DNA of 55,469 nucleotides. It comes from Dehalococcoidia bacterium (GTDB taxonomy: Bacteria > Chloroflexota > Dehalococcoidia > GIF9 > AB-539-J10). Location: NCBI GenBank assembly GCA_003567655.1, contig PWZA01000022.1, positions 1 to 55,469 on the forward strand, given 5' to 3'. Below, piece by piece: positions 1-55,469 of the stretch. The translations under genes were made by a program, and so were the position numbers. The number at the start of each line of letters is the position of its first letter. Positions within the stretch are counted from its first letter, which is position 1. The notes below the pieces were generated by a model, which made no database searches, was not told where the DNA came from, and was given only the letters and a program-made list of their open reading frames with translations.

Positions 1-1638
1 AGACTGTGCAGGCTCGATTTTCTGAAGATTATGGACCGGCTCAAGGACAGACCTGACGGCAAGTTCATCGAGGTGACTGCCATAACTCCGACACCGCTGG
101 GTGAGGGAAAGACCACGACCAGTATGGGCCTTTTGGAGGGGATGGGCAAGAGAGGGTGGAATGTCGGTGGCTGTATACGTCAGCCCTCGGGCGGTCCGAG
201 TATGAATATCAAGGGTACGGCTGCGGGCGGCGGAAACGCCCTTCTTATTCCTATGACCGAGTTTTCCCTGGGACTCACCGGTGATATCAATGACATAATG
301 AACGCCCACAATCTGGCCATGGTGGCGCTTACTTCGCGGATGCAGCATGAGCGGAACTATAACGATGAGGAACTGGCGAAGCGCACGAGGATGCGCCGTC
401 TGAATGTCGATCCGACGAAGGTGGAGATGGGCTGGATTATAGATTTCTGTGCCCAGAGCCTGAGGAACATAGTAATAGGTCTGGGCGGCCGCATGGACGG
501 CTACACAATGCAGTCCAAGTTCGGCATCGCTGTGAGCTCTGAGCTCATGGCCATGCTGTCTATCGTTACAGACCTGGCAGACCTTCGGATGAGGATGGAC
601 GATATCACCGTTGCTTTCGATAGGGATGGCAAGGCCGTTACTACAGGTGATCTGGAGGTCGGCGGTGCCATGACTGCCTGGATGCGCAACACGATAAACC
701 CCACGCTGATGTGCACGGCTGAGTATCAGCCCTGTCTGGTGCATGCCGGTCCCTTTGCCAACATCGCTGTTGGGCAGTCTTCCATCATCGGTGACCGCAT
801 GGCCCTTAAGATGTTCGACTATCATGTAACGGAGAGTGGATTTGCGGCCGACATAGGGTTCGAGAAGTTCTGGAACGTAAAATGTCGTCTCAGCGGTCTC
901 AAGCCGCATGTATCGGTGTTGACCACTACCATTAGGGCGCTCAAGATGCATGGCGGCGGACCGGCGGTGGTGGCCGGCCGTCCCTTGCCGGAGTCGTACA
1001 CCAAGGAGGATCTCGGGTTGCTGGAGAAGGGCCTTCCCAACATGCTGCATCACATCAACACCATCAGGGCGGCGGGTATAAACCCTGTGGTTTGCATCAA
1101 CGCATTCCACACCGACACCGAGGCTGAGATCGCCATGGTGCGCAAGGCAGCCGAGGCAGCCGGGGCGCGCTGTGCCCTTAGTGAGCACTGGCTCAAGGGT
1201 GGTGACGGAGCTTTGGAGCTTGCCGACACCGTCAAGGAAGCCTGTGAGGAGAAGAATGAGTTCAAGTTCCTCTACCCCATGGAAACGAAGCTGCGAGAGA
1301 GGGTGGATAAGATCGCCAGGGTGGTTTACGGAGCCGATGGAGTGTCATGGACTGCCGATGCCGAGGCCAAGGCCAAGATGCTCGAGTCCGATTCCAGGTA
1401 TGATGATTATGCGACCATGATGGTCAAGACCCATCTGAGTCTGTCGCACGACCCAACCCTTAAGGGTGTTCCCAAGGGATGGATTCTGCCTATCCGGGAT
1501 GTGTTGATCTACTCCGGAGCGAAGTTCCTCTGCCCGTGCGCCGGGACGATCAGCCTCATGCCGGGAACCAGTTCCGACCCGGCTTTCAGAAGGGTAGATG
1601 TTGACACTAAGACCGGCAAGGTTCAGGGGCTCTTCTAG
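1..1638 (+). CDS. fhs: Formate--tetrahydrofolate ligase (5' end truncated by window edge)
   Basis: Frame 1 is open from nt 1 with no upstream stop. The P-loop-like FTHFS signature [15 protein letters not shown] is present. Full-length FTHFS is about 555 aa and about 545 are visible here. Confidence 0.93.
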
Positions 1639-1678
1639 GAGTCTACAGACAGCCAAGGAAAGCACTGACTGCGCCGAG

Positions 1679-2371
1679 ATGTCCTCTCCGGGTGAGAGGA
1701 CAGAGGTGAGGGTACTGGCAAGAGTCAAAGGCGTTTCCCTGACCATAGACGGCAGGAAGATAGGAGCTGCCCCGGGACAGACAGTCCTGTGGGCAGCTCT
1801 TGATAACGGCATCTACATTCCCAACCTCTGCGCCATGCGGGAAAGTAGTGAGCCCTCCGCTTCCTGCCGCCTGTGTTTCGTGGAGGTGGAAGGGACGGAT
1901 GATCCGGTAATTGCCTGTTTTACGCCTGTGGAGGAAGGGATGGTGGTTAATACCGGAGGTGAACAGGCTTTGCGGCTGGCCCGCACGGCCCTGGAGTTGC
2001 TTCTGGCCAGCCATCCTGTCGATTGTGGCCAGTGTCCGAGTAGCGGCTCGTGTGAATTGCAGAAGATAGCCGGTCACCTCAACGTGAAGCTTAGCTCTAA
2101 GAGGTTCAAGAGGCACCTGCCCGAACTGCCAGTGGACTCTAGCAGCAAGCTGTTCATCTACGATCCGAATAAATGTGTACTGTGTGGTAGGTGCGTATGG
2201 GTTTGCCAGGAAAAGCCTGATAGAGGGAAGATCGGTTTTGCCTACCGCGGGTTTAGCAGGATAGTGACTACTTTTGGTGATGAGCCCATCGGAAGGGCTG
2301 CCTGTGGGGACTGCAGCGATTGTGTTGCCGTTTGCCCTGTGGGCGCACTGTTCTTCCGTAACACTACATAG
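1679..2371 (+). CDS. 2Fe-2S / 4Fe-4S cluster-binding protein (NuoG/HydA N-terminal-like module)
   Basis: It has a 2Fe-2S ferredoxin-like N-terminus (TIDGRKI...CRLCFVEV), an HPxDCxxC motif (SHPVDCGQCPSSGSCELQ), and CVLCGRCVWVC plus CGDCSDCVAVCP ferredoxin motifs. The ATG at 1679 was chosen because the longer ORF (1598) overlaps fhs. Confidence 0.7.
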   Translation: MSSPGERTEVRVLARVKGVSLTIDGRKIGAAPGQTVLWAALDNGIYIPNLCAMRESSEPSASCRLCFVEVEGTDDPVIACFTPVEEGMVVNTGGEQALRLARTALELLLASHPVDCGQCPSSGSCELQKIAGHLNVKLSSKRFKRHLPELPVDSSSKLFIYDPNKCVLCGRCVWVCQEKPDRGKIGFAYRGFSRIVTTFGDEPIGRAACGDCSDCVAVCPVGALFFRNTT

Positions 2372-2401
2372 AGCACTGCGGTTGGAGATGGCACATCACT
2401 G

Positions 2402-2430
2402 TTGACAGGGTATTGCAGGCGGTGTATATA
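2402..2430 (+). promoter_or_regulatory. Sigma-70-like promoter upstream of ald (TTGACA-17 nt-TATATA)
   Basis: TTGACA lies at 2402-2407, followed by a 17-nt spacer and TATATA at 2425-2430, about 100 nt upstream of the ald ATG. This is a sequence match only. Confidence 0.4.
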
Positions 2431-2532
2431 GCGGTAGGCATGGCTGTGTTTTGGGTATTTGTGTCTTTGCAGTTGCGCGTGTAGAGGGGTTAAGCAAAGG
2501 TTGACGGGCGGACAAGGTGAAAAGGAGGAGAC

Positions 2533-3636
2533 ATGATTGTAGGTGTTCTGAGGGAGATCAAGAACCATGAGTACAGAGTAGGGCTGATTCCCGCTGCGGT
2601 GCGGGTCCTTGTTGAAAGCGGCCACAAAGTGATGGTTGAAGGGTCTGCGGGTGAGGGGAGTGGCATAGCCGATGACGAGTATACTAGAGCCGGTGCCGTG
2701 ATGGTTCGTTCTGCGGGAGATGTCTATTCTGCGGCTGAGATGGTGGTTAAGGTCAAGGAACCTCTTCCTGAGGAGTATGAACTGCTGGGTGAAGGGCAGG
2801 TACTGTTCACCTTTCTACACCTGGCTGCGGTACCCGATCTGACAAGGGTGTTGTTGCAGCGTAAGGTCACCGGCATTGCCTATGAGACAGTGCAGCTTGA
2901 TGATGGCTCTTTGCCCTTGTTGACCCTCATGAGTGAGATTGCCGGCAAGATGTCCGTTCAAATCGGGTGCCATTACCTGGAGAGACAGAACGGTGGTAGT
3001 GGAGTGTTGCTGGGCGGGATTCCGGGTACAGGTCCGGGCAGTGTTGCTGTGATCGGTGGTGGCAGTGTCGGTACCAATGCCGCCAAAATTGCTCTAGGCA
3101 TGGGTGCCAGCGTTACTATACTGGACACAAACGTTGATCGATTGAGGTATTTGTCCGATGTCTTGCAGGGGAGGATCGTTTGTCTCGCCTCAAACAGCGC
3201 TAACATCGAGAGGGTCGTTGCCGGGGCGGATCTGGTTGTAGGAGCGGTGTTGATACCTGGGGCAAAGGCACCGCGTCTGGTTACCCGGGATATGATCGCC
3301 GGGATGAGGAAGGGTTCTGTAGTTGTCGATGTGTCTATCGACCAGGGAGGATGTGTCGAGGGGGCCGTTCCCACTACCTTTGACAACCCGATCTATGACG
3401 TGGACGGTGTGACTTTCTGCTGTCTGGCAAATATGCCCAGCGCTGTTGCCAGGACCTCTACGTTCGCGCTGGCCAATGCCACCATGCCTTATACTCTGAA
3501 GCTAGCAAACGTGGGTTACGAAGAGGCTGTCTCCTCCGATGCTGCCCTGAAAAAGGGTGTAAACACCTTTCAGGGTAAGCTGACCAACAGGGCAGTCGCA
3601 GAGTCGCTGGGTCTGGAATATGCGCCGCTTGAATGA
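2533..3636 (+). CDS. ald: Alanine dehydrogenase
   Basis: The N-terminus MIVGVLREIKNHEYRVGLIPA is typical of Ald. The Rossmann motif VAVIGGGSVGTNAA is present. An AAAGGAGGAG RBS precedes the ATG, and the length is 367 aa. Confidence 0.93.
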   Translation: MIVGVLREIKNHEYRVGLIPAAVRVLVESGHKVMVEGSAGEGSGIADDEYTRAGAVMVRSAGDVYSAAEMVVKVKEPLPEEYELLGEGQVLFTFLHLAAVPDLTRVLLQRKVTGIAYETVQLDDGSLPLLTLMSEIAGKMSVQIGCHYLERQNGGSGVLLGGIPGTGPGSVAVIGGGSVGTNAAKIALGMGASVTILDTNVDRLRYLSDVLQGRIVCLASNSANIERVVAGADLVVGAVLIPGAKAPRLVTRDMIAGMRKGSVVVDVSIDQGGCVEGAVPTTFDNPIYDVDGVTFCCLANMPSAVARTSTFALANATMPYTLKLANVGYEEAVSSDAALKKGVNTFQGKLTNRAVAESLGLEYAPLE

Positions 3637-3871
3637 TTTGCGGTGTGATATTATGTGAATCACTAAGTAGCTGAATCTGCTGCCGGTTGCCGCAGAGTCG
3701 AGGATGCGAGGGGATGGTGGCGCATGCCCGGCCTGCCCGGTCTGATCATATCTTGTACTGCGCGTTTGCAGACCCCGTCCAGCCGACCGGTATTTCGCTA
3801 TCAGGTGCTGATCGCCTCTAACTTCGGCCAGGGTCTTGTTGCTGGTGACTCAGTGTGTTAAATTTGAGGCC

Positions 3872-5308
3872 ATGGACAAAGACGTGAAGCAAGAGGATTT
3901 TCAGATTATCCCGCCACCGTACAGGATCAAGGTTGTAGAACTGCTATCCAAAGAGCAGATGGACATCGCCAACAACAGAGAGAGACGAGAGGAGGCGATT
4001 GCCAAGGCTGGCTATAACACGTTTCTGCTGAAGGAAGACCAGGTTTACATCGACTTTCTTACCGATAGCGGAACCGGTGCCATGTCCGATAATCAGTGGG
4101 CAGGCATGATGCTGGGAGATGAGGCATATGCCGGCAGCAAGAACTTCTATAACCTGGATAAGGCTGTGCGGGGTGTTTATGGCTATAGATATCTGGTCCC
4201 GACCCATCAGGGCAGGGCAGCCGAGCACATAATGTCGGAGCTTCTGATAAGGCCGGGCGATTCAGTGCCCAATAACATGTACTTCACCACGCGCAGGGTT
4301 CACCAGGAACTCGCCGGTGCTACCTGGGTGGACGTGAGCATCGATGAGGCGCATGACCCTGAGAGCTGGCATCCTTTCAAGGGCAACGTCGACTTGAAGA
4401 AGCTCCAGGGGCTTATAAAGGACGTGGGGCGTGAGAGAATACCCTATATGTCTATCGAGTCCAATGTCAATATGGCGGGTGGCCAGCCGTTCTCCATGGA
4501 TAACCTGTCATCCCTGAGGCAACTATGTGACGAACACAAGATTCCGGTCATGCTTGACGGCACTAGACTGGTAGAGAATGCCTACTTCATCCAGCGAAGA
4601 GAGGCCGGCTATGAGAACAAGATGGTAAGGCAGATCGTCCGTGAGATCTGCTCCTATACGGACGGGATAACGGTCTCCGGCAAGAAGGACGCTCTCGTCA
4701 ACATCGGAGGGTTTCTTGCCTGCAATGATAAGAAGCTGTTCCTGGAGGCAAAGGCCATGGTGGTTGTCTATGAGGGGCTGCATACTTACGGAGGCCTGGC
4801 CGGGCGCGATATGGAGGCCATGGCGCGTGGGATCTACGAGATGGTGCAGGACCGGCATGTGGCGGCCAGAGTCAACCAGGTTGAATATCTGGGACACCTC
4901 TTGCTCCAGGCCGGGGTTCCCATCGTGGTGCCCGTGGGCGGGCATGCCGTATTTCTAGATGCGAAGCGGTTTTTGCCGCACATTCCTCAGGAGCATTATC
5001 CCTCTCAGGCCTTGAGCGCTGCCCTCTATGTAGAATCGGGTGTCAGGGGTATGGAAAGAGGGGTTGTCTCTTCGGGCAGGGATCCGGTAACCGGCCTTGA
5101 GAGGAAGCCGAAGCTGGAGCTGGTTCGATTGGCCGTACCGCGGCGCGCCTATGGTTGCGCGGATATGGAGTTCGTGGCGCAGGCCATTATCAGGCTCTAC
5201 AAGAAGCGGAAGAGGGGGTGCGGGCTGAAGATGGTGTACGAGACGGAGCGCCTCAGGTTTTTTCAGGCAAGGTTCAAGCCTATCGGGGGTAGCTTAATGG
5301 AGCGCTGA
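3872..5308 (+). CDS. tpl: Beta-eliminating lyase, tyrosine phenol-lyase-like (tryptophanase/TPL family)
   Basis: The PLP-lysine motif SGKKDALVNIGG is present. AMSDNQWAGMMLGDEAYAGS and NMYFTTRRVHQE match my recollection of Citrobacter TPL better than E. coli TnaA. ATG 3872 is preferred over the TTG at 3836. Confidence 0.8.
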   Translation: MDKDVKQEDFQIIPPPYRIKVVELLSKEQMDIANNRERREEAIAKAGYNTFLLKEDQVYIDFLTDSGTGAMSDNQWAGMMLGDEAYAGSKNFYNLDKAVRGVYGYRYLVPTHQGRAAEHIMSELLIRPGDSVPNNMYFTTRRVHQELAGATWVDVSIDEAHDPESWHPFKGNVDLKKLQGLIKDVGRERIPYMSIESNVNMAGGQPFSMDNLSSLRQLCDEHKIPVMLDGTRLVENAYFIQRREAGYENKMVRQIVREICSYTDGITVSGKKDALVNIGGFLACNDKKLFLEAKAMVVVYEGLHTYGGLAGRDMEAMARGIYEMVQDRHVAARVNQVEYLGHLLLQAGVPIVVPVGGHAVFLDAKRFLPHIPQEHYPSQALSAALYVESGVRGMERGVVSSGRDPVTGLERKPKLELVRLAVPRRAYGCADMEFVAQAIIRLYKKRKRGCGLKMVYETERLRFFQARFKPIGGSLMER

Positions 5309-5477
5309 CGTGATAGGTCTTCATGCAGTCCGAGCCGTTGACATCGTTGTGGAGTGACGTGATAAAGTGTATAGAGTTACCACTTGATCTCGAGACTACG
5401 TAAGAAGGAGGTGTGACGGCATATAGTGTGTGAGTGAGATCTCGAAGCGACAAACTGATATAGACAGGAGGCGAACT

Positions 5478-7853
5478 ATGCGGATTAGGAAGCTATTGGT
5501 ATCTGTGCTGATGGTGATGCTTGTGGTCGGCTTGCTGGGCTCGTCAGGCCTGGCTGCTGCGCCGCCAGAGAAAGCAGATTTCCTGATTGGGTTTCATGCG
5601 GCGCCCGGTCCTGCAGAGCAGGCCCTGGTGCGTGGTGTTGGCGGTGACATCTACTGGCAGTTCAGCATCGTTAATGTCATTGCCGCACATATGAGCCCTC
5701 GGGCTGCCGATGCCGTGGCTCGGAGTCCTAGGGTGGCCTATGTTGAGCCAGACGGTCGCATGTATGCTCTGGAACAGACGGTCCCCTGGGGAATCGACCG
5801 GGTGTTCGGCGATGAGGATTATACTTTTCCCACTTGGGACATGTCTGACGGGCTCGGAATCGGAGTGGCTGTGCTCGATACAGGCATAAGCACGACTCAT
5901 CCGGATCTTGAGGTGGTGGGCGGTCGTAGATTTTACACCGTAATGACAGGTCCTCCCCATGATCGACTGCGAGAAGACGGTAACTACGAGGACGATCACG
6001 GGCATGGCACGCATGTGGCGGGGAGTGTGGCAGCTTTGGATAACAGCTTTGGGGTGGTGGGTGTTGCTCCTCAGGTTGAGCTTTACGCCGTGAAGGTCCT
6101 GGATGCAGGCGGCAGCGGTAGTGTTTCTGCTATAGCAGCAGGGATCGATTGGGCGGTTGACAATGGCATTCCGGTGCTGAACATGAGCCTCGGTAGCGGG
6201 ACGCATTCACAGACGCTCAAGGATGCATGTGATAATGCATACGCCGCGGGACATCTTGTGGTTGCCGCTGCTGGGAACGAGGGTAACTTGGATGGTACTG
6301 GTGACAACGTGGGCTACCCGGCGCAGTACGACTCGGTGATTGCCGTTGCCGCCTCAGATGTCAACGATCAGAGGGCGTCGTTCTCCAGCACCGGCCCGGC
6401 TGTGGAGTTGATAGCGCCCGGGGCGGACATTCTTAGCACCATTCCATGGACGGATGAGGCAGGTTTGACCGTAGGCGGGGTGTCCTATCAGGCTAATCAC
6501 ATCGAGAACGCAGCGCGGACTGATGAGTCCGGGGTTACGGCTGGTTTGGTGGATGGAGGTCTTGCTACCAGCACGAATCCTGCCTGGTCAGGTAAGGTGG
6601 TGCTGGTGGAGCGAGGTGAGATCAGTTTCTACGACAAGGTCATGAACGTCCAAGACAGTGGTGGCGTGGCAGCGGTTATCTACAACAATGAGCCGGGGAA
6701 CTTCTACGGGACCCTGGGAGACGGCTCCAGTAACATCCCTGCTATTACGCTGAGCCAGGAGGATGGCCAATACCTTGTCGATTACGAACTCGGCACCGAT
6801 GGCACCGTGGTCAGTTTGTACGACCCCGATACTCCTGGATATGCCTCGTGGGGTGGCACTTCTATGGCCTCGCCGCACGTGGCAGGTGTCGCTGCCCTGG
6901 TGTGGGCGGCCGATCCTGCTCTTACTAATGTCGAGATAAGGGCGATCCTTCAGGGTACTGGGGAAGATCTGGGACTGCCTTGGAACCACCAGGGCTATGG
7001 TATGGTGCGGGCTGACCTGGCTGTGAGGGAGGTTGGAGAGGTTGAGCCGCCGCCTCCGCCTGAGGAGTATGTCCTCAGTGTCTCCAGCACTGGCGGAGGC
7101 TCGGTAGCCGAGCCTGGTGAGGGAGATTTTGTCTACGAAGAGGGCACCGTGGTGGACCTTCTGGCAGTGGCTGACAGCGGGTATGAGTTCGTTGAGTGGA
7201 CAGGCGACACCGGCACGATCGCCGATGTCAACTCTGCCTCGACCACGATAACAATGAACGGCGACTACTCCATCGGAGCCAGCTTCGAAGAGAAGCCACC
7301 GGCTACCTATTATGATCTGACCGTTTCCAGTGGTGTCGGTGGCTCCGTAACCGAGCCCGGTGAAGGCACCTTCACCTATGAGGAAGGCACAGTGGTTGAC
7401 CTCGTAGCTGTGGCTGACAGCGGGTATAAATTCGTTGAGTGGACAGGCGACACAGGCACGATCGCCGATGTCAATTCTGCCTCGACCACGATAACAATGA
7501 ACGGCGACTACTCCATCACCGCCACCTTTGCAGAATCTATTGCGGAAGGCATGGTGCGAGTCGATTCCATCACCTATTCGACCAGAGGCGGACGGTTCAA
7601 CGACAGGCATCTGGATGTTACGCTGTTGTTGCTGGACAACGATGACAATCCCGTGGCGGACGCGTCGGTTTCGGCCACGCTCTATCGCAACGGAGCATCC
7701 TGGAACTTCCAGGGAACCACGGGATCCAACGGCGCCGTTGTCTTCACCCTTAACAATCATGGTAGCGGTTGCTATGAAACGGAAGTAACAGCTGTCGAGG
7801 CTGATGGGTTGGATTGGGACGGTGTGACCCCTGAAAACGGCTACTGCAAGTAG
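5478..7853 (+). CDS. Secreted subtilisin-like serine protease (peptidase S8) with PA-like insert and C-terminal tandem beta-repeat domains
   Basis: The catalytic triad contexts VAVLDTGI, HGHGTHVAG and GTSMASPHVAG are present. The signal peptide is MRIRKLLVSVLMVMLVVGLLGSSGLAAAP. An AGGAGG RBS lies 7 nt before ATG 5478. Two 81-aa repeats follow a PPPPP linker. Confidence 0.9.
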   Translation: MRIRKLLVSVLMVMLVVGLLGSSGLAAAPPEKADFLIGFHAAPGPAEQALVRGVGGDIYWQFSIVNVIAAHMSPRAADAVARSPRVAYVEPDGRMYALEQTVPWGIDRVFGDEDYTFPTWDMSDGLGIGVAVLDTGISTTHPDLEVVGGRRFYTVMTGPPHDRLREDGNYEDDHGHGTHVAGSVAALDNSFGVVGVAPQVELYAVKVLDAGGSGSVSAIAAGIDWAVDNGIPVLNMSLGSGTHSQTLKDACDNAYAAGHLVVAAAGNEGNLDGTGDNVGYPAQYDSVIAVAASDVNDQRASFSSTGPAVELIAPGADILSTIPWTDEAGLTVGGVSYQANHIENAARTDESGVTAGLVDGGLATSTNPAWSGKVVLVERGEISFYDKVMNVQDSGGVAAVIYNNEPGNFYGTLGDGSSNIPAITLSQEDGQYLVDYELGTDGTVVSLYDPDTPGYASWGGTSMASPHVAGVAALVWAADPALTNVEIRAILQGTGEDLGLPWNHQGYGMVRADLAVREVGEVEPPPPPEEYVLSVSSTGGGSVAEPGEGDFVYEEGTVVDLLAVADSGYEFVEWTGDTGTIADVNSASTTITMNGDYSIGASFEEKPPATYYDLTVSSGVGGSVTEPGEGTFTYEEGTVVDLVAVADSGYKFVEWTGDTGTIADVNSASTTITMNGDYSITATFAESIAEGMVRVDSITYSTRGGRFNDRHLDVTLLLLDNDDNPVADASVSATLYRNGASWNFQGTTGSNGAVVFTLNNHGSGCYETEVTAVEADGLDWDGVTPENGYCK
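7068..7535 (+). repeat. Tandem 243-nt (81-aa) direct repeat inside the protease gene
   Basis: Unit 1 starts at about 7068 and unit 2 at about 7311. The cores 7167-7274 and 7410-7517 differ at only about 4 of 107 nt. Each encodes ...VADSGY(E/K)FVEWTGDTGTIADVNSASTTITMNGDYSI... Confidence 0.85.
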
Positions 7854-7875
7854 AATTGTAGCAGTTAAGTAACAC

Positions 7876-7905
7876 AGAGGGGTTGGGTTCTTACCCAACC
7901 CCTCT
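7876..7905. terminator. Bidirectional intrinsic terminator-like hairpin between the protease gene and speE
   Basis: A perfect 13-bp stem AGAGGGGTTGGGT / ACCCAACCCCTCT has a TCTT loop. It is followed by a T-containing tract (GATTTGTATATAT) and lies between convergent genes. Confidence 0.6.
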
Positions 7906-8135
7906 GATTTGTATATATGCGCCTGCGTTGTGCATTTGGATCGAGAAAAGCATGGGGTGCCGCTATGGTGGCAGCGGACTGCAGATCAGAGGTAACGCCC
8001 AGGCCGCCGAATCTGCATCGCAGGCAGTTCAAGTTGTGACACTTACTGAGGGCATGCGAATCGCTTTGACTGTGCCATCCGGAGATCACTCATGCGATGC
8101 GGGAAAGGTGAGATGGGTGAGTCGGGCAGGTCGGT

Positions 8136-9071
8136 TCAGTAGGCTGAGATGGGTTCTGCGTCGGTGATGATTCTCTTGCAAGATGCCAGCTTCTGGCGAA
8201 TGTGCTTGGGGATGGCAAAGACAGACTGATGTGTGATGCCATCATAAGACTTGAGCTCCTTTGATACTCTTGCTGAAATCGTGCTGTCGATCTGCTCACA
8301 GGTTAAGGCAATGGGGTCTAGGCTCTGCGAAGCGCAGACAAAGCCCCATACGCCCAAAAAGGAGGGCACATGAGCACGATAGGGGCGCGTTACTGAGAAG
8401 ACGCTGCTGAGCGTATTTAAGATGGCGGTGAAGTTGGACATGTTAGTCAGTTCAGCGGATTCAGCCTGTACTGACATAATGCCGCCTGGCTTCAGCTTTT
8501 GCTCCACTGCCTGATAGAATTCCCTTGTGTATAGCAGGCGTGCCGGTCCCCCCTCCAGGGGATCAACAAGGTCTATTATGATTACATCGAACTGTTCGCT
8601 AGTCTGCTCCAGATAGTTCCTGGCATCGACAAAGTGCAGCTCCGTCCTGGGGTCGTCAAAGGCTTGCTGGTGCCAGGACGGCAGAAGACGGCGACAGATA
8701 TCTACCACCTGCTCGTCTATATCCACCATGACGGCTCTTTTCACCGTCTTATGAGCCAGGACTTCTCTCAGTGTCGCACCCTCGCCTCCACCGGCGATGA
8801 ACACGCCTTCTGGCCCGGGGTGACTGAGCATTGCCGGATGAGCTAGGGCTTCATGATAGACGAACTCGTCCGCCTCACTGGACTGAATCTTGCCATCGAG
8901 GACGAGACAGACCCCAAAGCCATCAGTTCTTATGATCTCTACGGACTGAAAGCTAGTTCGTTCAGAGTATATCCTATCACTGATGCTGTGCAGTGCAGTC
9001 AGATTAGGTGACAGATGGTCGCGAAACCACTTATGCTTATTATCCGGGTCACTATCCTTCATTTTGTGCAC
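8136..9071 (-). CDS. speE: Spermidine synthase (polyamine aminopropyltransferase)
   Basis: The family motifs are present: FQSVEI...LVLDGKIQSSEADEFVYHEALAHP, VFIAGGGEGATLREVLAH and VMVDIDEQVV. It overlaps speH by 13 nt, indicating an operon. Confidence 0.9.
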   Translation of the reverse strand: MHKMKDSDPDNKHKWFRDHLSPNLTALHSISDRIYSERTSFQSVEIIRTDGFGVCLVLDGKIQSSEADEFVYHEALAHPAMLSHPGPEGVFIAGGGEGATLREVLAHKTVKRAVMVDIDEQVVDICRRLLPSWHQQAFDDPRTELHFVDARNYLEQTSEQFDVIIIDLVDPLEGGPARLLYTREFYQAVEQKLKPGGIMSVQAESAELTNMSNFTAILNTLSSVFSVTRPYRAHVPSFLGVWGFVCASQSLDPIALTCEQIDSTISARVSKELKSYDGITHQSVFAIPKHIRQKLASCKRIITDAEPISAY

Positions 9072-9433
9072 CTTGCCTGGCTGTCCTCCATGAGACCTCT
9101 GCGCAGCTCGATAAGGGAGTGGCTTTGCGCGCCTAGCTTCTCAGTTATCATCCTGGCAGCTTTCTCCGGGTCTACGTCACATCCGCATGTAAACACGTCC
9201 ACTGCGGCATATTGAAACTCAGGCCAGGTGTGTATGGCGATGTGAGACTCAGCGATGTTGATCACTCCACTCACTCCGCAAGGGGAGAAATGATAGAAGG
9301 ACTCGCCTACTACGGTGGCGCCGCTCTGAATGGCGGCTTCATTGAGGCAGTCCCTGAGAAAATCTAGGTCATCGAGCACCTCCTGATTACAGATCTTCAG
9401 TTCCAGTAGCAGATGTCTTCCAAGCGCATTCAA
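9059..9433 (-). CDS. speH: S-adenosylmethionine decarboxylase proenzyme (SpeH/SpeD class 1)
   Basis: GRHLLLELKIC and the self-processing region AESHIAIHTWPE are present. The in-frame TTG at 9433 lies 8 nt downstream of AAGGAGG and gives about 124 aa, the typical length. The ORF-track start at 9484 has no RBS. Confidence 0.85.
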   Translation of the reverse strand: MNALGRHLLLELKICNQEVLDDLDFLRDCLNEAAIQSGATVVGESFYHFSPCGVSGVINIAESHIAIHTWPEFQYAAVDVFTCGCDVDPEKAARMITEKLGAQSHSLIELRRGLMEDSQARCTK

Positions 9434-9562
9434 ATCACCTTCCCTCCTTAAGAATCCAGACTTGTGATCGACCCTACCGGGCAACAGGACGAATTTTATA
9501 TAATATCGGCCCTTTTATCAACACACAGACCGTTTCTGCTAAAATAGAGGCAGGTATAGTAT

Positions 9563-9814
9563 ATGTCTACCGACGAGCAGCTGGTTACTGTATATGTGGC
9601 GCGGCAAATCGAGGCACATATCATCAAGGGGCGTCTTGAGAGCGAAGGGATACCTGCTCTTCTGAGCTATGAGAGCGCGGGCCTGGTCTACGGGATTACT
9701 GTGGACGGGATCGGGGAGGTAAGAGTGATGGTGCCTGAGCGCCTTGCTGATGAGGCTAGGGAAGTCTTGCAGGGTGTTGGTAAAGACCGAGACACCGACC
9801 TGCGTGAGATGTGA
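9563..9814 (+). CDS. Small DUF2007-like protein (putative signal-transducing fold)
   Basis: This 83-aa ORF lies directly upstream of lysS with a 6-nt gap. The pattern VTVYVARQIEAHIIKGRLESEGIPA resembles DUF2007. The family assignment is tentative. Confidence 0.5.
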   Translation: MSTDEQLVTVYVARQIEAHIIKGRLESEGIPALLSYESAGLVYGITVDGIGEVRVMVPERLADEAREVLQGVGKDRDTDLREM

Positions 9815-9820
9815 TCTTCG

Positions 9821-11296
9821 ATGACATCGAGATTAGAGCGAATCACCGAACAGCGACTGGAGAGTCTGAGCAGGATTCGCGCTCGCGGTATAGACCCCTA
9901 TCCCCATGCCTTTCGTGCCAGTCACACTATTCGGCAGGCGATAGCCTTGTTTGAGCGAGAGAAGGACGACGATCAGAGCGTATCGCTGGGCGGGCGCATA
10001 ACGGCCAAGCGTTCCATGGGTAAGATGTCCTTCCTTGACATACGCGACGGCACCGGCAAAATGCAGCTGTCTTTGCGCTACGATCGCCTGGGCGGCGAGA
10101 AATATGAACTGCTTCATGACATCGACATAGGGGATATAGTAGGGGCTGAGGGGCAGCTTTTTCTGACCAGGGCAGGAGAGATTACTCTGGAGGTAGCTGA
10201 TCTGACAATGTTGTGCAAAGCACTTCATCCTTTGCCGGAGAAGTGGCATGGGCTGGCAGATGTGGAGAAGCGGTATCGGCACAGGCACCTGGATCTCATC
10301 TCTAATGAGGATACGAGACGGATCTTCGCTGTTCGTAGCAGGGCTATCACGGCTATCAGGAGCTTTCTCGATGGGTGGGGATTCTTGGAGGTGGAAACAC
10401 CTATGCTTCAGCCCCATGCGGGTGGAGCCGCAGCACGTCCATTTGTGACACATCATCATGCACTGGATCAGGAGCTCTATTTGCGGATTGCCCTGGAGCT
10501 TCACCTTAAGAGATTGGTGATAGGTGGCTTCGACAGAGTCTATGAGATCGGGCGTACCTTTCGCAATGAGGGCCTTTCCGTCAGGCACAACCCTGAGTTC
10601 ACTTTGCTCGAATGCTACCAGGCGTATAGCGACTACAATGACATGATGAAAATGGTTGAAGACCTGTTCGCTCATACAGCGCAGGAGGTGCTGGGCACAA
10701 CCAAGCTTAGCTATCGCGATACAACCATCGACTTCAACCTGCCGTGGCAGAGGATATGCCTGCGCGAGGCGATAGAGGAGCACTGCGGTATCGACTTTGA
10801 AGACTATCCCGATGCTATGTCACTAAAGTCCAGGATGGAAGAACTCGGAATGCAAGTAGAGTTAGACAAGGGCAGGGGCAAGCTCATAGACGAGCTGCTT
10901 TCGGCTTATGTTGAGCCCAGGCTAATGCAGCCGACCTTCCTCCTTGACTACCCTGTTGAGATGTCTCCTCTAGCTAAGACAAGGCGGGGGAATGATCGAT
11001 TGACCGAGCGGTTTGAGGGCTTTGTGGGAGGTATGGAGGTTGCTAATGCCTTTACGGAGTTGAATGATCCGTTGGAGCAGAGGGAGAGGTTTCGCCAGCA
11101 ACTGAGAGAGCAGATGGGGGACAATGAGCCGGAAATCGCGGATGAGGATTTCCTTCAAGCTCTGGAATACGGCATGCCACCCACCGGTGGCCTGGGAATG
11201 GGTATTGATCGACTGGTGATGTTGCTTGCCGGGCAGCAATCTATACGGGAGGTGATATTGTTCCCCCAGCTTAGGATAAAGTCTGAGACAGAGTAG
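9821..11296 (+). CDS. lysS: Lysine--tRNA ligase, class II (bacterial type)
   Basis: It has an OB-fold N-terminus and class II motifs (FLEVETPMLQ, YEIGRTFRNEG, GGLGMGIDRLVMLL). Length is 491 aa. Confidence 0.95.
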   Translation: MTSRLERITEQRLESLSRIRARGIDPYPHAFRASHTIRQAIALFEREKDDDQSVSLGGRITAKRSMGKMSFLDIRDGTGKMQLSLRYDRLGGEKYELLHDIDIGDIVGAEGQLFLTRAGEITLEVADLTMLCKALHPLPEKWHGLADVEKRYRHRHLDLISNEDTRRIFAVRSRAITAIRSFLDGWGFLEVETPMLQPHAGGAAARPFVTHHHALDQELYLRIALELHLKRLVIGGFDRVYEIGRTFRNEGLSVRHNPEFTLLECYQAYSDYNDMMKMVEDLFAHTAQEVLGTTKLSYRDTTIDFNLPWQRICLREAIEEHCGIDFEDYPDAMSLKSRMEELGMQVELDKGRGKLIDELLSAYVEPRLMQPTFLLDYPVEMSPLAKTRRGNDRLTERFEGFVGGMEVANAFTELNDPLEQRERFRQQLREQMGDNEPEIADEDFLQALEYGMPPTGGLGMGIDRLVMLLAGQQSIREVILFPQLRIKSETE

Positions 11297-11315
11297 TGAT
11301 GAGGTCAGCTAACCG

Positions 11316-12566
11316 ATGATTGATATCAAGCTAATACGCGAGAATCCTGATCTGGTACGCCATGGCTTGGAGAGGAGAGGTGATACTTTTGCTCTGGACC
11401 GCATCCTTGAGATTGACGGACTTTATCGCGCCTTGCTCCGACAGACCGAGGAACTTCGTGCTGAACATAACGAGACAAGCAAGAATCTGGGCAGGAGCCA
11501 GGATAGATCTCCTCAGCTCATTGCGCAAATGCGTGAGATGGGAGAACGGATAGCGTTGCTGCAGCAACAGACTAAGGAAGCAAAGGAGAATCTTGATTCT
11601 CTGCTTCTGGAGTTGCCCAATATGCCTCTTGCTACTGTGCCTCCCGGCCGCCACGAGGAAGACAACGTAGTGGTGCGTGTCTGGGGTACGCCACAGGAGT
11701 TTTCCTTCAAGCCTTTGCCTCACTGGGAGTTGGGGGAGAAGCTCGACATAATCGATTTCCAGCAGGGTGTGAAGCTCTCAGGCACCAGGTTCTATGTTTT
11801 GAAGGGGCTTGGTGCTCGCCTGCAGCGGGCGCTCATTGCACTTATGCTCGATGTCCATGTGCACGAGCATGACTATAAAGAAGTCTATCTTCCGTCAATG
11901 GTGAAACGAGAGTGTATGGAGAGTTCCGGGCATTTGCCCAAGTTCGGCGACAATCTGTATCACGATGAGGAGGATGATTTCTGGTTCGTGCCCACAGCGG
12001 AGGTGCCGCTGACCAACCTGCATCGCGATGAGATTTTGAGTTCAGATAACCTTCCTCTGAGCTATGTTGCGCATACTCCTTGTTTCCGTCGCGAGAAGAT
12101 GTCTGCCGGGGCAGATACGAGAGGCATCAAGCGGGGACATCAGTTCGATAAGGTGGAACTATACAAGTTTACGGCCCCGGAAGACTCAGAGGGTGAGCTG
12201 GAGAGACTGGTAAGCGACGCTGAGAAGATATGCCAGAGGCTGGCCATACCTCATCGCGTTGCTGAATTGTGTAGCGGAGAACTGGGCTTTGCGGCTACTA
12301 AGACATATGACATCGAAGTGTGGGCTCCGGGTTGTCAGGAATGGCTGGAGGTTAGCTCTTGCAGCAACTGCGGTGATTTTCAGGCGCGGCGGGCGAACAT
12401 CCGTTACCGCCCTGAGGCAGGCGCCGGAACACAGTTTGTGCATACACTGAACGGGTCAGGATTGGCTCTGCCCCGTGTACTCATCGCGGTGCTTGAGAAC
12501 TACCAGCAGGCAGATGGCACGGTGCTGGTGCCTGAGGCGCTGCAGCCGTATATGAGAGCATCATAG
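11316..12566 (+). CDS. serS: Serine--tRNA ligase
   Basis: The start MIDIKLIRENPDLV is followed by a coiled-coil arm and class II core motifs (TAEVPLTN, CFRREKMSAG, GSGLALPRVLIAVLEN). Confidence 0.95.
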   Translation: MIDIKLIRENPDLVRHGLERRGDTFALDRILEIDGLYRALLRQTEELRAEHNETSKNLGRSQDRSPQLIAQMREMGERIALLQQQTKEAKENLDSLLLELPNMPLATVPPGRHEEDNVVVRVWGTPQEFSFKPLPHWELGEKLDIIDFQQGVKLSGTRFYVLKGLGARLQRALIALMLDVHVHEHDYKEVYLPSMVKRECMESSGHLPKFGDNLYHDEEDDFWFVPTAEVPLTNLHRDEILSSDNLPLSYVAHTPCFRREKMSAGADTRGIKRGHQFDKVELYKFTAPEDSEGELERLVSDAEKICQRLAIPHRVAELCSGELGFAATKTYDIEVWAPGCQEWLEVSSCSNCGDFQARRANIRYRPEAGAGTQFVHTLNGSGLALPRVLIAVLENYQQADGTVLVPEALQPYMRAS

Positions 12567-12802
12567 GTTGCGCGTTGGATACTACGTGTTCAGCGGGAGG
12601 AGTCAGTTACCTTGCTTGTGCGCGTGGCCGGGTTTCTCGGCGGGGTAATGGGCACTCATGGGTTCGGGATTGCTTGATGGGGGTGGTTTTGACAGGTTTG
12701 CAGGCCGATGCTATGATTGGCTGTACGGAACGTGTTTCCGTAGAAGATAATTCGTGCAGGATGATCAATCGACTTGCCGAGGGCACGTAGGGGCGGTAGA
12801 AA

Positions 12803-14077
12803 GTGGACGCCGCCGATAGTTGGCTTTTCATCGCCTTTCTTTTCTGTCTTATCCTGTCAGGGTTCTTCTCCAGTGCTGAGTCAGCCTTTATCGCCTTGCC
12901 CAAGCTCAGGCTGAGGTATCTGGTTGAGAGCGGAGTCAAAGGCGCTGATAAGCTAGCCGAGATTGCTGAGAGGCCGGAGAGGGTTCTGGCGACTGTTCTT
13001 CTGGGCAACAACCTGGTAAATGTGGGTGCGGCAACTTTGGGCACGATAATGGCTGTGGCCATTTTTGGTCCTTGGAGGGGGCCGATCATAGCCACCCTTG
13101 GCGTGACAACTCTGATTCTTATCTTCGGAGAGGTCATACCCAAGACGCTGGCAGTTCATCATGCCCAGCGGCTCTCTCTCGCCTACGTCGCTCCGCTGAG
13201 AGCAGTCGAGTTGGGTTTCTATCCCTTTGTTCTGGCACTTGATCGGATCGGATTGAGGTTTGCCCGAATGGTGAATGTATCCGAGGAGGATAAGAAGCTG
13301 GTGAGTGAGGGAGAGATACGGTCTGCTATAAGCTACGGTGAAAGCGAGGGGGTCGTTGACCAGGATGAAGCTAAGATTCTGCAGAAGGTATTTGAGTTCA
13401 CAGACCGTGCAGTGAGCAAGATAATGGTTCCCAGAACGGAGATAGCATGGGTGGAAGAGGGGACGACGCTTGGAGATTTCCTCGGTCTGTATGCCGAGGA
13501 GCGGTACAGTCGGTTCCCGGTGTATAGGGAGAATACGGACAATGTCGTGGGTATATTGCATGCCAAGGATGTCCTGATGAAACTTACCGATGGCGAAGCC
13601 AACAGGGAAGATGCCATCGACGATTTGGTAAGGCCTGCCTATTTTGTGCCCGAAGGCAAACACCTGGGGGAACTTCTGGCGGAGATGAGGGATGGCGGTC
13701 ACCATGCGGCAATCGTGATTGACGAGTTCGGGGGTATGGCAGGGATGGTCACCCTGGGGCAGCTGACCGAGGAAATCGTAGGCGATATACATGATGAACT
13801 GACGGGTGATGAGAAGGACTTTATAGTGACGGGTGACAGTACCTTTCAGCTTGACGGAGGATACAGGATCGATGATGCCAATGAGGAGTTGGAGTTGAAT
13901 CTGCCCGGGGGAGACTATGAGACGGTCGCGGGCTTCATCTTGAGCCACCTCGGTCGCATACCTAAACAGGGAGAGCAGTTCAAGTACCAGAACCTGAAGT
14001 TTGTTGTGACAGAGATGCGCGGTATGAAGATCTGTAAGGTGATACTTACCAGAGAGAAGACCGGTGCTTCATCGTGA
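12803..14077 (+). CDS. CNNM/HlyC-CorC family transporter (DUF21-CBS pair-CorC_HlyC)
   Basis: It has four N-terminal TM helices (DUF21), a CBS pair (KIMVPRTEI..., RFPVYREN..NVVGILHAKD) and a C-terminal CorC domain. The start is GTG. Confidence 0.85.
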   Translation: MDAADSWLFIAFLFCLILSGFFSSAESAFIALPKLRLRYLVESGVKGADKLAEIAERPERVLATVLLGNNLVNVGAATLGTIMAVAIFGPWRGPIIATLGVTTLILIFGEVIPKTLAVHHAQRLSLAYVAPLRAVELGFYPFVLALDRIGLRFARMVNVSEEDKKLVSEGEIRSAISYGESEGVVDQDEAKILQKVFEFTDRAVSKIMVPRTEIAWVEEGTTLGDFLGLYAEERYSRFPVYRENTDNVVGILHAKDVLMKLTDGEANREDAIDDLVRPAYFVPEGKHLGELLAEMRDGGHHAAIVIDEFGGMAGMVTLGQLTEEIVGDIHDELTGDEKDFIVTGDSTFQLDGGYRIDDANEELELNLPGGDYETVAGFILSHLGRIPKQGEQFKYQNLKFVVTEMRGMKICKVILTREKTGASS

Positions 14078-14117
14078 GAAGGTTACATTATAAGCCTCGA
14101 TGTGACGGAGCGCAGAA

Positions 14118-14753
14118 GTGCAGGGAGACCTTTTGAAGCTGGTTCTGGTGCGGCATGGCGAGACTAAATGGAACAGGGAGGGTCGTGTTCAGGGGGCCGA
14201 TAGTGACATTGAGCTCAACGATATCGGACTGGAGCAGGCAAGGAGGCTGGGAGGATTTCTCAGTTGTGAGAACGTAATTGCTGTTTATGCCAGTCCGATG
14301 CAGAGGGCTGTGGCTACCGCTCAAGCCATAGCGGAGCATCACAGTGTGTCTGTGGAGGCGGATGAGGGTCTTAAAGAGATCATGGTCGGAGAGTTGGAGG
14401 GAATATCGATCTCGAATCTTCGCAGTACTTTCAGCCAGTTCCTCAAGCAGTGGTGGGAGGAGCGTGGGGCCATTGAGGCTGCCAGTGGAGAGACCTTTGT
14501 CGAACTACAGCAGCGGGTCTGGAAGGTAGTAGAGAGGCTTCTGGAAAGGCACCAGACTGACTGCGGGCATGATAATAGCGGTGTTGTGGTGATAGTCAGC
14601 CATTTCTTTGTGACCCTGGCCATCATCTTCAAAGCTCTGGATCTGCCGGCCGACTGCTTCACGAGGTTCAGAGTGGACCTCGGAGGGGTGAGCGTTCTTG
14701 AGGTGAACGAGCACGGCGTACGCCTGCTTACGTTCAATGATAATACGTACTAG
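14118..14753 (+). CDS. Histidine phosphatase family protein (phosphoglycerate mutase-like)
   Basis: The RHGE catalytic motif LVLVRHGETKWNREGRVQG is present, and a C-terminal SHFF region contains His. The start is GTG. Confidence 0.8.
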   Translation: MQGDLLKLVLVRHGETKWNREGRVQGADSDIELNDIGLEQARRLGGFLSCENVIAVYASPMQRAVATAQAIAEHHSVSVEADEGLKEIMVGELEGISISNLRSTFSQFLKQWWEERGAIEAASGETFVELQQRVWKVVERLLERHQTDCGHDNSGVVVIVSHFFVTLAIIFKALDLPADCFTRFRVDLGGVSVLEVNEHGVRLLTFNDNTY

Positions 14754-14790
14754 CGGTTACTGTGAGCACATGGTCTGCGGTGCTACTTCA

Positions 14791-16308
14791 ATGGGCAATA
14801 CCGGGATCGAGTCGAAGGTCATCGGTCTGGCGGAGCGGCATAATATGCTGTTGCCCGGCGATAGAGTTGTTGTTGGGTTGTCTGGTGGTGCCGATTCAGT
14901 GTGTTTGCTGCATATTCTGGCGAAATGGCAGAGTTCACTCCGGGTAGAGCTGCACGCTGCTCACCTCAATCATCAGCTGCGCGCGACTGAATCCGAGGCC
15001 GATGCGATCTACGTGTCTGAGCTAGCCGGCTCACTTGGCATTCCCGTCACCGTTGAGGAGCGTGATGTATCTGGCTACTGCAATGAGAGGAGTTGCTCTA
15101 TCGAAGAAGCGGCTCGAGAGCTACGATACGACTTTCTGTCAAGTGTCGCGGCCGGTGTTGGAGCGAATCGGATCGCCGTAGGCCACACCAGAGATGACCA
15201 CATAGAGACCGTGTTGATGCATATAATAAGAGGGGCCGGGACAGGCGGCTTGAGTGGTATGGCGGGTGTATTATCTATGGCGCAGGTCCAGCGGGGGGGC
15301 TCATCATTAGGGACGGCAGGTGCCTGCCGGTTAATTAGACCGCTTTTGGATGTGACAAGAGAGGAAACGACGGATTATTGCCAGAGGCTGCAGCTTAATG
15401 CGCGTATCGACTCCTCCAACATTTCGCCTTCGTTCCTTCGAAATCGAATTCGTCTTCATCTTCTCCCGCTGCTTAGACAGTACAACCCGAGGCTTGATAG
15501 TGCCCTATTGCGTTTAGCTGATATTGCCAGGGAGGATAGCGTTTTCATCGAGGAGCAGGCTGCGGCCCGGTGGGATGAGGTAGTAAGCTTGCATGATGAT
15601 TGTGTACGCATTAATAGGAGGCAGACTGCCGCCTTGCCTATAGCGCTGCAGAGACAGCTATTGCGCTTGGCTTTCACCAGGCTTGCGGGTGACGCTAGAG
15701 ATATCGAGATTGGGCATGTCGAGGCCGCACGCGACCTGCTAGGTAAACCGGTAGGGAAGATGGTCTTTCTGCCCCGAGGGCTTGTCTGCTGGGGAGACTA
15801 CCACCATCTGGTGATGACCGATGCTTCATCGGTAGCCAGTGGTGGTGAAAGGCTACAGCTTGAGTTATCCTGCCCCTTTGCTGCGCTTGAAGGCGAGATC
15901 CCATTGGAGGTGCCTGGAGAGACGATCTTGCCGGGATTGAGGGTGGTGGCGACCGTGATCGGAGGGCAGGCAGGTTGTTCGATAGTGCGGGGCATGGTCA
16001 GGATGGAAGCAGAGGATTCTCAGCGCAGTTCCGTTGCCGTTTTCGATCTTCATAAGACGGGACGGCAGATTTCGGTGCGCCATCGTAGGCCAGGAGACCG
16101 GTTTCAGCCTCTGGGCATGAACGGGTCTAAGAAGATTCAGGATTTTATGGTTGATTCCAGGATACCTCGCTTGTGGCGAGACTATGTCCCGATAGTGTGT
16201 ACGCCTGAGCAGATCATCTGGATGGTAGGTTGGCGCATCGATGAGAGAGTAAAGGTGTCTGAGGAAACTGAGGAAATAGTCCGTCTTGAGTTTGTGTGGG
16301 AAGAATGA
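14791..16308 (+). CDS. tilS: tRNA(Ile)-lysidine synthetase
   Basis: The PP-loop VVVGLSGGADSVCLL and the GHTRDDHIETVLM motif are present. The start is ambiguous among 14737, 14770 and 14791, and none has a clear RBS. Confidence 0.88.
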   Translation: MGNTGIESKVIGLAERHNMLLPGDRVVVGLSGGADSVCLLHILAKWQSSLRVELHAAHLNHQLRATESEADAIYVSELAGSLGIPVTVEERDVSGYCNERSCSIEEAARELRYDFLSSVAAGVGANRIAVGHTRDDHIETVLMHIIRGAGTGGLSGMAGVLSMAQVQRGGSSLGTAGACRLIRPLLDVTREETTDYCQRLQLNARIDSSNISPSFLRNRIRLHLLPLLRQYNPRLDSALLRLADIAREDSVFIEEQAAARWDEVVSLHDDCVRINRRQTAALPIALQRQLLRLAFTRLAGDARDIEIGHVEAARDLLGKPVGKMVFLPRGLVCWGDYHHLVMTDASSVASGGERLQLELSCPFAALEGEIPLEVPGETILPGLRVVATVIGGQAGCSIVRGMVRMEAEDSQRSSVAVFDLHKTGRQISVRHRRPGDRFQPLGMNGSKKIQDFMVDSRIPRLWRDYVPIVCTPEQIIWMVGWRIDERVKVSEETEEIVRLEFVWEE

Positions 16309-16562
16309 GGTCAGTTGATAGGGAACTGATTCTGCGCCGGCTCACAGTTGACGATGCTATGTGTCGCCTTGATCAATATCTCAGTGATGCCTTCACCGAT
16401 GGCCTGGAGTGTGTGCACATAGTCCACGGCAAGGGGACCGGTATACTGCGCCGGGCGGTACACGACTCACTGGCTCGGCATCCTCTGGTCAAATCGTATC
16501 GGCTGGGCGGTTATGGCGAAGGCGATTACGGTGTCACCATCGTGGAGTTTATGGATCACTGA
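16305..16562 (+). CDS. Smr (small MutS-related) domain protein
   Basis: It has the Smr pattern L.LRRLTVDDA...VHIVHGKGTGILR. The ATG at 16305 overlaps the tilS TGA (ATGA), suggesting translational coupling. Confidence 0.75.
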   Translation: MRSVDRELILRRLTVDDAMCRLDQYLSDAFTDGLECVHIVHGKGTGILRRAVHDSLARHPLVKSYRLGGYGEGDYGVTIVEFMDH

Positions 16563-16660
16563 GTTTGGTGACGGGAACGGGATTCGTTATGTAACTTACC
16601 TATTGCTAATGGGTGGCCCGGGGTTATATAATTGGGTCGCCGGTCGGGGGGAATAGAAAT

Positions 16661-17269
16661 ATGGAAACGGAAACGATGCAAGAGGCAATCGTGCAGGATC
16701 GGGTGCATGTCGAGCAGGAGGCGTTCTCGGCCAAGATCAGGGAGGCGCATGGCGAGATAGCTTTTCTGCGCAGACGGCTTGATCGGCTGGCGAAGCTACA
16801 GTCGCTGTTAAAAGAAAAGTACAATAGCAGACTGGATGACCTCTGTAATGAGGTCGGCAATATAGACAAGCAGCAGTGGGAACTCAAGAGCCTGGCCAAA
16901 CAACTGAAAGGGAACAAAGAGAGGCGGTCCAACATCAACAGGCAGATAGGTAGTCTTGAGAGGCGCAAGAAGACCGTTCGCGAGGCCATAAAGCAGGTTA
17001 CAGGATATGAGAAGTCAAGCAATGTCCAGGTGGACGGGATAGAAGAAGAGCAGGAGGTGCTCGCTCAGCGGATTCAGGACCTGGAGCATATACTCGAGCT
17101 GGCTGAGCAGGCCGATCTGACCAGAAGAGAGCTGGATACGATCGCCCAGCGAGTACACATCACACAGAGACTGTTGAAGGAGCATGAAGCAGACCTCAGC
17201 AAGAGGACGATAGACCTGCTCTTTGAGTTCTACATCCCTCCAAGAAACAACAAGCGATTCAAGCTATAG
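16661..17269 (+). CDS. Hypothetical coiled-coil protein
   Basis: This 202-aa ORF is rich in heptad-like charged residues (E/K/R/L/Q). No motif was recognised and no competing ORF is present. The ATG at 16661 was chosen. Confidence 0.45.
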   Translation: METETMQEAIVQDRVHVEQEAFSAKIREAHGEIAFLRRRLDRLAKLQSLLKEKYNSRLDDLCNEVGNIDKQQWELKSLAKQLKGNKERRSNINRQIGSLERRKKTVREAIKQVTGYEKSSNVQVDGIEEEQEVLAQRIQDLEHILELAEQADLTRRELDTIAQRVHITQRLLKEHEADLSKRTIDLLFEFYIPPRNNKRFKL

Positions 17270-17459
17270 CCACCTATTAATCGGTGCACCATAAAGCCCG
17301 GTGGGGATCTCAGCAAAAGCCCTTTGAGTTGATCTGTGCTCAGTCGGTCGGATAACGCCTGATGGCCTTCAGTGCACTTCCTGTCACTGATTCCGGCTCG
17401 TTGCTGTGCATAGATGACCATCGGCAGGGGGCCGTTTTCCATCCACACTCGTTCGTAAT

Positions 17460-18662
17460 CTATGAGGTTTTAGCTGTGGGCGCCAGGTATACAAGGATAA
17501 TGGCCAGTAGGGTTATCGTTATTGCGCTTATGAAGGCAAAATAGTAGCGCCCCGTGTTATCGAATATCCATCCGCCGTATACCGGCCCTATCATGAAGCC
17601 GATGGTCGTCACAACGTATGCGGCGCCATATATGGCGCTGAAGTGATTTCTGCCGTAGTAGTCAGCCAGGAGACCCGGCAAAATCGGAGTCAAACCGCCA
17701 ATGCCGAAGCCGAGCAGGCATGAGTAGATATATAGTAAGGGTAGGCTGATAACCTGAAGCAGCATCACGAAAGCGACCAACTGTATGGTGGCCGCTATCA
17801 TCATCACGTATCTCTTGTCAATGGCGTCGCCGAGCTTGCCGAAAGCTACTCTACCGGGAATGCTGAATGCACTGAGCAACCCTACTGCGCCAGCGGCGGC
17901 GACTGCGGGTATACCCTGGTCAACGGCAAACGCAACTTGGTGGGTCAGGCCCATGGCAAATGCACCATACCAGAGCGTCGCCGCTATGGATACAAACCAG
18001 AATGACCTCTTTTTCAGCGCCTCTCCGAGTGTAGCGTATCCTTCCTCTGAGTCTTGGTGACTTGCCGACTCCGGCTGGGTCTGGTGCCTCTGTGAGGTGC
18101 GCATGACAGCTGCCCCTATGGGAATGCCAACGATCATGACCACTCCGGCTATGAAGACGAAGGTGGTCTGCCAATCATATCTGGAGATTAGCCAGCCGGC
18201 AAGTGGTGCCATCACCAGACCGCCCATGCCCATGCCGGTCGTAGCTATGCCCAGGGCTGTACTCTTATCACGGTCAAACCAGCCCTCCACCGCTGTCAGA
18301 ACCGGGACCTCGAGTAGTCCTGACATTCCGGCCGAGATGATCAGGCCGTAATAGAGATAGAACTGCCAGAGTTCCGTGACTGTGGATAGCAGAAGGAAGC
18401 CGAGTCCGGCTATGATACTGCCGCCAACCACTATCGGACGAAGACCGATGCGGCGCAGCAGTACTCCGATGAGTAGACTTGTTGCCGCAATGACCAGACA
18501 GGCGATAGTCATGGCGAGGGCTAGCTGGGTGCGAGCCCATCCCATCTCTCTTACCATTGCATCAAAGAAGACAGGAAAAGCGTAGAAATGTGTTCCCGTG
18601 GCGCAGAACAACAGAAGGAATGAGCCACCTACCACCCGCCACCCGTAAGATGCTCTCTTCAT
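17460..18662 (-). CDS. MFS transporter (oxalate/formate antiporter-like)
   Basis: The 400-aa protein has about 12 hydrophobic helices. The N-terminus WRVVGGSFLLLFCATGTHFYAFPVFF is typical of OFA-type MFS proteins. Confidence 0.8.
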   Translation of the reverse strand: MKRASYGWRVVGGSFLLLFCATGTHFYAFPVFFDAMVREMGWARTQLALAMTIACLVIAATSLLIGVLLRRIGLRPIVVGGSIIAGLGFLLLSTVTELWQFYLYYGLIISAGMSGLLEVPVLTAVEGWFDRDKSTALGIATTGMGMGGLVMAPLAGWLISRYDWQTTFVFIAGVVMIVGIPIGAAVMRTSQRHQTQPESASHQDSEEGYATLGEALKKRSFWFVSIAATLWYGAFAMGLTHQVAFAVDQGIPAVAAAGAVGLLSAFSIPGRVAFGKLGDAIDKRYVMMIAATIQLVAFVMLLQVISLPLLYIYSCLLGFGIGGLTPILPGLLADYYGRNHFSAIYGAAYVVTTIGFMIGPVYGGWIFDNTGRYYFAFISAITITLLAIILVYLAPTAKTS

Positions 18663-18788
18663 CTGCTAACCGCAATCTGCCGGATCAGAGCCGATTCACC
18701 GCTTGCCGGATGCCACTGTGTTCAACAGTTGTGGCTGCCGGGCGGCGTCGCGGGCATGTTTTCTGCAATGGCCGTAGGAGGCCCAGGG

Positions 18789-19913
18789 CTATCTAGCCAG
18801 TGCTGCGCTGATCTCGCCGCGCATATATTCGGAGTCATCTCTGGAAAGGCAAGATTCGAGGATTCTCCTGGCGTCGGCACCACCGATCTTGCCGAGTGCC
18901 CAGGCAGCATGACCGCGAAGCGGCTCATCCGGTGAACACATTGCCTCAGCCAGCACGGGTACCGCTTCAGTATCACCCTGATTGCCCAGAGCCACTGCGG
19001 CGTTCCTCTGCAGGTAACGCTTGTTGTCGACGTAGTTCAGTAGCTGGAATACTCTGCCGAAGTGCTCATCAGACATGTTGACTAGTTTCTGCAGATCGAA
19101 TTCGCCAGCCATGTGTTCCAGGTATGGATTTGGCGGCAGCGTCGCCCGTAAGCGCTGCCTGTTGCGGGGGCAAGCCTGCTGACACTCATCACAGCCGTAA
19201 ATCCATGTGCCCATTTGTTCTCTGATCTGCACCGGTAATACCGTCTGAGTGCCGCCAAACCATGAGCCTGGTGCGTTGTAGGAGTTGTAGGCGATGCAGC
19301 GACGCGGGTCGATCTTCAGTGGCTCATAGAGGGCTCCTGTAGGGCAGGCCTCGATGCATAGGTTGCACTTCTCGGGGCAACCTATCTGAATGGTCGGCGC
19401 ATCGTATTCCAGTTCCTTATCTACGACCAATGTGGACATGACGATGAACGATCCGCTTTCACCGGCAAAGGCGAATGTGTTCTTGCCGTAGTCGGTGATA
19501 CCGGCACGGGCCGCCGCCAGCCGTACCGGTGGATCAAACACGGGTTTGCCTGTGCTGCAGCCCGCTTTCTCAAGAAACTCCTTGAGTAGTCGGTAACGCG
19601 CCCGGTGAATGGGAATGGGGGGAACGCCGCCAAGCGACTGATAAGCCCTCCCGACTTTGCCTATCAACTCCTGGGGGTAGGTGTGCCTGTGATAATCAAA
19701 TACTGTAACTACCAGAGACCTGGCCTCGGGTAGCGTGCTCTTCGGGTCAGCGCCCTTTATAAGTCCCCAGTCACTACCTGTGGCCCAACTATACATGTCC
19801 AGTCGTTCGGAGAGCTCGGCCTCGTAGGTCGTGAACCTCTCTGCTGTGGTAAATCCTACCCTGTCATATCCGAGGGCAAGCGCATACTCCTTGATGTCCG
19901 AGCTTAGAGACAT
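18789..19913 (-). CDS. queG: Epoxyqueuosine reductase
   Basis: Two ferredoxin motifs are present (CPEKCNLCIEACP and CDECQQACP). C-terminal HEAT/PBS-lyase repeats are also present (NAAVALGNQGDTEAVPVLAEAM...RGHAAWALGKIGG). Confidence 0.85.
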   Translation of the reverse strand: MSLSSDIKEYALALGYDRVGFTTAERFTTYEAELSERLDMYSWATGSDWGLIKGADPKSTLPEARSLVVTVFDYHRHTYPQELIGKVGRAYQSLGGVPPIPIHRARYRLLKEFLEKAGCSTGKPVFDPPVRLAAARAGITDYGKNTFAFAGESGSFIVMSTLVVDKELEYDAPTIQIGCPEKCNLCIEACPTGALYEPLKIDPRRCIAYNSYNAPGSWFGGTQTVLPVQIREQMGTWIYGCDECQQACPRNRQRLRATLPPNPYLEHMAGEFDLQKLVNMSDEHFGRVFQLLNYVDNKRYLQRNAAVALGNQGDTEAVPVLAEAMCSPDEPLRGHAAWALGKIGGADARRILESCLSRDDSEYMRGEISAALAR

Positions 19914-20174
19914 AGCTCACCCGCTTTCTCTGTTCCTGAAGCTGACCAGGTCACAATCACAGGTGCAATTGTAACACGAAGCGAGACATGTCACTAACAC
20001 CGGGAGGCGTGCGATGACGACTAATTGGTGCAGGAGGCCACGTCAGTGCTCAACTGGTTAGCCTACTTTGTGAGCGAACTCAAACTCAACACTTGTTAGC
20101 CGTGGGCCCTAGGTCGTGATTGGCTTGGTGGGTGTGGTCCATTCGTCGCAAATGAAGATATTCAGGCAAAGGTA

Positions 20175-20202
20175 TTGACAGGAGTGGCTCTCATGGTAAT
20201 AT
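20175..20202 (+). promoter_or_regulatory. Sigma-70-like promoter (TTGACA-16 nt-TAATAT)
   Basis: TTGACA lies at 20175-20180 and TAATAT at 20197-20202. This would create a leader of about 270 nt before the ATG at 20480. Confidence 0.4.
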
Positions 20203-20479
20203 ATAGTGAGAGGAAGCGAGGTGATTATGGCAACGGCCTACCCTCACCGTTTGGCCGGGCGGTCTCACTGAAGGCTCTTGCATAGGGAGTAGGATTCTAT
20301 CGGCAGGATCATGTGTTCTGTTGCCAGGGGTAGAGGCAATCACTTTTGTGATCACGAGAAGATGCCGAATAGCGGGGAGGTGATAGCCATGAGCTAAGAC
20401 CGGAACGTAGTCGATCTGTACCAGTGAAGATGCAGCAACACAGCAGAATTGAACAGAAAGAGAGGAGGTGTTCAAAGGC

Positions 20480-21427
20480 ATGGAATGGGGCAGTATTATA
20501 GAGCCTTTTCAGAGTTTCTTCGCGATTCTCATAGCTTTCTTGCCCAGGATCATCGCTGTATTGATCCTGTTGCTTCTGGCCTGGATACTGGCGAGGGTTC
20601 TCAGGTCTGGTTCACAGAGACTCATGATTGCCTCTGGAATTGACAGGAGACTGGGCAAGGGCGATGCAGGGGAGTTTCCAGTGGCTCACGGTACGGGTGC
20701 GGCAGTGTTCTGGATAGTATGGATATTATTCATACTGGCCATATTGCAGGTGCTCGGTGTAGAAGGACTGTTTGACTCCATCGTCGTCATATTTGAAAGG
20801 ATCTTCGCCGCAATACCGCATATCCTGGGTGCTATCGTAGTCCTTGCAGTCTTCTACTTCGTTGGCCGGCTTCTGGGCAAGCTGGTAACTGATTTCCTGG
20901 GTAGAGTTCACTTTGATGAACTGCCGGTCAAACTGGGGTTGGCGAAGCAGCCGGTTGAGGGAATGGGCTCTCCTTCGAATGTCGTCGGCTATATCGTGAT
21001 GGTGTTCATCATGCTCTTCGCCATAATGATGGCCGCAAGCCTGTTGGACTTCCCGATTGTGAACAGTCTGGTCGCTAGCCTGACACAGTTTCTGGGGCTG
21101 GTCATTCTGGGAGTGGTCATTATCGGCGTAGGCGTTCTGGTTGCCGGCTTCGTAGCCAATATTCTACGGGCCGGTGGCAGGGGAGAATCGGTTATCTCCG
21201 TCGTCAAAGCCCTCATCATAGTCTTGAGCGTGGTGCTGGGTATAAGGGCAATGGGTTTTGCTGATGACCTGATTTTGCTCGGCTTTGGACTGGTCTTCGG
21301 CGCAGCTGCTGTAGCAGCAGCGATTGCCTTCGGCCTCGGAGGTCGAAGGGTTGCCGCTGAGCTTCTTGATCGCTGGATGAAGACGGGATCAGATGCGGGC
21401 AAGGGCGGTGATAAGGCTAAAAAGTAG
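20480..21427 (+). CDS. Integral membrane protein with repeated 'conserved TM helix'-like segments
   Basis: AGGAGG lies 12 nt upstream of ATG 20480. The protein has multiple hydrophobic helices and a Lys-rich tail. The family call is tentative. Confidence 0.65.
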   Translation: MEWGSIIEPFQSFFAILIAFLPRIIAVLILLLLAWILARVLRSGSQRLMIASGIDRRLGKGDAGEFPVAHGTGAAVFWIVWILFILAILQVLGVEGLFDSIVVIFERIFAAIPHILGAIVVLAVFYFVGRLLGKLVTDFLGRVHFDELPVKLGLAKQPVEGMGSPSNVVGYIVMVFIMLFAIMMAASLLDFPIVNSLVASLTQFLGLVILGVVIIGVGVLVAGFVANILRAGGRGESVISVVKALIIVLSVVLGIRAMGFADDLILLGFGLVFGAAAVAAAIAFGLGGRRVAAELLDRWMKTGSDAGKGGDKAKK

Positions 21428-21480
21428 AAGCTATTGGGTATGATTCGCCGTAAGATCAGACTTTAGTATTGCAAGGGTGC

Positions 21481-21518
21481 AAAAGGCCGGGTGATACAGC
21501 TTTGTCTCCCGGCCTTTT
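21481..21518. terminator. Bidirectional intrinsic terminator-like hairpin
   Basis: The stem AAAAGGCCGGG / CCCGGCCTTTT encloses a 16-nt loop. A/T runs flank both sides, and it lies between convergent genes. Confidence 0.55.
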
Positions 21519-21620
21519 CGCTGGCTTGACGCCACTACAATGAGGGGAGCGCTCCGGTCGGTTTTCGTAGAAGCTGTGGTCGGATTAGAGGTGCTGGGCC
21601 AATCCCTTGAGGGGCGCACC

Positions 21621-22106
21621 TTAGCGGGGCTCTCCGGCGGTCAATCGCCGGAGAGCTACCGTTATTCCCCAGATCAACAACATCAGCATGGCCATTCCCC
21701 AGAAGGGGAGCGAGATTTCCAGTTGGGCGACCCCGATGGCCAGGGCTCCTCCGATTAACGCCAGGGCGCAGGACCTGAGCAGTGCTGCCCGCCAGATTCG
21801 GGCGCGGCTCTGAACCTCAGCTGCTTTCCTGAGCCATAGTTGCAGGCCGGCAGCATCCCAGGCTACTAGAGCGAGCACAACTGCACCTATTCCTGGTATG
21901 AAGGCCTCACTGAACGCTGCCCATGCCGCCGCTGCAATCAACCCGTACAGCCCTAATGTGACCAGCGAAGGATGACCGCGGATTATACCTAGTGCCCAGA
22001 CTGCGGGAGATGAAAGAAACAGAAGTGTCCACGGGAAGCCGTGGGTGAGTACCGAAGACCACGCCAGCCCGAAGGCTATCATATAGAGTGCAATGGCAGG
22101 AATCAT
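21621..22106 (-). CDS. Hypothetical polytopic membrane protein (last gene of the MoxR operon)
   Basis: Its ATG at 22106 overlaps the DUF58 gene stop (ATGA). The roughly 161-aa protein has 5-6 hydrophobic helices. Confidence 0.5.
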   Translation of the reverse strand: MIPAIALYMIAFGLAWSSVLTHGFPWTLLFLSSPAVWALGIIRGHPSLVTLGLYGLIAAAAWAAFSEAFIPGIGAVVLALVAWDAAGLQLWLRKAAEVQSRARIWRAALLRSCALALIGGALAIGVAQLEISLPFWGMAMLMLLIWGITVALRRLTAGEPR

Positions 22107-23407
22107 CGATTCCTCCGCCAGGCAGCCCTCACCAGTGGTGCCAATGGGCTGTTTCCGTTCCACACAGCGACACGTACGCCTGCCGACATGAGAATGCGCA
22201 GCATCAGCTCTTGTTCGACAGCCATCATGCGGCTGGCAAGCGACAGTGCAGTCTTGCTATGTATTGGACGGCGTGTGCGAGCCTCTAGGTGGACTGTTTC
22301 TAACTGTTTTGCTCTGATGGATGGGAAGGGATCCGGCACCAGTGCCAGCACTTCATAACCTCTGGCGCGCAGCATTCCCAGCGCTTGCTCGTCGCCCGGA
22401 GCAAATGGGGACACAATCATTATGGATGAACCGGTGGGAAAGAGACGGGCGGGGAGATTCCCCAGGTGGGCGAACGCCTCGGATGATCCAAGCTCCGCTC
22501 TCGATAATCCGTGGAGTAGCCGCTCCATGTGTAGTCGTCCGCTTCCGTAGAGAACCCACTCGAGTCGCTCGCCATAGAGCAGAAGACCGGTCCGGTGCCC
22601 GTCTCTGATTGCCGAGTCACATAGGGCTGCGCATGCCCGTATCGCCTGCTCAAACAGATCTGAACCGCCTGCGGCCTGGTAGATTCTATCCCGTCCGTCG
22701 AGTATCACCGTAACGTCGGCGGCCCGCTCCCCTTCATACAGGTTGGTCACAAGCTGATTCCGGTGGGCCAGGGTCTTCCAGTTGATGCGGCGCAGGTCGT
22801 CACCCGGGATGTAGGGCCTGGTGCCCAAGAACTGCACTCCCACTCCATCCCGGCGGGAAGGGGCTGTGCCGGGTCTGGATAGCGTTCGACGAGGCGATAG
22901 CTGAACGTGACCAATCCGGTCGTAGCGTGGTAGAACCCAGACGGGTGTCGGAAAGGGGAGGCTGCCTTGCCAGGCTACGAAGCCCAGAAAGTCTCGTGTT
23001 GAGACATGTGCTCCTTCCACCGGGTAGAAACCCCGCATCGGTCGGGTAACATATGAGAGCACCAATGAACTGTTTGCGGGAATCCGACCGGCCAGACTAG
23101 GCGATCCTTCGCTGATAAAGCGGGCAAGCGCCCCATCTTCGGTAAGCATAGCCAGGTCCGGACCATGCCCCGCTTCATCCAGGGCAAGTTCAGCCTCTAT
23201 ATCGTCGCCATCGTGTATGTGCTGGGCGGAAAGCGAGCGACGGAGTCGCGCTTTGTGTGCTGCCCCGGCCAGCAACAGCCCCAGGGTGATGTGCACTGCC
23301 AGAGGGATAGCCAGAAGGAGTAGTGCTGGATTGGCCAGGATCAGACCGGTGAGCAGGATAAGCGCCATTAGTCCGAACTCCACGCCCAGCTTACGTGTAC
23401 CCTGCAT
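22103..23407 (-). CDS. DUF58 domain protein (vWA-like, MoxR partner)
   Basis: The DUF58 signature region GDDLRRINWKTLAHRNQLVTNLYEGERAADVTVILD is present. It has two N-terminal TM helices and lies directly downstream of the MoxR ATPase. Confidence 0.8.
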   Translation of the reverse strand: MQGTRKLGVEFGLMALILLTGLILANPALLLLAIPLAVHITLGLLLAGAAHKARLRRSLSAQHIHDGDDIEAELALDEAGHGPDLAMLTEDGALARFISEGSPSLAGRIPANSSLVLSYVTRPMRGFYPVEGAHVSTRDFLGFVAWQGSLPFPTPVWVLPRYDRIGHVQLSPRRTLSRPGTAPSRRDGVGVQFLGTRPYIPGDDLRRINWKTLAHRNQLVTNLYEGERAADVTVILDGRDRIYQAAGGSDLFEQAIRACAALCDSAIRDGHRTGLLLYGERLEWVLYGSGRLHMERLLHGLSRAELGSSEAFAHLGNLPARLFPTGSSIMIVSPFAPGDEQALGMLRARGYEVLALVPDPFPSIRAKQLETVHLEARTRRPIHSKTALSLASRMMAVEQELMLRILMSAGVRVAVWNGNSPLAPLVRAAWRRNR

Positions 23408-23409
23408 GG

Positions 23410-24342
23410 CTAGACCTTAGGTACGGGAATTCTCTCCAGGATACCTTCAACAACTTGATCCGGTCGAAGCTGTCGCTGCCATAGCTCGGGCTTGATGATC
23501 AGTCGATGCACCAGCGCAGGGACTGCCACTGCCTTTATGTCGTCGGGGATGACATAATCCCTGCGCTCCAGCGCTGCACGTGCCCTAGAGAGCAGCAAGA
23601 GTGCCAGAGTGCCCCGCGGGCTCGCTCCTACCTCCACCGAGGAGTGCTCGCGCGTAGCTTCTGTCAGGCGAGCCATATACTCCAGCAGGTCGGGATCGAT
23701 ATGGACATCCTCTAGAGCCGTGCGCATACTCAGTAGCTCCTCAGCAGCAGTCACGGATTGCAGTGTCTCCTCGGGCACTCGTCGAGCGATACGGCGGGAG
23801 AGGATCTCTACCTCATCGGCAGGCCCCGGATAACCGAACCGGGCACGGACTAGGAATCGGTCTAGCTGGGCCTCGGGCAAGGGAAAGGTGCCTTCGTACT
23901 CTATCGGATTCTGTGTCGCGACAACCATAAAGGGTTGAGGCAAGGGATGGGTCTCGCCCTCAAGAGTGACCTGTCCCTCCTGCATTGCTTCGAGTAGGGC
24001 CGATTGGGTTCGTGGGGTGGCCCGGTTGATCTCGTCGGCCAGGAGTATCTGAGCGAAAACAGGGCCGGGCCGTAGCTCGAACTGCTCCTTCTCGCGGCGC
24101 AGGATGTAGGTGCCCACGACATCCGCGGGCAAGAGGTCGGGTGTGAACTGAATGCGCTTGAAGCTGAGTCCGAGGACCCGCGCAAAGGAGCGAGCTGCCA
24201 GGGTCTTGGCGAGGCCGGGATAGTCCTCAATCAGTACATGGCCGCCGGCGAGAAGGCTCATCAAGATCAACTGCAGCGGGTTCCGTTTGCCCACGACCGC
24301 CCTCTCTATCTCTCCCAGGATACTGTCACACCGGCCTGCCAC
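23410..24342 (-). CDS. MoxR-family AAA+ ATPase
   Basis: Walker A-like EDYPGLAKT, Walker B LLADEINRA and the sensor region VVATQNPIE are present. The GTG at 24342 lies 1 nt after the upstream stop and gives 310 aa. The 370-aa ORF-track version would overlap the upstream gene by 179 nt. Confidence 0.9.
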   Translation of the reverse strand: MAGRCDSILGEIERAVVGKRNPLQLILMSLLAGGHVLIEDYPGLAKTLAARSFARVLGLSFKRIQFTPDLLPADVVGTYILRREKEQFELRPGPVFAQILLADEINRATPRTQSALLEAMQEGQVTLEGETHPLPQPFMVVATQNPIEYEGTFPLPEAQLDRFLVRARFGYPGPADEVEILSRRIARRVPEETLQSVTAAEELLSMRTALEDVHIDPDLLEYMARLTEATREHSSVEVGASPRGTLALLLLSRARAALERRDYVIPDDIKAVAVPALVHRLIIKPELWQRQLRPDQVVEGILERIPVPKV

Positions 24343-24343
24343 G

Positions 24344-24904
24344 TCAGCTAGCTTCAAAGGGCCCTCCTTGCGCGTAGCGCTCCATTGCGTCCAGAGTGTG
24401 CTCAAGATCGTCGGCGTAGCTCTCGTTAGGGGTCGGTGCCTTGTCGCTATGGGGTTGCAGCAGCGCTGCAACCCCATGCTGCTCGGGCCACCTGCCTTGG
24501 CGCAGTTGCTGTCTGGCATCATCCAGGTGGATCCCTTCTTGTAGGGCTCGCAGGCCTGCCGCGGTTTGGCAGAGACGCCTTCCCAGCACGTCGCGTGCCC
24601 AGGCAGAAGTCTCTCCTAACTCGATGAGAGCGGTCAGACGGTCGAGTTGGGTTTCTCTCACAATGGGCTTGACCGTGGACTCCTGGTTACTGTGGTGGAG
24701 TGCACGTGTAAACGATAAGACAGCGGTGAATCCTACTATTGACAGCACCCACCATATCAGCTGCTGGGGCAATGAATCCAGCAGCCACCAGAGTTGTGTC
24801 AATGGCTCTCTGAGCAGGGTATCCACCGGGATGCGCACCGCTGAGATGAGCAGTGCGGCTATGGCCAGCGCTGCGGCGACCTTCGCTACTCTACGCATGG
24901 CCAT
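24344..24904 (-). CDS. Hypothetical membrane protein in the MoxR operon
   Basis: It has two N-terminal hydrophobic helices and then a soluble domain. It overlaps the DUF4129 gene by 14 nt. No family was recognised. Confidence 0.5.
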   Translation of the reverse strand: MAMRRVAKVAAALAIAALLISAVRIPVDTLLREPLTQLWWLLDSLPQQLIWWVLSIVGFTAVLSFTRALHHSNQESTVKPIVRETQLDRLTALIELGETSAWARDVLGRRLCQTAAGLRALQEGIHLDDARQQLRQGRWPEQHGVAALLQPHSDKAPTPNESYADDLEHTLDAMERYAQGGPFEAS

Positions 24905-25787
24905 ATGCCTCCTCGATCTCGGCCAGGGCGGCGATTGCTCGATCTCGCCTGGGGGCGTCTGCTTTACTACCGTAGCGGACTTCTTCGAACAACCTGGTGA
25001 GCTCGGCTACTGCTTCATGCCGCACTCCCCATCTGGCCAGAACGCTGGCCAACTCGCGAGGCGTCATCTCAGGGGCATGCCCGCCGGCCCTGTCAGCCAG
25101 AATCTCTGCCATCCGGGCCCAGCAACGGATCACTACTTCGTCGAAAGGTAGTCCAGCTCGCAACTCGGCCGCTGCCTCGGCGGCTATGTGCTGGAGGCTG
25201 TCCTCGAACACTTCCGTGCGCTTGCGTCTGGCCGCCCGGCGAATCAAGTGCCATCCCAGCCACACCACCGGCACTGCGAGAGCCGTGGCTACGATATATG
25301 TCACCCACCAGGGGAGCTGTGCCGGAGAGTGCGGTGTCGTGTCTGCAGGACCGGGCTCGGGCGTTGTGAAGGGTGGCCGCCATGAGTCCGCCGGGGGACC
25401 GGTAATCAGCTCTTGCTCGGCCTCTTCCTGGACGGGAAAAAGTCCGTGCCCGGCTCTGAGGCCTATCAAGGCCAGGATTACCATGAAGACGATCAGTACC
25501 CTGAAGCGGACAATCTCTCGCAGGAGCTTGCGGCGGAAGACCACCGCTCCAAAGATGAGGATCCCGAGAACAACCCAGGGCATGACCTCGAGTATTCTCT
25601 CCAGCAGGTCATAAGGGAAAGGCAGAAGATATGTGCCGCCCGGCTCGCCCATCTCACTCTCATCCAGGCCGAGAGTTCCGCCTCGGAACTCCAGCGTCTG
25701 CAGCCCGGCGGCCAGCATTCCCAGCAGGACCACCATCGTCAACCCCAGGGCCAAGACTCGCCACTTGTTCATCGTCCGACCCATCAT
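24891..25787 (-). CDS. DUF4129 domain membrane protein
   Basis: The C-terminal pattern TPRELASVLARWGV...LTRLFEEVRYG is typical of DUF4129. Several TM helices lie upstream of it. Confidence 0.65.
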   Translation of the reverse strand: MMGRTMNKWRVLALGLTMVVLLGMLAAGLQTLEFRGGTLGLDESEMGEPGGTYLLPFPYDLLERILEVMPWVVLGILIFGAVVFRRKLLREIVRFRVLIVFMVILALIGLRAGHGLFPVQEEAEQELITGPPADSWRPPFTTPEPGPADTTPHSPAQLPWWVTYIVATALAVPVVWLGWHLIRRAARRKRTEVFEDSLQHIAAEAAAELRAGLPFDEVVIRCWARMAEILADRAGGHAPEMTPRELASVLARWGVRHEAVAELTRLFEEVRYGSKADAPRRDRAIAALAEIEEAYGHA

Positions 25788-25994
25788 ATTGCCATTGTAT
25801 CATAGGCGCTATCTGGCGGCACTTACAGGTTTAGATCGGTCAAAATGGGCATAAAGAGGGTTTGCTGTGTGTGTGAAGGCCTGTATGCGCTTCATATCTT
25901 TACCGGCCGACGGTATTGAAGAGAATCACGGCTTCTAAAGGCTCAGTGAGGTGCGGAGGGTGCAATTAGAGGTGCCGATGCACAGAGTTGCAGG

Positions 25995-28900
25995 TTACTG
26001 CCCCTCTCCCAATTCCTCCAGAAGCGCCGAGAGCAACTCTCTCTGAATGGATACGGGGAGGTCGAGTTCCTTAAGCAGCGCGTCTATCTGTGTTCGGGCG
26101 TGGAGTATCTGCTTCTCATGGGTGTTTGATCCTTTCGGGTCTACCTCCGGCCTCCAGTTCTCGATACTCTGCTTTGCTGATCGGAGTCTGGCCAGATATG
26201 TAGCGCTCCGGTCGGCTTCCCATTCCATAAACGGTTTGAGACGCATCCTTTCTGGCAATCTGTTGAGCATTCGCTCGATGATCGGAGTGCCCTCGCGAGC
26301 CGCCTCGATAAGGTGTCCTTCATCGCCCCTGAATGGGTGCATGCGTTGCACCTCAGTCAAAGCCCGATACCAGCGTTGCATGGCAAGAGCTGCCTCCTCC
26401 TGATGCTCTGTCTCAGCCCCGAACATGGCTCCTATCGCGGCAAGCAGCCTGCTCGCCCTCGCTCCTGCATATACATCCATCTCAGCAATCGCTCTGCGTA
26501 GCGAATCGAGTATCTGCTCGCATACTGCATGATCTCCAAGGTCGGTAGTATCAGCATCAAATCCGAGTGCAGCAGGGATCTGTCTCTGGATGATCTCTCT
26601 CGCGTGCCCGGTCTTCTCCAGATTGGCCAGGACATCAAGCAGGGGCCGGCACTGTTGGTTTTCAAGATCAGAGGCCGTTCGCGTCACTGCGGGCAATTTG
26701 CGGTACCATGCCAATAGGGCGTGCCTGGCCCGGTCCCAACCCGCGAAGTCGGTCAATGTCTCTTCGTCCACTGCGGTGAGGCGTATTATTCCGTTGACGT
26801 ATGCTCTTTGGGTGGGCGGCACTTCGTAGTAGTACACTACGAAGTCGGAGGGATTCCTTACCAGGTTTGCCACATCCTCGCCGGACAGGGGAAGGCATTC
26901 ATTGAGCGAATCGGGATTATGCTCTCTCTTGGCTTTCTCGAAGTTGTTGAAGACGACGGTATCCTCGCGTCGAGTGCGAAGAAACGCTGCCAGAAACAGC
27001 TCCAATGCCTGATTCGTGAGTCCGTACGGCGGCTCAATCAGGGGTATCACCAGTTCGGTAGCTGGAGTGACCTTGCCTCCCCGGGCAAGAGCCTGCGTGT
27101 TGAGGAACTCCCAGATTTCCCGGGCCGCCGAGTTCTCGGGGGCCTCATCCCGCATCTCAAACTCCTCGATGTTATCCCGGTCTGAAACTCTTTCCAGGAG
27201 TCCGACGTCCCTGAGGCAGGAACGCAGAATGCGTTCAGAAGCCGGACATCCCTTCTTGCTTAGCTGTATCGGTCCCTCTGTCTGCAAGAGCACATTCATC
27301 GCTGTCCAGCGGTGTTTCTTGCTTCTGTCGGTGGTGCTTATCGGGTTGGCGATAGTCTCATCGTTAATGTAAGGAGTCTTGGGGAAGATCTCCTCAAGCA
27401 CCTCAGAGATGAATTTCTCCTCGCCCCCTTGAGGCATGTCCGTGACCACGTTACCGTCCCGATGCCATGTCAGGTTGCTCGCGTGCAGGAAGTCCCGCAA
27501 ACCGTTGACCATATCTTCTCTGACACTTGCCTCCAGTATCTCAAACTCCTCGCTATCGACCTCGCCCTCATCTGTCTTCAGGCCCCGTTGCCTGACTGCT
27601 TGCACGGCAGTCCATTCGAGAGCCGTCTCGCCAAAACGGGCAGGTGTTTTTGGGATGGCGACAACCAGTTGGGGGTGCTTGCATATGTCCTGGCTGACAA
27701 GATGCTCTGCATTGCTGATATCCTCAGGGGTAGTTGCCACAACGTATGTAACCAGTGCGTCACCTTCGTGCTTAGCTCTGTCAGGCACATACCAGCTCTG
27801 TATTCGTTCCACATATTTCTCGGGACTCGAGAGATCTAACACGCCAATGAAGAGACAAGCAGCGTATCTTCTGGTGAAGTGCTTTGCGGAGTAATCGAGA
27901 GCTTCAACAGCGGGGAGGGCATGGTTCGTATTGAGATAGTCCTTAAGGTCGAACCCATCGTCGATTATCGTCTGTCTGGCTTTTCGCACTGCCTGACCTG
28001 CGTCTATAGTTCCCGGTCTGCCAGGCAGTTCATAGCGCTTTGTTATCGGGCGGCAGCGCAGATAACCCCTCTCCACGAGATCAGCGAGCGCCTGCGCCAG
28101 GTCCTTCTGGCCGGACGAGACATGTAATGCCTCCAGTATGGTTCTCTCAGTAGTGGGTAACAGGGGATGGTTGACTACAGAGAGGACGGCGATCACCTTC
28201 AATGCGCGCGTGGCCAGAGTATTGCGGCGCACCAGTGCCGACGCGTTATCCACCGCATCCACGATATATCCGTAGTCGGTGTGGGCATGTATCTGCCCTT
28301 TGTAGTAGTCATACAGCCTGTCCACAGTATAAAGGTTCAGCCTGTTGTCGGACTGCAATACGGTATTCTTGTCCATGAATCCCTGTAACCCGTTCTCAGA
28401 TGGATCGCCCAGGAGGGCGAAGAGGGTCCGTTCGCGCTGCTGAACCACGGAATTCGCCAGCCAGAGTAAGCAGAATGTCGCATATGGATGTAGTGGATAG
28501 CAGCCCTGCACAAGCCGCGATCTTATCCAGGATCTGTTCTGATCAGGATAGAGCCCTCTATCTTGTACGAGGTCAGTCAGAACACTAACCTCCGCGTGGG
28601 CTGCGACTCGCTTCCAGGTGTCGCCGGCCTTCTGCTGTACCAGTATCGCCCCTATTATCTCCTCCATCTCGTGTTCGCCACCGACTGCTGCCAGTTGATG
28701 ATCGGCACTCGTGAACTCACTACAGAGTTCGCTCCATTCTTCCGGAGATCGCATGTTCCCTGCGTAGTCATCGAGCGTCTGATGGGCGATTGCCACCAGG
28801 TGACACTGGTTGTGACCGCTTCCTTTACAATACGTGACGAATGACTGAAGCTGCTGGGTTTCGAATGAACCGGGATCCTCTGCCATATGAGAGAGATACC

Positions 28901-29684
28901 GTGCAAAGTCGTCATAGAAGATGAATACACCCTGCCACTGGCTGGTACTCCTCAGATGCTTTATCGTTTGATTGTAGACCTGGGCGGGATCAGCGGTGAG
29001 CTGAGGGATGAATGGAGCGCCATGCATGACCTCTCTGTGGAGTTCCTTGAACAGGCCGTAGCCACTCGTTTTGTATCGGGCCAACTCATCACTCACCATC
29101 TCCGGCGTCTTACCTTGCCTCAGGCAGGCATCCTCAAATCTCCTGTAGACCTCGGCATCGGTCATCATCCACGTGTTAATTGAGTCTAATGCAGCGAGAA
29201 ACACAGCGGGTGGATCATAGTCGATTCCTTCTGTGCGCAGAGCCTCAGCGAGAGAGGCCAGCAAGGAGTAGTTGAAGCTTTCGGGGCTCCAGGAAGGTTC
29301 TGGAAGCACGACCAAACACTTGCCCACGGCCCGGCGTGTCTGCCTTATGAGACTGACCAGTTGTTCGTCGTCCTGTTCCAGCTTTCTGAGAAACAGCGAC
29401 AGTGCCGGGTCATCAATGTCTCGCGATATCAGATTCGCCAGCACCAATCCGAAGTGGGACTTGCCTGTACCGCAGGCACCGCTTATCACGTGCACACGGG
29501 TCTTGGATTCGGGCTGCAGGCCTTCGAGGATGCCGCGTATTGCTGTTCTGGCGCCGCGTGGCGCTATGTAGCTTCTAAGCCTTCTATCATTTACCCTGGG
29601 GTCAAGGAAGTCACGCTTCAAGCATACTTCATCGGTAAGAGATTGCGCGATGCTGACCAAAGAACTGAGCTTCCGCTTCATCAT
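25995..29684 (-). CDS. Large P-loop NTPase, BrxC/PglY-like (DUF499/DUF6079 class)
   Basis: The 1229-aa protein has Walker A GACGTGKSHFGLVL at about residue 70. The same position and GKSHF context occur in BREX BrxC as I recall it. FIFYDDFARYL is Walker-B-like. The size matches BrxC at about 1200 aa. No other BREX genes are present in the window. Confidence 0.6.
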   Translation of the reverse strand: MMKRKLSSLVSIAQSLTDEVCLKRDFLDPRVNDRRLRSYIAPRGARTAIRGILEGLQPESKTRVHVISGACGTGKSHFGLVLANLISRDIDDPALSLFLRKLEQDDEQLVSLIRQTRRAVGKCLVVLPEPSWSPESFNYSLLASLAEALRTEGIDYDPPAVFLAALDSINTWMMTDAEVYRRFEDACLRQGKTPEMVSDELARYKTSGYGLFKELHREVMHGAPFIPQLTADPAQVYNQTIKHLRSTSQWQGVFIFYDDFARYLSHMAEDPGSFETQQLQSFVTYCKGSGHNQCHLVAIAHQTLDDYAGNMRSPEEWSELCSEFTSADHQLAAVGGEHEMEEIIGAILVQQKAGDTWKRVAAHAEVSVLTDLVQDRGLYPDQNRSWIRSRLVQGCYPLHPYATFCLLWLANSVVQQRERTLFALLGDPSENGLQGFMDKNTVLQSDNRLNLYTVDRLYDYYKGQIHAHTDYGYIVDAVDNASALVRRNTLATRALKVIAVLSVVNHPLLPTTERTILEALHVSSGQKDLAQALADLVERGYLRCRPITKRYELPGRPGTIDAGQAVRKARQTIIDDGFDLKDYLNTNHALPAVEALDYSAKHFTRRYAACLFIGVLDLSSPEKYVERIQSWYVPDRAKHEGDALVTYVVATTPEDISNAEHLVSQDICKHPQLVVAIPKTPARFGETALEWTAVQAVRQRGLKTDEGEVDSEEFEILEASVREDMVNGLRDFLHASNLTWHRDGNVVTDMPQGGEEKFISEVLEEIFPKTPYINDETIANPISTTDRSKKHRWTAMNVLLQTEGPIQLSKKGCPASERILRSCLRDVGLLERVSDRDNIEEFEMRDEAPENSAAREIWEFLNTQALARGGKVTPATELVIPLIEPPYGLTNQALELFLAAFLRTRREDTVVFNNFEKAKREHNPDSLNECLPLSGEDVANLVRNPSDFVVYYYEVPPTQRAYVNGIIRLTAVDEETLTDFAGWDRARHALLAWYRKLPAVTRTASDLENQQCRPLLDVLANLEKTGHAREIIQRQIPAALGFDADTTDLGDHAVCEQILDSLRRAIAEMDVYAGARASRLLAAIGAMFGAETEHQEEAALAMQRWYRALTEVQRMHPFRGDEGHLIEAAREGTPIIERMLNRLPERMRLKPFMEWEADRSATYLARLRSAKQSIENWRPEVDPKGSNTHEKQILHARTQIDALLKELDLPVSIQRELLSALLEELGEGQ

Positions 29685-29832
29685 TTCCCTCGTCGCAGAG
29701 CGAGTAGTCTGGAAGACGTTTCAATCGTGTCTGCTGTTTGTCGCCACATAAGTATACCCCATGCTTACAGGGTCAGCCATATGTTATGGTTGATGCAGGT
29801 CTCCCGCACCAACGTGCTTGTCGCGTCAGAGG

Positions 29833-30642
29833 TTAGCCATGATAAAGTGCCCGGAACAACCCCAGATACCAGTCGAGCATCGTGGTGCCGAACAGTATGG
29901 TGGCTATAGCAGCCAGTGAGAGAAATGGCCCGAAAGGGATGCCTTCCTTTCGCCTCCTTTTCTTGAACAGGAGTAGAACCAAGGCAACGACGCCTCCAAG
30001 GATTATGGCCAGGAGTAGGGCAACGAGTATGAGGGGGAACCCGGTAACCAGTCCTATCAGTGCCGCCATCTTGACGTCTCCCCAGCCCATACCACCGCGA
30101 GACACCAGTGCAATGAGGAGCAGTATGCCGAAGCCTACTCCTGCTCCCAGCGCAGCACTGGCGAGCCTGTCAACCATGCGATCCGCAAGCCAGGGATGAG
30201 GTATCAGGGTTAGAAGCAGAGCCACAACCATGCCGGGATAGATCACCTTGTTGAGAATCAGTTGGTGCTCCAGGTCAATCACGAAGATCACGATAAATAG
30301 ACAGGCATAGAAGGCCATGACCGCGAAAGCCACGATGCCCAGGTCAGGATTCAGCACGATGCACCACCAGTAGAGGAACGCGAAAACTCCGCCCGTTGCC
30401 AGTTCCACCCACAGTGACCTGGGCGATACCGTGCATCCACAGTATCGACAGCGACCGCGCAGTCTGAGATAGCTGAGTATAGGGATGAGGTCCTTGAAGA
30501 CCAGTCTGTGCTGGCAGGACTCGCAGTGAGAAGGGGGCTTTACAACGGACTCGTTTCTGGGCAGGCGATCAATGCATACCCCGAGGAAGCTGCCTATTGC
30601 CAGACCGATACAGGCAAACAAGAGCATCCACAGTGTTTCCAT
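29833..30642 (-). CDS. pilD: Prepilin peptidase, bacterial PilD type (peptidase A24 with N-terminal Cys-rich domain)
   Basis: The Cys motif is CESCQHRL...GRCRYCGCTV. The catalytic Asp contexts IFVIDLEH and GMGWGDVKMAALIG are present. ATG 30642 is preferred over TTG 30678. Confidence 0.88.
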   Translation of the reverse strand: METLWMLLFACIGLAIGSFLGVCIDRLPRNESVVKPPSHCESCQHRLVFKDLIPILSYLRLRGRCRYCGCTVSPRSLWVELATGGVFAFLYWWCIVLNPDLGIVAFAVMAFYACLFIVIFVIDLEHQLILNKVIYPGMVVALLLTLIPHPWLADRMVDRLASAALGAGVGFGILLLIALVSRGGMGWGDVKMAALIGLVTGFPLILVALLLAIILGGVVALVLLLFKKRRRKEGIPFGPFLSLAAIATILFGTTMLDWYLGLFRALYHG

Positions 30643-30725
30643 GGCGGCTATTGTGGACGCTTTTGACGATCCAGTCAATAGTGTATAGGGAGTACGATAA
30701 AAGGACTGTCAGATATGCGGCGCTG

Positions 30726-31022
30726 TTAGCTGGCCCTGTTTTTCAGTATGTCCGTGAGTTTGAGGAAGAGCAGCAATAGGGACGCCATGACCAGAAGATA
30801 GGAGCACAGCCAGATGACGGTCATCTCGGCAGTTCCTATTGAGTAGCCCATGAGTAGCAGTGTATAGGGTATCGCAAGGAGCGCCCAGCCTGTAGCCATG
30901 ACAATCCACAGGGTCCATCGCTGACCGGTTCTCTTGATGGTCAACAGGTATCCGAGTGCGGACAATGCTGCAATGAGCCAGGTAAACCCGAAATTGACGA
31001 GGTTCACTGTGAGTGCGCTCAT
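30726..31022 (-). CDS. Small 3-TM membrane protein, unknown function
   Basis: The 98-aa protein has three hydrophobic helices. It lies co-directionally between the acidic protein gene and pilD. No family was recognised. Confidence 0.5.
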   Translation of the reverse strand: MSALTVNLVNFGFTWLIAALSALGYLLTIKRTGQRWTLWIVMATGWALLAIPYTLLLMGYSIGTAEMTVIWLCSYLLVMASLLLLFLKLTDILKNRAS

Positions 31023-31142
31023 ACTACGGTTCCTCCTTTCGACACTGTATATTTGCTGATGCTATGGTTCGGTTCATCGAGGCCGGGTATGGATGACGGG
31101 CTTCGTTCCGTCGAACACAGCCCGGTCATGCCATCAACCGGC

Positions 31143-32180
31143 TCAACGATCGGATCTCTTTAACCTGTCAAGCAATTCCATTCCTTTCTGCAATATTTCG
31201 CTGACATCGACATCCTCCACTTCGTCGGCCAGCTTGTTGCTTTGCGTGTCTTCAGAAGAACTCCTGGCGAACAGATCGGAGAGGTCGCCCATGCTTTGCT
31301 TCTCTGCATCAGGCGTCTCCTCATCGGTTTCGTCTGAATCCATTTCTGCTGCTGGCCTCTCCGCACCGGGCTGCTCCTGATCCGCTGCGGGCTCGGCGCC
31401 TTCGCTTGTGTCGCTCTCGCTTGTTAGGGAAGAGGTCTCTGTACTCTGTGACTGTTCTTCTCTCTCTCCGCTCGAGGCCGGACTTACCGGCATCGGGTCG
31501 CTAGTTTCTTGCTTCACTTCACTCTCAGCTCCTGTATCCATCTCAGCTTCGGTCTCGTCCTTCGTATGAACTGCTTCTGGAGTACGTGTCGGGGTGGCCT
31601 CCTCTGCTGTCGGGCCTTCTTTGCCCTGCGAAGGTTCTTGAGTGGTTTCCTGTTGTCTCAGCATATCGGTGTCGGCAGAGGTTACGTCTGGCTCATCGGT
31701 AGGCAAGACATCGTCCACGGATTCGTCCTCCGGTTCTGTCGGCGGCTTCGAGCTCTCCTGCAACGCAGGTTCTTTAAGCTGGGCCCCTTCGTAACCCCGG
31801 TGATCACTGAGTCGTATCAACTTGATACTCCTGATGACCGACCACCATCTTACAACCGTCGCAAGTGCCGAACTCTTTGCCCGTAGTAAGCCGGGCATAG
31901 CTAGCTGAGTTGGCGAGTCCATCCTCGAAGCCCTCTCTGTTTCATGAAGGGCCCGTCTCCGTATGAAGCGCGTGAACCGACCCTCGGAGGTGGGACGCAG
32001 TTCGACCTTTGATTTACGGACGGATTGTTTCGGTTCTCTTTCAGTTTCAACCGCGAGCTCCCGGGCACGTTTCGAGGAAGGAAGCCTCAGCAAGTAGCTT
32101 ATTGTCAGTGTGATAACGGTCAGTGCTCCCGCAAGGATCACCATGTAGGAGAAGAGTATTCCGATCATTGCTGTGTCCAT
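31143..32180 (-). CDS. Single-pass membrane protein with basic juxtamembrane segment and ~200-aa highly acidic low-complexity region
   Basis: The N-terminal TM helix is IGILFSYMVILAGALTVITLTISYLL, followed by an R/K-rich stretch and then a long D/E/T/S/P-rich region. It lies 32 nt downstream of arlJ. No family was recognised. Confidence 0.55.
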   Translation of the reverse strand: MDTAMIGILFSYMVILAGALTVITLTISYLLRLPSSKRARELAVETEREPKQSVRKSKVELRPTSEGRFTRFIRRRALHETERASRMDSPTQLAMPGLLRAKSSALATVVRWWSVIRSIKLIRLSDHRGYEGAQLKEPALQESSKPPTEPEDESVDDVLPTDEPDVTSADTDMLRQQETTQEPSQGKEGPTAEEATPTRTPEAVHTKDETEAEMDTGAESEVKQETSDPMPVSPASSGEREEQSQSTETSSLTSESDTSEGAEPAADQEQPGAERPAAEMDSDETDEETPDAEKQSMGDLSDLFARSSSEDTQSNKLADEVEDVDVSEILQKGMELLDRLKRSDR

Positions 32181-32212
32181 AATCAGTCCTGTCTATTGTC
32201 CATTTTCGCTTC

Positions 32213-33715
32213 TTAGAGCATGCCGAACAGCATGTGTACTGTTGAGGGCGCGACGGTGATGACCACACCTGATATCGCTCCCGTCAGGCCGATGTAGAAG
32301 AAGAGTTTCTTTGGATGCCCCCCGCTGATGGAGTACATGGCGAAGGCATTGGCAAAGGTCAGTATGAAGACGATCGTCATGACCATGAAATAGAGGATCT
32401 CGATGTGCAGTGAGTCAGTGCCGAACAGGCCGAACGACGTCATCCCTGGCATTACGCCTTCCTGGAAACCTTCATCCGGCATGAGCCTCTGTACAAGATG
32501 ATAGAAGGTAAGGAAGACAGAGTAGACGAATACCGCAAGTGTGGTAAGCACCGCGTGCATAACTACCGTCAGCCAGGTGAATCCAGCCGATATCTGGCTC
32601 CGTTGTGCTCGCAAGAGAGACACCTTAAGAGCGAAGGCACTCGCTTCATTACCTACTTCCTGTGGCTCACCCCCCAGTGAAATCCCGTCCCAGAATGTGG
32701 TCACACTCCGGTTTATGAGCTCAGAGCCAGTTTCTCCGACAAATCTTCTCCAGCAGGTGTAAGGGGTAATGCCAGCAACGAGGCGAGTATGGAGGAGACT
32801 TACCTCTTCCTTCAGTATGCCTAGGGAGCGGAAGTCTATTCGACTGATAGCCTCGGCGGCGGTGGCTCCTATGGCCTGCATCACTCCCCCGAGAGAGCGG
32901 AGGAAAGCGGCTATATCATCGTCTCGCTGTGCCACCCTTCTATCATCCAGCATGACAACGACACCTACCGCAAGCAGAAAGAGGCTGGCGATGATGATGA
33001 CATTGCCCAGATCAGCTCCCAGCACAAGCAGCGATATTACAACAATGCCTCCTATGGGAAAGACTAGCTTCGCCAGATTAATGGCAAAGTCCTGCTCTTT
33101 GGAGTGGATGGGCAGCGAATGAATCTTGACTTCTCGGGGCGCCGTGCGGTACAGAAACCAGACCCCTGTGAGGGTCACCCCGATGGTGAGGGCCGCCATT
33201 GAGAACAGAAACGGGAGTGTGATGTTTCCGATCATCATGGTCACTACTATCATGACGGTGACCAGGGCCGACGTAAGGATCAACGACACGTATGCGTCGG
33301 ACCACTTCTTCAGGATGTCAAGCTTCCGTTCATAGCTGTTGCCGTAGGAGTCGGAGAGAATCGCTGACTCACGGGATAGGAAAGCTGCGATATCCTCCCC
33401 TGAAGCCAGGGCGCCTGACATTCGTAGCAGAAGGGCTTTGATGGCCGGTTCCCTGGTCTTCTCGCCCACGATGCGGCATGCCTGTGAATAGTCGTGGTTG
33501 AACATCTTGGCAACGAAGTCAACCCTTCTGAAATAGCGGGTAGCTATGTAGGGTAGTTTGGCAGCTTGGTAGAAGAGCCCGCTTCTAGATATGCCGGATG
33601 TTGCGATTGCCGCCATGTATGCCAACTGGCAGAAGAAGTCGACCTCCAATAGTTCGCTATCGAAGCTGTCGGACTTCTGTTTCGCCTTCTTCTTACCGAA
33701 CCGAGGCAACTGCAT
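32213..33715 (-). CDS. arlJ: Archaellum platform membrane protein ArlJ (FlaJ; T2SS-F family)
   Basis: The 500-aa polytopic protein has two cytoplasmic T2SSF-like helical domains (FFCQLAYMAAIATSGISRSGLF...; FLRSLGGVMQAIGATAAEAI). Its start overlaps the arlI stop by 1 nt. Confidence 0.85.
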   Translation of the reverse strand: MQLPRFGKKKAKQKSDSFDSELLEVDFFCQLAYMAAIATSGISRSGLFYQAAKLPYIATRYFRRVDFVAKMFNHDYSQACRIVGEKTREPAIKALLLRMSGALASGEDIAAFLSRESAILSDSYGNSYERKLDILKKWSDAYVSLILTSALVTVMIVVTMMIGNITLPFLFSMAALTIGVTLTGVWFLYRTAPREVKIHSLPIHSKEQDFAINLAKLVFPIGGIVVISLLVLGADLGNVIIIASLFLLAVGVVVMLDDRRVAQRDDDIAAFLRSLGGVMQAIGATAAEAISRIDFRSLGILKEEVSLLHTRLVAGITPYTCWRRFVGETGSELINRSVTTFWDGISLGGEPQEVGNEASAFALKVSLLRAQRSQISAGFTWLTVVMHAVLTTLAVFVYSVFLTFYHLVQRLMPDEGFQEGVMPGMTSFGLFGTDSLHIEILYFMVMTIVFILTFANAFAMYSISGGHPKKLFFYIGLTGAISGVVITVAPSTVHMLFGML

Positions 33716-35451
33716 TAGAAGAGCCCCTCTCTCTGCGCTTTTGACAATACCTCAAGGACCTCGTAGAATCCTGTGACCTTCTTCTCTCTGTGTAGCCTGG
33801 CCAGTATGTTGGCCCGCCTCTCTAACTCCGTGTATATGGCCCGCTTATTATTGGCCTGTATACCGAGCCTGGGGGCTACCTTGTACTCCAGGACGTAGCT
33901 GATCATATAGCCGGTAAACTCGAAGACATCCTTTTCCTGGTCCCACTTGAAGCTTTCCACGAATGAGAATGAGTCCAGCGCGGGATCATAGTTCACGATT
34001 TCTGCGATGCCTGTGACCCGTCTCCCCGTTCTTCCTCCGGGCAATTTGACCTGGCTGGTGAGGATGACTACATTGAGGTTATCCACATAGTTCTTCGGCA
34101 CCAGTATGGGGTCGCCGGTGATCCGCTGAACGAGCTTTTCCACGGACGCCGCATGAAATGTGGCCATGACTGAGTGACCGGTTTGCATCGCCTGGAAGGC
34201 TATGTTGCCTTCGGCACCGCGTATCTCACCCACCAGTATTTCATTGGGTCTCTGGCGCAGTGCTGCCTTCAGTAGGTCGAACATGCTGACCGCCCCACTG
34301 GTGTCATCGGTTCTGGTTGTCTGGGCCACCTCTCTGATCCAGTTCTTATGGGGCACCTGCAACTCCGGAGTGTCCTCCAGAGTTAGCACCTTTGATAGAG
34401 GCGGTATAAAGGTGGTTACGGCGTTGAGCAACGTTGTCTTGCCGGAGGCGGTTTCGCCTGAGACGAACACGTTCATCCCCGAGCCTATGACCAGTGACAA
34501 ATACGCCAGCATGTCATAGTTCAGAGTGCCGAACTCCAGCAATTCGAATATGGAGAGAGGGGTTTCGCTGAACTTACGGATACTGAAGTTGGAGCCGCGC
34601 CTTGAGACTTCCTTGCCGTAGACGATGTTTATCCGTGACCCGTCCGGAAGGGTGGCATCGGCTATAGGCCTCTTGTAGTTGACCGGCTTCTTTACCCGTT
34701 CAGATAACCAGAGCACGAATTCGTCGAGCTCTTCGTAGGCGGAGAATTTGATTGTGCTCTTGAGGCTTTTGAAGATCTTGTGTTCAACGAATATGTTTCC
34801 CATGCCTGAACAGCTGATATCCTCGATATAGGGGTCCAGCATCAAGGGGTCCAGGACTCCCACGCCGAGCTTGTCCCGGACAAACAGGTACCTGAGCGCG
34901 TCCAGTTCTCTTGATGTGACTCGGATCTTGGAAACGGCAATGCCGTCCTTACGAAGAAAGCCTACAGTGTTATCGAGGAAGCTCGGAAGCGGCTGGTCGT
35001 CGACGCTGGTCACCATATCGAGCAGGTCCAGAAGCTGTGCTTCCCTGTCCCCCGCGAGATCGAGGTGCGGAAGCTTCTTGCGGAGTTCCAGGAGCTTGAT
35101 TTCTATACGCTGCATCAGCGGGTTAAGGCCGGCGGTTAGCGGCTCTATGGGTATGTAACGGTTTCTCACGTCATCATCGTCAGATAAGATATGGATGAAG
35201 ACATTCTTGCTGCGAATGGGGTAGATGTAATTGGGTTGCTTGTTGTCGCCCAGTTGGCGAGAGGGCTCGGGCACGAACTCGGGCATCCCTATCTCTGATA
35301 TTGGTAGGCCGCTCACATAATCCAGCACATGCGGGTGCTCTGCGCAAACTGACCTCAAGGGTTCCGGTAGTGCCTCTGCCACGGCGTGGTTTGGCGTACC
35401 GAGGTCTTCCCTGGTTACTGTTTCGACCGTAGAAACGGAAGTCGCCGTCAT
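33715..35451 (-). CDS. arlI: Archaellum motor/assembly ATPase ArlI (FlaI), paralog 1
   Basis: It has Walker A GETASGKTT, the Asp box LTLEDTPEL, Walker B ILVGEIRGAE and the His box ATFHA. The size (578 aa) and N-terminal domain are FlaI-like. Confidence 0.9.
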   Translation of the reverse strand: MTATSVSTVETVTREDLGTPNHAVAEALPEPLRSVCAEHPHVLDYVSGLPISEIGMPEFVPEPSRQLGDNKQPNYIYPIRSKNVFIHILSDDDDVRNRYIPIEPLTAGLNPLMQRIEIKLLELRKKLPHLDLAGDREAQLLDLLDMVTSVDDQPLPSFLDNTVGFLRKDGIAVSKIRVTSRELDALRYLFVRDKLGVGVLDPLMLDPYIEDISCSGMGNIFVEHKIFKSLKSTIKFSAYEELDEFVLWLSERVKKPVNYKRPIADATLPDGSRINIVYGKEVSRRGSNFSIRKFSETPLSIFELLEFGTLNYDMLAYLSLVIGSGMNVFVSGETASGKTTLLNAVTTFIPPLSKVLTLEDTPELQVPHKNWIREVAQTTRTDDTSGAVSMFDLLKAALRQRPNEILVGEIRGAEGNIAFQAMQTGHSVMATFHAASVEKLVQRITGDPILVPKNYVDNLNVVILTSQVKLPGGRTGRRVTGIAEIVNYDPALDSFSFVESFKWDQEKDVFEFTGYMISYVLEYKVAPRLGIQANNKRAIYTELERRANILARLHREKKVTGFYEVLEVLSKAQREGLF

Positions 35452-35474
35452 AGTAGTTTTCCCGGCTTGCCCTG

Positions 35475-37217
35475 CTAGAACAAGCCCTCCTTCTGCGCCC
35501 TGCTGAGCACGTCCAGCACCTCGTAGAAGCCGGTAACTCCTTTTTCCTTGTGCAGTCTCTCAAGGATGGTAGCCCTCTTCTGTACTTCGGCATATATCCG
35601 CGTCTTCTGATTGGCGGGAATGCCTAGCATTAGTGCGATCTTGAATTCCATGATATAGCTGGTCATATAGCCGGTGAACTCGTAGCTATCGGTTGCCTGG
35701 TCAAATCTGAAGGCCTCTGCAATGTTGAAGGATTTCGACAGGGAGTCCCAGCCTACTATCTCGGCGATGCTGGTCACACGACGTCCTATCTTTCCGTTTG
35801 GTAGGCGCACTATGCCCATCAGTACGGCAATATTCAGGTTGTCGATGTAGGTCGTGGGTACATTGATCGGATCTCCTGTAATGCGTTGGATGAGTTTCTC
35901 AATGGAGGCGGCGTGAAAGGTGGCCATCACCGAGCGTCCTGTCTGCATAGCCTGGAAGGCTATGTTTCCTTCTTTGCCCCTGATCTCTCCGACGATGATC
36001 TCGTTCGGTCGCTGCCGAAGGGCGGCCTTTAGGAGATCGAATGTAGTTACCGCGCCGCTGGTATCATCTGAACGTGTGGTCTGGACCACTTCCCTGATCC
36101 AGTTCTGGTGCGGCACCTGCAGTTCCGGAGTGTCCTCGATAGATATGACCTTGGCGCGCGGCGGGATGAACACCGTGAGGGCGTTTAGCAGGGCGGTCTT
36201 GCCCGATGCCGACTCGCCCGAGACGAAGATGTTCATTCCGTTACTGACCGCGAGTGAAAGGTATGCCAGCATCTGATAGTCGACGGTGCCGAATTCGACC
36301 ATGTCGAATATCGAGAGAGGAACCTCGCTGAACTTGCGAACACTGAAGTTAGAGCCGCGCTTGGAAACGTCCCGACCGAAGACGATGTTGATCCGTGATC
36401 CGTCCGGCAGCGTGGCATCGGCAATCGGTTTCCTATAGGTAATCGGCTGCCTGACACGCTCAGCCAGTCGGATGACGAAATCGTCGAGTTCGTCGAGATT
36501 CGAGAAGACTATGGTGCTCTTGAGGCTCTTGAAGATCTTGTGTTCAACGAATACCGCTCCCAGCCCGGAGCAGCTTATGTCCTCGATATAGGGGTCGAGA
36601 ATCAGCGCATCCAGAAGGCCCATGCGCACCTTGTCTCTGATGAAGAGGTATTTGATCCCGGCTAGCTCTCGCTGGTTGACCTTGATCTTGGGAACTGTGA
36701 TGTCGTCACTGCGGCGTAGGAAATGAAGATACTTCTCGAGCACGCCGGGAGGGGCGATCTCCTGCTCGGTCGTGACCTGGTCGACGTATGAGAGAAGGTG
36801 CTCTTTTCTGTCATGGTCGGGGTTGATGCCCGGAATGTTCTCGCTGACGGCTATGCAGGCGTCCTCGACTTCTCTCATCAGCCCGCTGAGGTCCAGACTT
36901 GTAGTTGGCTCGATCGGAATGTAGTTGTGCCTGTCACCGCTATCGTCGTGTAATATGTGGATGAAGATCCCGTCTGTGCCGGCAGGATAGACGAGGTTCG
37001 GTTCCGTGATATCGGCCATTTTCCTGGAGAGCACAGGCCGATAGTCGGGAATGCTGAATCCAGAAGCTCGCAAGCGGCTTATGTACTCCAGGAGGTGTGG
37101 GTGTTCTTCGCAAGCGGCTCTCAGTGCCTCATGTCGGATCTCTTCGAGCGACATGGTTTCGGAACTCCCGAGATCGGGAAGGCTCTCGATTATGGGTTGC
37201 GTTTCTACACTTGCCAT
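35475..37217 (-). CDS. arlI: Archaellum motor/assembly ATPase ArlI (FlaI), paralog 2
   Basis: It has Walker A GESASGKTA, ISIEDTPEL, IIVGEIRGKE and ATFHA. It is collinear with paralog 1 over the full length. The C-terminal two-thirds is highly similar and the N-terminal ~200 aa is diverged. Confidence 0.9.
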   Translation of the reverse strand: MASVETQPIIESLPDLGSSETMSLEEIRHEALRAACEEHPHLLEYISRLRASGFSIPDYRPVLSRKMADITEPNLVYPAGTDGIFIHILHDDSGDRHNYIPIEPTTSLDLSGLMREVEDACIAVSENIPGINPDHDRKEHLLSYVDQVTTEQEIAPPGVLEKYLHFLRRSDDITVPKIKVNQRELAGIKYLFIRDKVRMGLLDALILDPYIEDISCSGLGAVFVEHKIFKSLKSTIVFSNLDELDDFVIRLAERVRQPITYRKPIADATLPDGSRINIVFGRDVSKRGSNFSVRKFSEVPLSIFDMVEFGTVDYQMLAYLSLAVSNGMNIFVSGESASGKTALLNALTVFIPPRAKVISIEDTPELQVPHQNWIREVVQTTRSDDTSGAVTTFDLLKAALRQRPNEIIVGEIRGKEGNIAFQAMQTGRSVMATFHAASIEKLIQRITGDPINVPTTYIDNLNIAVLMGIVRLPNGKIGRRVTSIAEIVGWDSLSKSFNIAEAFRFDQATDSYEFTGYMTSYIMEFKIALMLGIPANQKTRIYAEVQKRATILERLHKEKGVTGFYEVLDVLSRAQKEGLF

Positions 37218-37278
37218 ATTTGATCTCGCTTTAGCATTCAGTCTGTCTACATCATTTGCGTAATAGCCGGCCGCTCGG

Positions 37279-37995
37279 CTAGGCCCTTGCTCTCGAGAGA
37301 GGCATAATCTTCATGCCTATCTGCGGCTCGACCTCGAAGGTTATTATGTTGCCTGTGGTTTGTGCGGCGCCCCTGACCTTTGCCACCTCCAGTGTCTTAA
37401 CCAGCTTGTCGCCGATCTTTTCGATCATCAGTCTGAGGTGGGCATCGGAGGCCGACCTCACACGCAGCAGGACGCGTGTATCGAGGGCATAGCTATGCAT
37501 TACGTTGATTATCGTCCGTCCCTGGTCGCAAAAGTACTTGCACCGCTCGATGTAGTGCATGATCTCGACATCGCTTACGATAGGTAGCATGGGGGTCAGC
37601 GAGTCCACTATGATGAGGCGGTGTTCGGTGTGTTGAGCAGTGGCATCGAGTATGGTAGGGAATGCATCGTTGGCTCGGTCCTTGAGTTGCGACGGCCGCA
37701 TGTAGTAGACCTTGACCCTGCCCAGGAGCAGATAATCAAGAATGTTCAGGCCCAGGCTGTCCATCTGCGTCATCAGGCTTTTCGTTGTGTTCTCGGTGGT
37801 GAAGAGAATCACCTGGTAGCCATCGTTCAGCGAGCCCCAGATCATCTGCTGACAGAAGACTGACTTACCGGAGTCAGATTCGCCCTCGACAAGGGTAAGT
37901 GAGCCTATGGGAAGACCCCCGCCCAGCCTCTTATCGATTTCGGAGTGTCCGGTTGAGATTATGTTCTTCTTTGCCTCTTCTGTCGCTGCTTCCAT
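37279..37995 (-). CDS. arlH: Archaellum KaiC/RecA-like ATP-binding protein ArlH (FlaH)
   Basis: It has the KaiC-like pattern STGHSEIDKRLGGGLPIGSLTLVEGESDSGKS and the Walker B-like RLIIVDSL. The ATG at 37995 lies 1 nt after the upstream stop. Confidence 0.8.
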   Translation of the reverse strand: MEAATEEAKKNIISTGHSEIDKRLGGGLPIGSLTLVEGESDSGKSVFCQQMIWGSLNDGYQVILFTTENTTKSLMTQMDSLGLNILDYLLLGRVKVYYMRPSQLKDRANDAFPTILDATAQHTEHRLIIVDSLTPMLPIVSDVEIMHYIERCKYFCDQGRTIINVMHSYALDTRVLLRVRSASDAHLRLMIEKIGDKLVKTLEVAKVRGAAQTTGNIITFEVEPQIGMKIMPLSRARA

Positions 37996-37996
37996 T

Positions 37997-38536
37997 CTAG
38001 TCTCCGTTGCCTTCACATTGGCTCTGGGCCCTGGTAACAAGGCACTGCGAGGTCACTCCGTTGGGCGTTGAGATGACTATCCTTACCGTCTCCCCGGCGG
38101 ATATCTCCGTCTCGGGGTTGACAACAACGGTCATTGCCTCGCTGGGATTGAGGATGTTCAGCCCAAAAACCTCCGGTGAGCCGTCGGTCATGAATATTCC
38201 GTCTACTGCCCACTCTCCGGGTTCGGGCGGTGATTCCTCTGCGTAGGTCAGATGGGAGGTGCCCCCGGATTGATACTGGATGATGACGTCCCACCTGGCA
38301 TAGTTACTGAGATCGGTGTTGCCCTGGTTCTGCACGGACAGTTCTATGGTTCCGCCATCGTAGTCATCCGCGGCGACCGCCTTGATCTCGGTCCGTCTCG
38401 TTTCGCTAGCCTGCACTTCCATGTCCTTCCAGGCATCGGTGAGGCTGTTGGCAGCATGGAATGTGCTGACTGTGACGGTCAGGGTACTCATGATGATGAG
38501 TGCCAGAGCGACAACCGATACCAGGATAGTATCCAT
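37997..38536 (-). CDS. ArlG/ArlF-family archaellum stator-like protein (N-terminal TM helix + beta-rich domain)
   Basis: The N-terminal helix is ILVSVVALALIIMSTLTVTV, followed by a beta-rich domain (IELSVQNQGNTDL...VVNPETEI). Its position after the other F/G-like gene and before arlH matches the euryarchaeal arlF-arlG-arlH order. Confidence 0.6.
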   Translation of the reverse strand: MDTILVSVVALALIIMSTLTVTVSTFHAANSLTDAWKDMEVQASETRRTEIKAVAADDYDGGTIELSVQNQGNTDLSNYARWDVIIQYQSGGTSHLTYAEESPPEPGEWAVDGIFMTDGSPEVFGLNILNPSEAMTVVVNPETEISAGETVRIVISTPNGVTSQCLVTRAQSQCEGNGD

Positions 38537-38539
38537 ATC

Positions 38540-39019
38540 TTACTCCATACTGAATGAGGTTTGGCTGGAGATTCCATTCGGCAGCACGATCTTGAACCAG
38601 TAGTTATCCTGTGGCAGCGGCTCCTCAAGGTTGATGGTAATCCTGTTCGTAACCGACTGTCCCCAGAAGCTGTAATTCCCCTCCAGTTGATAAGTCCAGT
38701 ACGGCAGCGCCGATCCTTCGTCTCCGTAAGGGATTCTTGACAGTTCGCCGTACCGGCCGAAGAAGACATCGCTGTTCTGAATCGCTCCGATCTGCGATGT
38801 ACCTACGTTCTTAACCCAGGCATCCACAGTGCTGTTGCTCCCGGCAGCGTGGATGATTTCCACTTGACTTCTGATACGGTCGCTTACAACAGTGACGGAG
38901 TCGCTTACTGCCTGACCTCCCCTCTCCACCGCCGGGTAGACTCCGTTGAATATGGCGAAGGACGCTACTACTCCGCCTATAATCAGCATAACCGTAACGA
39001 TTATCTTATCCATGGGCAT
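38540..39019 (-). CDS. ArlF/ArlG-family archaellum protein (N-terminal TM helix + beta-rich domain)
   Basis: The N-terminal helix is IIVTVMLIIGGVVASFAIF, followed by VEIIHAAGSNSTVDAWVKNVGTSQI, an archaellin-like beta-sandwich pattern. There is a 3-nt gap to the next gene. Confidence 0.6.
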   Translation of the reverse strand: MPMDKIIVTVMLIIGGVVASFAIFNGVYPAVERGGQAVSDSVTVVSDRIRSQVEIIHAAGSNSTVDAWVKNVGTSQIGAIQNSDVFFGRYGELSRIPYGDEGSALPYWTYQLEGNYSFWGQSVTNRITINLEEPLPQDNYWFKIVLPNGISSQTSFSME

Positions 39020-39689
39020 CTTGGCCAGACAGAATCGAAAGCAGGGCGGCCTCTGTCTGGTTGTCCTTGCCGAGGAGGGTGGTGATCTTCACCAGCGAGT
39101 CCAGAAATGCCCTTGCCGAGCGAGCCTCCGAATTGCCGTTTCCGTCTATGCTGACGAACTTCTTCATGATGCCCTTAAGGTCGGGCGAGAGGAGACCCAT
39201 CATCTCGGCGACATCGAGAATGGTCTCCGTCCTTTCAAGTCCCAGTCTCTTGACGGATTCATCGGCCCAGTTCACCAGTCCGCCGATCGTGATAAGGTTT
39301 AGCTCGCGCTCCGAAGCGTGGGTCTTCTGCGGTTTCTGGACGGCTGGAGCTTTCTCCGGCTTATGCGCCTTTATCACCTCCTCGCGCGCTCTTTCCGGAT
39401 GCCTTTCCTTTACTGTCTCGTTGGCTGCCATCGTTTCCTCTGGTATGTCCTCTTCCTCTTTCTTGTTTGAAACGTCGTCTGGCTCCGCCTGGGGCTTCGA
39501 GTCGTTGTCGGCAGGTTGCTGGTCAACCGCGAGTTGCTCTTGGCCGGTGGCAACCTTCTCAGAGGGCGCATTGAACGGGTTATCGGCCTCCAGATACTTG
39601 TCTCTTAGGTCGAGCAGTACCGCCTGAACCTCGTTCTTCAGTATCTTGATGTCGCTTTCCAGATGGCCTATGTTCTCAGTTGTCTCCAT
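39006..39689 (-). CDS. ArlC/D/E-like archaellum accessory protein (coiled coil + acidic linker + FlaD/E-like C-terminal domain)
   Basis: The C-terminal LNLITIGGLVNWADESVKRLGLERTETILDVAEMMGLLSPDL resembles the FlaD/E pattern (L..W.eFL...G......L.YY...GWIS). Its position between arlB and arlF matches euryarchaeal operons. The call is tentative. Confidence 0.5.
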   Translation of the reverse strand: METTENIGHLESDIKILKNEVQAVLLDLRDKYLEADNPFNAPSEKVATGQEQLAVDQQPADNDSKPQAEPDDVSNKKEEEDIPEETMAANETVKERHPERAREEVIKAHKPEKAPAVQKPQKTHASERELNLITIGGLVNWADESVKRLGLERTETILDVAEMMGLLSPDLKGIMKKFVSIDGNGNSEARSARAFLDSLVKITTLLGKDNQTEAALLSILSGQDAHG

Positions 39690-39726
39690 TCGAGTTTCCT
39701 CCTCTGTTATGCCCTCTCTTTATCCT

Positions 39727-39763
39727 GGTAGGAATCAGCGGGGTTTTCCCGCTGATTCCTACC
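39727..39763 (-). terminator. Perfect 16-bp stem-loop between arlB and the downstream archaellum genes (attenuator / mRNA-stabilising hairpin)
   Basis: GGTAGGAATCAGCGGG-gtttt-CCCGCTGATTCCTACC lies 64 nt after the arlB stop and 37 nt before the next start. No U-tract follows it on the minus strand. Confidence 0.5.
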
Positions 39764-39827
39764 TCCATCGGCAGGTGGCTGTTCATCCAACACCGCACAT
39801 GCCGATTCTACCTGTTACCTAGTACGA

Positions 39828-40418
39828 TTAGAACAGGTCGTTGACTGCGTTCAGGGATCCGGGCAGAGTCCTCTTAATGGTTATGGCTGCACCGGTGGGC
39901 GGGATGATCTGCAGGGTAAAGCTGTCGTAGGGCTGCAGCGTGACCCCACCATCGATCGCGGTCACGTCGATGGTTATCGTCATCACCTGGTGCGGGCCGA
40001 GAAGAGGACTGTCTGCGCCCTCCGTGACGCCCTGCAACTCATGGGTGAAGGTGATGTCCGACACAACAACATTGGTGTCGGAGTAGTTGATTATGACGTT
40101 GCCGATGTCAACCGTCTGGTCGGCAAGGACCGAGGCCAGTGAGAATTGTATTTCCTCTACTGTGCCGTTGATGCCGGTGTCAGTGGTTGTGGCGTAGACT
40201 GAGCCCCTGACCTGCATTGATGCCTGTGCCTGAGCCAGCCCGCTGTATACTGCCTCCTGGCCTCGTTCAGCCGAGAAGATACCTGCCGACAGAACGCTGT
40301 AGGCAAGTACCGCGGCCACGGTCACGAAGGCGATCAGTATGATGGCGGTCTCAAGGCCGGTGATACCTTTTTCACCACGATGGAGCTTTCTTAGTGCTCT
40401 TACCATTGTCTTTTTCAT
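39828..40418 (-). CDS. arlB: Archaellin (ArlB/FlaB) with class III signal peptide
   Basis: The N-terminus is MKKTMVRALRKLHRGEKG|ITGLETAIILIAFVTVAAVLAYSVLSAGIF. The TGLE.AI.LIAF..VAAV core matches methanogen-type archaellins as I recall them. N-x-S/T sequons are present. Length is 196 aa. Confidence 0.8.
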   Translation of the reverse strand: MKKTMVRALRKLHRGEKGITGLETAIILIAFVTVAAVLAYSVLSAGIFSAERGQEAVYSGLAQAQASMQVRGSVYATTTDTGINGTVEEIQFSLASVLADQTVDIGNVIINYSDTNVVVSDITFTHELQGVTEGADSPLLGPHQVMTITIDVTAIDGGVTLQPYDSFTLQIIPPTGAAITIKRTLPGSLNAVNDLF

Positions 40419-40557
40419 TGTTCCTTTGTTCTTCTCCTTGTTTGTTTATTTGGTCTCCCTATATATTCCTTAGCCCCCGCCTCCCTCATGGTGCGGGTGC
40501 TACTCATTTTTGCGTGTTTCACATCTTGATCACCTCCTCGGAAATCCCGGCATAGTC

Positions 40558-40890
40558 TTAGCTGTCGTTATTGCCTTTCGACCTCCTGGTATTGCGAGAG
40601 CCTGAAAGGGGCGGTTTATCAGGCCTGGCTGTGCGTTTGTTGCCTGTGGTAACCGGTCTATGTTCCAGGCGCTCGCCGTTGTCCCGGAGGTCCTCTCCTG
40701 TATCGACCTCAGCCAGGAAGCGAGCGATTTCCCGGTATTCAAATCGGCGATCGCCCCGGGGGGCGATGCGGTATGCCTTGATCCTCCCGTCTTTGCTCCA
40801 GCGTCTCAGGGTGTTGGGGTGAACATGGAGGAGGCGTGCCACCTCCTTCACAGTGAGCATTGCATGCATCTTGTCATTACCTTCCATCAT
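40558..40890 (-). CDS. Excisionase/MerR-family helix-turn-helix DNA-binding protein with basic tail
   Basis: LTVKEVARLLHVHPNTLRRWSKDGRIKAYR is the typical excisionase-family HTH. An AGAGGAG RBS lies 9 nt before the ATG. It sits immediately upstream of arlB and co-directional with it. Confidence 0.75.
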   Translation of the reverse strand: MMEGNDKMHAMLTVKEVARLLHVHPNTLRRWSKDGRIKAYRIAPRGDRRFEYREIARFLAEVDTGEDLRDNGERLEHRPVTTGNKRTARPDKPPLSGSRNTRRSKGNNDS

Positions 40891-41226
40891 TCTCTGATCT
40901 CCTCTTTATCTAACCTCCTCCCTAAGCACTTAACCCGTTTTTAGTGTAACTTGGTGCAACTAACTGTACAATCACCCAAAAGTACGAATCGGACTAGAAA
41001 ATGGTCATGGCGGTATAGTCCTGTTGTTTATCGTGCATAGCTTCGGGTGAGGTTGGCCGGCTGCAAGGCGTTGCATGGGGAAGGGAGCTCGTGGGGACGG
41101 GTCAAAGGTGCAGCCGGGGCTGGTGTTGCAGCTATTGGAGGAGTATCGGATGGCGGCGCAGGACGCGAAGGTGTTATCGGAACGGGATGGGTGAGGTGCG
41201 GGGAGGGTTGTGTAGTGTGATAGGGG

Positions 41227-41303
41227 TGGTGGGCCATTGTGGATTCGAACCACAGACCCCGGTCTTATCAGGACCGTGCTCTAACCAACTGAGCTAATGG
41301 CCC
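41227..41303 (-). tRNA. tRNA-Ile (anticodon GAU), CCA encoded
   Basis: The cloverleaf was read by hand: GGGCCAT-TA-GCTC..GAGC-A-CGGTC-CTGATAA-GACCG-GGGTC-TGTGG-TTCGAAT-CCACA-ATGGCCC-A-CCA. Confidence 0.95.
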
Positions 41304-41431
41304 CAGCACTTCGAAATATACCTATTGTGAAGCGCTGCTGTCAAGTTCTGGGATCCCCGGGCGTACAACTCAGCACGTGTCGGGTAGGGGTAATCGCCAT
41401 CAAAGATAGTGTCTCGAGTGAAGCGGAACCT

Positions 41432-42586
41432 TTAGCCGAGGAAGGTGAGCAAGACGCCCGCGATTACTGCCGAGCCGATGACGCCCGCCACGTTCGGGCC
41501 CATGGCATGCATGAGCAGGAAGTTACGCGGGTTCTCCTTCTGCCCCACCTGCTGAGCAACCCGGGCTGCCATGGGCACAGCGGAAACCCCGGCCGCGCCG
41601 ATAATGGGGTTGAAGGGCTCCTTGCTGACTAGCTTCATCAGTTTTCCCATAAGCACACCACCGGCCGTGCCGCCTGCGAAGGCAACCAGGCCCAGACCCA
41701 GAACCATGAGCGTCTCCGGTCGCAGTACAACTTCAGCCGGCATGCGCGCTCCTACACAGAGCATGAGGATTATGGTTGTGATGTTTATGAGCGCATCCTG
41801 TGCTGTGTCGGACAGCCTATCCACCACTCCGCTCACCCGCAACAAATTGCCGAACATGAACATCCCGACCAGGGGGGCACTGCGAGGCACCAGAAGCACG
41901 ACGAGAATGAGGCATACGATGGGGAACAGAAGCTCCTCTCTCCCGGAAACGGGTCGCGCCTGGGGCTTCATGTAGATCTGCCTCTCCTTTTTTGATGTCA
42001 GTGCCCGTATGATGGGGGGCTGAATAAGTGGAACCAGTGCCATGTAGGAATAGGCGGTCACTGCGGTTACGCCCATAAGCTCGGGAGCCAGTTGGGAGGT
42101 TACGAAGATGGTGGTGGGACCGTCGGCTCCGCCGATAATCGCGATGGAGGCTGCTTCTTTGAGGCCGAAGTCGGCAAGGCCGAAGTGCCCCAGCAGCAGG
42201 GCAAAGACAAAGGCGATCACTATGCCTACCTGTGATGCTGCCCCGAGCAGGAACAGCTTGGGGTTGGCTATGAGCGGAGTGAAATCGGTCATGGCGCCGA
42301 GACCGACGAAGATGAGAACGGGCAGAATGGTGTAGCGCACAAGCCCGTATTCAATGAACACTCCCAGGAAGCCGGCGGCCCCGGTCTCCCCGGGCACATC
42401 GCTGGGGTAGACTACAAGCCCGGTGCCGGGAAGGTTGACCAGGATCGCTCCCACTCCGACCGGAAGCAGTACGTATGGTTCCCACTTCTTAGATATGGCA
42501 AGATAGATGAAGGCCAGTCCCACGAAGATCATGGCCACATTGCCCCACGTGAGGTCGCCGAAGCCTGTACCCAGAAAGTCCAGCAT
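41432..42586 (-). CDS. oadB: Na+-translocating decarboxylase beta subunit (OadB/GcdB/MmdB family)
   Basis: The 384-aa polytopic protein has the N-terminus GNVAMIFVGLAFIYLAISKKWEPYVLLPVGVGAILVNLP and the conserved segments LGAMTDF and GAADGPT(T)IF typical of OadB. Confidence 0.88.
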   Translation of the reverse strand: MLDFLGTGFGDLTWGNVAMIFVGLAFIYLAISKKWEPYVLLPVGVGAILVNLPGTGLVVYPSDVPGETGAAGFLGVFIEYGLVRYTILPVLIFVGLGAMTDFTPLIANPKLFLLGAASQVGIVIAFVFALLLGHFGLADFGLKEAASIAIIGGADGPTTIFVTSQLAPELMGVTAVTAYSYMALVPLIQPPIIRALTSKKERQIYMKPQARPVSGREELLFPIVCLILVVLLVPRSAPLVGMFMFGNLLRVSGVVDRLSDTAQDALINITTIILMLCVGARMPAEVVLRPETLMVLGLGLVAFAGGTAGGVLMGKLMKLVSKEPFNPIIGAAGVSAVPMAARVAQQVGQKENPRNFLLMHAMGPNVAGVIGSAVIAGVLLTFLG

Positions 42587-42690
42587 CTTATACCTTCGAA
42601 TACCAGATTTAAGCTATAAACGTAGCATCAGCGGCTGGCCTGGAGGCCTGCGGCACGCTCTTTTCCTCCATCGGCTGATACATTCTCGTC

Positions 42691-42861
42691 TCACGGCTCT
42701 GCTTTGCGCTCACTGCTCTTCGCCTCGGCCCTGGCTGCGACTCTCTGCAGTAGCACTCCTGCCAACCACGTTGCCAGGGCCAGCAAGATCAGTACAGCGC
42801 CCACCATGCCCAGTCCGGCCCCGGCAATGCGTGTTGCCTCACCCCAATCAATCGCTGGCAA
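42691..42861 (-). CDS. Candidate small single-TM subunit (OadG/gamma-like), absent from the ORF track
   Basis: This 56-aa ORF has a TTG start 5 nt after GGGGGT. It encodes PAIDWGEATRIAGAGLGMVGAVLILLALATWLAGVLLQRVAARAEAKSSERKAEP. The single TM helix plus basic tail, 105 nt upstream of oadB, matches the layout of gamma/delta subunits. Confidence 0.4.
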   Translation of the reverse strand: MPAIDWGEATRIAGAGLGMVGAVLILLALATWLAGVLLQRVAARAEAKSSERKAEP

Positions 42862-42980
42862 AGATTACCCCCGGAAAAAGGAGCCTAGCGGCCCAAAGAC
42901 ACCGTACGGAATTGTCAGGATGAACGACTATGACAGTGGAGAGCGACCGTGCGGTCCTGCCCTCCGGCGGGTGCATCATA

Positions 42981-43454
42981 TCAATAACCCTGCCTCTCTT
43001 GCCATAGAACAGCGGCGGTACGTTTCACGGTTGCGTAGTCGAAACCGCGGTAGGCAAGATAGTTTGACAAACGCCGGTAGAATTCTCGATAGTCCGAAGC
43101 GTTGAGCGCCTGCATCCGGTTATAGCCCAGCCTGTAGGCAACCGCCTCGTCGTCTATGTCGCTGGTCACCTGATCGATGATCTCGGCAGGCACCTTCTTC
43201 TCGCGCAACTCCTTCACTATCAACCTCTTGCTCTTGGGCCTGAACGTGAGGCGGTTATCCTTCCAGAACTGTGCAAAGGCCAGATCGTCGCTCAAGTCTA
43301 ACTCTCTTAGTCTTGCGATTGCTTTCTCGATCACTTCGCCGGCAAAGCCGCGTCGCCTGAGCGAGTGTCTGATTTCTCCTTCGCTGCGCGGGCGGTAGCT
43401 GAGATAGCGGTAGGCCGCATCAAGGGAATCCTGCAGAGAATTGCTCTCTACCAA
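42981..43454 (-). CDS. recX: Recombination regulator RecX
   Basis: It lies 21 nt downstream of recA. The 157-aa protein has RecX-type helical repeats (YLSYRPRSEGEIRHSLRRRGF...). Confidence 0.88.
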   Translation of the reverse strand: MVESNSLQDSLDAAYRYLSYRPRSEGEIRHSLRRRGFAGEVIEKAIARLRELDLSDDLAFAQFWKDNRLTFRPKSKRLIVKELREKKVPAEIIDQVTSDIDDEAVAYRLGYNRMQALNASDYREFYRRLSNYLAYRGFDYATVKRTAAVLWQERQGY

Positions 43455-43475
43455 TAGTCCTCTCTATGAGTGGTA

Positions 43476-44513
43476 TCAGTCTTCCTGTGCAGACGCCTGG
43501 GGACCCCCTTCCAGAGCGAGGTTGGGGGTAGCGGCTGATGCTCTTATCCTGGCTTCCAGTTCTGCGGCAATGTCGGGGTTCTGTCTCAGGTAATCCTTGG
43601 CATTCTCTCTGCCCTGTCCCAGCTTTGTATCGCCATAGGTAAAAAAGGCACCTGACTTCTTCAATATCCCGGTGTCCACCCCGAGGTCGACGAGGTTCCC
43701 TTGCTTGCTTATACCGTGGTTGAACATGATGTCGAACTCAGCGCTGCGAAAGGGAGGGGCTACCTTGTTCTTGACCACCCTGGCCCTTACCTTGGTGCCC
43801 ACTATCTCTGTGCCATGCTTGAGGGTATCCCCGCGCCGCAGATCTATCCTGACGGAGCTGTAGAACTTGAGAGCTCTTCCTCCCGGAGTGACCTCCGGGT
43901 TGCCGAATATGATGCCCACCTTCTCCCGCAGCTGGTTGATGAAGACGACGGCTACGTTGGACTTACTGATGGCGGCGCTAAGCTTCCGCAGTGCCTGGGA
44001 CATCAGGCGCGCCTGCAGGCCGACGTGTGAATCGCCCATCTCGCCCTCTATCTCCGCCCTGGGCACCAGGGCGGCCACACTGTCGATCACTATCAGGTCG
44101 ATGCCACTGCTTCTAACCAGTCTCTCGGTAATCTCCAGGGCCTGCTCGCCGGTATCCGGCTGCGAGATGTACAGATCGGCCAGTTTCAGACCGCAGTTGG
44201 CAGCATAGGCGGGGTCGAATGCGTGCTCCGCATCGATATATGCTGCCACGCCGCCGGCTCTCTGAGCCTCAGCCATTATGTGCTGGGCGAGGGTGGTCTT
44301 GCCCGAGGCCTCGGAGCCGAATATCTCGGTAACTCGTCCTCTCGGTATGCCGCCTATTCCCAAGGCCATGTCGAGGGACAGTGCTCCGGTGGGTATGGCA
44401 TCTACAGACACACGGGCCCGCCCTTCCCCCAGCTTCATAATCGAACCCCTGCCGTAGTGCTTCTCGATCTGCTCGATGGCCAGCTCTATGGCCTTATCTT
44501 TCTCGGTAGCCAT
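43476..44513 (-). CDS. recA: Recombinase RecA (bacterial)
   Basis: It has [31 protein letters not shown], the Walker [11 protein letters not shown] and the L2 loop [22 protein letters not shown]. Confidence 0.97.
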
Positions 44514-44654
44514 CTCCTGAGTACTATAGCACAGGCCTAGAGCGTCGTCAACGAGATAATGACTCTGTGCTTACTGTCTTTGCCACTGGCTCAAACATGC
44601 CGTATATGCTCTGGCTGAGGGGTGCGGGCAAGCTTTGCCGCGGATGAGGTAGCT

Positions 44655-45305
44655 TCAGGTAGACGCCTGGTTATCGGCCAGGATATCGTCCAGACCTCTT
44701 GCCTCCTCGAGGCGATAAGGGCCTACCCTGGTGCGGCGCACCTCAGCTACGGTGGCGCCCACTCCCAGTCTCTCTCCGATGTCATGGGCGAGGCTTCTGA
44801 CATAGAAGCCCGAGGACACCTCGCAGGCCACCGTAAAGTCGGGGAATCGAAAGTCTTTCAGTTCCAGTGAGTGGATACTCACCTTGCTGGGGCGCATTTC
44901 TACATCGACGCCTTTTCTAGCAAGCTCGTAGGCCTTGCGCCCTTCGATCTTCTTAGCTGAGAACGACGGAGGAGTCTGCCACATGTCGCCGTGAAAGTCC
45001 TGCAGCACTCTCTCCAACTCGTCCCTTGTCACCTCATCGTTGCTCTGCCGCAGAACCTTTCCCTCGAGGTCATAGGTGTCCGTTTCGATACCGAGCACTA
45101 TCTTAACCTCGTAGGCCTTATCCAGCCTGAGAAACAGGGAAGCGTTCTTCGTGCGCTTGCCGGTGAGGACAACCAGAAGCCCTGTCGCCATGGGATCCAG
45201 AGTCCCTGTGTGACCGACCTTAACGTTGAACTTCCTCTTTATGCGCGCTACAACACGGGCTGAGGTCAGTCCCTTAGGCTTGTCTACGAGGAGCATCTTA
45301 TCCAT
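44655..45305 (-). CDS. truB: tRNA pseudouridine(55) synthase (short form, no obvious PUA domain)
   Basis: LLVDKPKGLTS and the catalytic-Asp motif GHTGTLDPMATGLLVV are present. ATG 45305 was chosen. The upstream 76 codons of the ORF-track call look non-coding. Confidence 0.88.
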   Translation of the reverse strand: MDKMLLVDKPKGLTSARVVARIKRKFNVKVGHTGTLDPMATGLLVVLTGKRTKNASLFLRLDKAYEVKIVLGIETDTYDLEGKVLRQSNDEVTRDELERVLQDFHGDMWQTPPSFSAKKIEGRKAYELARKGVDVEMRPSKVSIHSLELKDFRFPDFTVACEVSSGFYVRSLAHDIGERLGVGATVAEVRRTRVGPYRLEEARGLDDILADNQAST

Positions 45306-45387
45306 TCCGTAAGTATAGCGGAAATACGAGCCTATAGCATCCGCGCTGCTCTGCGTTCTTGGCGTGGATATGGCCTGAGGCACTTGG

Positions 45388-45416
45388 TTGACAAGGGTAA
45401 TAGGCGATTGTATACT
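45388..45416 (+). promoter_or_regulatory. Sigma-70-like promoter (TTGACA-17 nt-TATACT)
   Basis: TTGACA lies at 45388-45393, followed by a 17-nt spacer and TATACT at 45411-45416. It sits about 125 nt upstream of the 91-aa ORF and the tRNA-Lys gene. Confidence 0.4.
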
Positions 45417-45542
45417 TTTGCACAGACAGTGTGCAGGGGAGCTATTGGCTTTTCTCTGATGGTTCCCCGGGCAGGATGCGGTGGGCTCAAATCTCGCCAC
45501 CTTGGTTTTGACAATCGCAATCGGCAAAGACAAGACCCGTAA

Positions 45543-45818
45543 ATGAGGATAAAGCTAGACAGTAAGCAATTGGCGGGGCTTTCGCACCATCTTCCTTTTG
45601 AAGTGATAGTGGAGGACCCGAGGGATGTGAAGGGGATGCTTGAGATCCTCGGCCACAACATGCCGTGGGACGATATGGGGCTGAGCAAATTCGGAGATCC
45701 GCTCAGGAAGCCCACCAGGGTAACCTTCTCAGTTGAGGCGGTGGATGGTGGGTTCGTCTGCGATATTCACCCTGCCTTTGCCTGCTACATATCCAACCTC
45801 TTGATTGGAGGAAAATAG
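45543..45818 (+). CDS. Hypothetical 91-aa protein
   Basis: The ORF has an ATG start and no recognised motif. It lies between the truB promoter region and tRNA-Lys. Confidence 0.4.
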   Translation: MRIKLDSKQLAGLSHHLPFEVIVEDPRDVKGMLEILGHNMPWDDMGLSKFGDPLRKPTRVTFSVEAVDGGFVCDIHPAFACYISNLLIGGK

Positions 45819-45842
45819 GTCGCCTGTAGTTCACATAATCAT

Positions 45843-45918
45843 GGGCCGTTAGCTCAGCTGGTAGAGCACCTGACTTTTAATCAGGGTGTCACAGGTTCGA
45901 ATCCTGTACGGCCTACCA
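45843..45918 (+). tRNA. tRNA-Lys (anticodon UUU), CCA encoded
   Basis: The hand-folded cloverleaf is GGGCCGT-TA-GCTC..GAGC-A-CCTGA-CTTTTAA-TCAGG-GTGTC-ACAGG-TTCGAAT-CCTGT-ACGGCCT-A-CCA. Confidence 0.95.
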
Positions 45919-46014
45919 TCAACCCTCTCATTACAGTTTACATAAAGAATCTCGTTGACCGCGGCACCCGCCAAGTGTAGAATGCCATGAAGCAACTGCC
46001 GGGAGGTATAGGCT

Positions 46015-46509
46015 ATGGCAATGAAGATGTCACTCAAGGAAGCCAGGGAACGTGCCGTGGAACTGATGCACAGGGGCTATCACTGCGGGCCTAGCGTTTT
46101 GCAGGTGATGTGTGAGGCGTACGGGATTGAGAACGAGGACGTGTTGTGGGCAGGCACCGCCTTCACCGGCGGCATAGCCGGCCATCAAACGGCGCCCTGT
46201 GGCGCCGTGTCGGGGGCGACAGTTGCTCTGGGACTGCGTCACATTTGTCCTGCTTCTGATCCCCGGCGGGCAAAGCAGGAGCGTTCCCTTGCGCGCGAGG
46301 AGGCCGGTCAACTGGTCGGCAGTTTCATCGAGAGTTTTGGTTCCATCTCCTGTATCGACCTGCTCGGCATTGACTTCTCTCAGCCAGGGGCATACCAGGC
46401 ATTCCGGGAGTCGGGGGTATGGAAGGACAAGTGCAACAGATATGTGGAATACGTGATAGAGAGGCTTTACGAGCTGGATGAGGAGCGGAGCGATGGCAGG
46501 GGGCCATAG
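46015..46509 (+). CDS. C_GCAxxG_C_C family redox protein
   Basis: The family's Cys pattern is present: YHCGPSVLQVM...APCGAVSGATVALG...GSISCIDL...DKC. Confidence 0.8.
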   Translation: MAMKMSLKEARERAVELMHRGYHCGPSVLQVMCEAYGIENEDVLWAGTAFTGGIAGHQTAPCGAVSGATVALGLRHICPASDPRRAKQERSLAREEAGQLVGSFIESFGSISCIDLLGIDFSQPGAYQAFRESGVWKDKCNRYVEYVIERLYELDEERSDGRGP

Positions 46510-46665
46510 CATGGGCCGGGCACCACTTTTGTTGCGGCTACTTCGTCCGCTGTTTTCGGTGTGTCAGGTCGCGTAGCCGATGCCTTGTCCGTGTCTTAGC
46601 TTGTGATATATACTTAGCCGTCAGGCTCTATTCAGGGCCGACAAATCCACTTCAGGAGGCAAGAA

Positions 46666-47433
46666 ATGAGCAGTTCCGCAGATGTTTTCTCTCTATCAGG
46701 CAAGGTTGCTTTGGTTACCGGCGGCAGCCGCGGCATTGGAAAGGCCATCGCGGTGGGGTTGGCCAGGTTCGGTGCCGACGTAGCGGTTACCAGCAGGAAG
46801 CTGCCCGACCTTCAGGAGGTGGCAACGGAGATCAGAGGATTGGGGAGGAAGTCGATGGCCGTGGCCACGCATGTGGGCAGGACGGACGAGATCGCTGCTC
46901 TGGTGCCAAAGGTGAAGGAGGAGTTCGGCAGAATAGACATACTGGTAAACAACGCGGCCACAAATCCGACCATGGATTCGGCTCTGGACGTGGAGGAGCG
47001 AGCCTGGGATTCCATCATGAACCTCAACCTCAAGGGGCTGTTCTTCCTTAGCCAGTCGGTGGCTAGGGTGATGAAGGAGCAGGGCGGCGGTACGATCATC
47101 AACGTGGCTTCTGTGGCGGGAATCCCCCCCGACATCCTGCCGGTCTACTCCATCAGCAAGGCCGGGGTTATCATGGCAACGAAGGTCATGGCCCAGCAGT
47201 GGGCTCCGTACAACATCAGGGCGAATGCGCTGGCCCCTGGACTGATTAAGACCAAGTTCAGCCAGGCACTCTGGGAGAACGAGGAGATCCTGCAGGGCGC
47301 CATGCTGTTTACTCCCATGCGCCGTCCGGGCGAGCCCGACGAGATGGTAGGGGCTGTCGTCTTCCTGGCCTCCGATGCATCGAGCTATGTGACCGGTCAC
47401 ACCCTGGTGGCAGACGGCGGGGTAGCTATCTAG
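46666..47433 (+). CDS. SDR family oxidoreductase (FabG-like)
   Basis: It has TGGSRGIG, NNAA and the catalytic Y-x3-K (YSISKAG). Length is 255 aa. Confidence 0.9.
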   Translation: MSSSADVFSLSGKVALVTGGSRGIGKAIAVGLARFGADVAVTSRKLPDLQEVATEIRGLGRKSMAVATHVGRTDEIAALVPKVKEEFGRIDILVNNAATNPTMDSALDVEERAWDSIMNLNLKGLFFLSQSVARVMKEQGGGTIINVASVAGIPPDILPVYSISKAGVIMATKVMAQQWAPYNIRANALAPGLIKTKFSQALWENEEILQGAMLFTPMRRPGEPDEMVGAVVFLASDASSYVTGHTLVADGGVAI

Positions 47434-47533
47434 CTGTGTGTCTTGTCGGCGCAAGAGCAAGGCGCATTCGTTGACACTGGATTTGGTGGGTGTTAACATC
47501 TGACCATAAACGTAATAGAAGAAGGAGGGTCTC

Positions 47534-48310
47534 ATGGCTTACGAAAATCTAGTTGTGGAGCGGGAGGGCCTGGTCGGCATAATTACCTTGAACCGGCCGC
47601 CGGCGAATCCCATCAACCTGAGCGTGCTGAACGAACTGGATGCGGCGTTCACCGAGTGGGAGAAGGACAAAGAGGTGAGAGCGGTGATAATCACAGGTGC
47701 TGGTGAGAGGGGTTTTTCGGCCGGTTTCGATATTAAGACAGCGGGCACGCCGGATGGAGCTAATGCCATGACCCGGGGGCAGGAGGTGTTCAGCCGCATT
47801 GAGAAGTATCCCAAGCCCGTGATCGCGGCCATGAACGGATTTGCTTTTGGTGGTGGGTGTGAGCTGGCGATGGCATGTCACTTCAGGATAATGGTGACCG
47901 GCGAGCGGGTGCTCATGGGGCAGCCCGAGATCGACCTGGGGATTATTCCGGGTTGGGGCGGCACCCAGCGTCTGCCGCGGCTCATTGGTAAGACCAGAGC
48001 CATGGAGATGCTTCTGCTCGGCACCAGGATTACCCCTGGTGAGGCGCTCAGTATCGGACTGATAAACAGGATCTCTGAACCGGGGCAGTTGATGGCAGAT
48101 GCCAGGGAACTGGCCGGTGCGCTGGCGAAGAAGGCACCGATTGCCGTGCAGATTATTCTGGACGCAGTGACGCGTGGCCTGGAGGTTAGCACCGACGAGG
48201 GTATGAAGATAGAGCTGGAGGGCTCCAACCGGGTGGGCAAGACCAAGGATGCCATCGAAGGGATGATGGCCTTTGTCGAGAAGCGAGAGGCTGTCTTCAA
48301 GGGCGAGTAG
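47534..48310 (+). CDS. Enoyl-CoA hydratase/isomerase (crotonase family)
   Basis: The crotonase oxyanion-hole motifs FSAGFDI and GFAFGGGCELAMACHF are present. Length is 258 aa. Confidence 0.9.
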   Translation: MAYENLVVEREGLVGIITLNRPPANPINLSVLNELDAAFTEWEKDKEVRAVIITGAGERGFSAGFDIKTAGTPDGANAMTRGQEVFSRIEKYPKPVIAAMNGFAFGGGCELAMACHFRIMVTGERVLMGQPEIDLGIIPGWGGTQRLPRLIGKTRAMEMLLLGTRITPGEALSIGLINRISEPGQLMADARELAGALAKKAPIAVQIILDAVTRGLEVSTDEGMKIELEGSNRVGKTKDAIEGMMAFVEKREAVFKGE

Positions 48311-48377
48311 CGTTCGTGGTTAAGGCGCGGGATTGCCGCGCTGCGCTCGCAATGACAGGTAAAGGAGGGTTTTCGAT

Positions 48378-49526
48378 ATGAAGGCTGAAGATATCAAGAA
48401 GATTGCAGTGATAGGGGCCGGTGATATGGGACATGGCATAGCCGAGGTTGCATTGCTGGCCGGCTACAAGGTGGCGATGCAGGATATCGAGCAGAAGTTC
48501 GTCGACCGGGGGCTGACCAGGATCAAGGAGAGCCTGGATAAGCTGGTCGAGAAGCAGAAGGTCACTGCCGAGAACAGGGAAGCGATGCTGGGCAATATCG
48601 AGACATTCACCGATGTAGCTGAGTGTGCGAGCGATGCCGACCTCGCCATTGAGGCCGTTCCCGAGATCATGGATCTCAAGAAGAAGGTTTTCCAGACGCT
48701 GGATGGTGCAGCTCCCGGGCACGCCATACTGGCGTCCAATACTTCCAACATGAGTATCACCGATATCGCCTTGGCCACAAGGAGGCCGGAGCAGGTGGTG
48801 GGTATGCATTTCTTCAATCCGGCGGTGTTGATGAAGCTTGTCGAGGTTATTAAGGGAGATAAGACAGGTGAGGCAACGATGCAGACGACATATGACCTCG
48901 CCTTGAAGATGAACAAGGTGCCGGTCAGGATTGAGAAGGATTCCATCGGCTTTGCCTATAACCGTGTCAACGCGCCGACTCAAGTCCTGCTCAGCCTTAT
49001 GGTTGAGAGGGGGCATGTCACCCCCGAGCAAATCGATGCCCGGATGAGGAAGATCGGCATGCCGATGGGGCCTTACGAGTTGATGGACTATGTCGGGCTG
49101 GATGTCGCCTATCATGGTGCGCGCTACTTCTCGGAGAGGTTGTCTCGCGATTACGAGCCGCCGGGCTGGTTGAAGGCTAAGATAGATGCCGGTGAACTGG
49201 GGAAGAAGACGGGCCGGGGCATCTTCGACTGGTCGAAGGGCCGGCCGGAAATAGACTTATCGAAAGCGAAGGAGGACTTCGACCCCGCAGTCTTGATTGC
49301 CGTTCAGGTGAACGAGGCAACGAAGCTGCTCGAAGAAGGGGTGGTGAATAGCGCCGACGAAATCGACAAGGCTATGGCGAGTGGCGGTGGTTCGGGGGTC
49401 GGTCCCTTCCAGATGGCGAGGGGGATAGGTTACGATAAGCTGGCCGCCATATGTGAGAACCTTGCCCACGAGTTCGGCGTCAAGGTGTTCGAGCCTACTG
49501 CCACGCTGAAGAAGGGGAAGATCTGA
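48378..49526 (+). CDS. 3-hydroxyacyl-CoA dehydrogenase (NAD-binding plus C-terminal domains)
   Basis: It has VIGAGDMGHGIA (Rossmann fold), SNTSNMSIT, GMHFFNP and a C-terminal 3HCDH repeat. Confidence 0.9.
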   Translation: MKAEDIKKIAVIGAGDMGHGIAEVALLAGYKVAMQDIEQKFVDRGLTRIKESLDKLVEKQKVTAENREAMLGNIETFTDVAECASDADLAIEAVPEIMDLKKKVFQTLDGAAPGHAILASNTSNMSITDIALATRRPEQVVGMHFFNPAVLMKLVEVIKGDKTGEATMQTTYDLALKMNKVPVRIEKDSIGFAYNRVNAPTQVLLSLMVERGHVTPEQIDARMRKIGMPMGPYELMDYVGLDVAYHGARYFSERLSRDYEPPGWLKAKIDAGELGKKTGRGIFDWSKGRPEIDLSKAKEDFDPAVLIAVQVNEATKLLEEGVVNSADEIDKAMASGGGSGVGPFQMARGIGYDKLAAICENLAHEFGVKVFEPTATLKKGKI

Positions 49527-49530
49527 TCCC

Positions 49531-51315
49531 CTAGCAGATGTAACGCTCGACCTCTATAAGACGATCGGCGATGCTTCGCCTCAGTTGCATGCCATTGGCA
49601 GGTGTGAACTGCAGGGCCTTCCCTACTACGGAGAGTTGCCTGTCCAGCGCCTCATTCGTCTCCATCGCTGCCAGCGCATGACGGGCATAGCCGCCCACCC
49701 TCGCCGTGGCATCGCTCACATAGAGTTGCACCATCTCGATCTTGGTCTTCGATTTCTCCATACCGACGGCGTCGACGGCCCTTAGCGCCCTCAGTAGCCC
49801 GCTCTCCATGGCATAGATCTCCATCGCTGTGTCAGCCAGCAACCCGAGAATCTCCTGCTGCTCGTCAAGAGCCATGCCGTACTTCTGGGCTGCGAGGTTC
49901 GATATATAGAGAAAGACCTTCTTCGTGCGGTCCAGAAGCTTCTGCTCGTATCCCAGGATGCCGTCCTCAGTGTTACGCAAGAGAGGCTCCATGGCCGGCA
50001 GTTCGTCGTTTAACGCGGCGGCCGCAGAGAAGAATGGTATCTCATCCTTCAACGCCTTCCGCATGAGAAAGCCCATGATGATCACCCTGTTGATCTCGTT
50101 GGTGCCTTCGAAGAGACGGAATATCCGGCAATCGCGGTAGATCCGCTCCACGGGGTACTCCTCGACGAATCCGTAGCCGCCGAACGTCTGAACCGCCTCG
50201 TCGGCAACGTAGGCTATCATCTCCGAGGTGTACACCTTGACGATGGAGCACTCGATGGCGTACTCACCGATCCATTTCGCATACTGTCTGCCGGCATCAT
50301 CGGCACCCTTGTCGACGGTTGCCAAAACCCTGTCCACGAGCGCGCCGGTGCGGTAGATCATGCTTTCGGCTATGTACGTTCGAGTCGCCATCTCGCCCAG
50401 CTTGTGCTTTATCAGCCCGAACTGGCATATGGGCTTGCCGAACTGCACCCTCTCCTTGGAATACTTAACGGAACTCTCAACGGCCAGCTTGGCCATGCCG
50501 ACACAGCCCGGACCGAGGGTGAACCTGCCCAGGTTCAGGATGTTGAAGGCGACATGGTGTCCCTTCCCCAGTTCGTAGAGCACGTTCTCCGCCGGCACCT
50601 TTGCGTTGTCGAGGAATATGCTACAGGTGGAGGAGCCGCGGATGCCCATCTTCTTCTCCTCAACACCTGTAGACACGCCTTCGAAGTCCCTCTCCAGTAT
50701 GAAGGCGGTCATCTTGTCACCGTCAATCTTGGCATAGGTGAATACGATGTCAGCCATGTTGCCGTTGGTGATGAACTGCTTGGCGCCGTTCAGCGTGTAG
50801 TACTTCCCGTCCGGGGAAAGAACGGCGGTGGTCTGTATGGCAAGGGCATCGGTGCCTGCGGCGGGTTCGGTCAGGGCGTAGGCGCCGATCTTCTCGCCGC
50901 TGGCCAGGCCGGGAAGGTACCTCTCCTTTTGAGCCTTGTTGCCGAAGTAGACGAGGGGCATTGAGCCGATCCCGGTGTGGCAGCTCATGGTGACGCCGAG
51001 TGACCCGGATCCGGCCGAGTACTCGAGGATGAGCGCATGGGCGATGCTGTCGAGCCCCGAACCACCATACCTCTCTTCGACATCCGATCCCAGCAAGCCC
51101 AGTTCACCTGCCTTGCGCATAAGCTCGCGTGTGAGATCGAAGTCCTTGTTCTCCAGTGTCTCCATGTGAGGCACCACCTCGTTCTTCACAAAGCTCTCGG
51201 TGGTGTCGATTATCATCTTGTGTTCTTCGGTGAAGTCCTCAGGGGTGAACACCTCCCCGGCCGGTATGGCCTCGAGGAGAAAGGCGCCGCCTTTTCTGAT
51301 TTCCTGCGTCTCCAA
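49531..51315 (-). CDS. Acyl-CoA dehydrogenase (long form with extra C-terminal helical domain)
   Basis: It has ACAD N/M/C-domain motifs (GAYALTEPAAGTDA, QTFGGYGFVEEYPVERIYRD). Length is 594 aa. It is convergent with the hbd-like gene, with a 4-nt gap. Confidence 0.9.
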   Translation of the reverse strand: METQEIRKGGAFLLEAIPAGEVFTPEDFTEEHKMIIDTTESFVKNEVVPHMETLENKDFDLTRELMRKAGELGLLGSDVEERYGGSGLDSIAHALILEYSAGSGSLGVTMSCHTGIGSMPLVYFGNKAQKERYLPGLASGEKIGAYALTEPAAGTDALAIQTTAVLSPDGKYYTLNGAKQFITNGNMADIVFTYAKIDGDKMTAFILERDFEGVSTGVEEKKMGIRGSSTCSIFLDNAKVPAENVLYELGKGHHVAFNILNLGRFTLGPGCVGMAKLAVESSVKYSKERVQFGKPICQFGLIKHKLGEMATRTYIAESMIYRTGALVDRVLATVDKGADDAGRQYAKWIGEYAIECSIVKVYTSEMIAYVADEAVQTFGGYGFVEEYPVERIYRDCRIFRLFEGTNEINRVIIMGFLMRKALKDEIPFFSAAAALNDELPAMEPLLRNTEDGILGYEQKLLDRTKKVFLYISNLAAQKYGMALDEQQEILGLLADTAMEIYAMESGLLRALRAVDAVGMEKSKTKIEMVQLYVSDATARVGGYARHALAAMETNEALDRQLSVVGKALQFTPANGMQLRRSIADRLIEVERYIC

Positions 51316-51330
51316 TTCGGCCTCCTTTTG

Positions 51331-52515
51331 CTAGTCCTCTCTCTCGTATATGCCAGCTGCTCCCATACCCCCACCAACGCACATCGTGACCATTCCATAC
51401 CTCGATTTCCGACGTGGCATCTCGTGCAGCAGTTTGGTGGTAAGGTAAACTCCGGTGCATCCTAACGGGTGCCCGATGGCGATGGAGCCACCGTTAACAT
51501 TGAGCCTGTTCATGTCGATGCCCAACTCCCTGACAATGTACAGCGACTGCGAGGCAAAGGCCTCGTTCAGTTCGATGAGGTCGACCTGATCCAGTGATAT
51601 CCCCGCATTCTTGAGCGCCTTAGGGATGGCAACCACCGGCCCTATGCCCATTATCTCGGGATCGACGCCACCGGCGCCGTACGACCTGAACACAGCCATC
51701 GGCTTTAGCCCCAGCTCCCTGGATTTTTCACGTGACATAATCACTAAGGCTGCCGCACCATCGTTGATGGGGCATGAGTTCCCGGCCGTGACCGAACCTC
51801 CCGCGCGAAACAGCGCCGGAAGAGTAGCCATACGCTCCAGGGATGTGTCGTATCTAACGCACTCGTCGGTATCGAAGACCCTCTCCTGCGTCACAGCCTT
51901 GCCGTTCTTGAAGGTGCGGTCAATCACCTTGATGGGCAGGATCTGCTCCTTGAACACTCCTTCATTAAGAGCCTTCATAGCCTTCTGCTGGCTGTCGTAG
52001 GCGAAGGCATCCTGGTCCTCTCTGCTGATGTTGAAGCGCGAGGCAACGTTCTCGGCGGTAAGCCCCATAGTTATGTATACTGCCGGGTAGTTCTCCGCCA
52101 ACTCGGGATCGGGCACCAGTTTGTTGCCGCCCATGGGCACGGTGGACATATGCTCTACTCCCACCGCAATCATCACGTCGGCAAAGCCGCACATGACTCG
52201 CTGGCAGGCGGCGGAAATGGCATCGAGTCCTGAGGCACAGAACCTGTTGATGGTGACGCCGGGCACGCTGGTCGGCAGCCCTGCCTTCAGGGCGAGGACT
52301 CTGCCGATGTTCATTCCGGCCTCTGCTTCCGGGAAGGAGCAGCCGACGACGACGTCATCTATCTCCTCAGGCTTCAGGCCGGGCGCCCTCTTCACAGCCT
52401 CTTTGAGCACTTCAGTGGCGGTGTGCTCCGGCCTCGTATTCCGCAGGGTGCCGGTGGGCGCCTTGCCCAGCGCGGTCCTCACTGCTGATACTATTACTGC
52501 ATCTTTCATGTTCAA
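51331..52515 (-). CDS. Acetyl-CoA C-acyltransferase (thiolase)
   Basis: The active-site context RFCASGLDAI is present, with NEAFASQ, GHPLGCTG and CVGGGMG at the C-terminus. Confidence 0.93.
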   Translation of the reverse strand: MNMKDAVIVSAVRTALGKAPTGTLRNTRPEHTATEVLKEAVKRAPGLKPEEIDDVVVGCSFPEAEAGMNIGRVLALKAGLPTSVPGVTINRFCASGLDAISAACQRVMCGFADVMIAVGVEHMSTVPMGGNKLVPDPELAENYPAVYITMGLTAENVASRFNISREDQDAFAYDSQQKAMKALNEGVFKEQILPIKVIDRTFKNGKAVTQERVFDTDECVRYDTSLERMATLPALFRAGGSVTAGNSCPINDGAAALVIMSREKSRELGLKPMAVFRSYGAGGVDPEIMGIGPVVAIPKALKNAGISLDQVDLIELNEAFASQSLYIVRELGIDMNRLNVNGGSIAIGHPLGCTGVYLTTKLLHEMPRRKSRYGMVTMCVGGGMGAAGIYERED

Positions 52516-52532
52516 ACCTCCTTATGCAAGGA

Positions 52533-54962
52533 CTAGTTCCTCAGGGGCTTATTCGTGTCAAGCATGTGCTTCATCCTGGCCTGGCTCTTCTCTTCTCCAC
52601 ACAGAGACAGGAATGCCTCCCTCTCTATGTCAAGCAAGTACTCTTCGCTAACCAGGGTGTTGAGATCCACGTCTCCACCCGTGAGAACATGCGCCAGTTT
52701 CTTGGCTATAACGACGTCATGATCGGTTATGAAACCCGCCTCTTTCATCAGGTAGACGAATACATCCAGGGCCGCCCTTCCCGTCCTGCCGGGTACCCTG
52801 ATCTCGTCTCTCCGCCTGGGCGGAGTATAGTCCGCCTCGACCAGTGCCAGCACAGCCTGCTTGGCCCGGTAGAGCAGGTGGTCATAGTTCATGACAATAC
52901 GGTCAATGGGTTTCAGGTAACCCAGCTCCCTGGCCTCCTGGGCAGAGGTGGACACCTTTGCCATTGCTATGTTCTGGAAAACTCTTGCCACAAGGGGGGT
53001 AAGATCGGGCTTGCCGCCGCCTGCAATGGGCGGGAGCTCCTTGGGAAGCCAGTCGGTGGCCCTGAAGAACAGTTCCTTGTTTCCTCCCGCGCCGGGTATG
53101 AGGCCCACCCCCAGCTCCACCTGTCCCATGTAGCATTCGGTGTGAGCCACTATTTGGCTCGTGTGAAGGCATATCTCGCATCCGCCTCCCAGGGTCATGC
53201 GGAAGGGTGCGGCCACAACCGGCCTCTGGCAGTACTTCACGCGCATGACTGCCTCCTGAAGCGTCTTCACCGCAAGCTCAAGGTTCTTCCAGTCCTTGTT
53301 CTGTGCCGTGGGGAAGACCTGTCTCAGGTCTGCCCCGACGCAGAAGTTTGAGCCCTGGTTGCCGATGACCATCCCCTCGAAGTTATCCTCCACCTCCTTG
53401 ACGCTGTCACCGATGATCCGGATGACATCGTCGTCGATGGCATTGTTACGGGAGTGAAACTCGAGACAGGCGACGCCGTCGCCCATGTCGATCAGGCTTC
53501 CGCCCGCGTTGGATTTGACCACAGTTGTCTTATCCTTCAGTGCCGGCAGTACGATAATGTGGGGCTGCTCGGATATCTCGACGTAGTTGCCCTTCGCGAA
53601 GTCGAAATAGTATGACCTGCCGTTGCGTGTCTCGTAGAAGCTCTCTTTGCCCGCTGCCAGCATCCTCTCAATATTCGCTGGTATCTTCTCCCCCTCCTTC
53701 TTCATCCTCTCCACCGACCTCCTCAATCCTATGGCATCCCAGGTCTCGAAGGGACCGATCTCCCAGTTGAAGCCCCACCGCATAGCACGGTCCACGCTCA
53801 CCACGTCGTCCGCGATCTCGGGAACCCTGGCTGCACAGTACAGCAGCGTTCTCTTGAGGGTCTTCCAGGCGAAAAGCCCGGCCCTGTCCTCGGAATATAC
53901 CAGTTTCTGGAGTCCGGTCTTCCTGTCCATCTTCTTCAGCTCGTCGAGAATGGGAAGATCGGGCTTCCTCTGCGGCACATACTCCATTGTGTTGAAGTCC
54001 AGCGCATGTATCTGTGAGCCTTCAGGTCCTTTGACCTTCTTGTAGAAGCCCTGTTTGGTCTTATCGCCCAGTAGGCCGTTCTCCACCATCTTCTTTACGA
54101 AGTCGGGCACCACCAGTTGCTGCCTTTCCTCCTCTTCAGCAGCGCTGTCGTGAACGGTCTTGATGACACTGACGAGCGTATCCAGTCCGACGATGTCGGC
54201 AGTTCTGAATGAGGCGCTCCTCGGCTTGCCCATGGGGAGGCCAGTTATGGCGTCCGCCTCCTCGATCGTGTAGTTATCCTCGACGATCGTCCTCATGATG
54301 ACGGCAAGACCGTGTGTACCGATCCTGTTGGCGATGAAGTTGGGGGTGTCTTTGGCATAGACGACGCTCTTACCCAGCCTTCTCTCGCAGAAGTGCGCCA
54401 TGAAGTCCACGAGGTCCCTGTCCGTGTATGCCCCGGGTATGATCTCCAGGAGCTTCATGTGTCGAGGCGGGTTGAAGAAGTGGGTGCCGAGAAAACGCGT
54501 CTTAGCATCCTGCGACAAGTCCTCCGATATCTTCTCTATGGATAGTCCCGATGTGTTGGTGCTGATGATGGCATCCGGCTTAATGAACGGCTCGACCTTT
54601 TTCAGCAGTTCCTTCTTTATGGCCAGGTTCTCGATCACTCCCTCGATGATCCAGTCGGCATCCGAGAGCCACGGCAGGTGGTCTTCGAAGTTGCCGGGTG
54701 TGATGAGCCTGGCGTCATCGGCCACGAACATGGCCGGCGGCCTTGCCCCGATGGTGCCCTGAATGCCCATCTGGGCGAGCTTATTTCGGAAGGTGGGTGA
54801 TTCCTTCGTCAACCCCTTCTTGACATCCTTATCGTCCAGCTCCTTGGGGACGATGTCCAGCAGGTAAGTAGGTATGCCCACGCCTGCAAGCAGAGCAGCT
54901 ATCCTGCTCCCCATTACGCCGGAACCCAGCACAGCCGCCTTCTTGATGTGTCTGTTCTTCAT
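52533..54962 (-). CDS. Bifunctional 3-hydroxyacyl-CoA dehydrogenase / enoyl-CoA hydratase (FadN-like domain order)
   Basis: The N-terminus has VLGSGVMGSRIA (Rossmann fold) and GTHFFNP. The C-terminal crotonase fold has NFCVGADL and FRMTLGGGCEI. A GGGAGGT RBS lies 8 nt before ATG 54962. Confidence 0.9.
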   Translation of the reverse strand: MKNRHIKKAAVLGSGVMGSRIAALLAGVGIPTYLLDIVPKELDDKDVKKGLTKESPTFRNKLAQMGIQGTIGARPPAMFVADDARLITPGNFEDHLPWLSDADWIIEGVIENLAIKKELLKKVEPFIKPDAIISTNTSGLSIEKISEDLSQDAKTRFLGTHFFNPPRHMKLLEIIPGAYTDRDLVDFMAHFCERRLGKSVVYAKDTPNFIANRIGTHGLAVIMRTIVEDNYTIEEADAITGLPMGKPRSASFRTADIVGLDTLVSVIKTVHDSAAEEEERQQLVVPDFVKKMVENGLLGDKTKQGFYKKVKGPEGSQIHALDFNTMEYVPQRKPDLPILDELKKMDRKTGLQKLVYSEDRAGLFAWKTLKRTLLYCAARVPEIADDVVSVDRAMRWGFNWEIGPFETWDAIGLRRSVERMKKEGEKIPANIERMLAAGKESFYETRNGRSYYFDFAKGNYVEISEQPHIIVLPALKDKTTVVKSNAGGSLIDMGDGVACLEFHSRNNAIDDDVIRIIGDSVKEVEDNFEGMVIGNQGSNFCVGADLRQVFPTAQNKDWKNLELAVKTLQEAVMRVKYCQRPVVAAPFRMTLGGGCEICLHTSQIVAHTECYMGQVELGVGLIPGAGGNKELFFRATDWLPKELPPIAGGGKPDLTPLVARVFQNIAMAKVSTSAQEARELGYLKPIDRIVMNYDHLLYRAKQAVLALVEADYTPPRRRDEIRVPGRTGRAALDVFVYLMKEAGFITDHDVVIAKKLAHVLTGGDVDLNTLVSEEYLLDIEREAFLSLCGEEKSQARMKHMLDTNKPLRN

Positions 54963-55320
54963 AGCATCTGACCTCCCGATAGTTTGCTTCGTTCGACTGG
55001 CAATGATTGCCCGCCGCATTATAGCAGGGATGGGGGGATTCTGCCACCTCTATTGGCAGCTAGCCTCGGCTAGTACACAAGGGCACATGATGCCCCATCC
55101 GTTAGGCGGCATATGTGCCTGTCCGACTGGTGATAGCGATCCGCGGTCGTTCGGTGCGAGGACAGCAGATGACATGTGATCGGGTATGATGGTTGGGTGG
55201 CATGAGGTGGGTGCGGATTCCTGACAACCTCAGGCTACCATTTACGGCTGTCTGAATGCTGAAACCCTAACGATGAAGACTGATTGCTGACTGTTGAGCA
55301 AGGGGTGCCCGTATGGTTTG

Positions 55321-55469
55321 CTACATGCCCAGGTATGTCTCCCGGATGGTGTCGTCTCTCATCAACTCCTCAGCAGTCCCCTCGGCAATGACGTGCCCCC
55401 GCGACATGACGTAGTTCCTCTGCGATAGCTGAAAGGCAAAGCCGATGTCCTGCTCCGCCAGGAGTATGG
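55321..55469 (-). CDS. ABC transporter ATP-binding protein, LivF-like (3' fragment; gene continues beyond the window)
   Basis: The minus-strand translation ILLAEQDIGFAFQLSQRNYVMSRGHVIAEGTAEELMRDDTIRETYLGM* matches the C-terminus of branched-chain amino-acid ABC ATPases. It is too short to appear in the ORF track. Confidence 0.7.
   Translation of the reverse strand, partial: ILLAEQDIGFAFQLSQRNYVMSRGHVIAEGTAEELMRDDTIRETYLGM

Follow-up and report, generated by a model that had tools for sequence, protein, structure and literature searches.

A probable complete arl2-type archaellum operon, acquired by ancient transfer, in the chromosome of a Dehalococcoidia bacterium

The chromosome of a Dehalococcoidia bacterium (Chloroflexota) very likely harbours a complete archaellum operon of the arl2 type, which stems from one ancient transfer and has been adapted to its bacterial host. 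The operon lies in contig PWZA01000022.1 (assembly GCA_003567655.1), the 55,469 nucleotides of which we refer to as the window. The archaellum in Chloroflexota is already known: Sivabalasarma et al. (Nat Microbiol 2025, PMC12488501) reported archaellum clusters in 243 genomes of the phylum, inferred Methanotecta as the donor and found that in Litorilinea aerophila the arl cluster is expressed, builds a filament of solved structure and drives swimming. A first-pass annotation of our sequence had mentioned that archaellum-like clusters occur sporadically in Chloroflexota, a phenomenon that this study has since published in full.

The open reading frames confirm the twelve co-directional minus-strand genes of that annotation, and the locus has the following features:

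29833-40890, minus strand: whole arl cluster, 12 co-directional ORFs
40558..40890, minus strand: MerR/excisionase-type HTH protein, 110 aa (Pfam HTH_17 and MerR; NCBIfam excisionase-family domain)
39828..40418, minus strand: arlB, single archaellin (Pfam Arch_flagellin, NCBIfam archaellin N-terminal domain, PDB 9i5h)
39727..39763, minus strand: hairpin between arlB and arlCDE, perfect 16-bp inverted repeat I7
39006..39689, minus strand: arlCDE-like gene (family matches to PF04659 Arch_fla_DE, synteny)
38540..39019, minus strand: arlG, stator component (family profile against FlaG 5tug)
37997..38536, minus strand: arlF, stator component (family profile against FlaF 4p94)
37279..37995, minus strand: arlH, KaiC/RecA-like ATP-binding motor protein (NCBIfam FlaH PRK06067)
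35475..37217, minus strand: arlI-1, upstream archaellum motor ATPase paralog (NCBIfam FlaI)
33715..35451, minus strand: arlI-2, downstream archaellum motor ATPase paralog (NCBIfam FlaI)
32213..33715, minus strand: arlJ, polytopic membrane platform (NCBIfam ArlJ/FlaJ, Pfam T2SSF)
31143..32180, minus strand: post-arlJ motif protein, 345 aa (iterated motif HMM, synteny)
30726..31022, minus strand: hydrophobic membrane protein, 98 aa (resemblance to ORFs in related loci)
29833..30678, minus strand: PilD, bacterial-type prepilin peptidase (Pfam A24_N_bact and Peptidase_A24)

The arlCDE-like gene overlaps arlG by 14 nt (39006-39019), arlG and arlF are 3 nt apart, arlF and arlH are separated by 1 nt, and arlI-2 overlaps arlJ by 1 nt at 33715. 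This reproduces the spacing described at first pass, the 1-nt gap requiring that arlH start at ATG 37995, as in the public gene call (238 aa). A gap of 139 nt separates the HTH gene from arlB. For the organism itself there is only a metagenome-assembled genome, recovered from soda-lake sediment. Of the twelve genes, three encode proteins outside the canonical archaellum set: the HTH protein, the 345-aa protein that follows ArlJ, and the 98-aa membrane protein. The placement of arlG before arlF is the arl2-type arrangement. Among 79 loci (GTDB species representatives), most of those with long enough contigs, Methanosarcina and ANME-1 relatives included, show the succession arlB-arlCDE-arlG-arlF-arlH-arlI-arlJ.

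Profile searches, proposed earlier as a check, uphold the archaellum assignments of ArlB, ArlH and both ArlI proteins above curated cut-offs. ArlB scored 74.5 bits against Pfam Arch_flagellin (cut-off 29.5) and also matched the NCBIfam archaellin N-terminal domain. ArlH reached 266.6 bits against NCBIfam FlaH PRK06067 (cut-off 194), with FlaH 4yds as its best PDB match (E 1.8e-28), and ArlI-1 and ArlI-2 gave 607.6 and 630.7 bits against the NCBIfam archaellum motor model FlaI (cut-off 550). Among solved structures ArlI-2 scored 437.7 bits with FlaI 4ii7, 275.5 with GspE2 and 156.5 with CpaF. The best NCBIfam model for ArlJ gave 414.8 bits (E 4e-124), which is under its curated cut-off of 570; all three NCBIfam matches are ArlJ/FlaJ models, and Pfam T2SSF gave 29.6 bits. 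ArlG, an N-terminal TM helix followed by a beta-sandwich domain, matched NCBIfam ArlG weakly (24.9 bits), and its family profile matched the soluble domain of Sulfolobus acidocaldarius FlaG (5tug, E 3.3e-15). ArlF scored 30.2 bits against Pfam Arch_flagellin, and its family profile preferred FlaF 4p94 (E 3.7e-12) to FlaG (E 1e-7).

The ArlCDE-like protein of the window has itself no match in Pfam. Seven of the 39 members of its family match PF04659 Arch_fla_DE (best E 4.7e-5), other families recur in at most two members, and several homologs carry the JGI names FlaD/FlaE; the gene stands between arlB and arlG in Chloroflexota and Methanosarcina loci alike. No solved structure exists for comparison. 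In the protein an acidic disordered linker joins a coiled-coil helix at the N-terminus to a C-terminal domain of five helices, and the AF2 model has a helix at residues 2-34 and a bundle at 132-226 (pLDDT about 90). The family matches suggest that the C-terminal domain is related to FlaD/E.

As the ATPases, the platform and the peptidase come from common superfamilies (T2SSE, T2SSF, Peptidase_A24), a bacterial Tad/Flp, type IVa pilus or T2SS locus might be misread as an archaellum. The chance of this is practically negligible: the ATPases scored 140-149 bits with TadA, 46-52 with PilB and 44-54 with GspE compared with 608-631 with FlaI, the NCBIfam matches of the platform protein are confined to ArlJ models, and secretin, PilM/N/O and TadZ/B/C/G were not found among window ORFs of at least 150 aa. 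The three identities were rejected on profile scores. The Tad/Flp pilus is comparable as an earlier archaea-to-bacteria transfer of a whole filament machine (cited in PMC12488501), and among solved structures no bacterial ATPase is nearer than its CpaF (156 bits), but the Tad pilus is without ArlH, ArlF, ArlG and ArlCDE and without propulsive rotation, and Tad models score far lower here. The original call of an archaellum, as opposed to a Tad, type IV pilus or T2SS locus, is thus sustained by the presence of ArlH, ArlF and ArlG and by two ArlI proteins above the archaellum-specific NCBIfam cut-off.

ArlB, encoded by the one archaellin gene of the locus, has a class III signal peptide with a predicted cleavage site between GEKG and ITGLETAI, giving a mature start at Ile19. 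Among solved structures its best match is 9i5h (PDB search, E 9.5e-30, or in round figures 1e-29), a chain that bears the deposited name 'Flagellin' and that we take to be the archaellin of the Litorilinea swimming filament; residue 1 of that chain aligns to Ile19 of the window ArlB, and the mature N-terminus I-T-x-L-E-T-A-I is common to both. Gly occupies position -1 in 79 of 79 Chloroflexota archaellins, followed by Ile, Met, Leu or Val at +1. In contrast, of the 11 archaeal archaellins, those of Methanotecta, 8 have Ala at -1, and every one carries Phe at +1 and either Lys or Arg at -2. PilD (Pfam A24_N_bact 105.3 bits, Peptidase_A24 62.3 bits) likely starts at ATG 30627, resulting in 264 aa, as also in the public gene call, and 11 further Chloroflexota loci have PilD-like genes in the same orientation, close to arlJ or within the cluster. 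We predict that the in-operon PilD is the processing enzyme for ArlB and would cut off the 18-residue class III signal peptide after Gly18; the location of PilD within the operon and an invariant -1 Gly that fits PilD may both be adaptations to the bacterial host. We found no earlier description of the in-operon PilD together with the universal -1 Gly of the 79 Chloroflexota archaellins.

Downstream of arlB, inverted repeat I7 pairs over 16 bp with 100% complementarity and is without a T-tract, and the arlB-arlCDE intergenic region folds with -57.8 kcal/mol (z = -6.5). A comparably strong hairpin is present in this intergenic region in most Chloroflexota loci, whereas in archaeal loci the structures after arlB are weaker, with T-rich sequence after several. 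We read the hairpin as an attenuator or mRNA-stabilising element behind the major subunit gene, possibly another adaptation to the bacterial host; no earlier description of a strong hairpin 3' of arlB was found. The Shine-Dalgarno-like sequences that precede arlB and arlCDE may likewise be such an adaptation.

It is unlikely that the locus encodes an archaeal-type IV pilus serving adhesion, sugar binding or DNA exchange, without rotating motility. The archaellum-specific ArlH, ArlF, ArlG and ArlCDE-like components are all present, both ArlI proteins exceed the archaellum-motor equivalog cut-off while reaching only 176-180 bits with the bindosome ATPase model, and the filament protein is closest to 9i5h, presumably a swimming filament. 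A pilus would be in keeping with the absence of chemotaxis genes from the window, from which directed swimming is not inferable, and has a published precedent: two Chloroflexota acquired a non-archaellum archaeal pilus through a second transfer, distinct from that of the archaellum (PMC12488501). If the locus encodes a rotating archaellum, as we favour, ArlJ and the ArlI hexamer would build the ArlB filament and then turn it with ATP, ArlH would modulate ArlI, ArlF and ArlG would form the stator on the external side of the membrane, and the ArlCDE-like protein would act as a cytoplasmic ring or switch, steps that we infer from the archaeal and Litorilinea systems.

The motor ATPase is encoded twice. 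ArlI-1 and ArlI-2 are 61% identical, have the same length and domains, and diverged symmetrically from the outgroup. The Walker A, Asp box, Walker B and His box of ArlI-2 equal the single-copy and archaeal consensus; in ArlI-1 the catalytic boxes are retained, and the residue following Walker A GKT varies among upstream copies. Among the loci sampled, tandem ArlI is confined to the window and 19 related Dehalococcoidia species, to whose proteins the window ArlI are 59-68% identical. The pairs trace to a single duplication, with support of 70% for the upstream and 32% for the downstream of two orthologous lineages in neighbour-joining trees, which were built on the 80 most similar loci. We did not find an earlier description of tandem ArlI. 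The type IVa pilus likewise has a duplicated hexameric ATPase gene, with all copies retained (PilB for extension, PilT/PilU for retraction), and ATPase duplication has been called a bacterial habit, archaeal systems being always single-copy (preprint 2026, 10.64898/2026.04.22.720090). Unlike the pilus ATPases, the ArlI copies are close paralogs with intact catalytic boxes and no sign of a retraction role. We hypothesize that in this Dehalococcoidia clade the second ArlI may enter a mixed hexamer, or that a division of labour may split assembly and rotation between the copies.

Purifying selection acts on both ArlI copies, with dN/dS of 0.03-0.15 in species pairs with measurable, unsaturated dS, and both keep 93-95% of 154 ancestrally conserved sites; ArlJ and ArlH gave similarly low values (0.02-0.23) in pairs of this kind. 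Every gene is intact and the spacing tight. These observations speak against an inherited cluster that is decaying here, without a working machine, which we regard as quite improbable, even though there is a single archaellin gene, ten substitutions between sibling assemblies cluster in ArlH (six of them non-synonymous), and the window ArlI-1 has Arg428 at the otherwise invariant His of the His box. Two sibling assemblies have His at this position, and R428 could represent an impaired copy or an assembly error.

The 345-aa post-arlJ protein gave zero matches in Pfam and NCBIfam. Its N-terminal TM helix and basic patch are connected through a long linker, acidic and disordered, to a C-terminal motif of ~46 aa, a block that is conserved among homologs. 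An iterated motif HMM placed a motif ORF immediately downstream of arlJ in 46 of 61 loci from Chloroflexota compared with 0 of 12 from archaea, and in five loci a TM segment links the motif to LysM and Peptidase_M23. Among 1.84 billion representatives searched there were 37 motif matches, every one ending no more than six residues from the C-terminus. We read the protein as a putative Chloroflexota-specific archaellum accessory, the conserved cytoplasmic motif of which may dock on the motor, and this bacteria-only gene, for which we found no earlier description, may be a further host adaptation. The 98-aa protein, which on inspection seems to have three TM segments, has no family match and is clade-restricted, being 46-54% identical to ORFs upstream of arlB in four related loci (L004, L009, L014 and L016). 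The HTH protein (Pfam HTH_17 47.9 bits, MerR 35.4 bits; NCBIfam excisionase-family domain 39.2 bits) had no detectable homolog in the 14 nearest related loci searched and is possibly a local regulator.

The flanks are bacterial, as first described, and encode RecX, RecA, TruB, TilS, a QueG-like protein, MoxR and two tRNAs; the nearest named RecA matches, 81-86% identical, bear Dehalococcoidia or Chloroflexota labels. The tetranucleotide check suggested at first pass gave a correlation of 0.88 between the block and the rest of the window, in the range of other chunks (0.83-0.91) and far from archaeal loci (-0.20 to 0.17), and GC content is flat over both junctions. Three further assemblies, an NCBI contig of 53.8 kb, a Logan contig of 13.1 kb and a JGI contig, overlap parts of the region, include both junctions with bacterial genes and have the same join at 99.86-100% identity. 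As the composition is continuous and these assemblies show parts of the join, the block is not chimeric. That mis-assembly or mis-binning fused archaeal DNA onto a bacterial contig, a concern given the metagenome-assembled source and the odd bin labels of a few related contigs (Desulfobacteraceae, Acidobacteriota, Terracidiphilus), is also made highly improbable by related clusters inside Chloroflexota contigs up to 2.78 Mb, by the bacterial type of the in-operon peptidase and by the nearest archaeal ArlI, which are only 50-54% identical to those of the window compared with 59-68% for the tandem-arlI Dehalococcoidia.

The Chloroflexota ArlI are monophyletic in 97 of 100 neighbour-joining bootstrap replicates, and their nearest archaeal relatives belong to the Methanosarcinales and the ANME-1/Syntrophoarchaeales group, methanogen-related euryarchaea. 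This phylogeny, also called for by the first-pass annotation, supports its proposals of an inter-domain transfer and a methanogen-like euryarchaeal donor. Since the Chloroflexota ArlI form one clade and the composition of the block is fully ameliorated, the transfer is ancient and common to the phylum and no event of this genome. The arl2 archaella of Methanotecta (Methanosarcina, ANME-1/Methanophagales, Syntrophoarchaeales) resemble the window cluster in gene order and content and include a positional and sequence homolog of the ArlCDE-like gene (23-25% identity), but in the archaeal loci ArlI is single, and both the post-arlJ motif protein and a bacterial PilD are absent. With the Litorilinea aerophila archaellum (PMC12488501) the cluster shares ArlB, ArlCDE, ArlG, ArlF, ArlH, ArlI and ArlJ, the arl2 order and a bacterial-type PilD as peptidase. 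It differs in having PilD inside the operon, whereas the Litorilinea peptidase lies outside the locus, and the PilN and PilO-LysM described there (PMC12488501) were not identified next to the window cluster; four sampled Caldilineaceae loci have one ArlI and are without the post-arlJ motif protein.

Taken as a whole, the archaellum would have passed once, long ago, from a Methanotecta-like euryarchaeon to the Chloroflexota and then been inherited within the phylum. In this organism its genes would be expressed, and the filament would be assembled and used for swimming.

Twelve co-directional ORFs occupy the minus strand between 29833 and 40890, and the tight packing and spacing described in the first-pass annotation were reproduced. 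The ArlCDE-like gene overlaps arlG by 14 nt, arlG and arlF are separated by 3 nt, arlI-2 and arlJ overlap by 1 nt, and the gap between arlF and arlH is 1 nt when arlH starts at the ATG at 37995, as in the public gene call. The features discussed below are:

40558-40890, minus strand: excisionase/MerR-type HTH gene heading the cluster
39727-39763: hairpin after arlB
35475-37217, minus strand: arlI-1, the upstream ArlI paralog
33715-35451, minus strand: arlI-2, the downstream ArlI paralog
31143-32180, minus strand: post-arlJ motif protein

The cluster is a genuine, intact archaellum operon in a Dehalococcoidia bacterium and probably a functional one. ArlB scored 74.5 bits against Pfam Arch_flagellin (cut-off 29.5) and 25.7 bits against the NCBIfam archaellin N-terminal domain (cut-off 20). 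Its closest solved relative is PDB chain 9i5h ('Flagellin'), which we take to be the Litorilinea aerophila archaellin; as the alignment begins at the first residue of this chain, paired with Ile19, cleavage of ArlB is predicted after Gly18. ArlH gave 266.6 bits with the NCBIfam FlaH subfamily model (cut-off 194) and 198.5 bits with the ArlH equivalog model (cut-off 215), its top PDB match being FlaH 4yds (E = 1.8e-28). Both ArlI proteins (580 aa) exceeded the cut-off of 550 for the NCBIfam archaellum-motor FlaI equivalog with 607.6 and 630.7 bits, the runner-up model being a bindosome ATPase at 176-180 bits; against the PDB, ArlI-2 matched FlaI at 438 bits, GspE2 at 275 and CpaF at 156. ArlJ matched three NCBIfam models, every one an ArlJ model (best 414.8 bits, E = 4e-124, under the curated cut-off of 570), and arlJ adjoins arlI, an arrangement kept in the related loci that cover this region. 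As single window sequences ArlF and ArlG gave weak matches only; family profiles built from 28 positional orthologs matched the solved FlaG 5tug (ArlG, E = 3.3e-15) and FlaF 4p94 (ArlF, E = 3.7e-12). The archaellin with a class III signal peptide, the KaiC-like ArlH, the FlaI-type ATPases and the ArlF/ArlG pair, all proposed from the sequence at first pass, are thus corroborated. In one related locus (L005, 5810-7417) the arlF position is occupied by an ORF of 535 aa, compared with about 170 aa elsewhere, with ArlF similarity confined to its end; this may be a stator protein that is extended or fused, or else a mis-called ORF.

The alternative of a Tad/Flp or type IVa pilus was rejected, as the ATPases reached 140-149 bits with the TadA model and 46-52 bits with PilB, far under both the cut-offs and the FlaI score. 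GspE models likewise scored far lower, in keeping with the earlier separation of this locus from Tad/Flp, type IV pilus and T2SS systems, and the annotated ORFs of the window yielded no accessory genes of Tad or Pil systems.

The cytoplasmic ring or switch component of archaella is ArlCDE in euryarchaea and ArlX in Thermoproteota. The ArlCDE-like window protein had no match in Pfam. Arch_fla_DE was matched by 7 of 39 members of its family (best E = 4.7e-5) and any other Pfam family by two at most; the Methanosarcina positional orthologs scored 19.4 bits against the Arch_fla_DE cut-off of 21. Several homologs are named FlaD/FlaE by JGI, and the gene holds the arlCDE position in the Chloroflexota loci and in Methanosarcina. 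Its predicted model has a helix at the N-terminus, then a disordered acidic linker, and a five-helix domain predicted with confidence; neither this model, confident in its ordered parts, nor the sequence profile found a match in the PDB (E <= 0.001 for the model). Three genes in the cluster are non-canonical, namely the excisionase/MerR-type HTH gene, the 345-aa post-arlJ gene and a 98-aa membrane protein gene.

An archaeal swimming motor in bacteria is already established, and the locus gives no surprise in that respect. Archaellum clusters with the arl2 gene order (arlG before arlF) occur in 243 of 3,780 Chloroflexota genomes and were inferred to derive from Methanotecta, by transfer into the ancestor of Dehalococcoidia and Anaerolineae (Sivabalasarma et al., Nat Microbiol 2025, PMC12488501). 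Expression and swimming were demonstrated in L. aerophila, with the filament solved at 2.7 Å, and among Chloroflexota ATP-driven archaellum rotation giving swimming has been demonstrated for this species only (PMC12488501). We compared the window with 79 loci from species-representative genomes (19 with tandem arlI, 48 other Chloroflexota and 12 archaeal), across which gene order is conserved, in agreement with the published work. In neighbour-joining trees, Chloroflexota ArlI is monophyletic in 97 of 100 bootstrap replicates with the window ArlI inside this clade, and the nearest archaea are Methanosarcina, Methanophagales, Methanoxibalbensis and Alkanophaga. The ArlI phylogeny proposed as a check thereby supports the inter-domain transfer from a euryarchaeal, methanogen-like donor suggested at first pass. 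The duplicated motor ATPase and the bacteria-specific accessory gene, rather than the already known transfer, are the variant points deserving follow-up.

The bacterial nature of the flanks, also noticed earlier, holds: they encode RecX, RecA, TruB, TilS, a QueG-like protein, MoxR, LysRS, SerRS and fatty-acid oxidation enzymes. Among the annotated flanking ORFs we found no genes for chemotaxis, flagella or pili, as had been stated for bacterial flagellar genes. The nearest named relatives of RecA are from Dehalococcoidia and Chloroflexota MAGs (81-86% identity), and the window was matched to a contig of a soda-lake sediment MAG (GCA_003564015.1). The cluster region recurs in NCBI, Logan and JGI contigs at 99.86-100% identity, and the tetranucleotide correlation of the block with the rest of the window, the measure suggested earlier to exclude a chimera, is 0.88, inside the range of other chunks (0.83-0.91); the archaeal loci gave -0.20 to 0.17. 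On these two grounds the block is no chimera and no recent import. Of the 31 differences between the window and a sibling NCBI contig, 10 fall within 255 nt of arlH (37679-37933, codons 21-106), 6 of them non-synonymous, and this could be a recombination patch or a hotspot of population microdiversity.

At the cluster head, the HTH gene (40558-40890) adjoins a tRNA-Ile (41227-41303), a layout typical of integrative elements. We nevertheless rejected an integrative island at this tRNA: an att-like direct repeat of the tRNA end was not found, nor was an integrase or a compositional break. None of the window's flanking genes recurs beside the related clusters, so there is no conserved synteny outside the cluster. 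Directly downstream of pilD, on the minus strand at 25995-29684, lies a gene for a 1229-aa P-loop protein of the SspC/BrxC family (PADLOC SspC 264 bits, BrxC-PglY 74 bits; no Pfam match), and no other Ssp or BREX genes were identified adjoining it. An 807-aa subtilase with a PA domain and two divergent InlB B-repeat (Flg_new_2) domains, encoded on the plus strand at 5430-7853, is probably a secreted or surface protease unrelated to the archaellum. The region 46666-55019 holds a dense beta-oxidation set (short-chain dehydrogenase, enoyl-CoA hydratase, two 3-hydroxyacyl-CoA dehydrogenases, acyl-CoA dehydrogenase and thiolase), which indicates a heterotrophic lifestyle of the host.

The peptidase in the operon is of the bacterial PilD type (A24_N_bact, 105 bits) and not the archaeal FlaK/PibD type. 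As a predicted functional substitute for FlaK/PibD, it is no ground for excluding the locus, and a bacterial-type peptidase has been published for non-SAR202 Chloroflexota (PMC12488501). Whereas the same study places the peptidase outside the archaellum locus, the window holds pilD inside the cluster, as do two Caldilineaceae loci, in which a PilD-like gene lies between arlF and arlH (L041, 8181-8846; L072, 7840-8547). Co-oriented PilD-like genes occur near the cluster in 11 other loci. All 79 Chloroflexota archaellins compared have Gly at position -1, followed by Ile, Met, Leu or Val at +1; the nearest archaeal archaellins have Ala at -1 in 8 of 11, and Phe at +1 and Lys/Arg at -2 in 11 of 11. 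Bacterial PilD requires Gly at -1. The invariant Gly together with the in-operon PilD points to a transferred machine that has been fitted to the processing enzymes of its host.

A perfect hairpin of 16 bp lies 3' of arlB. Strong hairpins are present in the arlB-arlCDE intergenic region of most Chloroflexota loci, and the archaeal stems are weaker, several of them with T-rich tails. Upstream of arlB and of the HTH gene no Rfam RNAs such as riboswitches were detected, the only hits being two tRNAs. A search for a sigma-70 promoter of the operon gave counts no better than in shuffled sequence, and the sole strong site belongs to tRNA-Ile. The 98-aa membrane protein belongs to a hydrophobic family of 98-111 aa with apparently three TM segments and 34 invariant positions; the family's link with the archaellum cluster is confined to the nearest subclade:

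window 30726-31022, minus strand: between the post-arlJ gene and pilD
L004 2538-2828: upstream of arlB
L009 3808-4143: upstream of arlB
L014 537-872: upstream of arlB
L016 3131-3466: upstream of arlB

In contrast to the Chloroflexota archaellum described in 2025, with one core ATPase and platform per cluster, as for the published concatenated tree, the window has two ArlI proteins, which are 61% identical. Besides the window, 19 of the 79 loci carry tandem arlI genes, and a single copy is present in the 48 other Chloroflexota and all 12 archaeal loci. Nearly all tandem loci are labelled as Dehalococcoidales, Dehalococcoidia or Chloroflexia bins, and one as Desulfobacteraceae. The ATPase is described as single-copy in every archaeal type IV filament subsystem, unlike in bacterial systems (2026 preprint, 10.64898/2026.04.22.720090). 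Full-text searches of the published literature returned no report of two ArlI. All tandem copies fall into a single clade in 100 of 100 replicates, within which the upstream copies group together in 70 of 100; the branching of the upstream subtree is largely mirrored by that of the downstream one. The two ArlI of a Dehalococcoidia MAG (L015, 287-2029 and 2054-3799) pair with each other instead of with their positional orthologs in all replicates; this pairing suggests that these copies underwent gene conversion.

We considered whether one of the paralogs is a degenerate second ATPase and rejected this, since Walker A, the Asp box, Walker B and the His box are kept in both, 93% and 95% of 154 ancestrally conserved sites are retained in the two copies, and every region shows symmetric divergence from the outgroup. 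Purifying selection acts on both copies, and their dN is alike in the species pairs that were compared. The paralogs can be told apart at only three sites, and the sole systematic relaxation concerns the residue after the Walker A GKT, which is A, S or T in the upstream copies and an invariant T everywhere else. The window carries an individual exception at 35935, where codon 428 of arlI-1 specifies Arg in place of the first His-box His (TGH). His is the consensus at this position in every group (about 99 other aligned ArlI, Chloroflexota and archaeal), and both sibling assemblies (PWSK01000140.1 and Logan SRR490155) encode it, so that Arg428 is either a strain variant, possibly crippling that copy, or an assembly error.

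In archaea, a single ArlI performs both filament assembly and rotation, and how one hexamer accomplishes the two is an open question of the field. Two ArlI proteins would either share one mixed hexamer or divide the two jobs, assembly and rotation, between them. A clade whose paralogs are both conserved and catalytically intact offers separation-of-function material in the form of a natural experiment.

The 345-aa post-arlJ protein has a TM helix at the N-terminus, followed by a basic patch and a long acidic linker, and its C-terminal block is conserved. Searches with this protein and the 98-aa protein returned nothing from Pfam, NCBIfam or the PDB. An iterated HMM of the C-terminal block was searched against the six-frame ORFs of every locus retrieved and gave 51 matches, nearly all in the ORF starting directly after arlJ. 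This arrangement is present in 46 of the 61 Chloroflexota loci with room downstream (and nearby in 3 more) and in 0 of 12 archaeal loci. The acidic motif of about 46 residues is the sole constant element of the post-arlJ proteins, which include TM-linker-motif proteins, two-TM forms and proteins that are small, soluble and acidic; five loci have the motif followed by a TM segment and then by LysM and Peptidase_M23 domains. Searching 1.84 billion representative proteins with the window motif retrieved 37 relatives, in all of which the match ends at most 6 residues from the C-terminus. The C-terminal motif bears a possible resemblance to the CheY-binding peptides of FliM and CheZ, from which it differs in spacing. 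No M23 or post-arlJ-type protein linked to archaella was found in the literature, and the motif is absent from all four Caldilineaceae loci sampled; as this is the family of Litorilinea, the motif protein may have gone undiscussed for that reason.

From architecture and position we infer a docking role, in which the motif would attach envelope modules, including LysM/M23 domains that bind or cut peptidoglycan, to the motor. The window version carries no wall-binding module, which fits the reported loss of peptidoglycan in Dehalococcoidales. PilN and a PilO-LysM protein have been proposed as the anchor in Litorilinea, and the solution in other Chloroflexota was called unknown (2026 envelope paper). 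The post-arlJ motif protein is a concrete anchor candidate for archaellated Chloroflexota without PilN and PilO. It is tempting to read both variant points jointly, as an archaellum re-engineered in bacteria through an ArlI duplication in a Dehalococcoidia clade, with both copies held under equal purifying selection in at least 20 species, and a motif that docks envelope modules; we put this forward tentatively, as possible but rather unlikely in its entirety. If true, docking would account for both the anchoring of an archaeal motor in a bacterial cell wall and its passage through that wall.

Follow-up and report, generated by a model that had tools for sequence, protein, structure and literature searches.

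The archaellum ATPase ArlI (FlaI) has been described as a single protein per locus, both in archaea and in the archaellated bacterium Litorilinea aerophila, and how one ArlI hexamer can assemble the filament and also rotate it in both directions is a question that archaellum research has yet to answer. A 2026 survey reports the ATPase as single-copy in each archaeal TFF subsystem, the duplications described by Desmond et al. (2007) concern only whole clusters and flaG, flaD or flagellin, and a published study of Chloroflexota notes that arlF can be duplicated and that the arlHIJ order varies, but mentions no duplicated arlI, its tree being built from one-copy loci only. The text part of the supplement to the Nature Microbiology paper contains neither the present genome nor arlI copy numbers, and no report of a doubled arlI or flaI was found in the literature searched. 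In the window analysed here, a contig of 55,469 nt from a Dehalococcoidia bacterium, family, fold, motifs and partner genes (arlB, arlG, arlF, arlH, arlJ) are those of S. acidocaldarius FlaI (PDB 4II7/4IHQ) and L. aerophila ArlI, whereas two ArlI paralogues are present instead of one. The preliminary description of this DNA had taken one ArlI per locus as the norm, which agrees with the literature and with all four archaeal loci sampled, each carrying one arlI; by the same evidence, duplicated arlI is not, as it had allowed, a common or already characterised trait of donor archaea.

The tandem arlI pair and its archaellum cluster

Two full-length arlI genes were found between arlH and arlJ within a complete archaellum cluster of this Chloroflexota MAG (Table 1), and the two reading frames and the gap between them, as first read from the sequence, were both confirmed. 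Using the NCBIfam FlaI equivalog NF058587, for which the curated cutoff is 550 bits, copy B scored 607.6 bits and copy A 630.7 bits, so that both pass it; both alignments span model positions 2-522 of 527, and copy A matched S. acidocaldarius FlaI at 5e-130. The proposed tandem duplication of the archaellum ATPase is a true one. The two proteins are 61% identical over 566 aa, the stop codon of copy A overlaps the arlJ start (TAATG), and the spacer between the arlI genes, which measures 5-35 nt in 12 other genomes, had neither a promoter nor a terminator signal that exceeded background. When copy B was modelled with AF2 (pLDDT 74), it displayed the FlaI-type two-domain fold, with helices 111-125, 137-148 and 159-167 forming the N-terminal three-helix bundle, and its best Foldseek match in the PDB was FlaI 4IHQ/4II7 (~548 columns, E 3.5e-44); the low TM score of 0.42-0.47 is what a hinged protein with two domains would be expected to give.

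Table 1. Positions of the arlI pair, its notable segments and the neighbouring genes in the window
Feature	Position	Strand	Basis or remark
Bacterial-type prepilin peptidase (PilD-like), linked to cluster	29833..30678	(-)	Pfam A24_N_bact 1.8e-30; Peptidase_A24 6.8e-17
arlJ, platform protein, 500 aa, one copy	32213..33715	(-)	NCBIfam ArlJ/FlaJ NF004703 E 4e-124, below curated cutoff; Pfam T2SSF
arlI copy A, 578 aa	33715..35451	(-)	Downstream, arlJ-proximal, nearer the ancestral state
Copy A equivalent of segment B464-502	33952-34068
35-nt stretch, 34/35 identical to 36519-36553	34759..34793	(+)	FVEHKIFKSLK encoded in both copies
Spacer between the arlI genes, 23 nt	35452..35474	(-)	Sequence read
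arlI copy B, 580 aa	35475..37217	(-)	Upstream, arlH-proximal, derived paralogue
Copy B cluster of fixed paralogue-specific residues (B464-502)	35712..35828	(-)	Codons verified
Copy B His-box H428R codon, CGC	35934..35936	(-)	Singleton variant
arlH, KaiC-like, 238 aa from ATG	37279..37995	(-)	NCBIfam FlaH NF004723 266.6 bits; ArlH NF052589 198.5 bits; start checked
arlF-like stator protein, 179 aa	37997..38536	(-)	Pfam Arch_flagellin 30.2 bits; position conserved across loci
arlG-like stator protein, 159 aa	38540..39019	(-)	Weak NCBIfam ArlG match, below cutoff; position conserved
227-aa protein in the arlB-arlG interval, place expected for ArlCDE-type proteins	39006..39689	(-)	Position
arlB archaellin, 196 aa	39828..40418	(-)	Pfam Arch_flagellin 1.6e-20

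The neighbourhood is that of an archaellum locus, with arlH, arlJ, the arlF/arlG stator genes and an archaellin all present, and its arlG-arlF order is that of the arl2-type loci described for Chloroflexota. The 227-aa protein had no significant family match in the Pfam and NCBIfam searches, and most loci have a homologue of it at the corresponding place. The PilD-like prepilin peptidase lies at the same position in one further locus (L082).

Ancestry, age and selection of the two copies

Related loci were surveyed as the best 80 of each collection, giving 160 loci, each with one arlJ and one arlH; the host organisms are uncultured. The order arlH-B-A-arlJ, always with B before A, was seen in ~54 of the 160, so that within the clade both paralogues occur together and in fixed order. 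No reversion to one arlI copy was found within the clade among the 160 loci, and B-only cases were confined to contig ends. The tandem-locus sequences formed one clade (bootstrap 100) with no single-copy locus inside it. Since the deep A/B split was weakly resolved by neighbour-joining (bootstrap 27-58%; B clade 8/30), site patterns and diagnostic residues were used in place of the tree: at six informative columns the copies grouped by position in all six and by genome group in none, with B derived in 5/6. These patterns show a pair that arose by a single tandem arlI duplication, inside Chloroflexota and after acquisition of the archaellum. It took place in the ancestor of one clade of Dehalococcoidia, which has kept the two genes adjacent since. 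Two more independent tandem duplications were found in other Dehalococcoidia (L044 and L060), so that, judged by these sequences, the class has seen at least three independent arlI duplications.

Fourteen differences are fixed between the types, nine of them at A residues 462-505; L120C and F497I are fixed in 13/13 versus 13/13 sequences (Leu120 and Phe497 in A, Cys121 and Ile499 in B). Copy B carries the B-type diagnostic residues C121, I122, S336, A464, M467, N498 and I499, and the outgroup state is kept by copy A at 10/14 of the fixed differences; copy B is the derived paralogue and copy A is close to the ancestral sequence. The fixed derived residues of copy B lie in helix 1 of the three-helix bundle at the N-terminus, the P-loop, the core strand following the His box and the next beta-hairpin; in the copy B model their cluster is shared between a core strand (B463-471) and a hairpin (B477-506). 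Walker-A Thr334, which is present in 61/62 single-copy ArlI sequences, was replaced in one copy after each of the three independent duplications; with this exception, no convergence at the B-type diagnostic sites was found in the independent duplicates L044 and L060.

The preliminary description had placed its emphasis on divergence of the N-terminus and had proposed comparing identity by domain. Identity between the two copies is in fact lowest over the first ~180 residues (10-47%); the clade consensus identity of A and B is 0.88-0.92 over residues 241-450. However, residues 1-30 and 106-180 had high entropy in the A clade, in the B clade and among single-copy ArlI sequences alike. Because the region varies as much among single-copy orthologues, N-terminal divergence was rejected as a signature of the paralogues and the earlier emphasis was misplaced: identity is lowest in the N-terminal part, and the fixed differences are mainly in the C-terminal domain.

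Similarly, the near-identical DNA pointed out between the copies exists as a 35-nt stretch (one mismatch, with 0 matches expected by chance), but it is no sign of a recent duplication. Synonymous sites between copy A and copy B are saturated along the entire gene (pS 0.73, dS ~2.8, no window below pS 0.49), and direct-repeat identity between the copies is 71-76%, by which both recent duplication and ongoing gene conversion were ruled out. The 35/36-nt patch codes for a conserved peptide, FVEHKIFKSLKS, exceeds the codon-usage expectation by a modest margin (P ~0.005) and was not found in the paralogue pairs of other genomes; it is at most a lineage-specific micro-conversion. The dN/dS ratio, which the preliminary description had proposed to compute between the paralogues, was 0.059 for the A type and 0.026-0.044 for the B type, against 0.02-0.10 for single-copy arlI, which demonstrates purifying selection on both copies as strong as that on single-copy arlI.

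Both copies had been said to keep their catalytic motifs. The quoted strings were confirmed, namely GETASGKTT and GESASGKTA for Walker A, ILVGEIRG and IIVGEIRG for Walker B, PDGSRINIV/EDTPEL and ATFHA. Each copy has the Walker A Lys, the Walker B Glu, the Asp box and the His box, and their conservation is at least 90% in the A clade and in the B clade, with one exception: in the window, the His box of copy B reads TGR for TGH, its first His being replaced by Arg (H428R). All 265 other ArlI sequences have His at this position. This singleton, together with split arlI ORFs at three metagenomic loci (L101, L124 and L133), is what would favour reading one copy as a remnant that is decaying or non-catalytic, or the pair as recently duplicated or as an artefact of assembly. 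That reading is highly improbable and is largely refuted: apart from H428R, the protein is identical to its counterpart in a sister assembly, B-type dN/dS is 0.03-0.04, the motifs are at least 90% conserved across 105 B-type sequences, the pair recurs in independent assemblies from many samples, and dS is ~2.8. The judgement that neither copy is decayed therefore held, on motif conservation, purifying selection and the sister-assembly sequence.

Possible arrangements of the two ATPases

ArlI-A and ArlI-B would be non-redundant and would share one ArlJ platform and one ArlH ring, on which both act. Our tentative preference, which falls short of an even chance, is that A and B co-assemble into mixed ArlI-A/ArlI-B hexamers. 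It is preferred because the genes are adjacent, lie in one apparent operon and encode ring-forming C-terminal domains that are still 80-90% identical. The adjacent genes would supply both subunits, and a freshly duplicated homomer would cross-assemble by default; B-specific changes fixed afterwards may then have made both subunits indispensable, either through tuning of ATP turnover or partner contacts or through a neutral ratchet. Duplicated homomers usually stay heteromers if they are co-regulated. Tandem adjacency is weak evidence for co-assembly, since it is the default state of any tandem duplicate, and the crystallised FlaI hexamers are two-fold, which counts against a strictly alternating A/B ring, as such a ring cannot be truly two-fold symmetric.

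Separate homohexamers that alternate on ArlJ are an only slightly less probable arrangement, with the fixed co-occurrence of A and B being compatible also with specialised homohexamers; by analogy with PilB/PilT logic, A might assemble the filament and B rotate it, or the reverse, or each might serve one direction of rotation. In S. acidocaldarius, which has one ArlI, the roles of that protein in assembly and in rotation can be separated by genetics (review), bacterial TFF systems have duplicated the ATPase for different functions (2026 survey), and here both copies have full catalytic motifs, the derived changes of B near the P-loop and core strand could alter kinetics, and the threefold replacement of Thr334 in one copy hints at recurrent specialisation. 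On the other hand, the two proteins are equal in length and domain architecture, neither having lost an N-terminal domain in the manner of PilT, the fixed residues between the types number only ~6-14, the C-terminal domains are so similar that specific interface changes would be needed against cross-assembly, and the copies are apparently co-transcribed, not regulated separately. That the jobs are split between the paralogues at all (assembly versus rotation, or two directions), whether through homohexamers that exchange or through a mixed ring with ordered subunits, is rather unlikely in our estimation. Still less probable are interchangeable isoforms kept for dosage or different conditions (ecoparalogues), of which either could run the motor alone: archaellin ecoparalogues are known in archaea (review), and the three or more independent arlI duplications in Dehalococcoidia (L044, L060 and the present clade) could mean a simple dosage benefit, but dosage duplicates tend towards homogenisation or loss, whereas here synonymous sites are saturated, type-specific residues are fixed in 13/13 genomes, neither copy was lost in the ~54 loci and the spacer has no separate promoter signal.

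Comparison with described ATPase systems

The two-arlI archaellum looks like an undescribed variant, the literature having one ATPase per archaeal-type filament locus, a generalisation that these loci contradict. In archaeal fla/arl loci, duplications are common for filament, stator and switch parts (the whole clusters fla2A/fla2B of Methanosarcina; tandem flaG, flaD/E and archaellins), but unlike in the present locus none adds a second ATPase within one cluster. After its transfer into Bacteria the archaellum motor has evolved along a path unreported in Archaea, on at least three independent occasions. A clade with two intact, non-identical ArlI proteins on one ArlJ and ArlH offers a natural dissection of the motor, and the fixed B-type residues listed above are mutagenesis targets for tractable single-copy systems; a split of the ArlI jobs, if true, would mean that nature has for the first time been seen to part functions which one protein combines in all archaella studied.

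PilB, PilT and PilU of bacterial type IVa pili are, as here, duplicated hexameric ATPases of the same superfamily that serve one filament machine with a shared platform protein. However, the divergence between PilB and PilT is deep, their domain architectures are not the same and their genes usually lie apart, whereas the ArlI pair is 61% identical, has one architecture, is adjacent and consists of each other's closest relatives. Scores of both copies against PilT models (54-66 bits) and PilB models (46-52 bits) were far below the FlaI model scores, and with the single clade at bootstrap 100 they rule out a PilB/PilT-type pair as the family; the analogy with PilB/PilT drawn in the preliminary description is weak, because both copies have the same full FlaI architecture and are mutually closest in kinship. 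The next-closest solved fold, the Tad pilus ATPase CpaF/TadA, is bifunctional like ArlI, one ATPase performing two jobs, but it is single-copy and non-rotary, its bifunctionality coming without duplication.

Archaellum locus carrying two arlI genes

As proposed in the preliminary description, two full-length arlI genes lie in tandem, separated by a 23 nt spacer, and both products scored above the curated cutoff of the NCBIfam FlaI equivalog (608 bits for copy B, the arlH-proximal gene, and 631 bits for copy A, the arlJ-proximal gene; cutoff, 550 bits), with far lower scores to the PilB, PilT, GspE, and VirB11 models. The two proteins are 61% identical across 566 residues. Copy A aligned to S. 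acidocaldarius FlaI (PDB 4II7) with an E value of 5e-130 and matching Walker A, Walker B, and His-box segments; for copy B, the top PDB match of the AlphaFold2 model (mean pLDDT 74) was FlaI (E 3.5e-44, ~548 columns). The copy A stop codon overlaps the arlJ start (TAATG), and no signal for a promoter or a terminator rose above background between the genes.

The flanking genes make up a complete archaellum cluster, and one ArlJ and one ArlH are encoded per locus. The MerR/HTH_17-type gene upstream of arlB, which may regulate transcription of the archaellum operon, is conserved in the clade, as in the related loci L082 (2180-2425) and L083 (3232-3432). The PilD-type peptidase gene lies ~1.5 kb downstream of arlJ on the same strand with two genes between, and is also found in L082 (13927-14685); the published Chloroflexota archaellum study describes the peptidase as encoded outside the archaellum locus. 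Neither intervening protein had a match in the family search. Several related loci encode a homologue of the larger, 345-aa one at the corresponding place (28-42% identity), and the two genes may therefore be clade-specific archaellum accessory genes. The 1229-aa ORF adjoining the MoxR-AAA, DUF58, and DUF4129 genes has no Pfam match and only a faint BrxC-like P-loop similarity.

Features of the archaellum locus and adjoining genes
Feature	Position	Strand	Remark
HTH regulator	40558-40890	-	MerR/HTH_17-type, small; immediately upstream of arlB
arlB	39828-40418	-	
227-aa protein			function unassigned; after arlB in cluster order
arlG-like and arlF-like genes			between the 227-aa protein gene and arlH
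arlH	37279-37995	-	
arlI copy B	35475-37217	-	ORF, 580 aa; between arlH and arlI copy A
arlI copy A	33715-35451	-	ORF, 578 aa; between arlI copy B and arlJ
arlJ	32213-33715	-	
345-aa protein	31143-32180	-	no assigned function; between arlJ and the peptidase gene
98-aa protein	30726-31022	-	no assigned function; between arlJ and the peptidase gene
Prepilin peptidase (PilD)	29833-30678	-	bacterial-type
1229-aa ORF	25995-29684	-	
MoxR-AAA, DUF58, DUF4129 genes	22103-25787		

Age and spread of the duplication

Copies A and B have reached saturation at synonymous sites (pS 0.73, dS ~2.8), with pS not below 0.49 in any 30-codon window, and more than 100 database proteins are nearer to copy A (65-85% identity) than copy B is; the same holds for copy B. 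Near-identical DNA had been reported between the paralogues, and one such patch is indeed present (34759-34793 and 36519-36553, encoding FVEHKIFKSLK), but the surrounding paralogues are saturated and the near-identity is absent from the pairs of other genomes, which match at 24-30 of 36 nt. Its identity of 35/36 nt exceeds the codon-resampling prediction (P ~0.005), and the patch may represent a short gene-conversion tract.

The best-matching loci, 79 from species-representative genomes and 81 from metagenomes, were inspected. About 54 of these hold both types, without exception ordered arlH-B-A-arlJ, and in 12 other genomes 5-35 nt separate the copies. Five hold B alone, and the contig stops there in every one; the remainder, more distant Chloroflexota and four Methanosarcinales-type archaea, carry a single arlI. 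No loss of either copy within the clade was seen among the inspected loci. The window corresponds to a MAG contig to which contig PWSK01000140.1 of assembly GCA_003564015.1 is almost identical, and its nearest relatives are labelled Dehalococcoidia or Dehalococcoidales. A 3-kb contig of an Acidobacteriota-labelled MAG (L003, JBEKCX010000768.1, labelled Terracidiphilus sp.) that bears a Dehalococcoidia-type arlI pair is probably mis-binned. Other Chloroflexota loci showed an enlarged ArlF of ~535 aa (L005, L097), an N-terminally extended ArlH of ~355-370 aa (L041, L046, L048, L050, L057), or the order arlJ-arlH-arlI (L051, L053, L062, L070, L075, L078), the last fitting a published remark on arlHIJ order variation.

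In a neighbour-joining tree the tandem-locus sequences form one clade (bootstrap 100) with no single-copy locus inside, which places the origin of the duplication within Chloroflexota. The A/B split inside the clade is weakly resolved by distance methods, but site patterns settle it: six columns unite the copies by position, and not one unites them by genome group or crosswise. Two changes, Leu120 to Cys and Phe497 to Ile (numbered as in copy A), separate the types completely across genomes (fixed in 13/13 versus 13/13 sequences), and L010 and L013, ambiguous in the tree, also fit this split. The L013 copies (287-3799) are unusually alike (dS 0.52; tree sisters at bootstrap 99) yet retain the A and B diagnostic residues, suggesting partial gene conversion between paralogues.

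Two further tandem pairs, L044 (7911-11477; CP070819, a complete Dehalococcoidia MAG chromosome; dS within the pair 1.3) and L060 (2923-6492; dS 0.7), each group with their own relatives at bootstrap 100 and arose independently of the main clade. Walker-A Thr334 (GE-T-ASGKT) is Thr in 61/62 single-copy ArlI, yet all three duplications were followed by its replacement in one of the two copies: by Ser in most B-type copies, a subgroup resembling L010 retaining Thr, and, in parallel, by Ala in the L044-downstream and L060-upstream copies.

Selection and divergence of the two copies

That neither copy is decayed was borne out by dN/dS between close orthologues (0.059 for A and 0.026-0.044 for B; 0.02-0.10 for single-copy arlI) and by the catalytic motifs: across 98 sequences of type A and 105 of type B, the His box, both Walker motifs, and the PDGSRINIV/EDTPEL segments are at least 90% conserved. 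Selection maintains both copies. In metagenomic loci L101, L124, and L133 one of the arlI copies is broken into two ORFs, through either frameshift assembly errors or occasional pseudogenisation. In the window's copy B, a CGC codon (35934-35936, minus strand) places Arg at the first His-box His, which is His in all 265 other ArlI sequences. A sister assembly encodes a protein that differs at this residue alone. The change reflects strain variation or an assembly error and is not characteristic of the paralogue.

The N-terminal ~200 residues are the least similar part of the paralogues (10-47% identity), as had been noted, but the divergence is not specific to them. Entropy in segments 1-30 and 106-180 is high in both paralogue clades and also in single-copy ArlI, and single-copy orthologue pairs of similar overall divergence have equally low identity there; the N-terminal divergence is therefore background and does not mark the paralogy. 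The types are told apart by 14 positions, each conserved in A and in B but with different residues: nine lie between A residues 462 and 505, the P-loop region contributes two (S331A, T334S), positions 120/121 another two, and position 534 one. Residues 451-520 are 50-63% identical between paralogues versus 70-76% in comparable single-copy orthologue pairs. On the copy B model the fixed sites map to the core beta-strand after the His box (B463-471), the long hairpin that follows it (B477-506), and the opening helix (B111-125) of the N-terminal three-helix bundle. Given how such ATPase folds are generally arranged, the core strand is expected beside the P-loop strand, in which case the substitutions in the two elements may together make up a single patch close to the nucleotide site.

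Copy B is the derived copy. Copy A keeps the outgroup state at 10/14 fixed sites and is slightly closer to single-copy ArlI (53.7% versus 51.9% identity); a comparison of 13 genomes gave six derived conserved residues in B and one in A, and with genomes matched, B proved to evolve slightly faster than A (0.367 versus 0.351). The C-terminal position of most B-specific changes is, speculatively, compatible with altered contacts to ArlH or neighbouring subunits.

Possible roles and comparison with described archaella

The locus encodes two intact, selected, non-identical ArlI proteins, and the order of its genes is fixed, with very little DNA between the two copies; a decaying copy or artefact is essentially excluded. 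A duplicated homomer cross-assembles at first, the two genes look co-transcribed, and the ring-forming region (residues 241-450) is 88-92% identical at the consensus level, which would suit mixed A/B hexamers; on these grounds we tentatively prefer such hexamers. Only somewhat less likely is the main rival, in which two specialised homohexamers would share ArlJ and divide assembly and rotation, or the two rotation directions, between them. The recurrence of P-loop changes in one copy after each duplication speaks for such specialisation, as does the genetic separability of rotation from assembly in S. acidocaldarius ArlI. Redundant or condition-specific isoforms are unlikely, given that type-specific residues are fixed and that neither copy was seen to be lost.

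Archaella have been described with a single ArlI. Desmond et al. (2007) reported duplications of whole clusters and of flaG, flaD, and flagellin genes but none of flaI within a cluster. The paper establishing Chloroflexota archaella mentions an arlF duplication and variable arlHIJ order, built its tree only from loci with one arlI and one arlJ copy, and does not describe an arlI duplication. Within the searchable literature, the conserved two-ArlI locus is undescribed. That a single arlI is the norm, as the preliminary description held, agrees with the four Methanosarcinales-type loci and with a 2026 survey of archaeal type-IV-filament loci, according to which the ATPase, unlike in bacterial systems, stays single-copy per subsystem, whereas this Dehalococcoidia clade carries two arlI genes per locus.
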